A stretch of DNA of 63,972 bases, counting the filler, from Pseudogymnoascus verrucosus (lineage: Eukaryota), in assembly GCA_001662655.1 (NCBI GenBank). It is 5 parts of 5 records of this genome, joined end to end, with 100 filler letters (N's around TTAATTAATTAA, not from the genome) between each part and the next. Parts side by side here need not be neighbours in the genome. Positions count along the whole stretch, not along the records: positions 31,779 to 47,243 come from KV460302.1; 4 more parts are not named here. One strand, given 5' to 3'. How positions within the stretch are numbered: the stretch's first letter is position 1; each line of letters starts with the position of its first letter. A program made the translations under genes and the position numbers. The notes under the pieces were generated by a model. It was not told where the DNA came from and made no database searches. It saw only the letters and a program-made list of their open reading frames with translations. Below, piece by piece: positions 1 to 63,972 of the stretch.

Positions 1-21
1 CCCTAACCCTAACCCTAACCC
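1..21 (-). repeat. Telomeric repeat (CCCTAA)3.5 / (TTAGGG)n
   Basis: Window begins ccctaaccctaaccctaaccc, the canonical filamentous-ascomycete telomere unit in left-end orientation. Confidence 0.85.
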
Positions 22-352
22 TTGTTGCTATACTGCCTAACCTTCTTCTTGCTTTAGCTCTTAAACGTACACTCTTAATATTACAACCTATCTACAACTA
101 GAATAATAGGCTATAGTGCTGAATTCTTGTCTAGCAATAGGACAATAACATAGTTATATACAATTAGGAACTCTTATATATATTCTTTAAACTGCTTTTG
201 TAATTTAATGTTAGTCTTATATTAGTCCTATAAATGTTAGACAGCGGCGCTTAGGGTTACTGTGTATTTGTACTGTAAACAAATTAACACATTAAAATCC
301 ACGTTTAACGCAACTAAATGGCTTAATGCTTTAGGGATAGGTTAGGCTATAG
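21..352 (-). pseudogene. RIP-mutated 5' fragment of a DUF3505 (OrsD-like / telomere-linked RecQ helicase-associated) zinc-binding gene
   Basis: One minus frame reads VLICLQYKYTVTLSAAV*HL*D*YK...LLLDKNSAL*PIILVVDRL*Y*ECTFKS*SKKKVRQYSNK. Reverting C>T/G>A gives VLICxxCKYAVxP...HLxxxH and LP.....QPIIP..DG.QC..C.F.....RQH, the DUF3505 pattern. Confidence 0.6.
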
Positions 353-877
353 TCCTACTACGTTGTGTGTGATTTTTAAATGAATTGGACGTCTGTGTAG
401 GCTGTTTTTGTAGGCTTGGGGTTAACGGAACCACACTGTAATTCTGTTGTGGTCCTGTACAGTCCGCACCTTATTTTCACTATACAAAATAAACGGAATC
501 ACGCCGTAGTTCCAGATAACTACGAGTTAGGTAGCGCGACTTTTTTTTAAAGACATTTAAGTAAAAATTAACACGCTAAGTGTCCCTATATGCCACGTCT
601 TTAGCATCCTTAGATGTTCTAGCTGAATCTAGTGGGTTTGTTATAATATCCTTAAGAGATTATTTGTTCTAGTTGTACAATCGGCATAAAAACAGCCTGC
701 GACGACGTTAGGAGCAGGCAAGTATAACATGGGATATATGCCTGCCTATCGTCGAGTTAGATGAAAGGCGAGGAGCTCGTACGAGCCTTGCTAACTAGAA
801 TATACAAGTCCATAACATCATTCAAAGCTTAAATTCGCTGACACTATCACGCGGTAAACACCCTCCTCAAAGGTAGT

Positions 878-2283
878 TTACATATTTTCCTCCTTCTTAG
901 CTAAATCCCTCATCTGCATGATCGTAGTCGTCACCTCTATTCCAGGACTCTGCTTCCGGTTTCCCCTCTCCATATCCAAGAGCTCATCATCACTGCCCTT
1001 ATCAGCACCATACGCTCTGCCCAAGGGGTATTGGCGGTCGCCTACGGATGACTCCGAGGGCGCGCGAGCATAGCAATCGGCGCGGGAAAGACCGGGCTCG
1101 GTGATCTTAGTGGAGGTGTTGTGAGTTGGGCGAGAGAGACCACGGGAACGGGAGTAGGATTTCAACTGGAGGTTGAAGAGAGAGAACCAGTTTTGGAAAA
1201 GAGGTTTGAGACCTGGTTGGTATGTTAGCTTCGCTCGCTGAATGATATGTAATGAGGCTTACCAGGTATCGAGAGCGCGATGATGGTAGAGCCAACTTCA
1301 GCGCATTCAATAACCAGTTGAGGACCGTAGACCCAGCTAGTGTCGACGAATACACCGTTGCTTTGGATAACGATCCAGAGGCGGAAGATGGAAATAATAA
1401 TGACTCTACATGTTTCATTAGCGTCTCGTCTTTGTGGGAAGGGCGGCAGGTAGCTTACAAGACACCCGGGAGTAGAACTGCCGAGAGTGCGAGCTTCGTT
1501 CTTGTGGTTGCCTTGAGCTTGAGAATGATGATAATAGGAATGACGAAGAGGATCAGATCACTCAGGATGGAAATGCTGGAGTTGGTAGCGTAGAGGATGA
1601 CCCATGGCAGGCACTTGTAATCGTTGACGTTTGATTGAAAGTAGTTGGGCCACAGTGCAGTCACTGGTTTGCAATGGAAGACAATGAGGAAGATCTGAGG
1701 AATATAGCCAGCGACGAGGAACACGGCAGAACATCGGACTGTCCATATCAGACTGCCACTGCGACCGCACAGGCGATGATAGAACGTCAGACCCGACATT
1801 CGACATACGAAGAGGGCCGTTGCATAGACCAAATGAGCCCAAAAGTCCAAGATTTGGGCGAGATCGAGTTGTGAGTTCGTCACGATGTATTGGACGTACT
1901 CGTTATGCCGAGCTGCACCGGTGTTGATGATGCCTATACATAATCCCGAAAAGGTAATGTAGCATAGCTAGTGGGAGTTAGATGTAAATCAATAGTACTC
2001 GAGGTTGAACGATCTAGGAAGATTGACATACTAGCGAGAGACCGGCCAGCCAGTCATCAAGCGCGAAGCTTTTGATCACGAATAACCGTCCGTATGCACG
2101 CAGTAGATATATCAGACCGGCGAACACCACCAGAAAGATGATCCCTCCATTTGTGACATGATTCTGCGACTCTGCAAGGTATTCCGGTGTTACATAGTCT
2201 GGAATTCCAGTGGCATTGGTCTTAAAAGCCTCCACGATCTCCCAAGGGATGTCTGAACCTGAACGTCTCACCAGAATATCCAT
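878..2283 (-). CDS. Fungal rhodopsin-domain (PTH11-like, no CFEM) integral membrane protein, 4 exons
   Basis: Exons 2283-2032, 1967-1459, 1405-~1264 and ~1213-878 splice in frame at GT..CTAA(C/T)..AG introns. Motifs LRAYGRLF..FALDDW, FYHRL, FHCKP..ALW, ISILSDLILFVIPI, SIFRL. Confidence 0.88.
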
Positions 2284-3480
2284 CTGGAACTTCTAGGGTT
2301 ATCGTGGGAAGTCAGATTTCGATACACGTGGGCGACCAGTGTGAGAGGAATGAAGGAGGTGAAGAGGAAGGAGTGGTTGGCAATAATATAAGGGTACCCA
2401 TAATATAATCCCGACGAATGCTTGGTCAACATTAAGCTTCGTTCAAAGGAAGATCCATCTATCAACCGACTCCTAGGTTGTGTTTCTGATCCTCAGGGGC
2501 TAGGTAGCGGCATTAATGTGATACGCAGGGGAATGAATTCTCACGCCATACAGCGAACAAGGAGCCATCTAACAAGTAAATGGGGGTAGTACGCAGACAT
2601 ACGCTTTGTCCCCGTCCGAATACTACCTAGATCCGGCCCTGGACTCGATCCGGCCTATCTCCTATTCCTCCACGGACCTAGGCTTCTGGAACACCTGATG
2701 TTTAACATCTTATGTTGATAACTAGGTCATCCCGACTCAAAATTGTCCGAGTTGATTGACAGTAATTCTCATGTACCTGCATTAATCGCCTGCTATATCA
2801 CGGGCAAGATCCCTTCCCCTTTTTCTCGAGAAAAATCACAAGTAGTAGGTAAGCATCTAGGTACCTGCCCTTTTCGTTAACCCGCAATTTCCAATATAGA
2901 AGTATTGTTCGCTAACTAGAGTCTGTGTGGGGAGGATTTTATCGTACTGGCACCTTTAGTTCCAATATTTCCCAATTTTCTTCCGTGCCTTCCACGTTCC
3001 CTCAGTGGAGCTGTCCGGAAGGTACGGAGGGGGATAACGAGGGTTCTTATCGAGTCTTGGGCATTTGCTTTGTTTATACGAGGAGATTACTACCTCGCCT
3101 TATTAATACCATAGGCATATCATAGCTGCCGCCCCTTCCTGCATTGCAGTAATCTCCCGCCCGGGCGAACTAACCGGCTGTGGTAACACCTGCCTAAGGC
3201 GGCCGTAGCCGCCGTGGCGAGCTCCACCACTCGATAGTGGATTCCAAAGGCGGAGAAAGGACTGAAGCAAGGGTCATGGTTTGGTTACTATGAAGTAATA
3301 GCTCCCTAGACAACCCAATTCGGTACTTCATGTTGTTGTTTTTAAGTCTGGTGATGCCCATATTTTCTAGCTGATCTAGATTCTCACGAGGTTGACGGGG
3401 TGGTATATCATAAGACTGAAGCTCACGTCGGGACGATAGCATTTTCCAGCTGTTTTGGTTTTTGTTGTTTACTTTACAAA

Positions 3481-4783
3481 ATGCATTTCCTCGGCGCGGC
3501 TGTGAGCGCGGTTCTTGCCGTTCGTGGAGTCGTTGCTCTGGCAGTGGCCAATACTACTGCAACCAACAGTGCCATCGCAGACGACACGACTGCTAATACC
3601 AGTTCTGATGGCTTGGTGGCTTCCTCAACAGCTTCGTATGGTATCAAACCAAAGGTCGTGATAATCAGCCATGTAAGTAAAACCTTGTGTGCTTGGCAAT
3701 TAGCTTGCTGACAGACCCTCAGTTTGGGCTGGAGGCATCCGTTTGGTATGGCATCAAAGACTTCGATGTCCTTGCGCGCAACATAACAGTGCCTGGATTT
3801 TCACCGAGATACCCTCAGGCGCATTGCACTCTGAATGGCGAAATTTGCCAAGTTACAACGGGTGAAGCGGGTACGATTCGAAAGGTGCCTCGGCTCATTC
3901 GCTTTGCTTACTCTTTTTAGAGATCAACGCTGCTTCAACGATATCGGCTCTTGCCCTCAGTCCCTTGTTCGACCTGACCACCTCATACTTCCTCGTCGCT
4001 GGTATTGCCGGTATAAACCCCCAACGAGGCTCCACCGGCTCCGTAGGATTTGCGCGCTTTGCCGTCCAAGTTGCCCAACAATACGAATTCGACATCCGCG
4101 ATCTAGGAGATAACTTCACCACCGGCTACATTCCGTACGGAACGCAAGTCCCAGCTCCCGCACAATACCCCACCAATGTATACGGCACCGAAGTCTTCGA
4201 AGTCAATGCTTCCCTTCAAAAACTAGCCATTGCATTGGCATCCAAAGCTAAACTCTCTGACGACCCAGCCGCTGCAGCGTATCGTCAGAAATATCAATTC
4301 GCCGCTGCCAAGAAGGCTCCTTCAGTTCTCGCATGCGATGTCAGCACATCTGACAACTACTTCCATGGCAAGATCCTCGGAGATGCGGCGGCGAACTTCA
4401 CTACCTTGATGACTGATGGCAAAGGCGTATACTGCACCACAGCTCAAGAAGACAACGCCACCCTCGGTGCTCTCCTCCGCGCCGCCAAGGCAAAGAAAGT
4501 CGATTTCAAGCGCGCGATCGTTATGCGGACAGGTGCTGCGTTCGACCGGCCGCCACCAGGAGAAAGTGCATTCCAGCATCTATTCTACACGGACGTAGAC
4601 GGGTTCGGACCCAGCGTGGACAACATCTACCTCGCTGGGATCCAGGTCGTCAAGGGAATCTTGCGCGACTGGGCACCGACGTACAAGGCTGGAGTCCAGC
4701 CGACGAACTATGTCGGAGATATCTTTGGAAGTCTAGGCGGCGTGCCAGATTTTGGACCCTATCCTAACTTTGGAGAGGCATGA
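3481..4783 (+). CDS. Purine nucleoside permease (NUP family), signal peptide, 3 exons
   Basis: Exons 3481-3672, 3723-3870 and 3921-4783 join in frame. Motifs PKVVIIS, VPGFSP, TTGEAEINAA, FDLTTSYFLVAGIAGINP, YCTTAQEDNA, FDRPPPG. Confidence 0.9.
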
Positions 4784-4899
4784 GGAGCTGCATAGAGGGC
4801 ATGAAGAACTTGATGCATGAACCGCATATACTAGATATACACAGTATACATTAATAGTAATACATAGTAGCTACATTTGGCAGCAGCTAAAACCCGTCG

Positions 4900-6200
4900 T
4901 GCAAATTTCTGAGTTAAGTGAAGACGGGCCCCATCTGCTATCACTTATGCCCTAAGGCGTCAATATATGCCAGTTCAGCGCTAGCTGTTATATTCTAACC
5001 TCTACTACCCAACTCCATACTAAGCTCTACCTGAACCTAGACAGCCCTCTACCTTTTAGTCTAAAGTTAAGGAAATTTTCGGCTATTACATTTACTGCGA
5101 GAGCCTCGAGGGACCAATTCGGGCCTTACTTTGAGTTGTTAGCCTCGCCTGTTGCAAGCACGTTACTAGTCTCCATCGCTACATAAAGATCACGATCGTA
5201 GATGCGTACCTCGAACTCACAGCAAGGTTAAGTGTAGAAATTTTACAAGAGACGCTTCTGGTCTTGAGAATAAAGTCTTGAGAGAAATTTCTTGAGAGAT
5301 CATGAGTCATGTGAAAAATCGATTAAGAGAGCACGGTTCTCAAGATATTTCTCGTAAGAGCCACGCTCTCCTAAGAGATATAATATCTCAAAAATCTTAT
5401 CTTAAGACCTGTGATTTCTTCAGAGATTTCTCTTAAGACTTTTCTCTTCAGATTTTATAGCTCTTATGAGAATACGGCTCTTAAGACAATTATCTTGCGA
5501 CTATCATCCAGTCTATGGTACGATATTAAGGAGGGCCGCTACAGCAACGAGCTAAGCACGTCGATAGAGCCAGCACCCCACTCCCCGGCCCCGCTTCTCG
5601 ATGGCAATGATGGATAGACAGATGACAGTATGGCTAAATTGGAGAAAGTCATAGAGCTAGCTTTAGTAAAGCAAGTGAATTCATCGTCGGCCAGTACACC
5701 AAGCTTTCCACGCCCACACGCGGTCGACGCATCGTAGGAAAATATCGAGACTCGACAACGCAGCGAAACCAGTGGTAGCAGAATAGAAGGGCTACGAGAC
5801 GCTTCTTGATATGGCAATCCAGCGCCAAGCGTCTAGGAGTAGAAGCAACTGGACACTTAAGTGGTAGAGTAAACACAAGCGGGGCGGGAACTACAGAAGG
5901 AAGGGTTAGTAGGAGAAGGGGGGTAAGTGGAGATGCGGCAGCAGGAAGATATTTAAGGTGAGTTACTACTTAAAGAGACTTATAGCTCGAAAGAACTTAT
6001 AGGATATAGAATAGAAGATAATTACCCTCTATATACTACTATACTTATTATACATTCTTTAGCTACTTAATGTTAGCTACTTTATACTACTAAAGCTTTT
6101 ATATAGACGTTAGATTAAAACCTTTATATAGAATAAACATTATATAATATACACAGCCATATACACAACCTATCTACTCATTCTCTATCGTTTTAGATAT
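4900..6200. repeat. RIP-degraded repeat remnants, including a cluster of short TCTTGAGA/TCTCAAGA motifs (5235-5500)
   Basis: TpA-rich, no long ORF. The repeated short motifs in both orientations resemble transposon subterminal repeats; family not identifiable. Confidence 0.4.
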
Positions 6201-7590
6201 AACAATCGTAGGCGAACTCGGGCTGTTAGGTTAAAGAGGTTTTTAATCTCAAGAGTACTAGTCCATTCATGAAGGAAACGCTTGATGGACTTATCAAATG
6301 GAAATTTGACCACGAAGGCAGGGTTAGAGATGATGCCAAAGACTGACTTCGCGCGCAAAAGGAAGACAATGGTATTCCGTAAGCAGCAGCACAACCCTGG
6401 TGGGTTAATTTATTCCCCATTCCCTAGCCTTGTATACGTACGTGTTTTTTTTATGCCTATAGTTAGGAATGGTATAAATGGCGCGGGATACGTGAATGTC
6501 GTAAGCTGTAAAAGTGTCGTGGATGGATAGGCGAGGCCGCCGAAGCCGAGATGGAAACGACGCTCGGAAAGAGCTAGGCAAAAGTTAGGCCAATACTCGG
6601 AAAGGGCTCGAGCAGGAGTCAGGCCAATAACACACCTCACTTTCCAGTCCATACTTACAATATATGGCTCGGGTGCGCGGGTGGCATCCGGTACATGCAT
6701 TCCTCTTCCGAAGCGGAAGTTAAAAAAATGACTCCGAGAAGAGCTTAGCCAACGACACACCACTTCTTTCCGGCCCTTTCGGCGACAAATCAAATCACCA
6801 TGCGCAAATGAATGTTTCAGGCGGTACTTCATCGAGATGAGCGACAGCCCTACTATGGAATGGGTGAGGCTGGGCGGCCGGCATCGTAATCCTGCCTCCG
6901 CGGTGGAGATGCGCGCATCGAATCTGCGAGAATCACACGATGTGGTCTCCCCTTGCATCATCAAATTTGCTAGGGTTACGAGTTGTGGTCTGTTCTTGTA
7001 CGAGCCTGGCGCCATCGCCCTTCCCCTGGCCCGTCTCTCCAAGTCGTGTAGGGCTGGGCGGAAGAAAACTCTTCTCCACACCCCTGTATGAAATTCGCGG
7101 CATTCTTGAATCTCTGCCAGTCTCTCCATATTGTGTAGGAGGAAGATTGTGGCGTAGGGAGTGGCGTTCCCGTCGGTGAAGGAAGCCCATCCATTCGACA
7201 GAATGTCACTTCCACACCGTCGATCTTGATGTGTTATGACACAACCTCTCGTTAGAGCAGACTGGTCATTTTTTCATTTCGCGTTGTGGCTGCGTGTACC
7301 GTTGTCACAGGGGAGAAACGGGCAGCACGTGCGCCCCCCCCCTGATACACGATACTGACACACGCACAGAATAGGGGCTCCTCTTTTCTGACGCCTGACT
7401 GCGTGGGCAGCGCGTCGGCTTTTGCAAAGGTCATGACTTGTTGCCTGCATATGCAGTTGGATAATTTTACCAGGGCCACGGTGCAGGGAATAAGGAAGCG
7501 CTCGGTGAGTCGAAGGCAGGTCTGTTGCTCAGCCCTGGATCTACGCCGCTCCTGAGATTACTTGCAGTAAGCTATGTGTCAGGCGTCGGA

Positions 7591-10030
7591 GAGTTTAAGG
7601 GTCGAGATCAAGGTCCCTGCGTCCTATTTGTGGGCAGCGCGGCCAAAAGGATTTGACGGCGCGGCTACAGCTCACACTCCGGTCTGTGTGCTGTCGTTGT
7701 TGGATTTTTTTTCTCTCTAGGAGGACTGTAATCTCTCCACGCCACCTACGTTGGCGTAGCCACCTAGGATAACCCCCGCCCCCTTTTTTTGAAATTACTT
7801 GCTTTGCATGTGTCGTGGGCGAAGAATCGTGGTCGTGTGTTATGTAGCGCATAAGCAACCGCCACAACACGCGGCTGATAATCGCTCCCGCGAGTTAAAG
7901 TGAAGGGCGCTGCGCCTACCCAGCGATCCGGTATTTCTCCTGCTTGGAAGCGTGGGGGTGCGTGAGATGTTCGTGGGATGTTCGAGCCAATCTCGCCAAC
8001 CACAATACAAATTAATTTCACATACTGTACTTAGAGCGTTGTCACTTACGAGGCTCCACACACGCCGAAATCCAAGGGGCTACCACGGAACCCGCTCTTA
8101 GTGCGATCTGATCTATCGTACAGTATTTCCCCAGACATCGTTGCACCAAGGCGCTAGTCCCAATCCATTTCTTTATCACTTCCAAGCGACATCAGCTCAA
8201 TCACCCTCGACCACTTTTTGTCACACTGGCGGCCAACCTCCGGCCACCACCACCACGGAGATGAGGATACGGTTTCTGGATCTCTTACCGCGAGTACTGT
8301 GGGGCTATTAGTGCGGTATTCACCAATAATAGTGGCACAAAGACGCACAAAGCCAGTTTTAGGGTGACCAAAAAGGTTCGCGAAAAGCCACTGGGCCCCA
8401 ATACGCACGGCCGCCCCTCTCTAGGCTGCCGTTGGCTCGGAACCGGGGTACTGCCAGTGAAGCCATTGAGGGCACTGCCAGCGTTGCGGCCGGTATTCTG
8501 CAGCGTTCCCGGTGGCGTTGTGGTACTTCTCAGGCGCCATCGTCGCATCTAGTCCCACGACAGATACCGGATCATTGGAATTGCGAGACATACATCTAGA
8601 GGTTTGATGAGCCCTATAGTTCTCTGCGAGAATGGCTTCCATGGGAAAATGTGTGGGGAGCGATGGTCACAGGGCTGTCTCGTGCCATTTCGGTGTTACG
8701 ATCACATCATTTACTAGTATCCACGATACATCACACTCTTTGCTGTACTACTATGTTCCATCACAGTAGCAATTTAATTTCTAGGCTATCTAATCTCTAT
8801 CTATCCAAGCTACACAAACTTCCCCACTGAAAATATTAGAGATGCTGCTGGCGTTGTGTTTGCCCTATCTATATTCATACTGGACTTGGCTCGACGGTCT
8901 CTTACCTCACACATACTCTTGAGAATAGAAGGGGTATAAAGGCGAATTCGCGCTGCTAAGCAGCGTTATGTAGAATTGAATTTATATCAGCACTGTTGTG
9001 CTGCTGTTCCACGATAGTTTGGCGCCGTCAACAAGTTGATTGTTAAGTGTGTTGTTGTCTGCGTATCTAGTGTGCTTTTTGTCAGTCAGCAGCGGTTTTG
9101 AAGTGACTATGCCGTCTACTGACCTTCTCTGTGTCGTTGGGGACGTCATTTCTTATCCTTAGGCAGTTTCCTTGCCCTGGCTGACGGGCTGAAGGTTCAG
9201 CGGTTGGTTCGGCGAAGAAAGCCAGCCTTCTACCTTGGCTTCCCCCATTTCCAACTTCTCAGCCCTCGTCGTCGTCCTGTTAACGGCTATGATGCCAATG
9301 GGCGTCTGGCCCTGAGGTGGTCCAACACTAACCAGGTAAACGTTAGCTATCGTGAACTTGATGCCGTTGGGATAGGGCGCTTCGGAAGGATGGGATAAAT
9401 GAGCAGGATTGTAAGTTACCTAATGTATTGGCTCTCCCTGCCGCATACAGCACCCGTTGTCGAAGTGGAAGACATTTTAGCTTGCGGAAAGCGAAACTTG
9501 ATAGGGTGGGAGTGTATAGAAACGTTGAAGTCTTCTGCTGGATAGAGTTTAAGTTGATAGGGTCCATCATTAAAGGGAGGGGGAAATGGGGGGCTTTATA
9601 CTGTTCCATGTTCGTCTGCTTGACGACCCCTCTCTGCTTCGCGTCGACTTGTCGAAGTATCATACATACAGGAGACGCATCGCTCGTGCCGCCACCATCG
9701 CAGCCATCAAGCCAATAAAATCAAGGTATATTAGCGGTATAGTGTGTTGGCTGACTTTTTGATTGTTGTTTTTGGAGAACGAGAAGTCCTAATGTGATCA
9801 TCGGATGAACGAGTGAAGCGAACGTATCGACCGGACTCCGCCTTCGCGACCCAGACGCCACGGCAGCATCGGGAATTGTGGAGCTACACGAAGTCGGTAT
9901 ATCTCAGATGAGTAACTCGAGGAGGTGACAACAGCTATACCGCCTTTTCGAATCCTAACGCCGGTGGTATTTCCCTCTCGCGGGATCGTACGTTTTCTGC
10001 CGCGTTTCGTGAATATTGACATTGCTGAGC
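7591..10030 (-). pseudogene. Copy 1 of a diverged ~2.4-kb duplicated segment; degenerate unknown gene
   Basis: Collinear similarity to 11949-14335 (gagtttaagggtcgaga, gccacctacg, aaatattagagatg, ttccacgatagtt, atgagtaa.tcgagg). Minus frame NDPVSVVGLDATMA matches NDPVCVVGRDTKMA, with frameshifts and stops. Confidence 0.55.
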
Positions 10031-11948
10031 GAAGTAATAGGAGTCCTTATGTGCTCTGCGTCGTCCGGCACTTGCATCTGGATATGGCTGCATGTAATGA
10101 TGCGAGCTGATTCCTTGGCCTGTGGCGGTTGCATCAGGGTTCGTTATTACCCCTCATATCCTCACATTCAATGTCCAGTCGGAAAATTGGCGGCAAGTCC
10201 ACTTGCGCGGGCCCATGGGTGAGAAGACAAGGCGGACGATGTCTCACTCGATCAACATGGGAGAGAGGAAGCGCGACATGATTGGCAGCGTATGCCAATC
10301 CATGTCGCGCTCTTTCGTGTTTTGCCCCCAACGATGGCGTCGCGGGTTGAACATGCAGAAGTTTAGGAGGCCTGGAGCTCCTGAAGGAAAGGGAGGAGGG
10401 GAGACTAACAACTACCCTGGTCCGGGGAGCACGCACCAGAGTCCGGGATGATATGATTTGTTATTAATACTATTGATCCAGGGGATACGTCAGGGCCACG
10501 AGCCTTACCCGTTGCGCAGCTATCAAAGGGCGTGAGATTGAAGATCCCGATCGCGTCAGGGCGAATCCCCCACTTGTCCGTCTTCATTTCCGCTCAATAT
10601 TCCACTATACATGACAACAAATGCATAGAGATTGACAGTGCAGCAGCAGTCACGTAGTTCAGTTTGCCTGCGGCGTATACTTGTGTATCCAATTTCCGAG
10701 GCGAGTCGGTTGGCAGCGCCAGAGGGTGGGAACGGCGCGGCTGGGGTTCTGTATATTGCATATTTTACGAGAAGCCGCATGGAATTATGCAGTATAAAAT
10801 ACGGAATATTACGAAAAGATGCGCGACGGGGTTAATTAGCCCTATAGCCACAGGCCTTGATATATTTCTGTGCCTTTCGCTGACTTTCTGGGCACGGACG
10901 CCAGAGGACCACCGGTGAAGAGAGTGTTCCAAACGCTGGCACCTCTCTCCAGATACCTAGAGCCATTGTTTCTAGGAGGTAATAATAATTTGCGATGCTT
11001 ATTTACAATGCATATTCCTTTGAAAAAAAAATGGAAGGGAATTTGACCGTGGCTAAGTGGACCACCGACCGCGCCACCCACACGACCGGTCAAGGGCCGC
11101 AGAGCTCGAGGCCACCGCGACCAGAAAACAGCCATTAAAGTCCTCAGTTTGTTCTTGGCCCATATAATGGTGAGTCCAGGGAAGTTCACGCAGAAGATGT
11201 CACGCCGCCCTATACACTAGTAACCCGCCTCGTCATTGACTCATGATGCTGTTAGGTCACATTGTGACGGCTCGTCGCGTCGTTGCAGTAGCCTCGCGCT
11301 CCTCAGCTTGCCTGTATTAAAGCAAGCTCTTACCCTCGAAGCTGGGAAAGCATTCTATCTATACTCCGCCAATGCCCACTTTGAAAATCGGAGATGGCTA
11401 TCTTTTCTGACCGAACCGATGTCCCTCCGATGACCAGGCGAGCAGTTGGTGCTAGGGCCTGCGCTTCTTCTCAATGCGACGCTCCAACCCGCTCCTCTTA
11501 CAGCCATAACCCGCTCCTATTACAAGCCATACTATCTTCCACTGTAAGGACATTGCGAGAATAAACCGAGTCTGGAGCGAGAAGGGGAGAAAAGAGGCTA
11601 ATCAGCAATACAGTTCCAATGGATAAGTGATAACCATCCACTAATATCACCGAACCGATCTTCTCCCCAGCCGCCAGCCCCCCTGTATATAATTGGTCTG
11701 CTAACGAACCTCTAGCCAGCATGCGATATGTTGCCAGCAGAGGAGATGGAAAGAGCAATTATATAGTGCAGGACGCATTTCCCGCGCTTTGCCTATTCGG
11801 GGTGGACCTCGAGGACCACCCCAAAGAGGCAGGGCAGTGGTATTAAATACCCTAGGGTTATAATATATAGTCTCTACTTGAAAGAGCCGTACAACGTCCA
11901 TATAACCTGTAATGTTAGCCCCTCTAAACCGCGCAGGAAGGTGTTGTT

Positions 11949-14335
11949 GAGTTTAAGGGTCGAGACCAAGGTCCCCTGCGTCCATTTTGTGGGTTGCTTG
12001 GCCAATGACTGAACAGCACGGCTGTAGCACACTCCGGTGGGCTATTGTGCGTAATTACCTTCTCTATAATTGGAATAAAATCTCTGCACGCCACCTACGT
12101 AGACGTAAGAACCTAGGATGATATCTCCTCCTTTTTGAACTTGCTCGCGATGCAGTTGTGCCGAGGAGCTCGAGTGGGAGACGGTACACAACTGCCATAG
12201 TTGCGGTTATTAACCGCCCCCACAGGGCGGTGAAGCGCTTTTCTGGCGCCAACCCTATCAAACGGGGATCTCTGCGAGTGGACAGGGGTTCGTAGTATGA
12301 TCGGGCCACCCCCGCCCCCGACACACATGAGAGTTGTACTTGAAGCTAGTCCGCATAAGTTAGCATTTTTTTGTGAAGAAGGTGCTAAGTAATGCATACT
12401 GCAGAGCTGACAGCCTTTGTTGCCATGCCTGCCGCATTCCTCGGAAATGAGGATACTGCTTTTGGAGTTCTCAGTGAGGGCTCGAAGAACATTGTCTAAT
12501 TTCCGATGTGGGGTAGCCAGAGCGGTAACGGCCAGTAATGGCGCCGCAACATGCCCATTGCTTGTTTCGGTTGCCTTTCGATCGCCGCGCTGTGGTCGCT
12601 GCGTATGCCCCTCGTGTCCCGGGAAGGCACGGCCGGCACGGCCTGTTCTAGGCTGCCCTCGGCCAAGGGTCGGCCCGCCAGGAGCGATGTGACTGAGGAT
12701 ACTAGCAGAGTTGGGACAGATGTCCTGCATGGCGCTCGGTGCAGTGGTGTGATACCCCTGAGACGCCATCTTTGTGTCTCGTCCCACAACACATACCGGG
12801 TCGTTGGGAGTGAGAGATATGTCTCTGGAAAGTCTCTTAGGTGGCATAATCACGCCTCTGGTTTGTCTCACTTAGCAGCTGTACACCGCATTATCCACGG
12901 GTTTGGCATCACATTGTCTCTTGTATGTCACATTATCTCTAATCACAGTACTTCTATCTAAGGCTCCTTATTTAGAAATATTAGAGATGTTGTTAGCGTT
13001 AGGCTCGCTATCCATACTCGTATTGGCCTTGGCTTGACACTCTCTCACTGCACGTACATTCTCGAAAAAGGAAGGAATGTAAGACAAACTGACGCTGCTC
13101 AGCAGCGTCAGTTAGAATTGAAATATATTTCGGCGATGTTAAGCTGCCGTTCCACGATAGTTCGACCTCAAGAACAAGTTGATTGCTTAATGCGTCATTC
13201 TCTGCGTATCCCTTATGCGTTTTGTCAGTGTTGATTTTCAAAGTAGTGATCATGCTGCATTCTCACCTCCTCTACGTCATCCACCTGTTTGATATGAAGA
13301 AGCTAATGGCCATGATGATGCCCATACTCGGCACCATGAAAGGTGGTGGACTCGCCATTTACTACTGCTGTACTGCTTCCGTTTCATCTGCTTCATCGAG
13401 GGGAAGACAATGTGTGGCGAACGGGCTATCCGTTGCGAAGAACCGCTCTTGCAGGATGATTTGACGCGTCCTGTGCACTTCCTCTTGGCTGTGGTTGAGT
13501 ATTGCCAAAGTGTTGGCGAAGTCGATTGTCTTTTGGACCTCTTCTGCGCTGGGGCCAGTAACCAAGCAGACGTTAGTTGCTGAGGAGGCAATATATCAGA
13601 AGTCTACTGAGTGTAGACCAATGTGGCACAACGCAGGAATAGATCAGAGGAATTAATAGAGCAAGGCATTACCTGAGATAGCGGGGACTTCCCCCTTTTA
13701 CAGCACCGGTTGGCGAAGGCATTTGGGATTGAAATAAACGCAAGATCTATTGAGCGAAAGTCTCTTGAAACTTTGGTCTTCTTTTGAAAAGTGTTTGAGT
13801 TGACTGAGTGCATGATTAAACGATGGGGAGAGGGAAAGACTTTATATCCTATCTACTGTCAGCTCGAAGACATCTCTCTTCTTCCTCTCACCCTCGCCAG
13901 TTCTCTCTCACAAAATACATCCTATTGTATTGCCTACTGCTGCTACAATCAGACCAATCACACAAACATAGCGGGGCCTATAGTGTAGTGGTTGACAGCT
14001 CCAATGCAATTCAGAACGGCCCTGCCGCGGCCAGTGAGTTTACGATCGTCCGGTTGGGTACGCGGCAGGGTCGACGACGCGGTGGCTTGACACGACACCG
14101 CCTCTAAACGGGCATCTCCCGATAGCCGTGTCAAGGTTCTTCGTGCTAATTATGAATTTGTTAACCGTGCTATAGCCTTAGTAGTCTACAGGGCCCGACA
14201 GAGTTCGCATACACTACATGAGTAATTCGAGGGGATTGCCATGACTGTGCTGCTCATTTGGATTGGACTGCAGACGTAGTCCGTTCTCGCGGGACCATGC
14301 TTTTTCCCACTATATCGCGTGAATATCGACATACG
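11949..14335 (-). pseudogene. Copy 2 of the diverged duplicated segment; longest open piece 12113-12871
   Basis: Same collinear blocks as 7591-10030. ORF pieces 13813-13604, 13253-13008 and 12871-12113 have counterparts in copy 1. Confidence 0.55.
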
Positions 14336-15157
14336 ACAAGTACTATGGAACCGAACTTAGCCGGCCTTGATGTATGGCTTACCCAACCCTGTCCGGCAAC
14401 ACGAGGCTGTAAACATTTGCACAAAATCGGTTTCTTGGTGTATAAACATCGTGCTGCAGATCTACCACCATAAACTTTCACTTCCGGTTAGACTCCCCGA
14501 ACCTCCCAGCGCACTGTCTGCATAGGTAGGCGTGACACAAATGAGACAGATTTCGGGCGGGGCAGCGCGAAATTACTGGTAAGCACGGATCGGCAGCTAC
14601 AAACCAATGCAGGGATTACAGCTGTCCTGTTCCCAGTTGCCACGTTGTGCTTGGAAGGAAGGCTGGTAGTGTCGATTTTATCAGTACGTACATGGGAAGT
14701 TTGTTGAAAGATCACCCCTAGGGAGATACTCAAAATGAGAAACTGAAACAATCCCTGAATATTCAGGAATATTCAGGAATATGTACTAACCCCTCGAATG
14801 AACCCTTGATAGTTTCTGAATCCAAGTAATAGAGGCAAACCGTGCTACGCTTTTCGGAAAATAGTCCTATGAGCACATTAACCGGTAAGTGCCATTCGCT
14901 GCTACTCCAGCAACTCGTCGAAGATGGATGCGATGATACGAAACGAGACGCAACCACAACCACAACTGCGCTACCAACACGCACACGGCGCGGCGAAAGC
15001 AACTTGCGAACCACGCCAGGAACCCTCACCGGCTTATAAACGCTCATGCGGCGCTTGCGAGCAAAAATCACTTAGCAATGTTTTTGATGATTTCACTAAT
15101 GCACGCTTGGCGACCAACTTGGCGGGCTTACATGGCAAAAGTGCCTGCATGGTACAA

Positions 15158-15262
15158 GTGTAGGAGTAGGAAAAATGTAGGAGTGGGAAAAGTGTAGGAG
15201 TGGGAAAAGTGTAGGAGTGGGAAAAGTGTCAGACTGGGAAAAGTGTCAGACTGGGAAAAGTG
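15158..15262. repeat. 17-bp minisatellite (GTGTAGGAGTGGGAAAA) x ~6
   Basis: Direct tandem copies; the last two are the variant GTGTCAGACTGGGAAAA. Confidence 0.9.
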
Positions 15263-15609
15263 CAAGGGTGGCATTAGTCACTATTAGTGACTATCATATA
15301 AAGGAGCATTCCTATTGGTGAGCATTTCCCCCCCCCTTTCTTTCCTCTTCGAGGCGAGACCGACATTGTTCTCACATGGAGCTGGCTGTAGCCTAGCGAT
15401 ATTCAACGACAACCCAACAGCGCATGAAAAAGTAGAAAGTTATATGTCTGTATTCATCGATATACATTCAGCTCTCTCTGTTTGTATGCCTCAGCAGTTG
15501 GGATGACTTTCCCTCCAATCCCCTGCGCCTGTCCCCCGTCAGAACCGTATTCCACACCGCTCAGCCCCACCCCTCCCCACCCCCTTTCTTCGCTCTCCTG
15601 CGATTTTGA

Positions 15610-15761
15610 TTTTGCAGTCGCCCTCCTGCGCTTTTGGAGTCGCCCTCCTACGCTTTTGCAGTTGCCCTCCTACGCTTTTGGAGTCGCCCTCCTGCGCTTT
15701 TGTAGTCACTCCCTTACGCAGTCACTTCCCTTTGCAGTCCCTTCCCTTTGCAGTCACTTTC
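15610..15761. repeat. 22-bp minisatellite (TTTTG[CG]AGTCGCCCTCCT[GA]CGC) x ~5 plus shorter degenerate copies
   Basis: Direct tandem copies visible in sequence. Confidence 0.85.
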
Positions 15762-16037
15762 CTCTGTGCTTCCTTCGCTATGCACTTTCCTCCAACGAAC
15801 ATTCAAAAGTACCACAGCAGCCTTAATAAGTATAGAAGTTCCCTGTTAATTTTCTACCCATCTAGTCTGGTCCTATATACATCTCTCCCTCCCTCCAACC
15901 CACCACCCTAAAACCCCCTCCCACTCCTCTTAACAACCGGCTTCCTCACCGCCCCCTCTGCGCAACCTTCTTCACTACCGCGCCCTCCGCCTTCACTCCC
16001 CCCCCCCCCCCCCCACCCTCCCCCCCCCCCCCCCCCT

Positions 16038-16069
<32 letters not shown>

Positions 16070-16081
16070 CCTCCACCCCCC

Positions 16082-16181
16082 NNNNNNNNNNNNNNNNNNN
16101 NNNNNNNNNNNNNNNNNNNNNNNNNTTAATTAATTAANNNNNNNNNNNNNNNNNNNNNNNNNNNNNNNNNNNNNNNNNNNN
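16082..16181. other. Artificial scaffold spacer N44-TTAATTAATTAA-N44
   Basis: Six-frame-stop linker at 16126-16137; an identical spacer occurs four times in the window. Confidence 0.95.
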
Positions 16182-17063
16182 GNTCCCTTGTCTCCTGTCA
16201 ACGTCCATGCCTGTGTCCTCTGTCTCTCCCTTGCTGATGTAATTCCCCGTAGCTGCCAAGGATTGGGTGTGGCGCAAGCGGCGGGGTACAAGGTCCGCTC
16301 TCCGTTCCCGCCTCCGCACTGCCAAGGATGCTTTATTGCTTCTCCACGGAAGGATCGGTTGGGTGTGGTGTCACGTGGTTGCATGTGAATGTGCAGGGGG
16401 AAGTGGGGATGGTAGACTAGGAGAAGTGAAGGAAGCAATCCACTCCTGCACTGCACTGCACTGCAGTGGTTGTTATGGCTGGTTATATTATGATATAAAA
16501 CGCCGTCGAATGTGGGTGGGTGGTATTCTGTAGAAGATGGGAGGGAGAGGTGTATTGTTCTAGAAGAGACGGGACTGAGGCTGAGTATTGGTCTTTGGAA
16601 GACATCTTCGTGATAGGTAGGACTGGTTTGGACGCAACGAAGCTGGCTATGAGCTGCATCTCAGACACTCTGCCTAACAACACATCTATGCACTGCGCCC
16701 TCATCCTGATCATAGGACGAATAGACTCCTGCACACTCTTTGCATATTTCAGGCAACTTCGTCCAAAGAAACCAGACACCACCGACCACAAGGCTGGCTA
16801 AGCGCCCACAAGAAGGATGCGAAAGGAGCAGCACAGCACATCGCCGGTGGCTGCATTCATAAAAGTAGGCAAGAGTCCATCTTCGTAGGTCTTTTACGTT
16901 TTTTTTATATATCAACTTTGCCGTTTTCCAAGTCCCATCATCACATTCCCAGAACAGCGTCAAGATCCAAGCCATCGAAGCAGAAGAATCCCTCGATCTT
17001 GCAGTGGCAGATCTTACACCCAACTCCCCTCTATCAACCTCTATCTACCTCCCTCCACCCACC

Positions 17064-19156
17064 ATGTTCCCTCCCCAGCCCCCACGAATCGGAAGCGGAC
17101 GAGCAGCTAGAAACCCAGCACGTCGTCGCCACGCCGCCCCTCAAAGCTACGCTGCCTACCACCAAGAGGAGATGGAGCGGCTCAGCGGGGCGAGTACGGG
17201 TGGNNNNNNNNNNNNNNNNNNNNNNNNNNNNNNNNNNNNNNNNNNNNNNNNNNNNNNNNNNNNNNNNNNNNNNNNNNNNNNNATGGCCCATGGCAGTGGG
17301 TTAGGAGCAGGTGATTCTACGTTTGGAACGGGAATGGGCAGCGTTAATCTAAATGGGATCATGGCTCATGGCAGTGGGTTGGGAGCAGGTGTTCCCACGT
17401 TCGGAACACCCTACAACAATACCGGGACGCAAATGAGCGCCTACCCGAGCTCCATCCCCCCAAACGAAATCATGCCCTTTGGCGATGACTTCGGTCCAAC
17501 CTTCTGCAATGGAGACTTGCTACTAGACCCCTTCGCCCCCAACGAAATCACCCCCCAAGCCAATGTGTTTGGAGCCAGCACCGCCTCCGCTTCCAGCACC
17601 CGGTACAGCAGTAAGGGAAACAGCAAAAGTCTAGCATCCCGTGCTAGCCAACCTTCCTTGTTTCGACAGCTCTGGGCTGATCTTCATCCATCCGACGATG
17701 AGTCAGATGGAGGCCGTACATCTGCTACGAAATCTCGGGGAGGGAAGAGTAGAGCTGCGAAAGGGTTGAAGGGGAGGAGGTCGGTACAGTCGTTTGCGGA
17801 GAAGAAGGCGGAGCAGCAGCGTCTGCCATTTAGTGCTTTGACGCAGACAGAGCAGCCTCTTCAAGGAACGATGTCTTTCGCTCCATCAGCGCCATGGCAG
17901 CCGACTCTCCTGGACACCACGGCTGATGCTCAACCCCAGGTCACCTGGCTGGCAGGCGGTGCGTCAGCTACGAAATTCAAGGGAAATAGGAAAGGAGGGA
18001 TTGGTCGCTCTGCGTCTCGATCGCGTGGCACTGCTAGTAACTCGCCGTTCAACGACTCGAATCCATCCAACCCCCTTTTTCAGGGCATCACGTCTGTCCA
18101 GTCGTCAAGCAATGGAAACGTCGACGATTCAAATAATTTTAATTGGTCCTATCTAAATTTTCAAGACTATCAAGACCCGAAGTCTGCTCTACCCCAGAGC
18201 AACGTGCTCGGAGTAGGCGGCACATCCGCTACCAAATCAAAGAAAGATAAGAGCCGAACAACCAGTCGTTCGGCGTCTCGATCGCGAGGCAATGCCAATT
18301 ATTACTCGCCCTTCAATGACTCGGGTTCACCCGAACTTCTTTTCCAGGGCATCACATATGTTCCACCGCCGAGCACTGGAACCGGGCCGGAAGTACCTGG
18401 GATTAAACAGACTCTCGACGAAATGATTGAGTCTAACTTCTCTATTCAAGCCATGAGGGATGCTCTGCCCCAGAGTAACGTGCTGGGAAGGAGTAGTTCT
18501 GCGTATGGATCACGTAGTGGCACGCCCACAAACGTATCCGCTGGCGAAGTCATTGTATCCGGCCCTTCGAATCAAAGCCTGATATTCCCTGAGGTATGTA
18601 TATCCCCGCTATATACGACGTTCGCACATGCCCTCTTTTTCTACAGGTTCTAACAAGTGCGTGGCCCAGACATTCAGCGACACGGCATCCATCGCAGCAC
18701 CGCCGTCGGCAGCAGTATCAGTCGCCTCACACGTATGCCCCCCACCCCCCTAACACACCTGCTTCAGACCGCTAACTCAGACCCTCCTAGAACACATTCG
18801 CAGGCCACACAGTCAACGGAAAAAAATCCATGCCTGCAGAACAAGTCCGCTACCAAGCCAACAACCGGCCCCAACCTGGCCCTAACGTCCCCTACTCTGG
18901 CACATACTGGGACCACGAAAACATAATGAGGAATAGCGGTATTCCTGGCCCTTACTTGCATTACCCCGTCGTTCAGGATAGCTGGGAACTTTACAAGAAG
19001 GGGCCCCCCGGGCAGCTTCGTACGATTAGTAGTAAAAATGACCCCTCGAAGTATATTTTGGCGCTTCATCCTCCGACGGGAGCGGTTACGGGGAAGGGGC
19101 ATACGGCGATGGTGGAGGGGCATTATCATGCAGCGGTTCATTCGAAGAAGAGGTAG
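17064..19156 (+). CDS. Orphan protein: long low-complexity repeat-containing N-terminus plus C-terminal RNase T1/N1-like domain, 3 exons
   Basis: Exon 1 ends at 18593 (contains an N gap), exon 2 is 18670-18732, exon 3 is 18791-19156; all phase 0 with GTATG..CTAAC..AG introns. C-terminus YSGTYWDHE..GPYLHYPV..YKKGPPGQLRTI..LALH resembles RNase T1. Start codon uncertain. Confidence 0.7.
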
Positions 19157-20179
19157 GTGAGGGGGGTTGATTGTGGTGGGATGGGAGGATTGAGGGGTTG
19201 GGTGTGTATGGTTTGTCTGGTTTTATTGAGTGGCGTTTGGAAATGTAAGGTGTTGGTGGAAGAGATGGGAAATGGTGGTGAGATTATATCAATACTATTG
19301 TCTATGGTTTTAAGTGATATTCACTCACTCATTCTGTATTTTAAGATATTGTGCCGGTCGCTGAGTAAACACCCCACCCGGCCCCCTACATCCTGTAGAA
19401 ACACATAGTTCCAAATAGAATATACAGTGCCAGTACCGCAGTCTGCTGAATAATTACAACAACCCCCTATTCCATCCTCCCATCTTGATGGGAGCGTTTA
19501 CATAATCCACGCTTAAAATAGGCGGATCACACACAAACCAGGGGAAGGAGTAGTTGCTCCCTCGCCGTCTCCCACTATACTTATTTCATACTTCACATTT
19601 TACCTGCCTCACAATCATATCCGAAGTATGGATTAAATCCTTTTATATTCAGCTAGCTAAGGCACCCGGTTGTGAAGCAATATGCTGGTGCAATGGTTTT
19701 TGGCAATGTTTGGTTTGATATGCGCAACGACCTCCTTTTGCTCAATTAATGGCCCCGCGGTGCCCAAGATGACGAGTATCTAATGATCAAGGAGATGAAG
19801 ATCTAATTCTGAAGAAGACGGCCATAAACAAGATGATCAAATGCTTAGTGAGATGACCATCCAATTCTCAGTAAACCAACCAAGAACATGTGATGGATCG
19901 ATGAGGGCGTTGGATGAAGGTTAACGGACTGACGAGACTATCAGCGGGAGACGCATCCAGGAAGCACACATCACACCGAAGTACCTGACAAGCTCCAGGT
20001 ACGAAAGAGCTGCTGACCCATGAGTAGACAAGCTCATCCCATGGCAAAGCAAGGAAGAGAGAAAGACTCCCATCTCCCACTCAACGAGAATACCGCGACC
20101 TAGCAATATCCAGTAAGCCATCCATCCACCCACCACAAAACACAACCCCGCACCAACGCCGAAAGGGATGCCCACCTAC

Positions 20180-21805
20180 TTACTGCTCAATAAGCACACT
20201 CGAGCGATCAATATTCCTCGTCACAATCGCCAACCCACTATCATCCCTCAGCGTCACAAACGGCGTAACCGCGAACCTAATCCTCGTCCCCCTCATCTGC
20301 AGCTCCAGGGGCTCGACATCCGAGTTCCTCGCCCTCATACTTGGCTTCGCGAACTTCGCCCCGGCCTCAGGCATGCTGATGATGAATGTCCAGCCGCATG
20401 TGAAGAGCTGCGCGGAGAGATCAAAGGCTTTGGCTACTACGACGGCGAGGTCGCGGCCGGCGTCGGAGCGGTTGATGCCCGGGTTGAGGACGAGGGGGAG
20501 GATGTCCCGGAGCTTTTTGGTGTGTTGCGCGATCATGTATTTGCGGAAGCCGCGGTAGTCTTGGGTGCCCATGATGGCGGAGACGCAGAGGGAGCGCTCG
20601 GCGAGGAGTTCACCGCGTTGGTCGAGGGTTACGCCTAGGGGGGGTGTGTTAGTTGTGCACTGGGGGGGGTGGGAGAGTGAAGGAGAAAGGGGGTGGATGG
20701 ACTAGACTTACCCTTCTCAGCGAGCCTCTTGCAGATCCGATTCAAATCCGCATCACTCGCATCACTGTACCCCAGCCACGTAGTATAACTCCACACATGC
20801 ATCTGAATATACTGCACCACCATCCTCATCACGAACCACCTCCTGGTCGCCGTATCCCTCTGAAAACTGCCAATCACAAACGCCGCATCCTTCTCCCCCA
20901 ACGGGCTCAAACACCCCAGCATATACGCCCAGCACCTCTCCTGCCCCGCAATATCCTTCTCATCAATCGGATTCACCCTATCCGCATACGTCGTCACCCA
21001 CCCGCAAACCATGAGGTAGACATCATCGAACGTCGCTACGAACCCGGCGATCAGCTCCTCATTGCTCTCGAAGGGGATCAGGCTCGTAGCGGGGAAGGTG
21101 TCGATTCCGTTCTGTGCTACACCGTTGCAGGCGGCGATCACGCGGCTGGTGGTCGACGCGTACGTGTTGAGGAGTGTACACGGTTTCGCAGGTCCACATG
21201 GCAGTTCTCCTGCCCCGGGCGTGAGGGGGCCGAGAAGCTGCGGTGAGGGGGGGAGACTGTCGAATTGACTCAGTAGCTGCGCGGTAATCGGCTGACCACC
21301 CTTCAACACCTCAGCTCGTGCCTCCTCCACCGTCCTCCCCATCTTCGTCGGGGTCCCATTCGCATTACTCCCACCGCCATTCGCAAACACCACCAACGGC
21401 CCCATCTTCGTCGGCGTCGCAAACGGGTTATTATTATTCCCTCCCTCCCCCCCTCCCTACCCCCCGAGCGCGGATTATGTTCAAACCAAACCGCCCTCTT
21501 CCCCGCAACCTGCTGGCTCAACACACCCACCTGCTTCTCCAACTCACGGGTCTTACTCGCATGATTCCTCGCCGCAGCCTCCTGGCGCGCGACCTGCTCT
21601 TCAAGGCGGGTGATGGTGGATGTCAGGAGCTGGATGTCGTGGTAGTATTTCGCGCATTGGGATGTGGCGGCGTCGCGCTCTTCGCAGGCGCGGTCGCGTT
21701 CGCTGGAGGCGCGATCGCGTTCTGCCATGCAGTTGGTGAGGAGGCGGAGTTGGTCGGAGATTATGGAGGTTAGGTAGGTTGTGTCGTTGGGGTGGTCGGG
21801 GGAGG
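20180..21805 (-). CDS. Hypothetical fungal protein with N-terminal coiled coil; 5' end in N gap
   Basis: ORFs 21303-21905, 20635-21405 and 20180-20572. Intron ~20711-20636 (GTAAGT..CTAAC..TAG). Apparent frameshift in the G-run region ~21440-21465, probably a sequencing error. Confidence 0.7.
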
Positions 21806-22776
21806 NNNNNNNNNNNNNNNNNNNNNNNNNNNNNNNNNNNNNNNNNNNNNNAAGAAAGAAGTTGCTGATGGGATTCTTTGATGGATGTTGGGAAGGAGAC
21901 TTCAATGAAGGTGGTTTGGCGGGATGTCATTTCTTGGAATGAGACTTCAACGAAGGTGGTTTGGCGGGATGTTTGTGATTCCTGGAATCTGAATCGGAAG
22001 AAGAAGAAGTGCCCCCAGGTAAATCCGACGCCACAACAGCTCTGACACCCACGAAACCTTCCTCACCCCAAAGTTCCGTGAAGAAAACAGTGCCGCACAC
22101 TCCTCAATCCACTCAGAAAAGGCTGACCCTCAAAAAAGAGCGTGTGTGGTAGAAAGTGAGAATGTGAATCTTCACACAAAAAAAGAGTGTGGTAGAAAGT
22201 GATAAAAGTGAACTTTGAAGAAAACGAAGATGAAAGAGTTGTGATAAAAAGAAAGTAGGCGCCTGTGTCGCGACGATCAAGAAAACCTTCTATCACATCG
22301 AAGTCCGCGGGGGTGCGCGGTGTTGGGTTCGAAAGTAGAATAAGGGGTGGTGGNNNNNNNNNNNNNNNNNNNNNNNNNNNNNNNNNNNNNCGGTCGGGAG
22401 GGGACAATACGAACAGGCGCGGCTAGAAAATTAATAAGGGGGGAAGAAGGCTGGCCGGATATTCGTCTGATGGAATTGTTGGCTCTATACACAGGTCAGG
22501 CAGCACACACACACACACACACACACACGAGAGGGATTTTTTAAATAAAAAATATATAAAAACTGTACACAGAGGCAATTAATATGATCTGAACGATTGT
22601 ACATGTCATTGAAGCTTTACCCTTAAGCACAAGCAAGGATGCTCTCCCCTCCGCACCCCCCCCCCAAAAAACCCCCCACAACCCTCACTTCAATTCTCAA
22701 TTCTCAAATAATCTACTGTTAGCAACTAACTCAAGCTCAAAACCCCAGAGAGTACTACTCATCAAGCAATCATCAA

Positions 22777-24543
22777 TCAGATAGCCTTGGTGCGCGAGAA
22801 CATGGTGCTATAAACCGCATCCACAACCGGCGTAGCGCTGATCATCCTCCCGCCGAAATACCTCCCGTTGAGGCCCTGGATGGCGTTCTCGCCGCCCTGG
22901 ACCCGGTCGAACTTGAGGTAGATGTCGCCTTGCGAGTTCGGATCTAGAGAGATGTGAACGACGTGACCATATTTCTCCTCAGCCTCGGCGCGGACATCGT
23001 CCTCGAGCTCTTTTTCCCAGTTCTCACCGGTTTCCCTGTGGCTGCGTTAGCTACTTGTTCATGCTCATGTACTTCTGACAGACGGTAAAGGGGAAACGGG
23101 GTGGGAGGGGGGAATGACTTACTCAGCAGGATCAAACATGTTCCTCAGAACAACGCAGCGACTGGCAGTGTTAACATTGATCGGAGGAGGCTTAACCTCT
23201 GTTCTCGGCCTCGCCACTTCGCGTCTATCATCCCTCCCATTCGTCGCCGGGGCCGGCTCATCAGTGCGGGCGAGCTTCCTCATCAACGCATCCCTACTAT
23301 AGTTATTGAAATTAACCCCCCCCACATCCGTATCATCGAGGGCACTGGCGCCTCCCGTGCCCTTATCGCCATCGCGGCCACCCGCCCTATCGAACGCGCC
23401 GCCGCCGCCGCCGCCTCCGCTGGCCTGAGGACCGCGGCCGCCTGCGCCAGAGAAGGCGGAGCCCTGGAACTGTTGCTGGTGACTCTGGCCCTGGAATCTC
23501 TGTAGAAGGCTCGCAGTGGACTCAGGGGTGAACTTATCATTGCCAAGACCAACACGGATGGGTCGACCTGCGAGATCGAACCCGTTCATCTTCTCGAGGG
23601 CCTCGCGGGCTTGGTGGGGATCGCGGAATCTGTGGGGGGTTAGCGGTTTAATTCGGCGGTAAGGGGGGAGGGGGNNCTCAAGCTCTCCAAAGGGTTCGAA
23701 AACATTCTGTAGATCGCCTTCAGTGATGCTGAAATGGATATTACCAACATAGAGACGGTGGAATGGGATCTGGTTCGGGTTATTGCTGGCAGGTTCAGTA
23801 GTCCTGACTTGACGATTCTTCTCGGCTTCTGTGAGCTGCGCGATGATGGGGATGCCTAAGAGTTTCTGGCCCGTAAGCTGAATGGCCGCAGCAACAGACT
23901 CCTCGTTCTTGAATTCGACATAACCAACACTATAAATCCAAACGTTAGCATCATTCTTCAAACACCAAGTTAGGAAAGGACAAACATACCCCTTGGATCT
24001 GCCGCTAACTCTGTCTTTGACGATCTGCGCCTCCTTGACGGGGCCAACCTTCTCGAAGAATGCAATCAGTTCTTTAGACCTCAACCTCGCCGCCAGCTGC
24101 TGCACAAAAACAGTTCTCTTATCCCTCTCATCCTCCGTCAGCGGCGGCGTCCCATCGCGACTCCCCTTACCACCCCTCGGGCTCCTGCTTCTCCGTCTCT
24201 CACCTCNNNNNNNNNNNNNNNNNNNNNNNNNNTCCCTATGACGCCTCGAATGCCGTCTGTCAGCATCGCGACTCCTGCTCCTGCGCCTACTCTTCTGGCT
24301 CCCCTGCGCGCTCCCATGCTCGCTCCCCGGCTTCTTGGCATCCTCATCAATCTCCGCGCTGCGATTACGGTGTTTCCTGTCCCGGCTGGGCTCGCGGAGT
24401 CGGTCGCGGTCGCGACGCTCGTTGCGCTCGGTGCGGTGGCGGTCGTCGCCGTCGCGGGTGGGCTTGGTGGTGGAACTACCATTTTGTTCAGTAGATGTTG
24501 CAGCGGTGGAGTCCAGGAGGGCTTCAACATCGAGTTCGGACAT
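22777..24543 (-). CDS. rsd1: RBM39/CAPER-family splicing factor (Rsd1/PAD-1-like), RS region plus 3 RRMs
   Basis: [81 protein letters not shown], final exon LNGRYFGGR...KAI*. Small N gaps inside. Confidence 0.93.
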
Positions 24544-25410
24544 GGTGAGGAGGAAGCGGTGGGCGAGTGGCTTGTGGTTTGGTTTCTGCTGTGGATGGGG
24601 GAGGGTTCACTTCAGGTGGGTTAGGCACGTCAAGAGAAATGTCTAGGCGAAGAGAGCAGACCCTTTTCTTTTCTGCAGGTTTCTGTTTTTTCCTTTGTGA
24701 GAAGGATATGTTGTTGATAGGTTCCTGCTGCTACCCAGTCGTGTGTGGTAGGTTTATGTTGATGTTAGTTGTGAGAAGTTTGTGAGGGATGCGACAGACA
24801 GGATAGAAGTTGGTCTTGTGGTGGCATAGCGCTATTTTCTAAGGCGAAAATCCGGACGGGTAAGGCAGCCATATCGTATAAATTTTGGGTCGGCACTTTT
24901 GTCCCGACCCTTATTGTCAACATCCTTGTTTCACACTGTGTACTGTTTTCAGCTAAATTTCAGTTCACATTTTAACTTGAGAGGTATAATTTGAAAAGAA
25001 TGAATGCGGTGGCGGGATTTAACCTTTACCTTTGCCTTTTTTTCTTTTTTTTAAGACTCCCAGCTCTTACAGAGTCTCCCAGCCCTTACAGAGTGGTATT
25101 ATGCCAGTGTTTTTCACATTATAACTTGCACAGTATAAATAGAGTGGATTTTAACTTTTCATTTGATTCAAAGTCTGTATTATTCCAGATAATGTACAGA
25201 GTGGTATTATGTACTTGCGTTGTACTTGCGTTATTACTATTAATGGCCGTCATCCCAGCCGTGCTATTCATCAAACCCATGCCCATCCATAAAGCCCCAG
25301 ACTCCATCCTCAACGAATCTTGCGTTTTGGTCTCTGTCAATTACCAGTTATTCGTGAGCCTTCCCATCCATTACAATTTTGATATACATCCCATCTATCT
25401 NNTCAAATCC

Positions 25411-26646
25411 TCAAGTCGACTTCACGATCTTGGGCGCCGGCTGTGTCATGATAAGCTCCGTGCCAAAGACTCTATCCCAGAAGCGGCTCGTAACGCCGAA
25501 GCCGTTCTCATAGTCCATGAAGTGGTGCTGCATGTGCCATTTCTTCGTGTCCTGGTAGAACTCGGGGAGCTTGGCGTGGTGCAGGAAGTAGTGCGTCAGG
25601 TCGTACACCACGTATCCGAAGACGCCGCCGCAGAAGACGGCGGTGCCCATGTACCAGTTGAATGCGAAGATGGTGTGGGCGAGCTTCCAGAAGGGGGTTG
25701 CGAGGGCGAGGAAGAGGGTGGGGGGCATGACGAGACGGTATTTGTCCATGGGGAGGTAGTGGTGGACGCCGTGGAGGAGGAAGTGTAGGGTGATGGCCAC
25801 GCGGTTATCTGGGAGTTTTCTACATTGATAGTTAGTACCTGGGCCAGATCGGAGTTGTAGAATGGGAAGAACTTACTGGTCGAGATGGAAGAGGCATCTG
25901 TGAAGGCCATACTCCAGGAGTGTCCAAATAAACAGACCCAATCCGAAAAAGGCGACAACCCCCAAGTTACCCAGGCCCTCATGAGACAGATATAATCCAT
26001 ACGCCACCTGCGGGAGCCAGAGAATCGGAATCGTGTACCAAGAAGTCTTGCTAAGCGGCTCGAGGAAGTTTCCAAAGATGGGCGCGGAATCGCCACCCTT
26101 GTAATGCCTGGGCCGATGGACCTGCTCGAGGTAGAATTTCTTGCTGAAGCCTCCAAAGAAGACTTGCATCAGGAGCGGCTTGTTCAGGTCCAGGAACTTG
26201 TATTTCTTGTAGTCGTCGACGAGATCCGTGTCCTTGGACAGGTCCTCCGCGGAGCCGACTCCGGTTGCCTCGTACACCATGCGCCCCTCGTCGTCGAGGG
26301 CGCCGGTGGCTTTGCCGTTTGCTGCTCCGTTCCCGTTTAGTGTGGCTTGGTTCACGTTTCTGCGCTTGAGACTCGAGTCTGTGGATTCGTCGGAGAGGAA
26401 GCCAATGAGGCCGTCGTCGAGGATTTCGTATGCAGCGTCCGAGTGTGCGTGCGAGACCTCGTCTTTCAGAATCTCTGTGACATCCTTTCCAGCGTATTCG
26501 AGGATCAGATCTCCACCACCGGGATGTGAGTCGACAAAGTCGGAGAGGTCGATGACTTTCTCGCCCAGGGTGACATAGCAGTCTGTGGCGGTGTTATGCG
26601 ACTCGACCTCCGCCTTGGTGAATGTTGGGAGAGTCCGTGACGGCAT
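25411..26646 (-). CDS. SCS7: Sphingolipid fatty-acid alpha-hydroxylase (cytochrome b5 plus fatty acid hydroxylase domains), 2 exons
   Basis: HPGG heme motif; His boxes EYGLHRCLFH, HFLLHGVHHYLPMD, HYFLHH, HMQHHF. Intron 25876-25820 gives LDQKLPDNRVAITLH. Confidence 0.96.
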
Positions 26647-28032
26647 GATGATGATGTTTGAAGGGACAGACAGCGATAATAAAGCAAATAATGTGTGCTT
26701 TTAGGAGTGTCGGGACTCGAGATCTCGAGGGTAGGGTGAGCGGCGAATAGCTTAATCGACAAAAAGGAGGGGAGGGTGGATATGGGGCCCAACTAAATAA
26801 CAGGCAGCAACGGTCTTCACAGCGGAGCGAGTACCGCAGTGAAGAGTTTGCAATGTGTATAAACGGTAGTCGAGGGCGATAATAAATAATTGAAGCTTGC
26901 AAAGGGAGTTGTAGCTCTTTTAAGTGTGCTCTGGGATTGGGGTGCAAGTTATATTCTTCACAGCTCAGGAGATCTTTCTTTTTCGTTTTGGCCCGGAAGG
27001 GCGGGAGTACGCGTCGGTGGTCGGTGGCATATGAAATTTGCAGGGGACCGATTTGGGTGGTTTGAGTGGTTTGGCTGGTAAACGTTATGCGGTCAACATT
27101 TTGCGGCAGGGGCGTGGGTACGTTTGGGTGGAACTTGGGCTGTTTTTCTTGGGCGCTAGCGGTGTTTAGCGGTGTTTAACAAATGTTTAGCAGTGTTAGT
27201 AAGCGCTGTAGTCAGTAAAATCGGAGCGCTCGGAGACAAAATGCGTGAAAATGCGTGAAAATGCACGGGGCAACGAATCTGGCATATGAGCGGCATTGCT
27301 TATTAAGTTTTGGCATGTACCAGTACATTGTGATGTGCGGTGGACGGCACGGCCAAGGAGGTACTTTGTACTTCTAGATTTGTTTACAAAAGACATAGCC
27401 TATGGTCATAGCCTATGCCTTTTGTTGTCTCTTTTGTTGTCTTTGTAGTAATCTGTCTCTGTCTTGTCTGAGATGGGTTATTTATTATACGACCAGTTAT
27501 ATTTCCGTGTGAGCAGCTGTACTTCCTATGCTGTGTGTCCATATTCACTCTGGTGGTAAGAGTATTTATGCCCAAAAAGTCCGAGGATGAGTGAGGCCAA
27601 GCCTGAACTGCTAACAGTCTGTATTTTATTTACAGTTGTACAGTTGTAAATAAAGTAAAGACTCTAATAAGCCAGTCACTCAAAGATTGGACCAGAGAGG
27701 AAATTCCATGCGCTTTTAATACCAATATCCATTCTTACCCGAACACAGTAATTGTGTCTGCCTGCTGAAGCCGCCTCCTCCTTGCTTGTTCTGAGCTGAT
27801 GCGACCAAACTCATGCCAAGTGTTTACCCCACCAACCAACCAACCTACCATTTCTTGTTTGCAAATAGTCAACATCCCACCAACGACACCTCCTACTCCC
27901 TCCGAGCATTGTGTTGTCTGCAAAGTGCTCTTCAGACATTCGACCCCATCCCCCCCTAGCTAGAAAGGCGACCCTTCTTTTTAACTCCCGCCGCGAGGAC
28001 CCTTCAACGCCCCATTGCCCCTCCTTTTAGCT

Positions 28033-30712
28033 ATGACGATGTCGCTCTCATCACGTGGAAGCGTTTTTCTCGTCCTCTGTCTCGTCCTGGTGCTCTGTCC
28101 AGCGCCGGCTCTGGCATTTGGAGCTGGAAATATTCCAGGTATTTCGACTGTCGAAGGGCAGAACTGGCGTCATGGCGATATCGAGGATATGCTCAAGACA
28201 GTGGCGTTTCTTAAGGGCCACAAGTGGTCGACTATGATGATTAAGAGGGTTTATTTTGGAAATTGGCTGCGTGACTACAGGTGAATTTTATATTGATATT
28301 TAATACTGCGGAAAGTCACTAATATCTCTGCAGTCAGGCTATTGATGTTGGCTCCGTGAAGGGAGTCCCTGCTCCCACGATTCGTATTCTGGTAAGACGT
28401 CACTTAACATTACCCGCTGCCATTCGTGGAACTATTAAAGCTATAGTGAGAAAGAAACATAATTAACCATAATCTAGGTTTGGATTCTGAGTTTCTTGTC
28501 TTTCGGTTATGCCACCGGGGAATTCGAGGTCACCGAGGAGAGACTCGGTGTCTACCGCCCCGAGGAGCACATTGACAACCCCAAGGACTATGCTGACAAC
28601 GAGGACGCAAGGAAGTACGATCCCCGTCTCAGAGGCCCCATCCAGAAAGAGGAGCTCTTGATCGATCCTGCCACAGGTATGAAGAATTACATCGCCAATG
28701 ACCGTGGTGGATGGGCAACCAGCTCTGGCTACATCAGATACAGCGTAACAAGAAGTATTCACTTTGGCCGCGTTTACACTCATGGTGGAGGTGGATCTAG
28801 CGGCAAAGATGCAGACTTGAGCGAGGCTCTTAGGTGCTTGGGTCAAAGTCTTCATTGTCTTGAGGTATGTGGTTAAAGCATCGCCGACACCACGATGAAG
28901 CCTATACTATAGTTTCTAACATGAGAAACAGGATTGGGGTGCTCACACCAACTACTGCGAGCTTGCACTTATCGAGCTTGGCTTCAATGACGTGTTTCCA
29001 CACGTTGGAAGTGCAACAAAGATCAACCTGAATGGCAAACACGTCTACCCCTTGACGACCGGAACGTTTGGTGCTGTAGACTTCTTGCATTCTGTAAGTC
29101 CACATCCAACTTCCTCTCTATAGGAACCCAACTGACCTTAGCAGATGCTTGGAGAAGCCACAGACCACTTCACCCAGTCCGAGATTGAGGAGATGGACCT
29201 AGCTCTCTTGAACGCCCAGCTTGCAACCAAGGGTGAAGGAACCCGCGGATTCTTCGGCTCAGGTTCCAACGGTGGCGATGATTTCTTGAACCTCCTGTCC
29301 CAAATCCCAGGCCAAGGATCAGGATTAGCAAGCCAAGCTCGCGATCTCCAGGCCCAGTCGCAGGCCCAAGAATATGAGAACGAGGCCACCAGAGCCTCTG
29401 GAGGCCAGACATTCCAAGCCCCCCCCGGCTCTGTTGGCGGACCTCCCGGCCCTGGAATCCCAGGAATGAGCCCGGCTTTCGATGCCCAGAAGACCATTGC
29501 TCGGATCTATCCCATACTAGAGTTCCGTGACAAGATCGTCAAGTCCATCAATGCCACTATCGCTAAGATCCCAGGGCTTGAAAAGTTAGTGGAGACTATT
29601 AGCGAGAAGATCACGGTGTTCATCATGTCGCTTCTTGCACCATTCATCAGACCCATCATCGAGAAGGTCTCGAAGGCCCTGCAGGATGGATCGGGCGCCG
29701 TGGTAAAGTCGAGCTCTGACCAGCAATTCGTCGTATGGAACGACCCGAACTCCAGTGATCCAACTCACTCCATGCTCTCCAAGGNNNNNNNNNNNNNNNN
29801 NNNNNNNNNNNNNNNNNNNNNNNNNNNNNNNNNNNNNNNNNNNNNNNNNNNNNNNNNNNCTAACCCCCCTCCCCCAGCCGCATCCTCTACGCCTGGGAAC
29901 ACCCCGGCGTCCCCGTCGACGAAGTAATCGCCGACATCCTGAACGTCTTCCACCACCCCGCCGCGCGCAACGAGCGCCTCGAGATCCACCGCAACATGTT
30001 CAACACCGTCAAGAAATGGGTCGACGAGAACCCGCACCGCAGCAACCTCAACCACGTCCTCGGCTCCGCCTCCGTCAAGTCGGGCGGGAACCACAAGGGC
30101 GGGAATCCAGCCGTTCACTCCCATGGCCCGGATAACTCCCATAGTGGATTCGGAGGGTATGGGCAGGCTGCTAGCGCGGTGTGGGGGAAGATCCAAGCCC
30201 GTGATCTGGGTGCGATGCGCGAGATTGATGATGTGCCATCTCGTGGTATCTCGCCCTCGCCATCGACACCCGTTGGTGCGTTCGGATACTCGTCTGCCCC
30301 AGGCGGCGCTCCTTCCTACGGCGGCGGCAGCGGTGGGGGTGAACCGTATCTAGGCGCTCAATCCGGACCATCGGGTTACTCCTACGACAACGCCGCGCCA
30401 GCATCAAGCTACCAAGCCTCAAGCGGCGGGGGATACCAAGCCCAAGAACCGTACCAAGGTGGTGGCTACGGAGGCGGCTACGGAGGCGCGCCGCCGCAGC
30501 CATCATATGGCGGCCCCGGTGGACCTGGTGGTTATCCCCCTCAGCAATCGGGAGGATGGCAGCAGGGTCCTCCTCCGCCACAGCAGGGTGGGTGGCAGCA
30601 GGGACCTCCTCAGGGACCACCGCAGCAGCAGGGAGGGTATCCTGGGCAGGGGTATCCGGGGCAGGGAGGGGGTGGGTATCCGGGGCAGGGGTATGGGGGG
30701 GGGAGGTATTAG
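28033..30712 (+). CDS. HET-C domain protein with signal peptide and Gly/Gln/Tyr/Pro-rich C-terminal tail, multi-exon
   Basis: AFGAGNI, WRHGDIED, RVYFGNWLRDYSQAIDVG, LGVYRPEEHIDNPKDY, LGQSLHCLEDWGAHTNYCEL, DPTHSMLSK, VFHHPA. One N gap at 29785-29859. Confidence 0.93.
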
Positions 30713-31032
30713 GGGGAAGTGAGATATTAGAGGGGGGGAGGTGAATATAGGTGATGGGGGGTTTATATGGAGGGGAGGTTTTTGAGTTAAAGGTGTGATG
30801 CGTAGAGGGGTGGGTATGCGATGATTTTGCATTGTGAGATATCCGCTACAGAATGAGTTACGAGAGGGGGTAGTTTGGCGACGAATTTACTCCTTATTTC
30901 AGCAGTCCTCACATCACTGACACTTGACACTAACACATAAGATGCGCACCAAAATGCATTCATTCACCCCTCCCAAACTCCCTACTCCATCCCACATGCT
31001 ACCCCTTTTCCCTTCTCCCCCCTAATCGTCAC

Positions 31033-31678
31033 TCACGCCCTAATAATCTTCCTCTTAACCTTCTTCGGCTTCCCCTCCCCCCCTCCTCCCNNNNNNNNNN
31101 NNNNNNNNNNNNNNNNNNNNNNNNNNNNNNNNNNNNNNNNNNNNNNNNNNNNNNNNNNNNNNNNNNNNNNNNNNNNNNNNNNNNNNNNNNNNNNNNNNNN
31201 NNNNNNNNNNNNNNNNNNNNNNNNNNNNNNNNNNNNNNNNNNNNNNNNNNNNNNNNNNNNNNNNNNNNGTGGTGGGGTTGGCGCGGAGGTGGGCGGCTAC
31301 TAGGAGGTAGAGGTGGTGTTCTGGGGGGTGTTGTTAGCTTGGATCGAAACTAAAATCAAAATCCCCTCCATATACAGCTAGGCCTTCTTCCAAGTAGGCA
31401 AGATAGGTAGGGTAAAGTGAGCAGCTTGGGAGGTAGGGAACACATACTACTCTGCACATTCTTATTATCCCCCCCCTTAACCCTCACCTTCACCCTGCCG
31501 GGGTTACTCCAATCCTTCGGATGCAACTTCGTCGGCTCAAACAACGTCTCCAACCTCAACCGTCCACATGCATTCACAATCTCCCTCGCCATCGGATTCT
31601 CCACCGCCAACTCCCTCCCTACCCTGCGTCCCTCCGCCCTACTGCGGTTCTTGTCAAAGTACACAGGGTACAAGCACT
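31033..31678 (-). CDS. SEC65: Signal recognition particle SRP19/Sec65 subunit, 5'-partial and gapped
   Basis: CLYPVYFDKNRSRAEGRRV..LAVENP.AREI, LFEPTKLHPKDWSNPGRVKV, HHLYLLVAAHLRANPT, C-terminal KPKKVKRKIIRA*. Confidence 0.92.
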
Positions 31679-31778
31679 NNNNNNNNNNNNNNNNNNNNNN
31701 NNNNNNNNNNNNNNNNNNNNNNTTAATTAATTAANNNNNNNNNNNNNNNNNNNNNNNNNNNNNNNNNNNNNNNNNNNN
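31679..31778. other. Artificial scaffold spacer
   Basis: TTAATTAATTAA at 31723-31734 within N runs. Confidence 0.95.
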
Positions 31779-31902
31779 CAGCCTCAAAGATTCGAATCAT
31801 GACTCGAATCAGATTCGAGTCATGATTCGGCGAATACCTCAAAAATATGAATGATTCGGCGGATCGCCGAATAGTATTCGGGGGGTGATTCGCCGCACAC
31901 TG
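31779..31902. mobile_element. Terminus of a hAT-like DNA transposon
   Basis: Ends ...GATTCGCCGCACACTG (reverse complement CAGTGTGCGGCGAATC) with dense GATTCG/CGAAT subterminal repeats; lies at a contig edge. Confidence 0.55.
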
Positions 31903-32282
31903 AACTAGATAGTATAGTAGTAGGCGCGTGTAGCTATCTCTATTTAAAGTATATGTACGCTATGTAGGTAGGGATATGTATAGTATAGAGTTCGTATATA
32001 GTAACGAGGCGTAGGTGTAATAGGATAGAGCTGCTATTAAATGGATGTTAATGGGCGCGACCGGATTATGCTACTATAACGCAGTAGTAGGTGCCGCTGA
32101 CGGGATGGTGCCGCCCTTCGGTAACTAGAATGGTGCCGCCTTGTCGATGCGGATGCCGCTGTTCGGATGCCGCCGCCGAATCCCATTTATGACCCGAGAT
32201 ATACATTTGAATTACAACACTACAGAACGGTTTTAGGATATTAGGAAGAGTGAAAAATAGAGTTTAAGTATACTGTAATCAA

Positions 32283-34830
32283 TTCCCGTAAACCGTATCA
32301 GTTCCTATAAAAGCGCCTTAGAATGGCAGGTGTCTATAAACTTCTCGCGGGTATAGTGTCACGTTAGTACTTATGTAGCAGCAAGTAAATCTTTCACCAC
32401 AACCGCTATAAATGCTCTATGATCCTTAAAATCAAGCAGGAGATAGAATGGGCATGTGCGCTTTATTCCCCGTGGTCGGTATCAGTTCTCGAGAACGGGT
32501 TTCAGTTCGGATCAGTTTGAAAGATACTAGATGTATATACAGTACATCCCCAAACCTACGCAGCAACAGCGCACTATGTTCCCACACCTACAACTCACCA
32601 CGTTATGCTCTAATACTCCTCATACTCAAATGGGAGATAATTCACATATATCTAATTCAAACCCCGCGGTCGGTATCAGTTGTAAACAAGTAGTATCAGT
32701 TCGCATCAGTTTTGAAAACCGGATGCCTCTGCGGTTCCGCTCATACTTTACCGGAACCCGGCTAGTTACTATATACAGCATCTTGTAGCAGCCACAGCAC
32801 GCCACGCTATAGTCGGATCTGTATAAAATTCAATCGTAGTATAATTCACATGTATCTAATTCAATTCCCGCGGTCGGTATCAGTTGTGAGCAAGTGGTAT
32901 CAGTTAGGATCAGTTTGGTAGACCGAGTGCGCGGGCTGCTTATAATCCCATTACGGAACCCGACCATTCACTATAGGTAGCATCTTGCAACGGCCACAAC
33001 TCGCCACCCCATAGTCACATCCTTCTTAAATCCAGTTATACAATAGTTCAGATGCATAGAATCCATTCCCCGCGGTCGGTATCAGTTGTGGGTAAGTGGT
33101 TTCAGTTCGGATCAGTTTGGTAGACGGGGTGCGCTAGCCTCTCATGATTACTACAGAATGCATCATCTTGCAGCGGCCACAACCCGTCATCCCGTAGTCG
33201 TATCGATCTAGAATTTAATTATACGATAGTTCACATGCATAGAATCCATTTCCCGCGGTCGGTATCAGTTGTACGCAAGTGGTTTCAGTTCGGATCAGTT
33301 TGGCGTAGTAGGTGCGCTGGCTGCTAATGAAAACTATTATATGATGCCAACCACTCAACACGCCACAGCCTGTAGCTCACTACGCCACGGCCTATAGCTC
33401 ACCACGCTGCTATCGGAGGGTTTTCAAATTCAGACATACGATACTATAGGCATTTACGTACAGTTTCCCGCGGTCGGTATCAGTTTCGAGTAAGTGGTTT
33501 CAGTTCGGATCAGTTTGGCGTAGTCGCGCCTCAGCAGGGCAATGTGAGAGCCGCGCGCCTTACCATGCTACAGCCTATAGCTCACCACGCTGCTATCAGC
33601 GGGTTCTAAAATTCACAGATACGATACTATAGGCATTTATGTACAGCTTCCCGCGGTCGGTATCAGTTTCGAGTAAGTGGTTTCAGTTCGGATCAGTTTG
33701 GCGCAGCGGGCTTCAACAGTAGTAATGCCATACGGGGACTGTACACAGAACACACCACCTTAGAGAAGGGACAGCACATAACACAAGAATCGTAACTGGT
33801 TGAGATTTAAATACAGGATACTATAGACCTATATATTCGTTTCCCCGTGGTCGGTATCAGTTGTAGAAAGGCGGTTTCAGTTTAGATCAGTTTGGCGCCG
33901 TAGACAATGTGAGAGTTGGGCGCTCGCAGCATATGCGCGCGTCATATACATAGAACGCATCGGCCTCTGGTAGATATAGCACACGACGTGATTATCATAG
34001 GCAATAGAGATTGAAATCTAGAGTAATATAGACCTATACAAGTTATTTCCCGTGGTCGGTATCAGTTCTAGGTAAGCCGTTTCAGTTTGGATCAGTTTTG
34101 AGATGCCTCCTCAGACCGGTAGGGCTTGTCACGTAGAACGCGCCATGTTACAACGCACGTAGCTCATCACGCTATAACTATAGATACCTCATTTTGAAAA
34201 CCTTGATTCTATAGACCTCTATACGCTATTCGCCGTGGTCGGTATCAGTTGTGAACAGTTTGTTTCAGTTTGGATCAGTTTTGAAATCCTGCGTAGATAG
34301 GCAAATCCAGACAGGCGAAGCCGGATAGGCGGGACATACCATCCTGTAATAACACACCATCTTACAACAGGCACAGCTCACCACATCAAGGTCGCAAATG
34401 CTTCATTTTTAAAATCTTAATTCTATAGACCTGTACACATTATTCTCCGTGGTCGGTATCAGTTGCGAACAGCTGGTTTCAGTTTGGATCAGTTTTAAAG
34501 TCCTGTGTAAACAGGCAAAGCGAAGCCGGACAGCCACCTTACAACTAGCACAGCTCACCACGCTACGGTCGCAAATGCTTCATTTTTGGACATGGAACTC
34601 TATATACATATACGTCTTGTTTACCGTAGTCGGTATAACTTTTGATCAATGGGTCAGGGACGCGATACGATTCCCAAGTGACTATTCCCGCAACGCATAC
34701 ATCTCGCCACACCACGGTCGCAAATGCCTGGTTTTTGGATATGGGTTTGTACCGGCATTTCAGTACCGATCCTTGTGGTTGGTATCAGTTGTGCGCAACG
34801 CGTTGGGAAGCATTTGGATCAGTTGCGCAC
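32283..34830. repeat. Array A: ~14 units of mostly 183-215 bp, each with a conserved ~55-bp core CCCGYGGTCGGTATCAGTT-N11-GT[TA]TCAGTT-N3-ATCAGTTT
   Basis: First core ATCAGTT (or its degenerate equivalent) at 32297(deg), 32481, 32675, 32879, 33081, 33264, 33479, 33662, 33856, 34061, 34244, 34458, 34635(deg), 34784(deg). Confidence 0.95.
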
Positions 34831-35011
34831 AACGCGTTGGGGAGCCCAACCTGTTTGGACAGGCGAAGCGCGTCGCAACTCCGCGATGGAAAAAGGCTAT
34901 AATACACGATTCAAACAGGCAAGCATTTACAAACCCATCCCGATGCAAACGGAAAGTCGTTTCATTTCTAACTCTACTCTAGCGACAACGCGAAGCAAAT
35001 GGAGCCACAGT

Positions 35012-38000
35012 CTACCCGATCACGATAGGTTCCAGTAAAAAGAATCCAGCCGTAGCTGGTAAAGCATTGACGGAGCGGAGACGCGGGGCTAGTGGGAGGA
35101 TGGTAGGGATCCCGTCAGCGCCGTACATGATGCACGGCGTTCCTTCCTCTATGCAGCCACCACAGCACCAATTTCCTGCTTCGTGGGCATTATCCGGCCT
35201 ATTCCGCCGTCTGTTCACACGGTGGAAAACGCATCGCACGGCTAGAGGATTTGGGCGCCACCACTTCTTTCTGTCTCTTAGCGGGATGATGGCAGCCGTG
35301 ATGGTGCCGAGAGTCTCCTCATGAACATGGGACGTGAACACGCCATTTCCCAAAGTGCTAGAGACCAAGAACCGAAAATCGAGGCTCCCGACGGCAACAC
35401 CAGGCGGGGCCTCGATGCGCGAAGGCACGGGCACAGCAGAGGGACCTGCAGAGGTTGCGACAGGGACGGGCCCAGCCGGGGTCGCAGAAGTTGACGCGAT
35501 AGGACCAACCGGGTTTGCAGGGGGCATAACAGGGCTATGTCCGGACACGTTGGTTGCGATATACAGAGGGGAGTTTCCGGACACGGATGGGACCACAGGA
35601 GAAGTTTCGGTCGCAGAAGCCTCGGTCGCGTTTGGTTCAATCACAGAAGTATGCACGGGGGTAGGCAATCTGGCTTTGGTCATGGGAATATCAGCATCCA
35701 ACTCACGATGCTTACTACCGGCGGCATGACGGCTATTGATAGGCCCGCCTGTCCCGGTGGTATCAGAAATCTCGGCGCTGCTCGTGGCCATGGGCGTATC
35801 ACCACTGGCGGCATGTCGACCATTGATTGGCCCGCCTGTCCCAGCAGTTCCAACAAACTCATTGCGGGTATCACGAAGCTCACCGCCGGCGGCATATCGA
35901 CCACTGATCGGTTGCGCTCCGTGATGGAGACTCGTCGGTGCGCTGCGAGGGGGAGCTCGCAGTCGGCGAGAAGGGAGATGGCCCATCGCGCGGCGGACTC
36001 GTCGTCATAGATGATCCCGGGCGCGGAGGAGGGCTCATGCTCGTGAATGACGACGATGAAATGGACGAGGAACGAGAAAATGGCCTGCTCGGCTCGCAAC
36101 CCACAGACGCGATCGATGGCCTGTCCAACCCACAGCCCACAGACACGCGCGCCTTTCGGCGTCTCTCTGCCTCCTCCTCTTCCTCCTGCTGCGCTTTCCG
36201 GACGCGCTCTCTCTCGTCTGCAGCAGCGCGCTTGAATTCGTTGGCGACTGCTTTGGTCACCTCCCCCTTCGTCGCGGAATCCCCAATCACAGTCAGGATC
36301 GTTTCCATCCTGCTGTCCTCTGACCCATCGACCGATTTCTGCAGGCGCTGGACCTTCTCGTCCATTTGGGCCAGACAATCGGATATCCTCTTGATCGACA
36401 TCTCGAAGATAGAAGACATGACACTGTCTCGTCGCAGGTCCCAGAGAAGTTCCCGGATGCCGTTCCGCGAGTTGGTCACCGTGTCATCGACCTTAGACTG
36501 AACGGCCCGCATTGATGAGTCGATTTCGCTGATAATCCTCGCCCGGTTAGAGTGTGCCTCTAGCCGTGCTGTACTGGCCTCCTCGATGATTGCACGTTGA
36601 GCTTTCTCGATGGTTGTCTCAAGCATATCCTTTGTGAGGTCTACTCGATCACCAAATGCGCTTAGGATGGCGGAGAATCCGTCCGATTTCATCGCCACTC
36701 CCGCCATCTCGGCAACAGACTTGCTGAGCAGGTCGAGCTCGAAGACGGTATCTCCGATTCTGTTGCCGTTGAGATCTGCAGCGATGCCGATCTTGCTGAG
36801 CCGCCGTTGGGTATCTGCCATGCCCCTCTTGATCTGCTCGGACTGCATCGTTACGGCGTTCTCAATCGTCGACAACCTCGACGTGCTCGTGTTTGCTATC
36901 GAGTTAAGCTTCCCAAGCGACTCGGCGATAGCGTGGGACTTCTCGAGAGAGGCAATCTTTACGGAATGCTCGTTCTTCTGCGCGTCGTATAGCGCTTCTG
37001 CTTTCTCTGCACGAACGGTCATCTGCGTGATCTGGCCCCGAAGGGATTGGTTTGCCTCCTCTACCTTTCCTGCGACAACGGAATTCTGGCGGAGGGCGGT
37101 ATTCTCGTGCTCAAGCCGTACAATATACCCCGAATTAGCCGCCTCGATAGCAGTCGTTATCTTGGCAAGTACGTCCTGCGTCTTCGCCGCATTCGAGACA
37201 TCTGCCTCAAGCTTTGCGATGGCTAGAGTCTTCTCCTTAATGGCATTATAGCCTGATAGGATGTCACCCTGGAGGTGCTCAACTAACGCGCCCTTCCGGG
37301 TGTTGTCGCGAACGAGGTTCTCTTGCGCGGCCATTATGACAACCTTCTCCTGGTTGAGGGTAGCAACCTGGTCCGCAAGATCGGTGACGCGCAGCCCCGA
37401 TGCCGTCTTCTCTTGCATAAAGCGGCCAACCTGAAGAAGCAGCCTTCGGTTTTCCCCTACCAAACCGGCGTTGGCAGTGCGCAGTCCGTCTACTGCCGTT
37501 TTAGCCTCTGCCTCAACCACTGCGATCCTTGTCGCCGAGTCTTGCGCTGACGTATGCGCCTGGAGGCGCTCCGTCGCCATCCTTAGCCCGTCCTCCGCTA
37601 TCTTTTTCCGGAGAGTGCTGATGGTCGCAGCATCTCGAGATGTAGCATCTCGTGCGGCATTGAGGGCAGCGGCATCCGACTGCTTCAATGCATCCAGGTC
37701 CACAGTATATTTATTTTTCTCGTCCTGAAACTCCTTCCTCATCGCATCGAGATCGGCTTCAAGCCTCTCCTTCTCCTTCCTCATCGCATTAAGACTCTCC
37801 CTCTCATCCCGTAGCGCATCCATCTCAGCCTTCTCCTTGTCCCTCTCCTTCCTCATTGCATCAAGATCCGCCTCCCCCTTCTCCCTCTCTTTCCTCATCG
37901 CATCCAGCTCAATTTGAAGCCTTTCCTTCTCCTTCCTCGTCGCATCCATCTCCGCCTTCTCTTTCCCCCTCTCATCCCGCAACTGCTTTATCACCCCCTC

Positions 38001-38474
38001 AGCCGCATCAAGCTTCGCCTTTGCCCACTCTGAATCCGATTTGGCCACTCGTGAATCGACTCGCGCCTCGAGAAGTTCCCGATTCGTTTTCTGCTGCGCC
38101 TCCTTTAGGATCTCGACAGAGACCCCGAGTCGCTTCGCATTTGCGCTGTTCTAAAAGGTGCTCGTAGCACTAAACTTCTCTTTGAGATTCTCGACCTCGT
38201 TGGCGGCGTCATCCGCCTCATGTTCCAAGGCGAATGCTTCGGTCGTAAGCCGGCTCATCTCATCCCAGACTGCTGTACAATCCGCTTTTGCCTCCTCATC
38301 CCCATACTCCCCATCGATTTCCTGAAGTTCGCGAAGTCGGTCCACCTGATCGATAATATGCCTTTTCCTCTCCCGCTTCACTAATGCCATTTCAATTCCG
38401 CGGCCAAACCCGTCCTGGTTACCAGGATATGTGACACGGGTAACGCGCTCGAGGTGAACCCTAAACGGCTCCAT
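35012..38474 (-). pseudogene. Large intronless coiled-coil protein gene (~1150 codons) with C-terminal Cys cluster, broken by one TAG and one frameshift
   Basis: ORF 38474-38151 is in frame with 38048-35880 across a single TAG (38153-38151). The reading frame then shifts near 35990-35900 into ORF 35986-35012, ending RCVFH...WCCGGCIEEGTPC...LPL. Confidence 0.65.
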
Positions 38475-38818
38475 GATTAGTTATTATGTATCGTAGGAAG
38501 GGCACAATCCGGTTAAGTAAGTCAGGCACAGTCTGGTCACAGAGAGATGAAGGTATGCGGAAACTGGGTTGGTCACTGCACATTCACCAGTCCCGATTAG
38601 GATACTGCCTCCAAAACCCGCAAACTCTCCATAGTGTGCTATGCTATCGAATACTTGATGATTTACATGTCCTGAACCCGTCTTGTCATCCTGCTGCCAT
38701 CTTGTCATCCTAATGCCGCCCTGAACCGTCTTGTCATGCCGCTGTCATCCCCAAGATCAACCCCACCACCCCGCTACACGCCAACCCGCCAACCCCGCCA
38801 TCCCCGCAACCGATCGCG

Positions 38819-40180
38819 ATGCCATCCATACGAGAATCTGAAGGAGATCGCTACTCGGCCCCGAGATGTCGGGCGGATCTGGTAGAGGCCTTGGTGATAA
38901 CCCCTGGACCATTCGACGATACCCGAATCGATGATGAAATGTTCGACACGCGTCAGGCCAACGACGCCACAACGCGCACCTTCAAATCAACGATCCTCAG
39001 GGTTCTTATGCAGGTCAATTTTCTCGTGATCAGAGGACTCGCCCTCGGAAATCTACCCGAAGAGGCTCGCACCACGCTCGATACCTTCTTTACCAACGAC
39101 TACATCAACCTTGGTGACAACGTCCCGGGTGTGTACGTCAATTACATCGTTGACGAGAACGGGATCGCGCCTACGAAAGCCGATATCATCGAAATACTCG
39201 CCGTAATGAGAGAATACCTTGGGAACGACTCTGAAGTCCTCGCAGAACAGGTAGATGCGCAGTTTGGCGGGAGCCGGAAGGAATGGAGGTATGCGCATAA
39301 GCCAGAAACAAAGCGGGTTCAAGCTGCATTCATTAAAGGGATGGAGAAGAGGCTCGGGATACCTAAAGGCGCCGATGCCCAAGACTCAGCTGGATCCGAA
39401 GCCGACATTAAGGTCGAAGCTGAACCTGCTGGATCCGAAGTCGACGTCAAAGTCGAAGCCCATTCTGATGCTGACGCTGACGCTGACGCCCCATCTCGAG
39501 TCCCCGCTACCGCATACGCCCAATCCGACGATGACATGGACACCCCAATCCCATGCGGGATATCCGAAGTCGGTTTCAGCATCACCCCCCTCAAGCGCAT
39601 CCAGGACCACCAAAAGCACACCAACAGCAACTCGATCATGAACCTCTTCGAGGCAGCCGCACGCTACCTGTTTGGCAACAGATATGCCATTCAGGGATAT
39701 GTCGTTGCGCGGGTCGTAGACCCAACTCTCGCCGGCCTTTCCGAGGCAGTCATATCACGACTGGCCTGCTCGTACACCGACTGGGGAGGCGGATTTAACG
39801 GGAAGCTGGCTGGGCTTAGCGTACACGGGTTGAACAACATGCCTACGGTCCTTGCAGATACTAAGCTCACAAGAGAGGCATGGATAACGCACGAGGCCAA
39901 CGAAGACATGGCAAACGTAGAGGATGAGAGGGTGCGGGTGCAGGAGAGGATTGCTTTTCTTGAGCAACGGATTGCTTCACGACATGATCGCCATAACTAT
40001 GCCACAGAGAGGTGCATCGATGCCGCCGAGGCATACTTACTCCAGTCCGGTCGTCGCGCAGATGCCTACGAAAAGATTAAGGAGGAGAAGGAGAAGTGGG
40101 AGGAGTTCAAACGAAAAGCGGAAGAAGAGAAGGATCCCGACTGGCTCAAGAAGGTCAGGGATGTATGTGGCGCAACGTGA
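38819..40180 (+). CDS. Divergent GIY-YIG-superfamily nuclease-like protein, 453 aa, intronless
   Basis: PGVYVNYI ... EVGFSITPLKRIQDH ... LSEAVISRL ... GGGFN, which follows the order and spacing of GIY, YVG-x6-KR-x3-H, E and GYN in I-TevI. The ORF is solid; the family call is by eye. Confidence 0.65.
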   Translation: MPSIRESEGDRYSAPRCRADLVEALVITPGPFDDTRIDDEMFDTRQANDATTRTFKSTILRVLMQVNFLVIRGLALGNLPEEARTTLDTFFTNDYINLGDNVPGVYVNYIVDENGIAPTKADIIEILAVMREYLGNDSEVLAEQVDAQFGGSRKEWRYAHKPETKRVQAAFIKGMEKRLGIPKGADAQDSAGSEADIKVEAEPAGSEVDVKVEAHSDADADADAPSRVPATAYAQSDDDMDTPIPCGISEVGFSITPLKRIQDHQKHTNSNSIMNLFEAAARYLFGNRYAIQGYVVARVVDPTLAGLSEAVISRLACSYTDWGGGFNGKLAGLSVHGLNNMPTVLADTKLTREAWITHEANEDMANVEDERVRVQERIAFLEQRIASRHDRHNYATERCIDAAEAYLLQSGRRADAYEKIKEEKEKWEEFKRKAEEEKDPDWLKKVRDVCGAT

Positions 40181-40402
40181 TGTGGCGTAAACTCAAAGTA
40201 TGTATTGCTCCCCTTGCTCCCTTAATTCTTGTCCCTCCCGTTACATCAAACACGGTATGTATTGCTACTGCTTGTCATCGCGTTAGAACCCGTAAATTGT
40301 AGTTTTCAATTTGATTATCTGCTTGCAGCCGCTAGCCATGTCGTCCTATGTTGATCTGCCGCCGAGCCGCATCCGTAATGCCAAGCAGGGTCTATCCCGG
40401 CG

Positions 40403-40987
40403 TTACTCAAACGCATCCCGGAGAAGCACGAACGCCTCATCAAACGCGCGCTCAAGCTGCATGACAATCACCCGGCATTCCACATCTTCAACCTGCCTGC
40501 CCGCAGCCTCCATCGCCATCCCAATCCGCCATGCTGCCGCCATTAAGTGACGGATTAGGTCGCCACCACCGACCTCGCGCTCCCACACCTCGTTGTCCCC
40601 TACTGGTCTCACCAGCCCGCCCCTGATATATCCGCGTAGTGCCCTGGTAGATGTAATGACTCTGTCCCCGACGGCGTGTCTCTCGGTGTCATCCAGTTCC
40701 CCCCCAGCCATGCCGATACACCGAATTATACCCTGGAGCGATATGATAGATCGGTAAATAAACATTATCACGAAGGTGCCGCAGATCTGATCATCGGTTT
40801 CTCTCTGGCGCGCCACCTTCTCCTGTTGACTGTGCGTGAGGTAACCGTCCCCGCTTCCACCTTCCCCATTCCGAGTTGGTCGATCTTGGCTGTTGTGGCT
40901 GCCTATGAACGCGTTGTCATCTGCCCCGTCTTCGCTGTTTGGGACTTCATCTCGAGCAGTGCTTGCATCTTGGCTGTTGATATCCAT
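40403..40987 (-). CDS. Hypothetical protein, 194 aa
   Basis: ATG-initiated ORF convergent with the nuclease-like gene; helical-looking C-terminal half; no recognisable family. Confidence 0.45.
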   Translation of the reverse strand: MDINSQDASTARDEVPNSEDGADDNAFIGSHNSQDRPTRNGEGGSGDGYLTHSQQEKVARQRETDDQICGTFVIMFIYRSIISLQGIIRCIGMAGGELDDTERHAVGDRVITSTRALRGYIRGGLVRPVGDNEVWEREVGGGDLIRHLMAAAWRIGMAMEAAGRQVEDVECRVIVMQLERAFDEAFVLLRDAFE

Positions 40988-41319
40988 CTTCAGAGGTTGA
41001 CGTGTTCGAGTAATGGGGCTGAGACAAGATCGGATTTTAGATTTGTGCTGAAACGTTGGATTTTTTTGTCTGAAGACCTCACGAGTGCGGAATCTGTGCC
41101 TTGGCGGATAGTTGGGAAGCAGGTGCGGATTCTGTGCTTTGATATGTAGTCAGAACGCGTTTAGCAAGATAACACCCTCAAGGTCTTATCGCGTATTCAC
41201 TTCATCGCGTTATATTGAAATTACAGATTATACTTGGAGGAATAGCTTTCATTAGAGTTATATATGCTTTTTGCTACCCATCTTCATAAACGAGTGACTA
41301 TAGGCCTCTTCTCCCCTCC

Positions 41320-41500
41320 CATCCGGTTCCGTACTTCGCCTTTGAAAAATGATTATCTCCCCATCCATAACACGCCTTTGAAAAATGATTGTCCCCATCC
41401 GGTTCCGCGCGCCTTTGAAATGATTGTCCCCGCGTAGTTCTGCTCGCCTTTGAAAATGATTGTTCCCCATCCGGTTCCGCGCGCTATTGAAATGATTGTC
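41320..41500. repeat. Array B: ~36-bp repeat x5 (CGCCTTTGAAA(AA)TGATT.TCCCCATCCGGTTCCG)
   Basis: Units begin at about 41337, 41373, 41410, 41445 and 41482. Confidence 0.9.
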
Positions 41501-41614
41501 GCTCTCCTATAAGATATATTCGAATGCCGTCCCACTTAGTTCTGCCTCTGCGAATTTGGTAAAAATGCGATGGGTTTGATACGTCTGCCGCTCGACTTGA
41601 TTTCACCTTCGAGC

Positions 41615-43756
41615 TCATGCCTGCCGTTTGGCAGCAGGCTGATCATCACCCTGTTCCTCTCCCCTCTTCCTCTTAAGTTCCTCGAACCTCAAATCTATTC
41701 CTGCGAATGTAGCGCGAACTTGCTGCTGAACCTCCTTAATGTCGCTTAGCTTTAATTGTTCTGAGGCGTTAACAATCTTGCCAAGTTGATCGTGAGCGGA
41801 TAGAATGCCTCCCATTACGAACATTTTGGGTAACTCGACGTCTTGATGCCGAGGCAGAAACTCCCTGCTCCATGGGTTTGGTGTTCCGACGGGTACTGCT
41901 TGGTAGCCTAGAAGTGTACAGAGGTCACTGTAACAATCACGCTCTGATAGAACACCCGGTTGGGGTGTAGAGGGGTTTCCATTCTGGTCGAGAGAGCGCG
42001 GAGCGATTTGGAGCTTGATAGCCTGCTGGCGGTTTCGTGCCTCTTCATGTTGGGTGAACCGGGAGACCTCTTCGTATTGGTTGGGCTTGAATAGCTGGGG
42101 GAAGGTCAAATCATCCTCGTCTTCATCTTCAAAACCTTGATGCTTGTAGTTACCGTCATGAGGTTTAAGACTCTCATTACGGTATAAGAACTGTACGTCT
42201 GGCTCTGCCTCAGCGTCCTGCGTATCACCAGAAGTGCGGTTGTCTCGCTGCTGTTCGCTCTCTTTTTTAAAAATGTATCCTTCCCGAAGGAGCTGTTGGC
42301 GATGGGCATGGTCGAGCTGCTCTTGCTCATAGCGCTCCTTGTCCTGATCGGCAAGCTCCTGTTGGACGCGTTCAGCTGCAACCTGGCGTTTCTCCATCTC
42401 AATGCGTTGATTCGCCTCTGCTTCTAGGCGTTGCTTCTTAATGCGCTCTGCCTCCAGGCGCTTAGCTTCTGCAGCCCGTTGAGTCTCCTCTTCCCATAGT
42501 CGACGTCTCTCTGCAACCTGGATCTGCTTCTGCTTTAACTCCTTCTCCCTTTGAGCAAAGGCATTCTTTTGCTCGTTAATTTCTTTTGCTTCAGCTGAAA
42601 GGCGACGTTCCTCATCCGAGTCGAAACCTGTGTTCTCTTTGTTGGTAGGAGCGTTGGATTGGGAGGCGAGAACCGATTCGGACCGTGCTATAACCTGGTC
42701 TGGATTTTCTTTGCGATCTGACTCTTCTGAATCGAACGGGTCTAGTAATTTCCGCTTCTTCTTCTCTCCGTCCTTTGTTCCGGCTGACTGGGATGGCTGG
42801 TTCCGCCATAAATTCACCGACCTCGACTTGGGAATTATAGCCTCCTCCCCATCATCGTCATCATCATCCTCCTCGTCAGAATCAACCGGTTTATCAACCA
42901 CGTTAGGAATCCGTTTCGCCTTTGGCTTCTCTGATGCCCTTTTCGGTTTGCGCGCCACCTTGGCCTTCTTCTGCTTCTTTGTAATAAGTCCATCTTGGTC
43001 CTCTGAGTCGCTCGTAGAGTTGTATCCCCCACGACTATAGACTGGTGTCGGGTTCTCGATTGGGGAATCGGTCATCTTTGAGGCGTCTTTGTTGAATCTC
43101 TTCTCACAAGACAACCGGCGGTATCTCAGACCCATGGAGTCATACATCTTCCTCGGAGCATAGCGTTTGAGCCAAGCATCTGCATATGCTTTGGCTTGAA
43201 CCGAATCGGCGATCCTCACCCCGTGGACAATGCCATGCCACCACTCGGCATAGTTTGGTTGCGCCTGGAAGTTCTTTTCGGTCACCGAACCAGGCTTCCT
43301 ATTCTGATCAGGCCCAAGACACCCACGCAGCGTCATGCCGTCGATCGTCATCAGGTCACCGCTGCTGTCATATAGGGTCGTTCCATTTTTATTCAGACTG
43401 TTTCGAAGCGGTTTGGATTTAATGCCCTGTCCAGGACTTGCCTTTTTTTGGATACTACCAGACCGAACAAAACCCTTGTAATCCCACAGCGATCTCGGGG
43501 GGAAGTATAGCTCATCGTCTGGCGGCAGGAGGCTCCAGTATCGCATTACGATCATCACGCCATGAGATAACGGCTGATCCTTGGGGATCATCGCCATCCT
43601 TAGCGGACCCGATCCGATGGTCGGGTTCCAGACATTCCCACCATTTGGATCCAGTACGCACCCAGCCGGAGTGTTCTTGTAATATCCTATTTTGGCCGGG
43701 ACAAGTTCAGGGAACTCGGTAAGCAAACCAGCTTTTGCCTTAGCAGCCATTTTCAA
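41615..43756 (-). CDS. Orphan ~710-aa protein: globular N-terminus, basic/acidic linker, coiled coil, terminal basic NLS-like motif
   Basis: Uninterrupted 713-codon ORF. A splice acceptor (GCTGAC..CACAG, ~43866) lies just upstream, so the true start may be in an upstream exon or at ATG 43750. Confidence 0.75.
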   Translation of the reverse strand: MKMAAKAKAGLLTEFPELVPAKIGYYKNTPAGCVLDPNGGNVWNPTIGSGPLRMAMIPKDQPLSHGVMIVMRYWSLLPPDDELYFPPRSLWDYKGFVRSGSIQKKASPGQGIKSKPLRNSLNKNGTTLYDSSGDLMTIDGMTLRGCLGPDQNRKPGSVTEKNFQAQPNYAEWWHGIVHGVRIADSVQAKAYADAWLKRYAPRKMYDSMGLRYRRLSCEKRFNKDASKMTDSPIENPTPVYSRGGYNSTSDSEDQDGLITKKQKKAKVARKPKRASEKPKAKRIPNVVDKPVDSDEEDDDDDDGEEAIIPKSRSVNLWRNQPSQSAGTKDGEKKKRKLLDPFDSEESDRKENPDQVIARSESVLASQSNAPTNKENTGFDSDEERRLSAEAKEINEQKNAFAQREKELKQKQIQVAERRRLWEEETQRAAEAKRLEAERIKKQRLEAEANQRIEMEKRQVAAERVQQELADQDKERYEQEQLDHAHRQQLLREGYIFKKESEQQRDNRTSGDTQDAEAEPDVQFLYRNESLKPHDGNYKHQGFEDEDEDDLTFPQLFKPNQYEEVSRFTQHEEARNRQQAIKLQIAPRSLDQNGNPSTPQPGVLSERDCYSDLCTLLGYQAVPVGTPNPWSREFLPRHQDVELPKMFVMGGILSAHDQLGKIVNASEQLKLSDIKEVQQQVRATFAGIDLRFEELKRKRGEEQGDDQPAAKRQA

Positions 43757-44473
43757 CCGGGTCGGTGTAGTCGGCGAGCTTGCCCAAGCGGGTCTGATCC
43801 GGTCGGACGAGAAGGGTTCAGTTGACCAGGTCGATATGTGTGTCGGATGGGTGTATGTAGTGAAGCTGTGAAACCAAAGTCAGCTAACTTCAAATTCATC
43901 AAATTGCATTATGCGCAAAGAAAACTTTGTAAGAAAACGTCGCAAGATCGAGGGCTATGGATATGATTTCACTTCACGTATACATAGTAGGGCATTTGAA
44001 CTCACCTCTGCTCATAATCTGCACCTTTTTTTGCAGTGTTTACTGCAAAAAAGAGGCAATCTGCTCCTTAAAGTGATGTTAGAGTATGTTTGATAGGGTT
44101 AAAGGAAGCAATAGCGCAGCATACCTTCGTATCTTGGGTTGACAGTGTAAAAGAGAGCTTTTAGTGAGGTTAGAGTAAGTTTAATGGGGTCAAGAGAAGC
44201 AATGGCGCAGCATACCTCAGTATCTTGTTTCGGTGACGACAGAGAGAGACGATGAGGTCGGGTGCAGTGCAGCAAGATGAAGCTGAGGTGTGACGGCGAG
44301 AGAGGGAAGAGCAAACTGAGGCAACGAGAGTTTTGGCAGCGAGAGAGAGACAAGATGAAGGTGAACGGGAACAGTGAACGAAATAATGCGTATATCACTC
44401 CTAGCAAGAATATTCACTCCTGGTATTTGCCGCTGCGCCCTATATCAGCCCAAATGCCTTTACAAACTTACAG

Positions 44474-45095
44474 AACACGCCGACCGGTTGGGATATCCCC
44501 GTAGCTCCTCTACCCCGATTAGATTGAGAAACATAACATGCAAACCGGTTGGGTTATCACTACGCCGACCGGTTGGGATCCCCGTATCTCGTTTGCCCTA
44601 ACTGCTTCAGATTGAGAAACATAACATGCAAACCGGTTGGGTTATCACTACGCCGACCGGTTGGGATCCCCGTATCTCGTTTGCCCTAACTGCTTCAGAT
44701 TGAGAAACATAACATGCAAACCGGTTGGGTTATCACTACGCCGACCGGTTAGGATCCCTGTACCTCGTCTGCCCCGACTGCTTTAGATAACATAACATGC
44801 AAACCGGTTGGGCTATCACTACGCCAAGCGGTTGGGATATCCTCATGGCTCCTCAGTCGCCCTCGACCGCTTCGGATTAAGAAACGTAACACGCCAACCG
44901 GTTGGGATCCCCGTACCTACTGCCCCGACCGCTTTAGATTAAGAAACATAACAACGCAAACTGGTTGGGCTGTTACTACGCTAACCGGTTAGGATATCCT
45001 CATGGGTCCTCAGCCGCCCTCGACTGCTACGGATTAGAAAGTAGAACACGCCGACTGGTTGGGCTATCACTACGCCGACTGGTTGGGATATCCTC
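44474..45095. repeat. Array C: ~83-94-bp units x ~7, most with two ACCGGTTGGG motifs 24 bp apart
   Basis: CCGGTT (or variant) at 44484, 44545/44569, 44633/44657, 44721/44745, 44804/44828, 44898, 44961/44985, 45055/45079. Confidence 0.93.
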
Positions 45096-45390
45096 GTAAC
45101 TCCTCGACTGTCCCAAACTGCAACGGAGTGAGAGGCAGGCCTTCCACACCGCAACTGATCGCCACCTCAAAACTACAAAACACGCCAACTGATCAGGTTA
45201 TCCCCGTAGAAACTCTACGGCATGCGATATACGTTCTCTCACGCGACCACCTCAGACGTTAGAGGTATGCGCTAAAACCAGAGACACGGCGCATGCAAGC
45301 CACGTTTATCGATGGAATAGAATAGCCAACGGCTGATGCCTAAGAATCAGCTGGATCTGAAGCCGACATCAAGGTCGAAGCTGAACCGGC

Positions 45391-45578
45391 AGGGAAGAAC
45401 GATAGAGATGGGCATGGTAGGGAAGAACGATAGAGACTAGCATAGTAGGGAAGAACGATAGAGACAGACATGGTAGGGAAGAACGATAGAGATGGGCATA
45501 GTAGGGAAGAACGACAGAGACTAGTATAGTAGGGAATAGCAACAGAGATGGGCACAGTAGGGGAAGAACGACAGAGAC
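45391..45578. repeat. Array D: 28-bp minisatellite (AGGGAAGAACGATAGAGA.....AT.GT) x ~7
   Basis: Direct tandem copies visible in sequence. Confidence 0.9.
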
Positions 45579-45940
45579 GGACTCGTAGCACTAAACTTCT
45601 CCTTAGTAGTAATGACGAAAGTAGTTTAGAGTTGCTAACAAACCTTAGCGCGACATATAATTTATAAGCTTAAAGTCGCCATTTAATATGAGAAAATGAA
45701 TAGTAATCAACGGGTAGGCACTACTTCATTTCTACACAGAAGTCGTCTCGAGTGACAAATGGAGAGATTAGTGAACAACAGCAAGTCCGTGATTATAGAG
45801 CAGAATAGGCGTCGACGGTATGACGTGCGGGATGGCTGCAAACAAACTATATAATACACGCCTTCGTCGTTATAATCATCTCATTACCATCGTCTTGTTC
45901 ATTCAATAATATCAATTAATACAACCAACCAATCGCCGAA

Positions 45941-46997
45941 ATGTCTCTTAATTCTGTTCTTTTGACCGGTGGCACAGGCAGCCTCGGCGCAAGCATCCTC
46001 TCGCAGCTGCTCTCGAAGGGCCACAGCGTGACTGCGGTCGTGCGATCCCTCAAGAAGTCCGCGCCTTTCCTCACCCGACAGTATGCCTCTCAAGTCGATT
46101 CCGGGAAGCTCAAGCTTGTCGAGGTTCCTGACATGACGGTCCCACACGCATTTGACGAGCTTGTAAAGACCGTCGATGCCATAATCCATGTGGCTACCCC
46201 TCTGTCAGACAGCGACTTTCAGAGGACACTTATTGATGCGACCTTAGCCATCAACGAGAATATATTCGCAGCATCTCTGAAAGCTCCCTCTGTCAAGCGC
46301 ATTGTCATCACTGGCAGCATTGTGTCTACGATGGCCCTTCCTGATGTTCTGTTCCGACCCATCACTGTGAGCGCGGACGACTATTCCACTATTACTAACG
46401 AGCAGGGCCTATCAAGTCTCCCAGCCGCATATCAATACGCCAAAACTTCATCCGAGAAGAAGGCCTGGGAGTTCATGAAGACGGCAAAGCCATCCTTTGA
46501 TCTTGTCGTCCTGCTAGCCCCTGCTATTACTGGAAAATGCATCCAGGAAGGATTCGTGCCATCCAAAACGGCCCTCGGAGGCATGGCCGAAATCTACCAG
46601 AATGTCTTTGACGTCGAGACTCCGGGACTTGTCTTCCCTTTCGTTATGTAAGTTTATGTTTTCGGCGTTAGTTGGTACGCATACTAATTCAATTAGGGAT
46701 GTCGAGGATGTTGCTTCTATCCATGTTAAGAGTCTGGACTTGAAAGTCGCAGGGAATGAGAGATACCTCTTCCATTCCGGTCATCCTCAGAACTCGTCAG
46801 AAATCGCGAAAAAGATTCGCGAGGAGTATCCCCAGTTAAGAAACCGTGTCCCCGAAGTCCTCGACGAAAGTGCGGAGTCTCCTGTCAAGGTGAAGGTAGA
46901 CACTTCCAAGTCCGACAAGGTGTTTGGCGGGCCGTGGAAGGATTGGTGGGAGTCTGCAAAGGACACAGTTGACGACATTATCAAGTTTGAGAAATAG
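45941..46997 (+). CDS. NAD(P)-dependent epimerase/dehydratase family reductase (GRE2/aldehyde reductase II-like extended SDR), 2 exons
   Basis: VLLTGGTGSLG, IIHVATP, VKRIVITGS, YQYAK (YxxxK), DVEDVA. Intron 46648-46696. Confidence 0.93.
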
Positions 46998-47093
46998 ACT
47001 GTCAGCTTGTAATTTACCAAACTAAAGATATTAAACAAATGTGTTGCTGTCACCTCGAGTGTTGTATAAACAGGCGGCTTCGGGAACGAGCAC

Positions 47094-47243
47094 CAGTGTT
47101 GCCCGAGTACTACTCGTTGCGAGTACTACTCGAGTAATTACTCGAGTAGTACTCGACTCGAAGAAATCTGAACTACTCGAGTACTACTCGAGTAGTACTC
47201 GAGTAGTACTCGAGTAGTTGCCAAGATAGCCAAGAAGCGGGGT
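47094..47243. mobile_element. Terminus of a second hAT-like DNA transposon
   Basis: Begins CAGTGTTGCCCGAGTACT, followed by many CTCGAGTA/TACTCGAG subterminal repeats; runs into the contig edge. Confidence 0.55.
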
Positions 47244-47343
47244 NNNNNNNNNNNNNNNNNNNNNNNNNNNNNNNNNNNNNNNNNNNNTTAATTAATTAAN
47301 NNNNNNNNNNNNNNNNNNNNNNNNNNNNNNNNNNNNNNNNNNN
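47244..47343. other. Artificial scaffold spacer
   Basis: TTAATTAATTAA at 47288-47299 within N runs. Confidence 0.95.
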
Positions 47344-47919
47344 AACCGTGTGTGAGTTGTTGTATGGGTTGCGTGGTGTAGAGGAGGAATTAAGACCGAG
47401 GAGCGACTGTAACGAGCCTTCGTGTAGGTTGCTAGGTAAGGTGTGGGCGCAAAGACTAGAATGCCCTTTGTTTGTCGAGAAGGCTGATGGTAGGCGGCCG
47501 TATGGGCAGTGGAAGTGGTCTGAATCCGTTTGCGCAAGGTCGCGTCTTTGTTGTGTGTGGCGATTAGTGGGCGAGGGTCCGTATTGGTATCGAATAGGGT
47601 CCGCGCGGTATGTGTGTCGTCGTAGAATTTCAATGTAAAGGGGAAATTCAGCGCTAACCCGATTTAGACGGCTTTGTTATAAGCCAGAATATGAATTCGA
47701 GCTTCGCCCACAACTTGTTGTTTTCTTCACAACGACGCTGACCCCCCCCTCCCGAGACTGGTAAGTGGCCCCTCCGATGGTATAGCTAGATACTAACAGG
47801 TTGTTTTTAGATATAAACACACAACGAACGATTCAGTAGGTGCTGGGACCGCGCTAGCGCGGTGGTGATAACTTGGGCTGGGCTGGGCTAATGGGAAATC
47901 GCAGATTTCCAATTTGAAG

Positions 47920-48676
47920 ATGCCGGTTCCCCCTCCTCCCGGCGCCCTCACTGTGGCTTTCCGCCAGCAGTGTATGCGCTGCGTGCGCGCTAAAGGGCGC
48001 AAGAAGGACGGAGATCCCGCCGTCTCGTGTGTGTAGAGCTTGGAAAGCTCCAAGTGTGAGCGCTACGTGGTCCAACACGCAACGTGTGTTCCAGTGGGTT
48101 CTCGTTTGGCTTTCGGCTTTGTGGTTTGTCTTGGCTGCCCGTCGCTGACCTCTAGAGATAGATCTCCTGGTTCGCTAGCCCGGAGTACCAGAAGCTCCTA
48201 GCTGCCGAGGCAGCAACCCCTCCCGTCCCTGCCGCCATTAAGGCCGCTGCGGCGGAGATTGGGCGTGTGGTCACATTAGCCACCGCCAATATGCCGAAGT
48301 TCCGCTCCCCGGCCGAGCTTTCGGCCTACATAGAGAGTTGCGCCCTCCGCGCCGCCGTCGAGGACAGTCTAGAGGTAAGTTTTCCGTTTCCCTTGTGTGT
48401 TTTTGGTTTTCGCGCTGACGACCGTAGCGGGTCCGCTAGGCCGTGGCCGTCGTGGGCTAGAAGTCGGCCCTGATCCTAGTGAACTAGGAGAAGGAGATCG
48501 CTGCCCTTGATGGGGTGGCTTCTGCGGTGGATGCGGTAGGGGAGTTGGTGGAGAGGATCCCCGACGCCCTCGCCGCGGCGACGAAGGTGGGCGGTAGTAG
48601 GCGGAAGAAGAGGAAGAGGGGGGCGGAGGAGGTAGAGGAGGTGGAGGAGGAGGGGGTGGCCGTCGACCTTAGGTGA
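47920..48676 (+). pseudogene. Spliced antisense gene in the Gypsy 3' region: Zn2Cys6-like Cys cluster, helical region and basic/acidic tail (~211 aa), RIP-damaged
   Basis: Exons 47920-48093, 48162-48374 and 48428-48676, all phase 0, with GT..GCTGAC..AG introns. Reads CMRC-x15-C-x8-CER[Y<C]-x6-C; four in-frame TAG stops. Confidence 0.7.
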
Positions 48677-48849
48677 TAGGCCCTGTGTCGGAGGGAACTC
48701 GGGCGTGGTCTTTCGCGTGGGGTCACTTCGACCCTTCGTCTCTTATGGTGGTAGCCGCTTGTTGCGACGCTAGTGAGACGTTTGGGAAGGGTGGCTTCCG
48801 CAAGGGCTACGGCTCTGAGGGTGCCCTAGCTTAGAGGGTGTTTAGTTTA

Positions 48850-51800
48850 GTGTCGTAGGTAGCAACGACGCTGTTTTCCTCTGCTTTGCCGTGCCTCTTG
48901 TGATCGTAGCTTGGTTTGCCTGTCTCCCATTCCGTGATCTAGCTAGGTAGGTCCTGCGGCGGTCCTAGCAGGTTTAGGTACTCCGCGTAGAACTCCTGGA
49001 TTTTGTAGGGGGAGTTCTTAAAGTTTAAGGCGGGGTACCATTCTGGGTCCGGATCGTATCCGACCTAGGATACCTAGTATTGAAGTTGTTTTCGCCGGAT
49101 CCTTACGGCGAGGATCTTTTCGACCTCCCACTCCTCTAGGCCGTCTACGACTTCGCTGCTTAGCTCAGGTACTGCTTAACCGGGCAGCGGGTTATTCGGA
49201 GCCTTGATGAGTACGTCTAGAGAGAAGACATCGTGTATTTAGGAACCCTTCGGCAGGTCTAATCGAAAGGCGTGTCTGATTTGTTCTAGTACCGTATAAG
49301 GTCCGACCCATTGTTGCCCCAACTTACAGCTAGGGCAGTGATTCCTCAGATTCCTAGTCGACAGGTAAACCTTGTCTCCTACGTTCCAGTCAATGGCTCG
49401 TCGGCGTCGATTCGCGTATTTAGACATATCCTCCTGTGCTTTGGTCATGTTCTCCTTTGCATAAGTCCATGCAGAGTGCATGCGGTTTGCTACTGCTTTG
49501 GCTTCCTTCTAGTTCATGACTTCCCTAGGGGTCGTGGCTTTCGGGGTTTCCCAGTCCTAACTAGTGCGCGGATCAGTCCCGTACTTGAGTCGGTAGGGGG
49601 TCATTCCGATCGAGGCGTGGGGAAGGGTCATTTGCACCCGATCCATAATGGGAATGAGCTCGCTCCAGTTGTCCTGATAATGTGATACGAAGGGCCTCAG
49701 TCTCTAATCGATATACCGATTCATGATTTCCGTCTACCCGTCGGTCTGCTTGTGATAGGCTGTCGACAGCTTAATCTTGACCCCTATGATTCAGTAGAAC
49801 TCTCGCCAGAAAGCTGATATAAATTAGGGTCCGCGATCACTAATGATCGACTCTAGGGTGTGTCCAAATCGATATATCCATTCGATGAATAGCTGCGCCA
49901 TTTAGCGGGCATCGGTGGTCTTATGACACGGTATGGACACCGAACCCTTACCGAGTCGGTCCATGAACACAAGGATGCTGTCAAATCCGTGTTTATCCTT
50001 TAGGAATTCCTTAAAGTCCATCGTTAGGTGTTACATGGGGTATTCGGGTACCGGTAGGGGGTGTAAGAAGCCTTGCTGCTTCGTCACGTTAGTGTGAGAA
50101 AGTCGGCACGTTACGCAGTTGCGCACATATCGGAGGCAATCCGCTTCCATTCCGACCCAATGATACTTCGGGGCGAGTAACTAATAAGTCTTCCTGCCAC
50201 TAGGGTGGGCTACTGATACTTGATCGTGTGCTTCCCGTATGAGTTTCGTACATAACTCGGTGTGCCGGTTTACGCACAGTCGACCCTTGTATAACAATAG
50301 TTGGTCCTTCATTGTAAACCCATTAGGTAGGGGGTCCTTCGCGCGAGTGTCGGTAAACGACCTCCTATTATCCGCGCAGAGCGCTTCTATTAGGTCAAAG
50401 GGGACCTAGGTGTTCGGGGCGTCCGTTGCATTAATCGAGGCCACGTACGTTTGTGCTAATTCGGCACTGATTCGGGGGTGTAGTCGGGCTGGGCCTAACA
50501 GCACCCTCGCACGGCTGTCGAGTTTGACCTTCTGTTGCGTAATCAGGTCTTGCTCTCTTCAGCTTAGTATATCTGCCTTCTAATTGTTCTTGCTAGCGGT
50601 ATACGTAATACAGAAGTTGAAGTCAGAGAGTAGCTCCATCCACCGAACCTGCTTCGCCGTGAGAACCTTCGTTGTCATGAAGTATTCCAGCGATCGGTGA
50701 TCGGTGTAAACGTCGATTCGGTGGCTTACCGATGCCAATTCTAGCCTCCATTTTGCGAACGCTTTCACGATGGCGAACAGTTCCTTATCGTGGATCTCCT
50801 AATTGATCTCGTGCCCAGATAGGACGTGACTGTAGAAGCTTACGGGATACCATCGCTTGTCTAGGTGTTCCTAAGAAAGAACACCGGCTACGACTCCGTC
50901 AGAGGAGTCTGTTTCCAGCTTTGTAGGTAATTCGGGGTTGAAGTGGTGGAGCGCCTGCACAGCTAAAAGCTGTCGGCGCATTTCTTCAAAAGCGTTCTCA
51001 CATTCGTCAGTCCACAGGAACGGTTCCGAGGGGCTGGTGATAGTGGTGAGAGGCTTGGCTATTTTCCCGAAATTTCTGATAAATTGGCGGTAGAAGCCGC
51101 AGAATCCAAGGTAAGACTTCACGCCTGTGACCGTTGTTAGTCGGATCCAATTCCAGAGGGGTTCGATCTTCTTGGGATCCGCTTCGACACCGGTAGTAGT
51201 CAGGATATAGCCTAAATACTTTGTCCGGGTTACGTTGAACTCGCATTTCTTAATGTCGGCTTGCAGTCCTGCTTCTCGAAGCCGTTAGAGGACCTTATGT
51301 ACGTGGTCCATGTGTTCCGCGGGGTCCTCGGAGTAGATTAGGATGTCGTCTAGGTAGGCAGTACAGAAGTCGTCTAAGTATTGCATAAGAACGTCGTTCA
51401 TATACCTCTAATAGGTTGCGGGGCCGTTCGTCAGACTAAACGGCAGCACTTTGCATTTGTAGGATCCATATCGAGTTCGGAAGGTCGTGTACTCTTCGGA
51501 GTCGGGGTCCATTCGTATACGATGGAAGGCTTGCCTAATGTCTAGCTTCGTGAAGATTTTTGCTTTCGACACCCGTCCTAGTAGTTCGTCGATACGCGGG
51601 ATAGGGTAGGGGTCGTTACGGGTAAGTCCGTTCAACTTCTAGTAGTCGATACAAAATCTCAGTTTGCCATCTGCCTTCTTCACGAACAGTATAGGGGAGG
51701 CAAACGGGCTATTACTATTAACTATAAAGCCCTTCTCGAGGTTCTCTAATAGGTATTGCTTAGTCGCCTTAAGCTCTTCAGTGCTTTGTCAGTATAGTGG

Positions 51801-52958
51801 CGAAAAGGCATTTGGTAAAGGGGCTTCTAGTTGTATCTTATGATCGTATATGCGATGCGGGGGAAGCTGATTAGATTCTGACTTCGAGAAGACATCGGAA
51901 TAGTTGCGGTGCGTATGCGGAAGCTTGTCCCGAATAAGGCGGAGCGTTTCTTCGTCCTCGGCCGCTTCCCTCTCCTAGATGATCTAGTCGATCTCGTAGA
52001 TGCTTGTCGTGAAGAACTTGGAGTCGCTTCGCATCATCTCATAGTGGAAAGCGTTTGCGCCAATCTCGCAAATTTAGACCGGCGTGAAGCTGCGTAACAG
52101 GGTCTGGCGTCGGGAGGGAGAGACAACTCCGCTCCTCCCATGGTTCTTTCTTTCATATGCAGATGGTCCGTTTCTTGGAGGTTTCGCCTCTACTTGTCCT
52201 AAGGGTCTGTCTTTATAGGTTTCCACGGGCGAGGCTCGTGTCCTTAGGGTTTTGGGGTGCGGGTGGGTCGTTCTATCGTCTCGCACCGTGCTTGGTGGGG
52301 TGACGATAATGGCGTCACAATGGGCCGTTATCACTTTCATTTGCATCGAGCGTCCGCCCTCACGTCGTCTGTCGTCATGGTCGATGGCATCATCCCGCCA
52401 GTTCGCATCCGATTGATAGGCGGGGTGACGTATAGACAGTTCACGCGAGTGGTAGGGCAAGGTGATCTCTTTGCTCTAGCTAGGAGTAGGCGGGTACTCC
52501 TTTAGCTATACTAGCCGGCTCTTTGTAGAGTCGAGTAGGATTCGGAAGCGGCTAAAAAGCTTCTTCCTAATTATCACATCTTGCGCTCCGAGATCTAGGA
52601 GCACAAAGGGGCAGTTATATATTCGGCGTCCTTCGACTGTCAAGTGTAACCGAATATACTCCGATACGTAGCTTTGGATATTTCGCTGAAATCCACGTAT
52701 AGGTATAGAGTAGGGCAGTTTCCGTATGGGGCTCTAAAGCGCTTTCGACAACCGTTGCGCGAAAGGCTTATTAATGACGAGGTAGCCATTTGCTCCTGTG
52801 TCTGCGAGTGACTTCGTTTGCACCCCGAGTCCGTTCATACTCAGGGTTGTATCCACGAGAAATTGGGAGCCTCCTAAGAGCTCTTGTAAGTCCAGTCCTT
52901 GCAGATCACATTTGCATAGACCTAGGAAGGAGCCTTTCCCTAGGCCTCGTCGTTTTCC
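48850..52958 (-). pseudogene. pol: Gypsy pol (protease, RT, RNase H, integrase, chromodomain)
   Basis: LADTGA (~52800), AYLDDIL (~51350), ETDSSD..AGVL, IHDKELFAIV, HHCC (AHD..AHP..CVTC), DRGP, EWEVEKIL...WYP chromodomain (~49140-48990). 3' end approximate. Confidence 0.92.
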
Positions 52959-54148
52959 TCTAGGGACGCATCCGACTAGTAGGCGACTGCTTCCTCCTAC
53001 TGCTCTTCGTCCTTAGGGGCTTCGCGATCAATCTCCTTAACGGTGGGGTTGAGCAGGCATTTGTCCTGGAAATGGCCCGGCTTGCTGCACTTGAAACAGT
53101 TCCTGGACGTAGCCGGCACGGCGGTCCGCACGCGGCCTATAATGTCCGGCTTAGGGGCCGTGGGCGTAAAGGGAGTCCTCTAGAAGGAAACTAGAGGGTT
53201 TCTTGTCTGCCTCAGTGGCTGGGCCTTTCCGGGGTCCACGGGCGTGAACCTAGATGAGCTTAGGCGGGCGGGTCCTTAGGAGCTTGACTTGCCGCTCTTA
53301 GACAGGAAGCTCAACTCGTTGTTCCGCCGCCGCTCCTAATTGAAGGCGGTGAGTTCTCGGACCATGGTGTGGTAGTCTCCCTTCCATTGACTTTTGATAA
53401 CCGCTACGCGGCTACGGAATTGAGGGGTCAACTTGTTCCACATGTACCGAAACCATTCCGACTCGGTGACCTGTCCTGTAATAGCTGCACTTTGGAAGCG
53501 AGCTTTGAACTCTAAGAAAGTCTCGTTTGTATGTCCTTTCTCTCCCATTTAGAGGTCGTCGAAGAGGTTCCGGGCCTGTTCCGTTTCGTTGCCAGTGAGG
53601 TAATATGAACCTAATAGGTCCATCATCTCGTCGGCACTCCGAAACCCGTGGGTCGCGGATAGGTATTGGGGTTCGAGGTATTTCTTTGCTAGGCCAGTCG
53701 TAGTCCCCCATATTAACGCTCTTCTCGAGACGTCAGTAGGGTAGTGATCCTCATTGACTACGAGGCGGTCCTGAATGGACGCGCTCCATTGCATAAAGGT
53801 ATGTTCTATCCCATCGCTGAGCGGCGTAATCTTCTCAGAGATAGTGGATTTCTTGTAGCGATTTAGAGGGTCTTCGGAATACATCCTCGGAATCGATGGA
53901 GAACGAGTGTTTCGAAGAGGCGGCAACTGAACTGTCTCGGGGGTGTTTCGCATAGGGGAAGTTCGTCGCTCCCCAACTTCGACGGTGTCCACCGGTGGCG
54001 TGGACGGTATTCTGGTCTAGGTTGCCGCTAGGTTGGCTATCATTTCCTTGATCTCTTGCATCTGGATCTCGAGGTTTGCCATTCGATCCAGTATGTCATC
54101 GGTAGGTGCAGCGGTCGTAGCTGCAGCGGTGGTTTGTCTCGTTAACAT
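52940..54148 (-). pseudogene. gag: Gypsy gag with CCHC zinc knuckle
   Basis: MLTRQTT... through CFKCSKPGHFQDKC (~53100-53066); interrupted by RIP-type stops. Confidence 0.85.
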
Positions 54149-54559
54149 TCGTGACGGTTGACCATCATTGTCTTAGGGGATGTTTAAGGTCATTTTCCTT
54201 ATATTGGTTCGGGGGTGTATCGGTGTCGATACGAAAGAGTTTGACTTCCGGTAGCTCGTAGCTATCAACACTCTTGTTCACAATTGCCTCTGTGCTTAAG
54301 GGGGTTCTTAAGGATCTCGTATCCTATTCGGCGCCAACGCGTCGGCGACTTTACCAGCTTGCTCTGCAGGATTAAACCCTAATCCACTGGTTGTCCGTGA
54401 GTTCTCTAGGGTCACGGCTATTTGAAGTTGTCAGGTCTCTACTTCGAAATGTCACTGAGTCGCGGTCGGTAGTGTTTCGACAGTTCTCCTAAGTCGTTCC
54501 AGTTGTGGGATATTATTTACGTACGGCCGTCCCCAGCAGGCGTGATCTTTTTTGTATAA

Positions 54560-54858
54560 TGTATGGACACAGGGCACCGTATCACGAGAAGTTGCATATG
54601 GGAGTGCGAGTCGGATAGAAGTCGGTGCAATCCTATAGGTCTACTACGAAGGATATAAAAAAGATGAAGGTGTAACCCTGTATGGCTGTTCCCTTAAAAT
54701 ACCCGAAGCCGCTCCGACTTAGCTAGCTCCCTGTTTGCCTAAGGCTTCCTTACGTTATGTGCCTAAGGCTGTCAGTCGCGACTGACCCGTAACGGCCCCG
54801 AGTCTCGATGGCGCCACGTGACGGCCGTAACTACCCCGAGTAAGGAGGCATCCTTACA
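54560..54858 (-). repeat. 5' LTR of the Gypsy element (~299 bp, TG...CA)
   Basis: Starts TGTATGGAC and ends CCTTACA on the + strand; ~110 bp is similar in reverse complement to the LTR at 60862-61201. Confidence 0.75.
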
Positions 54859-55550
54859 CTATTCCCTAGCTATATAGTCTTTAGACAGCTCTTTACTTCT
54901 AAGCTTATAACTACCTTTACAGTAGCAATAACTCCCATTATAAAACCTACTTCATTAAAGTTGTAGATGTCCTGCTCTAAGATTCTGTATTTTACAACTA
55001 TGTTTCGTACGAGAGAGAACTACTCTTGAATTATCTTTAGATCTTCGCATTTTGCACGTTTATAGTCGTACTTCTAACTAAACTTTGCTTTGATTTCCAT
55101 ACGACGCTTAATGAAGGTAGTAGTCTAGTTCTTTCTAACAGGACTCTTGCCTCGTTCGGAAAGTAGAAGGTCTGCCATTTCTTATACAGCTTATAGCCAG
55201 GGTAGAAATCCACGTAAATCTAGGTCGAGGATATACTAAACAAGAGCTGACTCTTTGTATAGAGTCAACTTCTATAAGCTAGGGGTAGAATTGCGTCAGG
55301 AAGGCATTCTATTCATTCTGTTACTAAGGGTTAACCGTGTTACATCGTACAATTCTGCAGCTTAGCGGACACTCTTTAAATGTCCATTTTTAATTGCTTA
55401 GATAGCCTTTAGTGTTCTATCCTCTTTATTAGAGTCTTAGGCTTGTGTTAGTCGCAGCATTGTCAATTGTAGTCTAGTCGACGCGTTTTGGTGTTTTTAG
55501 TGTTTTGGTGGCCAACTAGTCCGTGTGGCCAACTCATATGTGAAATACGT
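54859..55550 (-). mobile_element. Fot1/pogo-family DNA transposon, 5' part, RIP-mutated, interrupted by the Gypsy element
   Basis: TIR ACGTATTTCAC...TTGGCCAC ends at 55550 next to TA. Transposase from ATG 55460: SVR*AAELYDV, YILDLDLRGF, KYDYKRAKCED, DIYNFNEVGF (DIYNFDETGF-like). Confidence 0.88.
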
Positions 55551-55935
55551 TACCTTTTCCTAAAGGTACCTTTATTAACTAAGCTACTTATAATCTCTAT
55601 GTCTATTTCCTACTACTTATTAGCTATATGCTATTTTACCCTATTACTAGGTTATATAGCATATAGGTTATATGAATTTAAGTAAGTTACGTCTTTATAT
55701 AAATTACTATGTAATGGTACTTAAGCTTAATTAGTGGTCATAAACGCCATTCACTTTGCACATGCCGTTCGCTTAACTCAACTTGTGCAAAGTGTGGGTT
55801 GGTTCCGACGATTACGTACTCGGACAGTTAAAATTCGCCGAAGCCGAAGGCAACATCCTTCGTCAGTATTCTGTAATAAATATATCACCTTTCGAATCGA
55901 GTTTGTTCGGCCCCATTTTCACGCTGTTACACGTG

Positions 55936-58071
55936 ATGAATGACATTGATACGACATTGACCGGCGATGTACGGGACTCGGCATTATCTTTAGACCCTCA
56001 GACATCAGGACAGAAGCCAAAGACAAGGTCTTGTCAGCTATGCCACCAGCGGAAAATTCGCTGTGACAAAACCTTGCCATGTTCCAATTGTGTACGTGGA
56101 CATACATCTTGCCATTATCCTGGGAATGAGCGCAAAGCTCGGCGCCCGCACAAGACTACCATCACTGATGTCGCGTCGCGGGTAACAAAACTCGAGCGTG
56201 TTATTGCTGCTATGTCGAACCATCACGGCATTGCTACGGAAGCTGCAGCGACAACTGAAGGTCAGGCATTTCATACTCATGATGGAGCTGGTATCTCCCG
56301 GTGTAGCGAAGTGACTATAGCTAATCATCCTGAGACGCGCGAGAAAAGAGAAAGCTCTACTGAAGAACTACTTGTGCAGGATGGTGAATCAAGTTGTTAC
56401 GTAAATGAAGTTTTGCTGTCACGGGTTTTAGACGAAGTGAAAATCATCCAGCTATTTTATATATTCGGGTTGCGCTAACATAATATTAGGAACGAGCACT
56501 TCAGTCTACTATAGGAACTCTAAAGGAAGACATAACGGGGCCATCTAATACTGTTGACTTAATAGACATTGGAATGCCATTCTCGCATTTTAAAAAGCCG
56601 GCACTAGGTGATAAAATTCGACTTCCATCTCGCCGGTACGCAATACAACTATGGAGGACATACATTGAAAACGTTGACCCTATGGGGAAAATCTTGCACA
56701 TTCCAACTATGGAAGCTGCTTTGTTTGGAGCCGCCAACAACGCCGCAGATGTTGATAGTGATCTGAGTGCTCTTTTGTTTTCAATCTATTTTGCTGCCAC
56801 AACAAGTCTTGAATCAAGTGTTGTTGCAAGAATCTATAGCGATGAGAAAGGTTGTTTGCTTTCTAGGTTTAAAGAGGGCCTAGAGCAATGTCTCGCAGGT
56901 TCCAACTTCTTAGCTCATCCCACTATGAAGTCTCTCCAAGCTATGGCAATATATCTCGTAAGTATCGCATTTTCAAACATCCCGAACCAATATGTTAACG
57001 GATAATGTATAGAGATCTCTCCGCGCCTATGACTTAGGACGGTCGTCTTGGACTCTGTTCGGGTTAGCAATGCGCTCAGCTCAATCAGTAGGGCTGCACA
57101 GAGATGGATCAAACTTCAAGCTGCCACCCTTTGAGACCGAGATGCGAAGGCGGCTATGGTGGTTTTTGTGGTCTATTGAGGCTCGAGAAGCAGAAGATCA
57201 TGGTATTTCAGTCTCTGATTACATGATCGATTTGTCTGGAACACGGTTCCCTTCAAATCTCGATGATGGCGACCTATACCCTGGTATGACAGAACTGCCT
57301 GCTTCAAAACCCACATGGACAGCCATGACATTTTCCCTAGCCACATGGGAGACATCTCTCCTGATCTACCGAACCATGTCATCATCCAGCTCTGGCAGTT
57401 CACACATGTTATCTCGAGAACAGCTTTTGCGGGACCATTTGACACACCTAGAGGAAGCCTACCTGAAGCATTGTAACCCAGATATCCCAGTCCAACGCGC
57501 AGCTATTCTGATGGGCAGGCTTCTGTCAGCCAAAGCCAGCTTCATCACTCAGCAACAAGAATTGAAACGCATCTTCGATCCAGCCCAGCCCGCCTCTACC
57601 GCAACAGAAGAATCCCTTATCACAGCTTGTCAGATTCTGGAGATGAATATACAATTGCAGACAGAAGAGATATTGAGAGATTTTCAGTGGGTTTTCGTTA
57701 CCTACACTCAGTATCACCCACTATTATATGTCCTTTGGCATCTCTATATAAAGCCTACAGGTCCTAATGTGGACCGCGCATGGGCTACTGTTTTGCAAGC
57801 CTTCGAGATTGCTAGCCGCCGTGAGTCTTCTGCTGAAGGCGGGTCGAAATGGTCAATGGTGCAAATTTTGAAACAAAAGGCATGCAGACGCACGCAGGAG
57901 TCTGCTGAACAACAACTGACCGTTGCTGGATCAGGCAGGTGCGTGGCCTCGTCAACTCCCAGTGCACTTGATGATATCCAGAATCCTAGCCTTTGGGACA
58001 TGGATACTATGGACATTTCGGATTGGAACAATCTTACGGATAATTTCAACGTATATGATTTCGAGGGTTGA
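55936..58071 (+). CDS. Zn(II)2Cys6 transcription factor with fungal-specific TF domain, 3 exons
   Basis: SCQLCHQRKIRCDKTLPCSNCVRGHTSC; NVDPMGKILHIPT; AQSVGLHRDG..FETEMRRRLWW. Exons 55936-56436, 56490-56957 and 57013-58071 in frame. Confidence 0.93.
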
Positions 58072-58492
58072 GAAGATACGAATCCATGATACTCCACAAT
58101 GTAGCCATTCTATCAAGAAATGTATTCAAAGTGAAATTTAAATAGGCAAGTTCCATGTCGGACGTGCCTGACCCTTGACATATGTTTCTACTATACTACA
58201 TCCGTTCGCCATTAACCGAAAAGAAGCGCATTCTTGCCCACCAACCGAAGCGTCTGCCATTTATAACTACAACTGCTAGCTCAAAGACGGTTCTAGAGAA
58301 AAGTCTCCGATACGATAGAAAAGTATTATGAAATCCGTCTAATCTTATTAAGCAGTCTCTAAGATCTCATACCTTTATACAAACAACAAATAGCAGACCA
58401 CGCTTCTAACCGAAAAATAAAGCACAATGAAATTCCTTGCCAATAGGAGTAAGTCCATTCTCTTCCCACACTTGACTCTAACAAATGAAAGC

Positions 58493-60064
58493 TTAAAACT
58501 TGGCAACAAGTTTGAACCCTGTCTCATAAAGCCTCGCCGCGAGCACCACTGTCGTTCCCACCATCACAAATACTCCAGCGAAGATCTTCATCCCCAAAAA
58601 GTCCCCATTTTCCTTCGCCAGTATTGCCCCCGCCATTGGCCCTGTTGTCAGCCCTCCCACCGAAAGCGCCAGGAACATTAACCCCGTCCGAAAGCCAATC
58701 TCCCTCGGCGGTGAGATCTCTGCGATCAGCCCCGGCACCAGCGAGACGTAAGCTCCAGAAGAGAAGCCGAAAAGCACAGCGAAGGCGACGATCGCTGCGT
58801 TAGTAGTACCGGGAACCCAGAGTGCGAGGAGGAAGATACCGGTGGCATAGCAGACGACGATGAAGGTGTTGTAGACACCTACTTTGACGGCCATGATGCC
58901 AGAGACGGCACGGCCGAAGAGACTATGTTTGTTAACTAATCTCTGCTCAAGGGAGTTAGGGGTTTGGCTTACCTGCCCGCGTTCAGGATAGGGATAAGAT
59001 ACTGCGCTAGTTCGGCGGACATTCCACTCGCGGTTGCTTCAACGACGAGGTAGGTGACAGGAATGAAGATGCCGAAGGTAAGAAGGGCAGTTCCGGCAGT
59101 TACGAGTAGCATCATAGGTTCCTTAAAGGGGCGCATGAGCTCATCTTTGGTGGGACTGTGGGGGTGTGGAGGAAGGCGAGACCTGGTGGTGAGGTTGGCC
59201 ACAATGAGCAGGCCAAGGATTAGGAATCCAGAGATACGCATTGCCCAACCGTAGCCGACTTCTTTGATTAGACGGTTGACCATGATAGGGAAAATGACGC
59301 CGCCAAGACTAGAGCCGGTTGAGAGGGCACCATAGGCTGCTCCTCTCTTTTTGCTAAACCAACCGCCTACACAGCTGAGGGCTAGAAGGTGTCAGTATAT
59401 TCTTCCGAAGCTTTCTGACACGACTGACCAGGTTGGAATATACACGCTACACCAATAGCGCTACAGACTCCTTGTGAAAGCATGACCTGATAGTACTCTG
59501 AAGAAATCGATGCCATCATGACGCCAAAGACGTGAAGAAAACTCCCAAAGAGAATTATGTTGCGTGGCCCGTAGTGATCGTGTGTCATGCCAACGATTGG
59601 TCCCTAGATTCTTTTCAGCTTGTATTCTATGACCGAAGTCTCGTGTATTTACCATAGCGAACATGAAGAAGATCTGCATAGATGGAATCCATGCTATCGT
59701 ACTTGCCGAGTACTGCTTTAAAAGTTCGCGCTCGTAGTAATCCTGGAAGGTGCCGACGCCTTGAGATTTACTATCAACATAAGGTAAGATGGTTGAGTTT
59801 CGGAAATAGAGACTGACTGTTGATCCAGCCAAAAGTGCAGAACGAGATGCACCATGCACCGAGAACTGTCAGCCATGCTGCAGCGCCCCCATCTGGAGCG
59901 TCGCCAAAAGTCACGGTGGTTGGAGGAGCCTCAGCTTTCTCGTAGTCGTTCTCGTTGCTCGTGGAAGCCGAGGGGGGTGGGCTTGCATGCTGATTTGCTG
60001 CTAGGGTTCTAGTATCGCTGTATGGAGGCTTGTCAACTCGACTCATTGGACCAGACGAAGACAT
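58493..60064 (-). CDS. MFS transporter, monocarboxylate porter (Mch-like) family, multi-exon
   Basis: APDGGAAAWLTVLGAW, FGWINSVGTFQDYY, IAWIPS, WFSKKRGAAYG, VGYGWAMRI, ILNAGSLFGR, EIGFRTG. Start at ATG 60064 or 60046. Confidence 0.92.
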
Positions 60065-60202
60065 TTTTGGTTGAAAGGAAGGCGTCGGAAATATCACAAT
60101 GCGACGATGCGAACTAGAACTCAGCTGGCTCCTCAGTGATGCCTGGTATCAATTGTTGAAGAGCGTAGGATCGCTCTTTTTATCTGGGAGATGTGGTTTT
60201 CA

Positions 60203-60224
60203 TCGGCGATACAATATTCGCCGA
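60203..60224. promoter_or_regulatory. Inverted repeat TCGGCGA-N8-TCGCCGA (CGG-N14-CCG), candidate Zn2Cys6 binding site
   Basis: Perfect 7-bp arms about 140 bp upstream of the MFS start codon; function is inferred. Confidence 0.4.
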
Positions 60225-60861
60225 AACCGTGCCACTCCACCGATCATCTTGTCGCAGTTTTCCGTAACCCGGTGAGTTATGCAAGTGCTTCTGTTAAGAG
60301 TGATCTCGGCGCGGCAAAAATATAATACCCTAGCGCAAACCCGCAGAAGAATAGAAACGTCGCCGGCGGAAAAAGACGCTGACCCCCCCTCAGGCCTAGC
60401 CCCGATTCCCTAGCCCCCCGGTAGCTACGGCCTCCGTAGCCAACCCTGCTAGAAGCCTCGTCGCCAACGAGGCAATTGTCAGATCTAAGAGCGACAGTGT
60501 CGATATCGCTGCAGCAGCACTAGTAGAAGGCCCTACAGACGCGGGTGATCGTGAGGCATCCAAGTTCATGTCTAGGACGTCGATCCTAGCCTAAAAACAG
60601 CTGAATTAGCACGCTGCAGGCGTGTTGTAATAGTCACATGATCTCACGTGATCTCCGTACGGAATACCGGTAATTCCCAGTAGTAGATTACATAGTCAGT
60701 AATACATCAATTTTCTTACTCAATAGTTATGAGCCTAGAGCAAATCTAATACGCAATTTGAAGGTTCTAATAGCCTTGTACGGACCTACAGAACACCTCC
60801 TAGGGCGCTAGCTATTAATATGGCGGCCCTATAGAAGGTAGGGGAGTCCTCACCAACCTAA

Positions 60862-61201
60862 TGTTACGGCCCTCGGGGAAACTATGGACCGTGCAGGTTT
60901 CCGATATTAGAACAGAGTATCTGCTGTCGGAAACCAGACAGCGTACGACCTTGTTGGGTCGAACGACTGAGCCGAGCGCCAGAACATCAGTGGCGCCAGA
61001 CCCAATCGGGCCAGGGGACTGAGCCGGGCGCACGACCCGGGAGCGTAGACCCCATTTAGGTACATAAGGGGTAGGAAGCTACAAGCTCCCCCTTGATCTT
61101 TTTTATATCCTTTATAGTAGACCTATAGAATTGCACTAACTTATATCTAACTTGCACTCCTATATGCCACTTCTTGTAATATAGTGCCCTGTGTCCTTAC
61201 A
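60862..61201 (+). mobile_element. LTR related to the Gypsy LTR at 54560-54858, opposite orientation, RIP-mutated
   Basis: TGTTACGGCC...GTGCCCTGTGTCCTTACA; 3' ~110 bp match the reverse complement of 54560-54670. No clear target-site duplication. Confidence 0.65.
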
Positions 61202-62180
61202 CTTATAAGATAACTGTATTAAACAAATATGTTTTTATTGTCTGTAGAAGAGTTGGTTAGTAAACACTCCTATAGGGGTGTACTATATCTGATTATTTCC
61301 CAATAAACAAGGATACTAAAGAGACAACGCTTTACATTAACATTAAGTTAGAGAGTTTGCGCAATATCCTAAGGGTTATCTTAGGAGATGTTTAAGGAAT
61401 TAGCTTAAAAGAACCAGTCCTATCTATGTGTCTTCTCTGTTTCTATAGATTAACCAACCTTGATTAATTGTCTTTTAGGTTAAGCAGAATCTCTTACACT
61501 ACTATCTACCTAAAATAGAGTTATATTAAGGACTAAAACTCTATTAGGACGTTAACTAGAGTAAGATTACTAATGAATCACATTTAGAGTTGCTTATCAA
61601 TTACATTAAGATAGCCTATAGACCCATAAGATAGAGACTAAACTCTCTCTTAGAAGACAGCTACATTACATATAACCTGCTTTAGGCCCTCTTTAAACTA
61701 AATACCTTAGTATACACTAAGTGTTTTAGCATAGGAAAGCTAAGATATGTTAAGTATGATTTTAGAGAAGAACAGAAGACAAACAGTAGGGTGAAGTACT
61801 TTTATATAGAAGGTTGTTATCTTAATTTTAATAGAAAGGTACTTAGTAAAGCAGTAATTCATCTTTTAATTAAAAAGTTTTAAGGCGCTAAGCGGATAGA
61901 TATGTAACGCTGGGTCTTAAACTATAAGACTCACAGAGGTTTCGTTGCGTTGGTTTACTTAACAGAGGAGGCAGGGGATTAGACACAAAGGCTTTCGTAA
62001 AACACGTTACAGTATATAACAAATACTATATTGAGTTGAGCACGAAGCTCCTATCTAAGAACTAACTATCTACTTATATAGTGGCGTCGTGCTAAAGGGA
62101 ATAGTTGGAATAGCAAACTCCTTTGCTATTCTTGCTATTCCTGCTATTCCATCACGTGGGTTATTCTCTTTCTGGTACCT

Positions 62181-62280
62181 NNNNNNNNNNNNNNNNNNNN
62201 NNNNNNNNNNNNNNNNNNNNNNNNTTAATTAATTAANNNNNNNNNNNNNNNNNNNNNNNNNNNNNNNNNNNNNNNNNNNN
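62181..62280. other. Artificial scaffold spacer
   Basis: TTAATTAATTAA at 62225-62236 within N runs. Confidence 0.95.
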
Positions 62281-62689
62281 AAATCCTAAAAATAGAGCTA
62301 AATGGAATCAAAGAGTTTTGCTTAGAAGGTAGTTTCGAATTCTACTGTACCTATAACTTTATAGACAAACCCTAATTGCACATCCGCAAGTAGACACTGC
62401 AAATAAAATGAACATATATAGTGGCTAGCTTTCCTGATCCTTGCTGCTTATTTAGGCAGAAGATACAGTTTACTAGTGTAGTGGACCTTATTAGATCATA
62501 TGTAACTGTGCATATTTTCGATGCTTCCCCTGCCTTGAAAATCGGCTTAGAAATTAGAACTTGCGTTAATAGTAATGTCTAAATGAGATTTCCCCAACTA
62601 AGTCCTGTCCTGTTTTGCTAAGGCAAGCGCTATAGACACTAAGTTTTTGATCTTAGAGGCTTATTAGTAATTGTCTATTACTGCGAGGA

Positions 62690-63938
62690 GAGGACTTACA
62701 TCCTAACTGTTGAGCTCCCTTTGCACTAGGTCCTTAAGGTCTAAGCTGTTGTAATCTAGCAGTACTTAACCTGTAAATGCCTTCCTTAGAAAGCCTTTCT
62801 AGATACTCCTTCTTTAATCTGCACTAAGAGTATTATAGTTGATCTTAAACTAGATTCTGCTAGCAATAGCATCATTAATATGTGCAACCTAATTAGTTGT
62901 TAGGAACATAATGCCTTAGTAATATTTAAGAGTTCGTAAGAATACACAGACTATAGCATTGCAAATTATCTCTAAGGGCAAGCGCTGCTCTAAGTAAATA
63001 TCCGCTTCATTAAGTAGGAGAAGAGCATTCCATCTTAAAGCGCGTTAGAAGATACCTAGAAGGCGCGCCTCTACGCTTTCTACACTTATGCCCAACTCGC
63101 CTATAGAGACCTGTATTATTAGTATATGCAGTAGAATAGTGTCTAAGCTAACATACTAAATAGAGTGGCTTCTAAACATGCTTAGATAGGACCTTAGCTG
63201 TTAAAGTCTTCCCTACACCTAGTAGGCTGCTATATAAAAGTCAGTATAAGACTATTAATTCATATAATTAGTCACTGTACTATAGAAGCACATTGAGGCC
63301 CTAGCCTTTCCTAGCAACAAAATTATCAAAACTGTTACTAGATGTCTATGCTATATAAGCCTTAGAAAGAGCCTATATAGCCTTCTTTTTTGTGTTAGGG
63401 ATTTGAAGATAAGCAAGAGCAGTAGGCTGCCATTTAATGTCCTTAATGTCATTAACAGCAAATTCAACTATAGATGTGTTAGTTAGACAAGAACCTCAAT
63501 TATACTAAACTAGGATGCTTACACTATAACTTCCTCTTAAAGCTGAAACTAAGTACTATTAGACAGTATAGGAGTACATCATCTCTAGCCACCTTAGCTA
63601 ATTCCTTTACAATTCTTTTAACAACGTCTATAGACGTTTTAGTGGTACCCTCTACATTTAAAAAGAGCCAAATATTAGATGAAGATTTAGAAGGCTTGCT
63701 AATGCTAGGTCTCTTGTAATTTAGGTTGATTTCTTTAAAGTAGGCTAGATCAACTATAATTCAACCCTTAATAGTCACCTTAATTAGACGTCCTTTCTCT
63801 ATGTAGAAGGCCTTCTTATAGTACTTAACGTGATAGGTACCTATTAATCTAAGAAATTTGCAACTACACTTAAGCAGTTACACCCTTACATTGCTCTTGT
63901 CTAGGTGGTATTAAAGAGGAAATACTTTAAGAGTATCT
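62690..63938 (-). pseudogene. Heavily RIP-mutated fungal AAA+ ATPase gene with introns
   Basis: FDNFVARKG*GLNVLL, SLLGVGKTLTAK (Walker A, GPPGVGKTLTAE de-RIPed, ~63229-63193), WNALLLLNEADIYLEQR (Walker B), FLRTLKYY*GIMFLTTN. Ends approximate. Confidence 0.85.
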
Positions 63939-63972
63939 TGTTACGGCTGGGGTTTTCGGCGGCACTATCGCC
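63939..63972 (+). mobile_element. Possible start of another LTR
   Basis: TGTTACGGC start identical to the LTR at 60862, with an abrupt switch from AT-rich to GC-rich sequence. Confidence 0.4.

Follow-up and report, generated by a model that had tools for sequence, protein, structure and literature searches.

Alpha-satellite DNA is built of head-to-tail monomers of roughly nucleosome scale that have diverged by tens of percent, with a short CENP-B box conserved. Repeats that serve partition or maintenance of episomes include the yeast 2-micron STB, EBV FR and the KSHV terminal repeats, the last with three adjacent LANA sites. Myb-type terminator and fork-barrier arrays are represented by the Sal boxes of mouse rDNA (TTF-I) and by the RTS1 and Reb1 Ter sites of S. 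pombe, and CACTA/Tpn1-like transposons carry subterminal repeats in tandem near the element end, with a short protein-binding motif in every repeat of about 100-200 bp.

We analysed an array of head-to-tail units, 11 of them intact and 3 decayed, in the soil fungus Pseudogymnoascus verrucosus (positions 32283-34850 of the window, the whole stretch of 63,972 bases under study). The intact units measure ~190 bases each and the array ~2.5 kb in all. We read it, with a rough probability of 0.45, as a cis-acting array of eleven 57-bp composite sites that are predicted to bind one or more sequence-specific proteins and are probably kept by purifying selection. Like alpha-satellite monomers, its units run head-to-tail and each carries a box whose conservation clearly exceeds that of its surroundings, but there are only 11 units (2.5 kb), they have no sequence relation, and the box is a 57-bp tripartite composite whose binding is predicted here. 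With STB, EBV FR and the KSHV repeats the array has in common direct repeats with clustered, helically phased sites that one dedicated protein may bind, and a possible cognate gene adjoining; it differs in its longer units, its linkers of free sequence, the putative status of the cognate protein and the lack of any sign of episomal DNA. The Sal box, RTS1 and Reb1 Ter arrays likewise have same-orientation sites, a GGTCG...CAGT-like or AAC-core string and a location downstream of a transcription unit, and because all copies point one way the polarity of the present array is built in. Spacing is much larger here, however, Rfam detected no rDNA in the window, and the motif likeness was judged by eye only. 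Tandem repeats that each hold a short motif near an end also recall CACTA/Tpn1-like subterminal repeats, whereas no inverted terminal repeats, no transposase and no sign of high copy number were found here.

Each 57-bp core contains a CCG-N4-CGG element (CCGYGGTCGG) and, after it, TCAGTT hexamers in three direct copies (AACTGA when the opposite strand is read). A sequence-only reading of this DNA had reported these hexamers at offsets 0, +20 and +30 and core-to-core distances of 184, 194, 204, 202, 183, 215, 183, 194, 205, 183 and 214. Our regular-expression scan reproduced the distances, as well as the offsets in 11/11 intact cores, and a repeat search agreed (11 copies with spacings 194 through 214, the 184 being contributed by the decayed left unit). 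Such offsets place the hexamers roughly on one helix face. The array holds 36 of the 45 plus-strand copies of TCAGTT in the window, and the whole minus strand of the window has 9. All units have identical orientation (Table 1), and each combines a block of ~150 bp in ungapped register with a linker of 33-65 bp at chance-level identity. Length variation resides entirely in the linker, which falls into classes of 33, 44, 52-55 and 64-65 bp. The block spans about -100 to +50 around the core, and the 11 units are mostly in ungapped register; in the MAFFT alignment two units are shifted by 2 bases near -80 and the first has a gap of 9 bases. Upstream of every core, at a distance of 10-55 bp, is a conserved AT-rich segment of 49 bp that contains TATA-like strings (mean GC 0.30 vs 0.50-0.55 elsewhere).

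Table 1. Coordinates of the array, its units and nearby features (window positions)
Feature	Position	Strand	Basis or remark
Artificial joint of assembly pieces (44 N, TTAATTAATTAA, 44 N)	31679..31778	.	Array's real contig starts at 31779
GATTCG/CGAATC palindromic short-repeat cluster, very start of the array's contig	31789..31892	.	
Whole tandem array (u0 decayed, u1-u11 intact, u12 and u13 decayed)	32283..34850	+	Regular-expression and repeat scans
Decayed left unit u0, keeps first TCAGTT only (32298)	32280..32463	+	Regular-expression scan
u1 core (CCG-N4-CGG, then TCAGTT at 0/+20/+30)	32468..32524	+	Regular-expression scan, identity profile
u2 core	32662..32718	+	Regular-expression scan, identity profile
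u3 core	32866..32922	+	Regular-expression scan, identity profile
u4 core	33068..33124	+	Regular-expression scan, identity profile
u5 core	33251..33307	+	Regular-expression scan, identity profile
22-bp internal tandem duplication in u5, 2.5 copies	33354..33407	+	Explains part of u5 extra length
u6 core; 47-base core proper same as that of u7	33466..33522	+	Regular-expression scan, identity profile
u7 core	33649..33705	+	Regular-expression scan, identity profile
u8 core	33843..33899	+	Regular-expression scan, identity profile
u9 core	34048..34104	+	Regular-expression scan, identity profile
u10 core	34231..34287	+	Regular-expression scan, identity profile
u11 core	34445..34501	+	Regular-expression scan, identity profile
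Decayed u12, every hexamer gone	34618..34766	+	Repeat search
Decayed u13, two TCAGTT 34 bp apart within a 34-bp internal duplication	34767..34850	+	Regular-expression scan, repeat search
Hypothetical protein, ~1100 aa, sole established neighbouring gene	35015..38150	-	Homologue, domain and structure searches

Mean pairwise identity along the core is 1.00 in GGTCGGTATCAGTT, 0.55 in the next 12 bases, 0.96 in the second hexamer block, 0.67 in the next 3 bases and 0.92 in the third block, and directly after the core it is 0.30 (chance, 0.25). The upstream block gives 0.44-0.65 per 10-base bin, again against 0.25 by chance, and ~50% overall. By region, the core motifs stand at 0.92-1.00, the upstream block at 0.47-0.50 and the linker at 0.24-0.32, and the claim that conservation is far higher in the core than elsewhere in the unit held in the unit alignment (0.92-1.00 vs 0.24-0.50). 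Near-invariance, which had been ascribed to whole cores, applies to the motif blocks but not to the bases between them, and the strong divergence reported between cores is true of the linkers, whereas the ~150 bp block, wider than the core, can still be aligned. At least 33 core positions are fixed in 11/11 units, while the spacers have diverged to chance level. Invariant motifs interleaved at fine scale with variable bases are a pattern that fits direct sequence recognition of the core by a protein. Conversion tracts cannot even out the hexamers and yet leave the 12 and 3 diverged bases between them; the interleaving, taken from paralogous units, points to purifying selection on the cores more than to gene conversion.

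Between particular units, core identity reaches 100% (u6/u7), 91% (u10/u11) and 91-94% (u3-u5), and the variable core positions show the same neighbour structure as the spacers, so the cores evolve with their units. The blocks of u6 and u7 are 91% identical across 148 nt, which implies recent duplication or conversion. Neighbouring linkers have heads and tails common by descent, and only their middles are unalignable. Linkers of equal length are unrelated in sequence (ungapped identity 0.15-0.30), among them three unrelated linkers that all measure exactly 33 nt. In a check for RIP, transitions and transversions stood at 953:1071 over all pairs and at 12:5, 28:7, 19:15 and 18:9 in four close pairs; an A followed 17/34 C/T sites, a T preceded 4/26 G/A sites, and RIP indices of the array were similar to the window average.

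The window consists of several assembly pieces spliced by N-TTAATTAATTAA-N linkers, so Het-C, which lies to the left on another piece, is no real neighbour of the array. The true contig of the array covers 31779-47243, and the array starts ~500 bp from one end of it. Both contig ends are palindromic short repeats, where the assembly broke, and they have no terminal inverted repeat in common (the contig is truncated, and an end could be missing). The array is collinear in three other isolates, whose contigs repeat the unit orders u0-u3, u1-u4 and u7-u13 at 1-2% divergence. This repetition speaks against mis-assembly, which the sequence-only reading had named as a concern, for those stretches but not for the joints of u5-u7, which are unbridged. 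The contigs of other isolates break at cores, and some core-bearing ones sit in different sequence contexts. A further sequencing run (X11, small share) yielded four low-depth contigs, one of which reaches the first unit (32419-32585), the rest lying outside the array. Contig depth in the array and in the neighbouring gene was 27.4 vs 19.2 in one isolate and 14.3-14.6 vs 15.8 in another.

Variants between isolates were counted among those listed (40 of 65). Within the intact array, 6 of the 37 listed fall in cores; when a probably paralogous cluster is left out the figure is 6/20, with cores making up 29% of bases. Among the variants listed, the cores taken together show no depletion of differences between isolates. 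Five of the 6 core variants occur where the units themselves differ from one another, and only the one at 34086 hits an invariant hexamer base.

Ten of the eleven unit lengths lie within 0.7 bp of a lattice of 183.5+10.4k, with 202 off by 2.3, and the decayed end units (177 and 149) miss it by 3.9 and 3.3. The fit has R=0.90 at the best period of 10.4 bp. For the claim that lengths changed by whole helical turns, the outcome depends on how the lengths are counted: only 2/3000 nulls reach this R if they are independent, but collapsed to five classes, 789/3000 reach the fit in a full period scan and 80/3000 in the 10-11 bp band, so the lattice loses its significance where units of equal length inherited that length from a common ancestor. 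One shift of length class is partly a single 22-bp duplication. We regard the 10.4-bp lattice as suggestive.

Non-core DNA lacks 10-bp WW dinucleotide periodicity (z -1.0 at 10.0 bp and -0.6 at 10.5 bp), and the maximum of the scan (z 2.48 at 8.6 bp) is under the null 95th percentile of 3.33. One nucleosome plus one bound core per unit, as had been proposed, finds no support in this lack of a 10-bp WW signal, nor in four units where the gap between cores is only 126 bp, short of the 147 bp that a nucleosome takes up. Fungal nucleosome repeat lengths are ~155-170 bp, and the array units, at 183-215 bp, are longer. In the portion of Wang et al. 2008 (PMC2522279) consulted, yeast nucleosome linkers are quantised at 10n+5 bp as a genome-wide statistical preference. 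Array lengths also differ by multiples of ~10 bp (best period 10.4), but relative to what that portion describes they come from one repeat family and have no 10-bp dinucleotide signal. Their phase cannot be fixed, as it is set entirely by the helical repeat that one assumes: between units the fractional turn is 0.99 at 10.2, 0.44 at 10.5 and 0.27 at 10.6 bp/turn.

The neighbouring gene has its stop codon ~160 bp from the right end of the array and encodes a protein specific to this fungal lineage, in which a long coiled coil is combined with a basic four-cysteine domain at the C-terminus. A Zn2Cys6 binuclear cluster has six cysteines (CX2CX6C...CX2CX6C) and a matching fold; this domain has four conserved cysteines only (C82, C105, C108 and C115), equal to one CX2CX6C half. 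Pfam gave no match to the domain and did not assign DUF3716, and Foldseek returned nothing at E<=0.001, with a Leu3 DNA-binding domain at E 4.8. Using a wide structure search, we obtained Z>=2 for 2 of 48,161 chains, PPR1 (Z 2.3, rmsd 3.8, 49 aligned) and GAL4 (Z 2.0, rmsd 2.5, 39 aligned). By language-model features only (score 0.90), the domain groups with clusters partly labelled DUF8257 or DUF3716. Cluster names of its relatives are all 'hypothetical', apart from one automatic 'chromosome segregation ATPase' on a longer member. The genes of the contig are orphans without Pfam domains, and no transposase or integrase domain was detected among its ORFs. The 754-aa ORF at 41618-43879 has no homologue at E<=0.001, and its N-terminal part brought up nothing usable in an Atlas search.

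The array had been called non-coding, and each of the six frames of the -100..+50 block indeed contains stops in at least 10/11 units, which rules out a protein-coding repeat or exon array; the 60-nt core alone has one frame open in 10/11 units, with splice sites inconsistent by eye. A processed repeat-spacer RNA had been offered as an alternative to a binding array, and its structured versions are disfavoured, leaving an unstructured processed RNA as a candidate. Clustered genes for small structured RNAs (snoRNA-, tRNA- or SINE-like), in which the core would serve as conserved scaffold or internal promoter, would draw on the three CTGA per core on the minus strand, on GTGATGA in u9 where the others have GTGGTGA, and on a loose likeness of the core to degenerate A- and B-box strings, all seen by eye against consensus sequences. 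We consider this reading most improbable: Rfam gave 0 matches at the gathering score over the whole window and, at 32000-35200, best E-values of 1.2 and 6.4 for two unrelated families, at chance level. ARAGORN detected 0 tRNA genes in the window and no cloverleaf for a tRNA gene or tRNA-derived SINE array. Units show no excess folding stability (MFE z -1.19 to +1.63 in 22 folds), and RNAalifold on the 11 blocks gave -2.08 kcal/mol (plus) and -2.82 (minus) with 3 invariant pairs and 0 covarying. The minus-strand snoRNA boxes were also discarded by eye, as the C-box-like string is not kept between units. An RNA without stable structure, either an lncRNA with eleven protein-binding modules or a promoter-plus-start module in each unit, is in our view rather unlikely. 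The common orientation, the AT-rich segment just upstream of each core (30% GC, with TATAG/TATATA runs), T5 runs ahead of the AT-rich part in u10-u12 and the adjoining 3' end of a minus-strand gene are all compatible with it, but most units lack T-runs, the Rfam and folding results and, on either strand, the consensus structure give it nothing, and length classes of helical turns make no obvious sense for RNA. A Pol III unit (TATA plus T-run) is rejected as a general feature, since T-runs occur in the last few units only, and a scan for bacterial-type promoters and terminators, of little relevance to a fungus, was not above shuffles. A CRISPR-like repeat-spacer array does not fit, because the ends of neighbouring linkers are common by descent and hence not independently acquired spacers, and the search for linker targets by BLAST came back empty for the rest of the window.

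Among DNA-level readings, a neutral or selfish minisatellite or satellite would have arisen by tandem duplication and unequal crossing-over, its core kept by promoting or surviving recombination or by chance of age and its lattice a product of inherited classes and 10-22 bp slippage. The window contains at least 12 tandem arrays, including two more on the array's own contig, so minisatellite formation is common there. Decay at the two edges is what unequal exchange predicts, and the five-class result (full scan), the 22-bp duplication behind part of one class shift, the close u6/u7 blocks and the undepleted cores (among variants listed) agree with such an origin. Exchange or conversion cannot, however, yield the nucleotide-scale alternation within the core, and the fixed core positions beside spacers at chance level, a ~150 bp block largely free of indels despite ~50% identity and the three unrelated 33-nt linkers also weigh against it; we judge this origin unlikely, if deserving of serious consideration. 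The array could instead form the subterminal repeats of a DNA transposon or mobile island that has escaped recognition, with the hexamers as sites for a transposase or accessory protein. The nearby contig end, the palindromic repeats at both contig ends, the orphan genes and the core-bearing contigs in other contexts in other isolates would suit this, as would the grouping of the neighbour's C-terminal domain, because DUF3716 genes occur inside a class II transposon of Zymoseptoria in the part of PMC8232023 consulted. It is nevertheless improbable given ORFs without transposase or integrase domains, contig ends without a common terminal inverted repeat, an array depth like that of the neighbouring gene, the absence of any other core copy in the 64-kb window and DUF3716 not being assigned by Pfam itself.

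The binding-site array is preferred on account of the interleaved core conservation, the block register, the failure of the coding and structured-RNA readings and the collinearity in three isolates. The fit of lengths to the 10.4-bp lattice, with both core-decayed units off it, speaks for it, and the change at the invariant hexamer base 34086 in other isolates speaks against it. Of the selected protein-binding array as first proposed, the non-coding character and the core conservation hold, the lattice is not significant if lengths are inherited, and a centromere, partition, origin or pairing locus would be a candidate role. Each core would be occupied by a multimeric or cooperative reader. 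The ~100 bp upstream, constrained in spacing, would belong either to the footprint of that reader or to a positioned nucleosome. Linkers of 33-65 bp would be free in sequence and tolerated mainly in whole-turn length classes, which could hold successive complexes in a fixed rotational relation. From this may result a nucleoprotein or chromatin array in phase, which would function as a boundary, silencer, enhancer or barrier. By resemblance, candidate readers would be Myb-like for AACNG and of zinc-cluster type for CGG.

A bolder version, which we hold to be a long shot, would join array and adjacent gene in one lineage-restricted module: a coiled-coil dimer would read the CCG-N4-CGG and hexamer core via its zinc-cluster-like C-terminal domain, and eleven such complexes, their rotational register kept by selection on whole-turn linkers, would make up a chromosomal, chromatin-scale system of binding sites and cognate binder in a fungus, with the function of a heritable chromatin boundary or of a locus for partition, pairing or a centromere-like role. 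If the binding-site reading is right, the locus would be a natural eukaryotic case of selection on rotational spacing between large protein-DNA complexes, beyond the sites themselves. It would also provide a 2.5-kb test bed for mutual phasing of bound factors and nucleosomes and for function kept in tandem repeats despite spacer turnover, and a lead to what the orphan coiled-coil proteins of Leotiomycete fungi, with their small cysteine domain, do. If that reading is wrong, the array is a minisatellite of some age whose core has lasted unusually well, and a warning on helical numerology from eleven non-independent lengths.

Outside the array, no further core copies were identified in the 64-kb window, and BLAST of the array against the remaining window gave four chance-level matches only (13-22 nt). 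The array gave no BLAST alignment with the second array at 44477-45110; by eye, CCGACCG and AACYG strings are common to that array and the core. Literature searches for tandem repeats of Pseudogymnoascus returned nothing on this array among the matches listed, and those for TCAGTT as a binding motif and for CACTA subterminal repeats found none. Scans with the full core pattern gave 0 matches in prokaryote genomes and 0 in viral contigs. The five metagenome loci that matched the core pattern are simple 10-bp microsatellites of GGTATCAGTT type, unrelated to the array.

The array runs head to tail through eleven intact units (u1 to u11) and decayed ones (u0, u12 and u13), and its features are collected in the table. 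The core spacings reported in the sequence-only reading (184, 194, 204, 202, 183, 215, 183, 194, 205, 183 and 214 bp, then 177 and 149 bp) were reproduced exactly, and TCAGTT is present at offsets 0, +20 and +30 in 11 of 11 intact cores. On the plus strand, 36 of the 45 TCAGTT in the window fall inside the array, and the entire minus strand has 9; no core-like sequence was found elsewhere within the window. The window consists of separate assembly pieces with artificial joints (44 N, TTAATTAATTAA and 44 N), and because one of these joints intervenes, the Het-C gene to the left is not a neighbour of the array. The true contig is 15,465 bp long and the array starts ~500 bp from its end. The sole established neighbour gene has its stop codon ~160 bp away from the array's decayed right edge; elsewhere the contig carries an epimerase-family gene, two further tandem arrays and orphan ORFs that lack Pfam domains. 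Database proteins 92-100% identical to the encoded ones bear names that place the organism in Pseudogymnoascus (Leotiomycetes).

Features of the array, its contig and the other assembly pieces
Feature	Position	Strand	Details
Telomere-type repeat	1-18		CCCTAA/TTAGGG, 3 units, start of first piece
Mostly-C run	15998-16081		84 bases, end of first piece
Artificial joints	16082-16181; 31679-31778; 47244-47343; 62181-62280		
Array's contig	31779-47243		
Left-end repeats	31789-31892		short palindromic tandem repeats, GATTCG/CGAATC
Tandem array	32283-34850		head-to-tail
GGTCGGTATCAGTT starts	32474; 32668; 32872; 33074; 33257; 33472; 33655; 33849; 34054; 34237; 34451		pattern scan
Decayed cores	~32290; ~34628; ~34777		
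Loose ends or joints in other isolates	32523; 33894; 34045; 34419-34499		reference-identical core, flanks absent from reference array
Neighbour gene	38150-35015	minus	hypothetical protein, ~1100 aa
Its C-terminal domain	35015-35476	minus	last 154 aa; C82, C105, C108, C115 of those residues
Long ORF	38714-40177	plus	
Long ORF	40406-41149	minus	
Minisatellite	41373-41500		35-bp period, 3.6 copies
Long ORF	41618-43879	minus	
Second tandem array	44477-45110		periods 88 and 157 bp
Minisatellite	45391-45580		28-bp period, 6.8 copies
Right-end repeats	47095-47219		short palindromic tandem repeats, TACTCGAGTA-type
Retrotransposon polyprotein fragment	50874-51284	minus	RT-associated RNase H domain

Aligned ungapped and anchored on the core (position 0, first G of GGTCGG), the 11 units share an alignable block of ~150 bp, from about -100 to +50. 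In 10-base bins, identity averaged over pairs of units is 0.44-0.65 upstream of the core and 0.65-1.00 inside it, and falls sharply to 0.23-0.32 on either side of the block (chance 0.25). The block is almost free of indels: in the MAFFT alignment two units are shifted by 2 bases near -80, and the first unit, which has the decayed u0 as its upstream partner, shows a 9-base gap. All length variation resides in the linkers between blocks (44, 54, 52, 33, 65, 33, 44, 55, 33 and 64 bp). Linkers of equal length are unrelated (ungapped identity 0.15-0.30), and those of adjacent units share heads and tails, as expected from simple tandem duplication. Each core is preceded by a 49-bp stretch of 30% GC with TATA-like strings, the remainder of the unit having 50-55% GC.

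The cores, described earlier as nearly invariant, are far better conserved than their flanks, but within them conserved and variable bases alternate every few bases: GGTCGGTATCAGTT (identity 1.00), the next 12 bases (0.55), TTTCAGTT (0.96), the next 3 bases (0.67) and ATCAGTTTKG (0.92). Core-to-core identity is 100% for u6/u7, 91% for u10/u11 and 91-94% for u3-u5, and the variable core positions relate neighbouring units to one another just as the spacers do. This motif anatomy is far beyond chance, and the observation is confirmed in a sharper form than the original one.

In three other isolates (runs X2, X3 and X4) the array is covered by contigs that diverge from it by 1-2%. These contigs show an identical order of units across 32000-33087, 32489-33304 and 33674/33708-35300; they end at cores and none spans the u5-u7 joints. 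None of the indels listed for the multi-unit contigs lies within intact units, those listed being in decayed units (34650, 34798) and just past the array (34881-34886). Judged from 40 of the 65 between-isolate variants, at least 37 variants lie inside the intact array, 17-18 of them clustered in one spacer (33526-33633), a cluster that probably comes from a paralogous unit. Outside it, 6 of the 20 variants listed fall in cores, which hold 29% of the bases, and thus the cores as a whole are not depleted of variants. Five of the six core variants listed are at positions that also vary between units, and one (34086) changes an invariant hexamer base. Some contigs join a core identical to a reference core to flanks absent from the reference array, one of them being a contig of 1769 bases of which just 81 match the reference; these suggest that other isolates have either additional kinds of unit or another locus.

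Conversion tracts cannot give the core pattern, because invariant hexamers alternate with varying bases and the variable positions track spacer kinship. The pattern looks like the outcome of purifying selection acting through direct readout of the bases, and on this ground the core may be read as a composite docking site, in which a CCG-N4-CGG element precedes three direct AACTGA/TCAGTT sites that would lie roughly on one helix face. The array would then present eleven docking sites under a mutual-spacing constraint. Of the available interpretations, a selected protein-binding array is the best, with a probability of about 0.45; binding, the identity of the reader and the role of the array are what we infer from the DNA. 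The hexamer resembles Myb-type AACNG recognition, the CCG-N4-CGG element zinc-cluster CGG half-sites, and the array Sal-box or Reb1-type terminator arrays, likenesses that we take as leads only.

Protein-coding potential was rejected, as every frame of the 150-bp block is stopped in at least 10 of the 11 units, in agreement with the non-coding array proposed at the outset. The processed repeat-spacer RNA raised then as an alternative fares unevenly. Its structured form is disfavoured, with no Rfam match at gathering score (a permissive scan gave only two chance-level rows), no tRNA, no excess of folding energy in the units (z-scores -1.19 to +1.63, both strands), and RNAalifold energies of -2 to -3 kcal/mol for the 11 blocks, where covarying pairs are lacking on both strands; an unstructured transcript from the array is compatible with these results. 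A CRISPR-like array was rejected since adjacent linkers are related by descent. As to RIP, transitions dominate only in the closest unit pairs and the CpA bias is on one strand only.

The statistical support for length changes of mostly whole helical turns, as in the sequence-only reading, depends on whether equal lengths arose independently. A periodogram of the 11 lengths has its maximum at 10.4 bp (resultant R=0.90). When lengths were drawn independently and uniformly over 183-215 (periods 4-25 bp scanned, 3000 trials), this value was reached in 2/3000 trials in the full scan and 0/3000 in the 10-11 bp band. However, the lengths are paralogous and non-independent, and when equal lengths are taken as identical by descent and collapsed to five classes, the observed fit is reached in 789/3000 and 80/3000 trials, respectively. 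A real constraint is favoured by three unrelated 33-nt linkers of exactly equal length and by the two units with decayed cores, which miss the lattice by 3.9 and 3.3 bp, but a single 22-bp tandem duplication accounts for part of the extra length of u5. Quantisation is therefore suggestive, not established.

The 10n+5 comparison rests on a rule for yeast nucleosome linkers, which PMC2522279 confirms. For the array this phase cannot be fixed, because the fractional turn between units is 0.99 if the helical repeat is taken as 10.2 bp and 0.27 if it is taken as 10.6 bp. The non-core DNA of the array lacks a 10-bp periodicity of WW dinucleotides. One nucleosome between bound cores, as first pictured, is possible, though a strained reading in the case of the four 183-184 bp units, which have only 126 bp between cores; alternatively, the nearly indel-free ~150-bp block itself may be a nucleosome-sized footprint.

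The neighbouring protein has a long coiled coil and a basic C-terminal domain with four conserved cysteines. This domain recurs C-terminally in 14 database representatives of very different lengths; it ends fungal proteins that are 64-1247 aa long, and several of these contain long coiled coils. It was assigned no Pfam family. Foldseek with a domain model built on the alignment of these sequences (mean pLDDT 80.5, pTM 0.72) gave no match at E<=0.001, the only thematically relevant row being the Leu3 DNA-binding domain (E 4.8). Exhaustive structural alignment against 48,161 chains gave only two at Z>=2, both Zn2Cys6 DNA-binding domains: PPR1 (Z 2.3, rmsd 3.8, 49 aligned) and GAL4 (Z 2.0, rmsd 2.5, 39 aligned), scores far too low to claim this fold for the modelled domain. 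Language-model features place the domain near clusters partly carrying DUF8257 or DUF3716, and PMC8232023 reports DUF3716 genes inside a class II transposon of Zymoseptoria. These resemblances and the transposon report lead to two readings, that the protein is the cognate binder beside its array or that the region is a mobile island, both speculative, with adjacency as their support.

This region is unusually rich in tandem arrays. The units of the second array carry the near-palindromic ACCGGTTGGG twice, and at its right edge are two GATCAGTTG strings in the orientation opposite to the main-array hexamers. BLAST gave no alignment between this array and the main core, with only short strings in common by eye (CCGACCG, AACYG). 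The three long ORFs encode charged, partly coiled-coil proteins without a Pfam family, and the 754-aa one had no homologue at E<=0.001. The palindromic repeats at the contig ends are probably the cause of the assembly breaks there, and neither end is an inverted copy of the other. The retrotransposon fragment is on another assembly piece than the array. The first piece, which has no relation to the contig of the array, probably represents the end of a chromosome because of the telomere-type repeat at its start.
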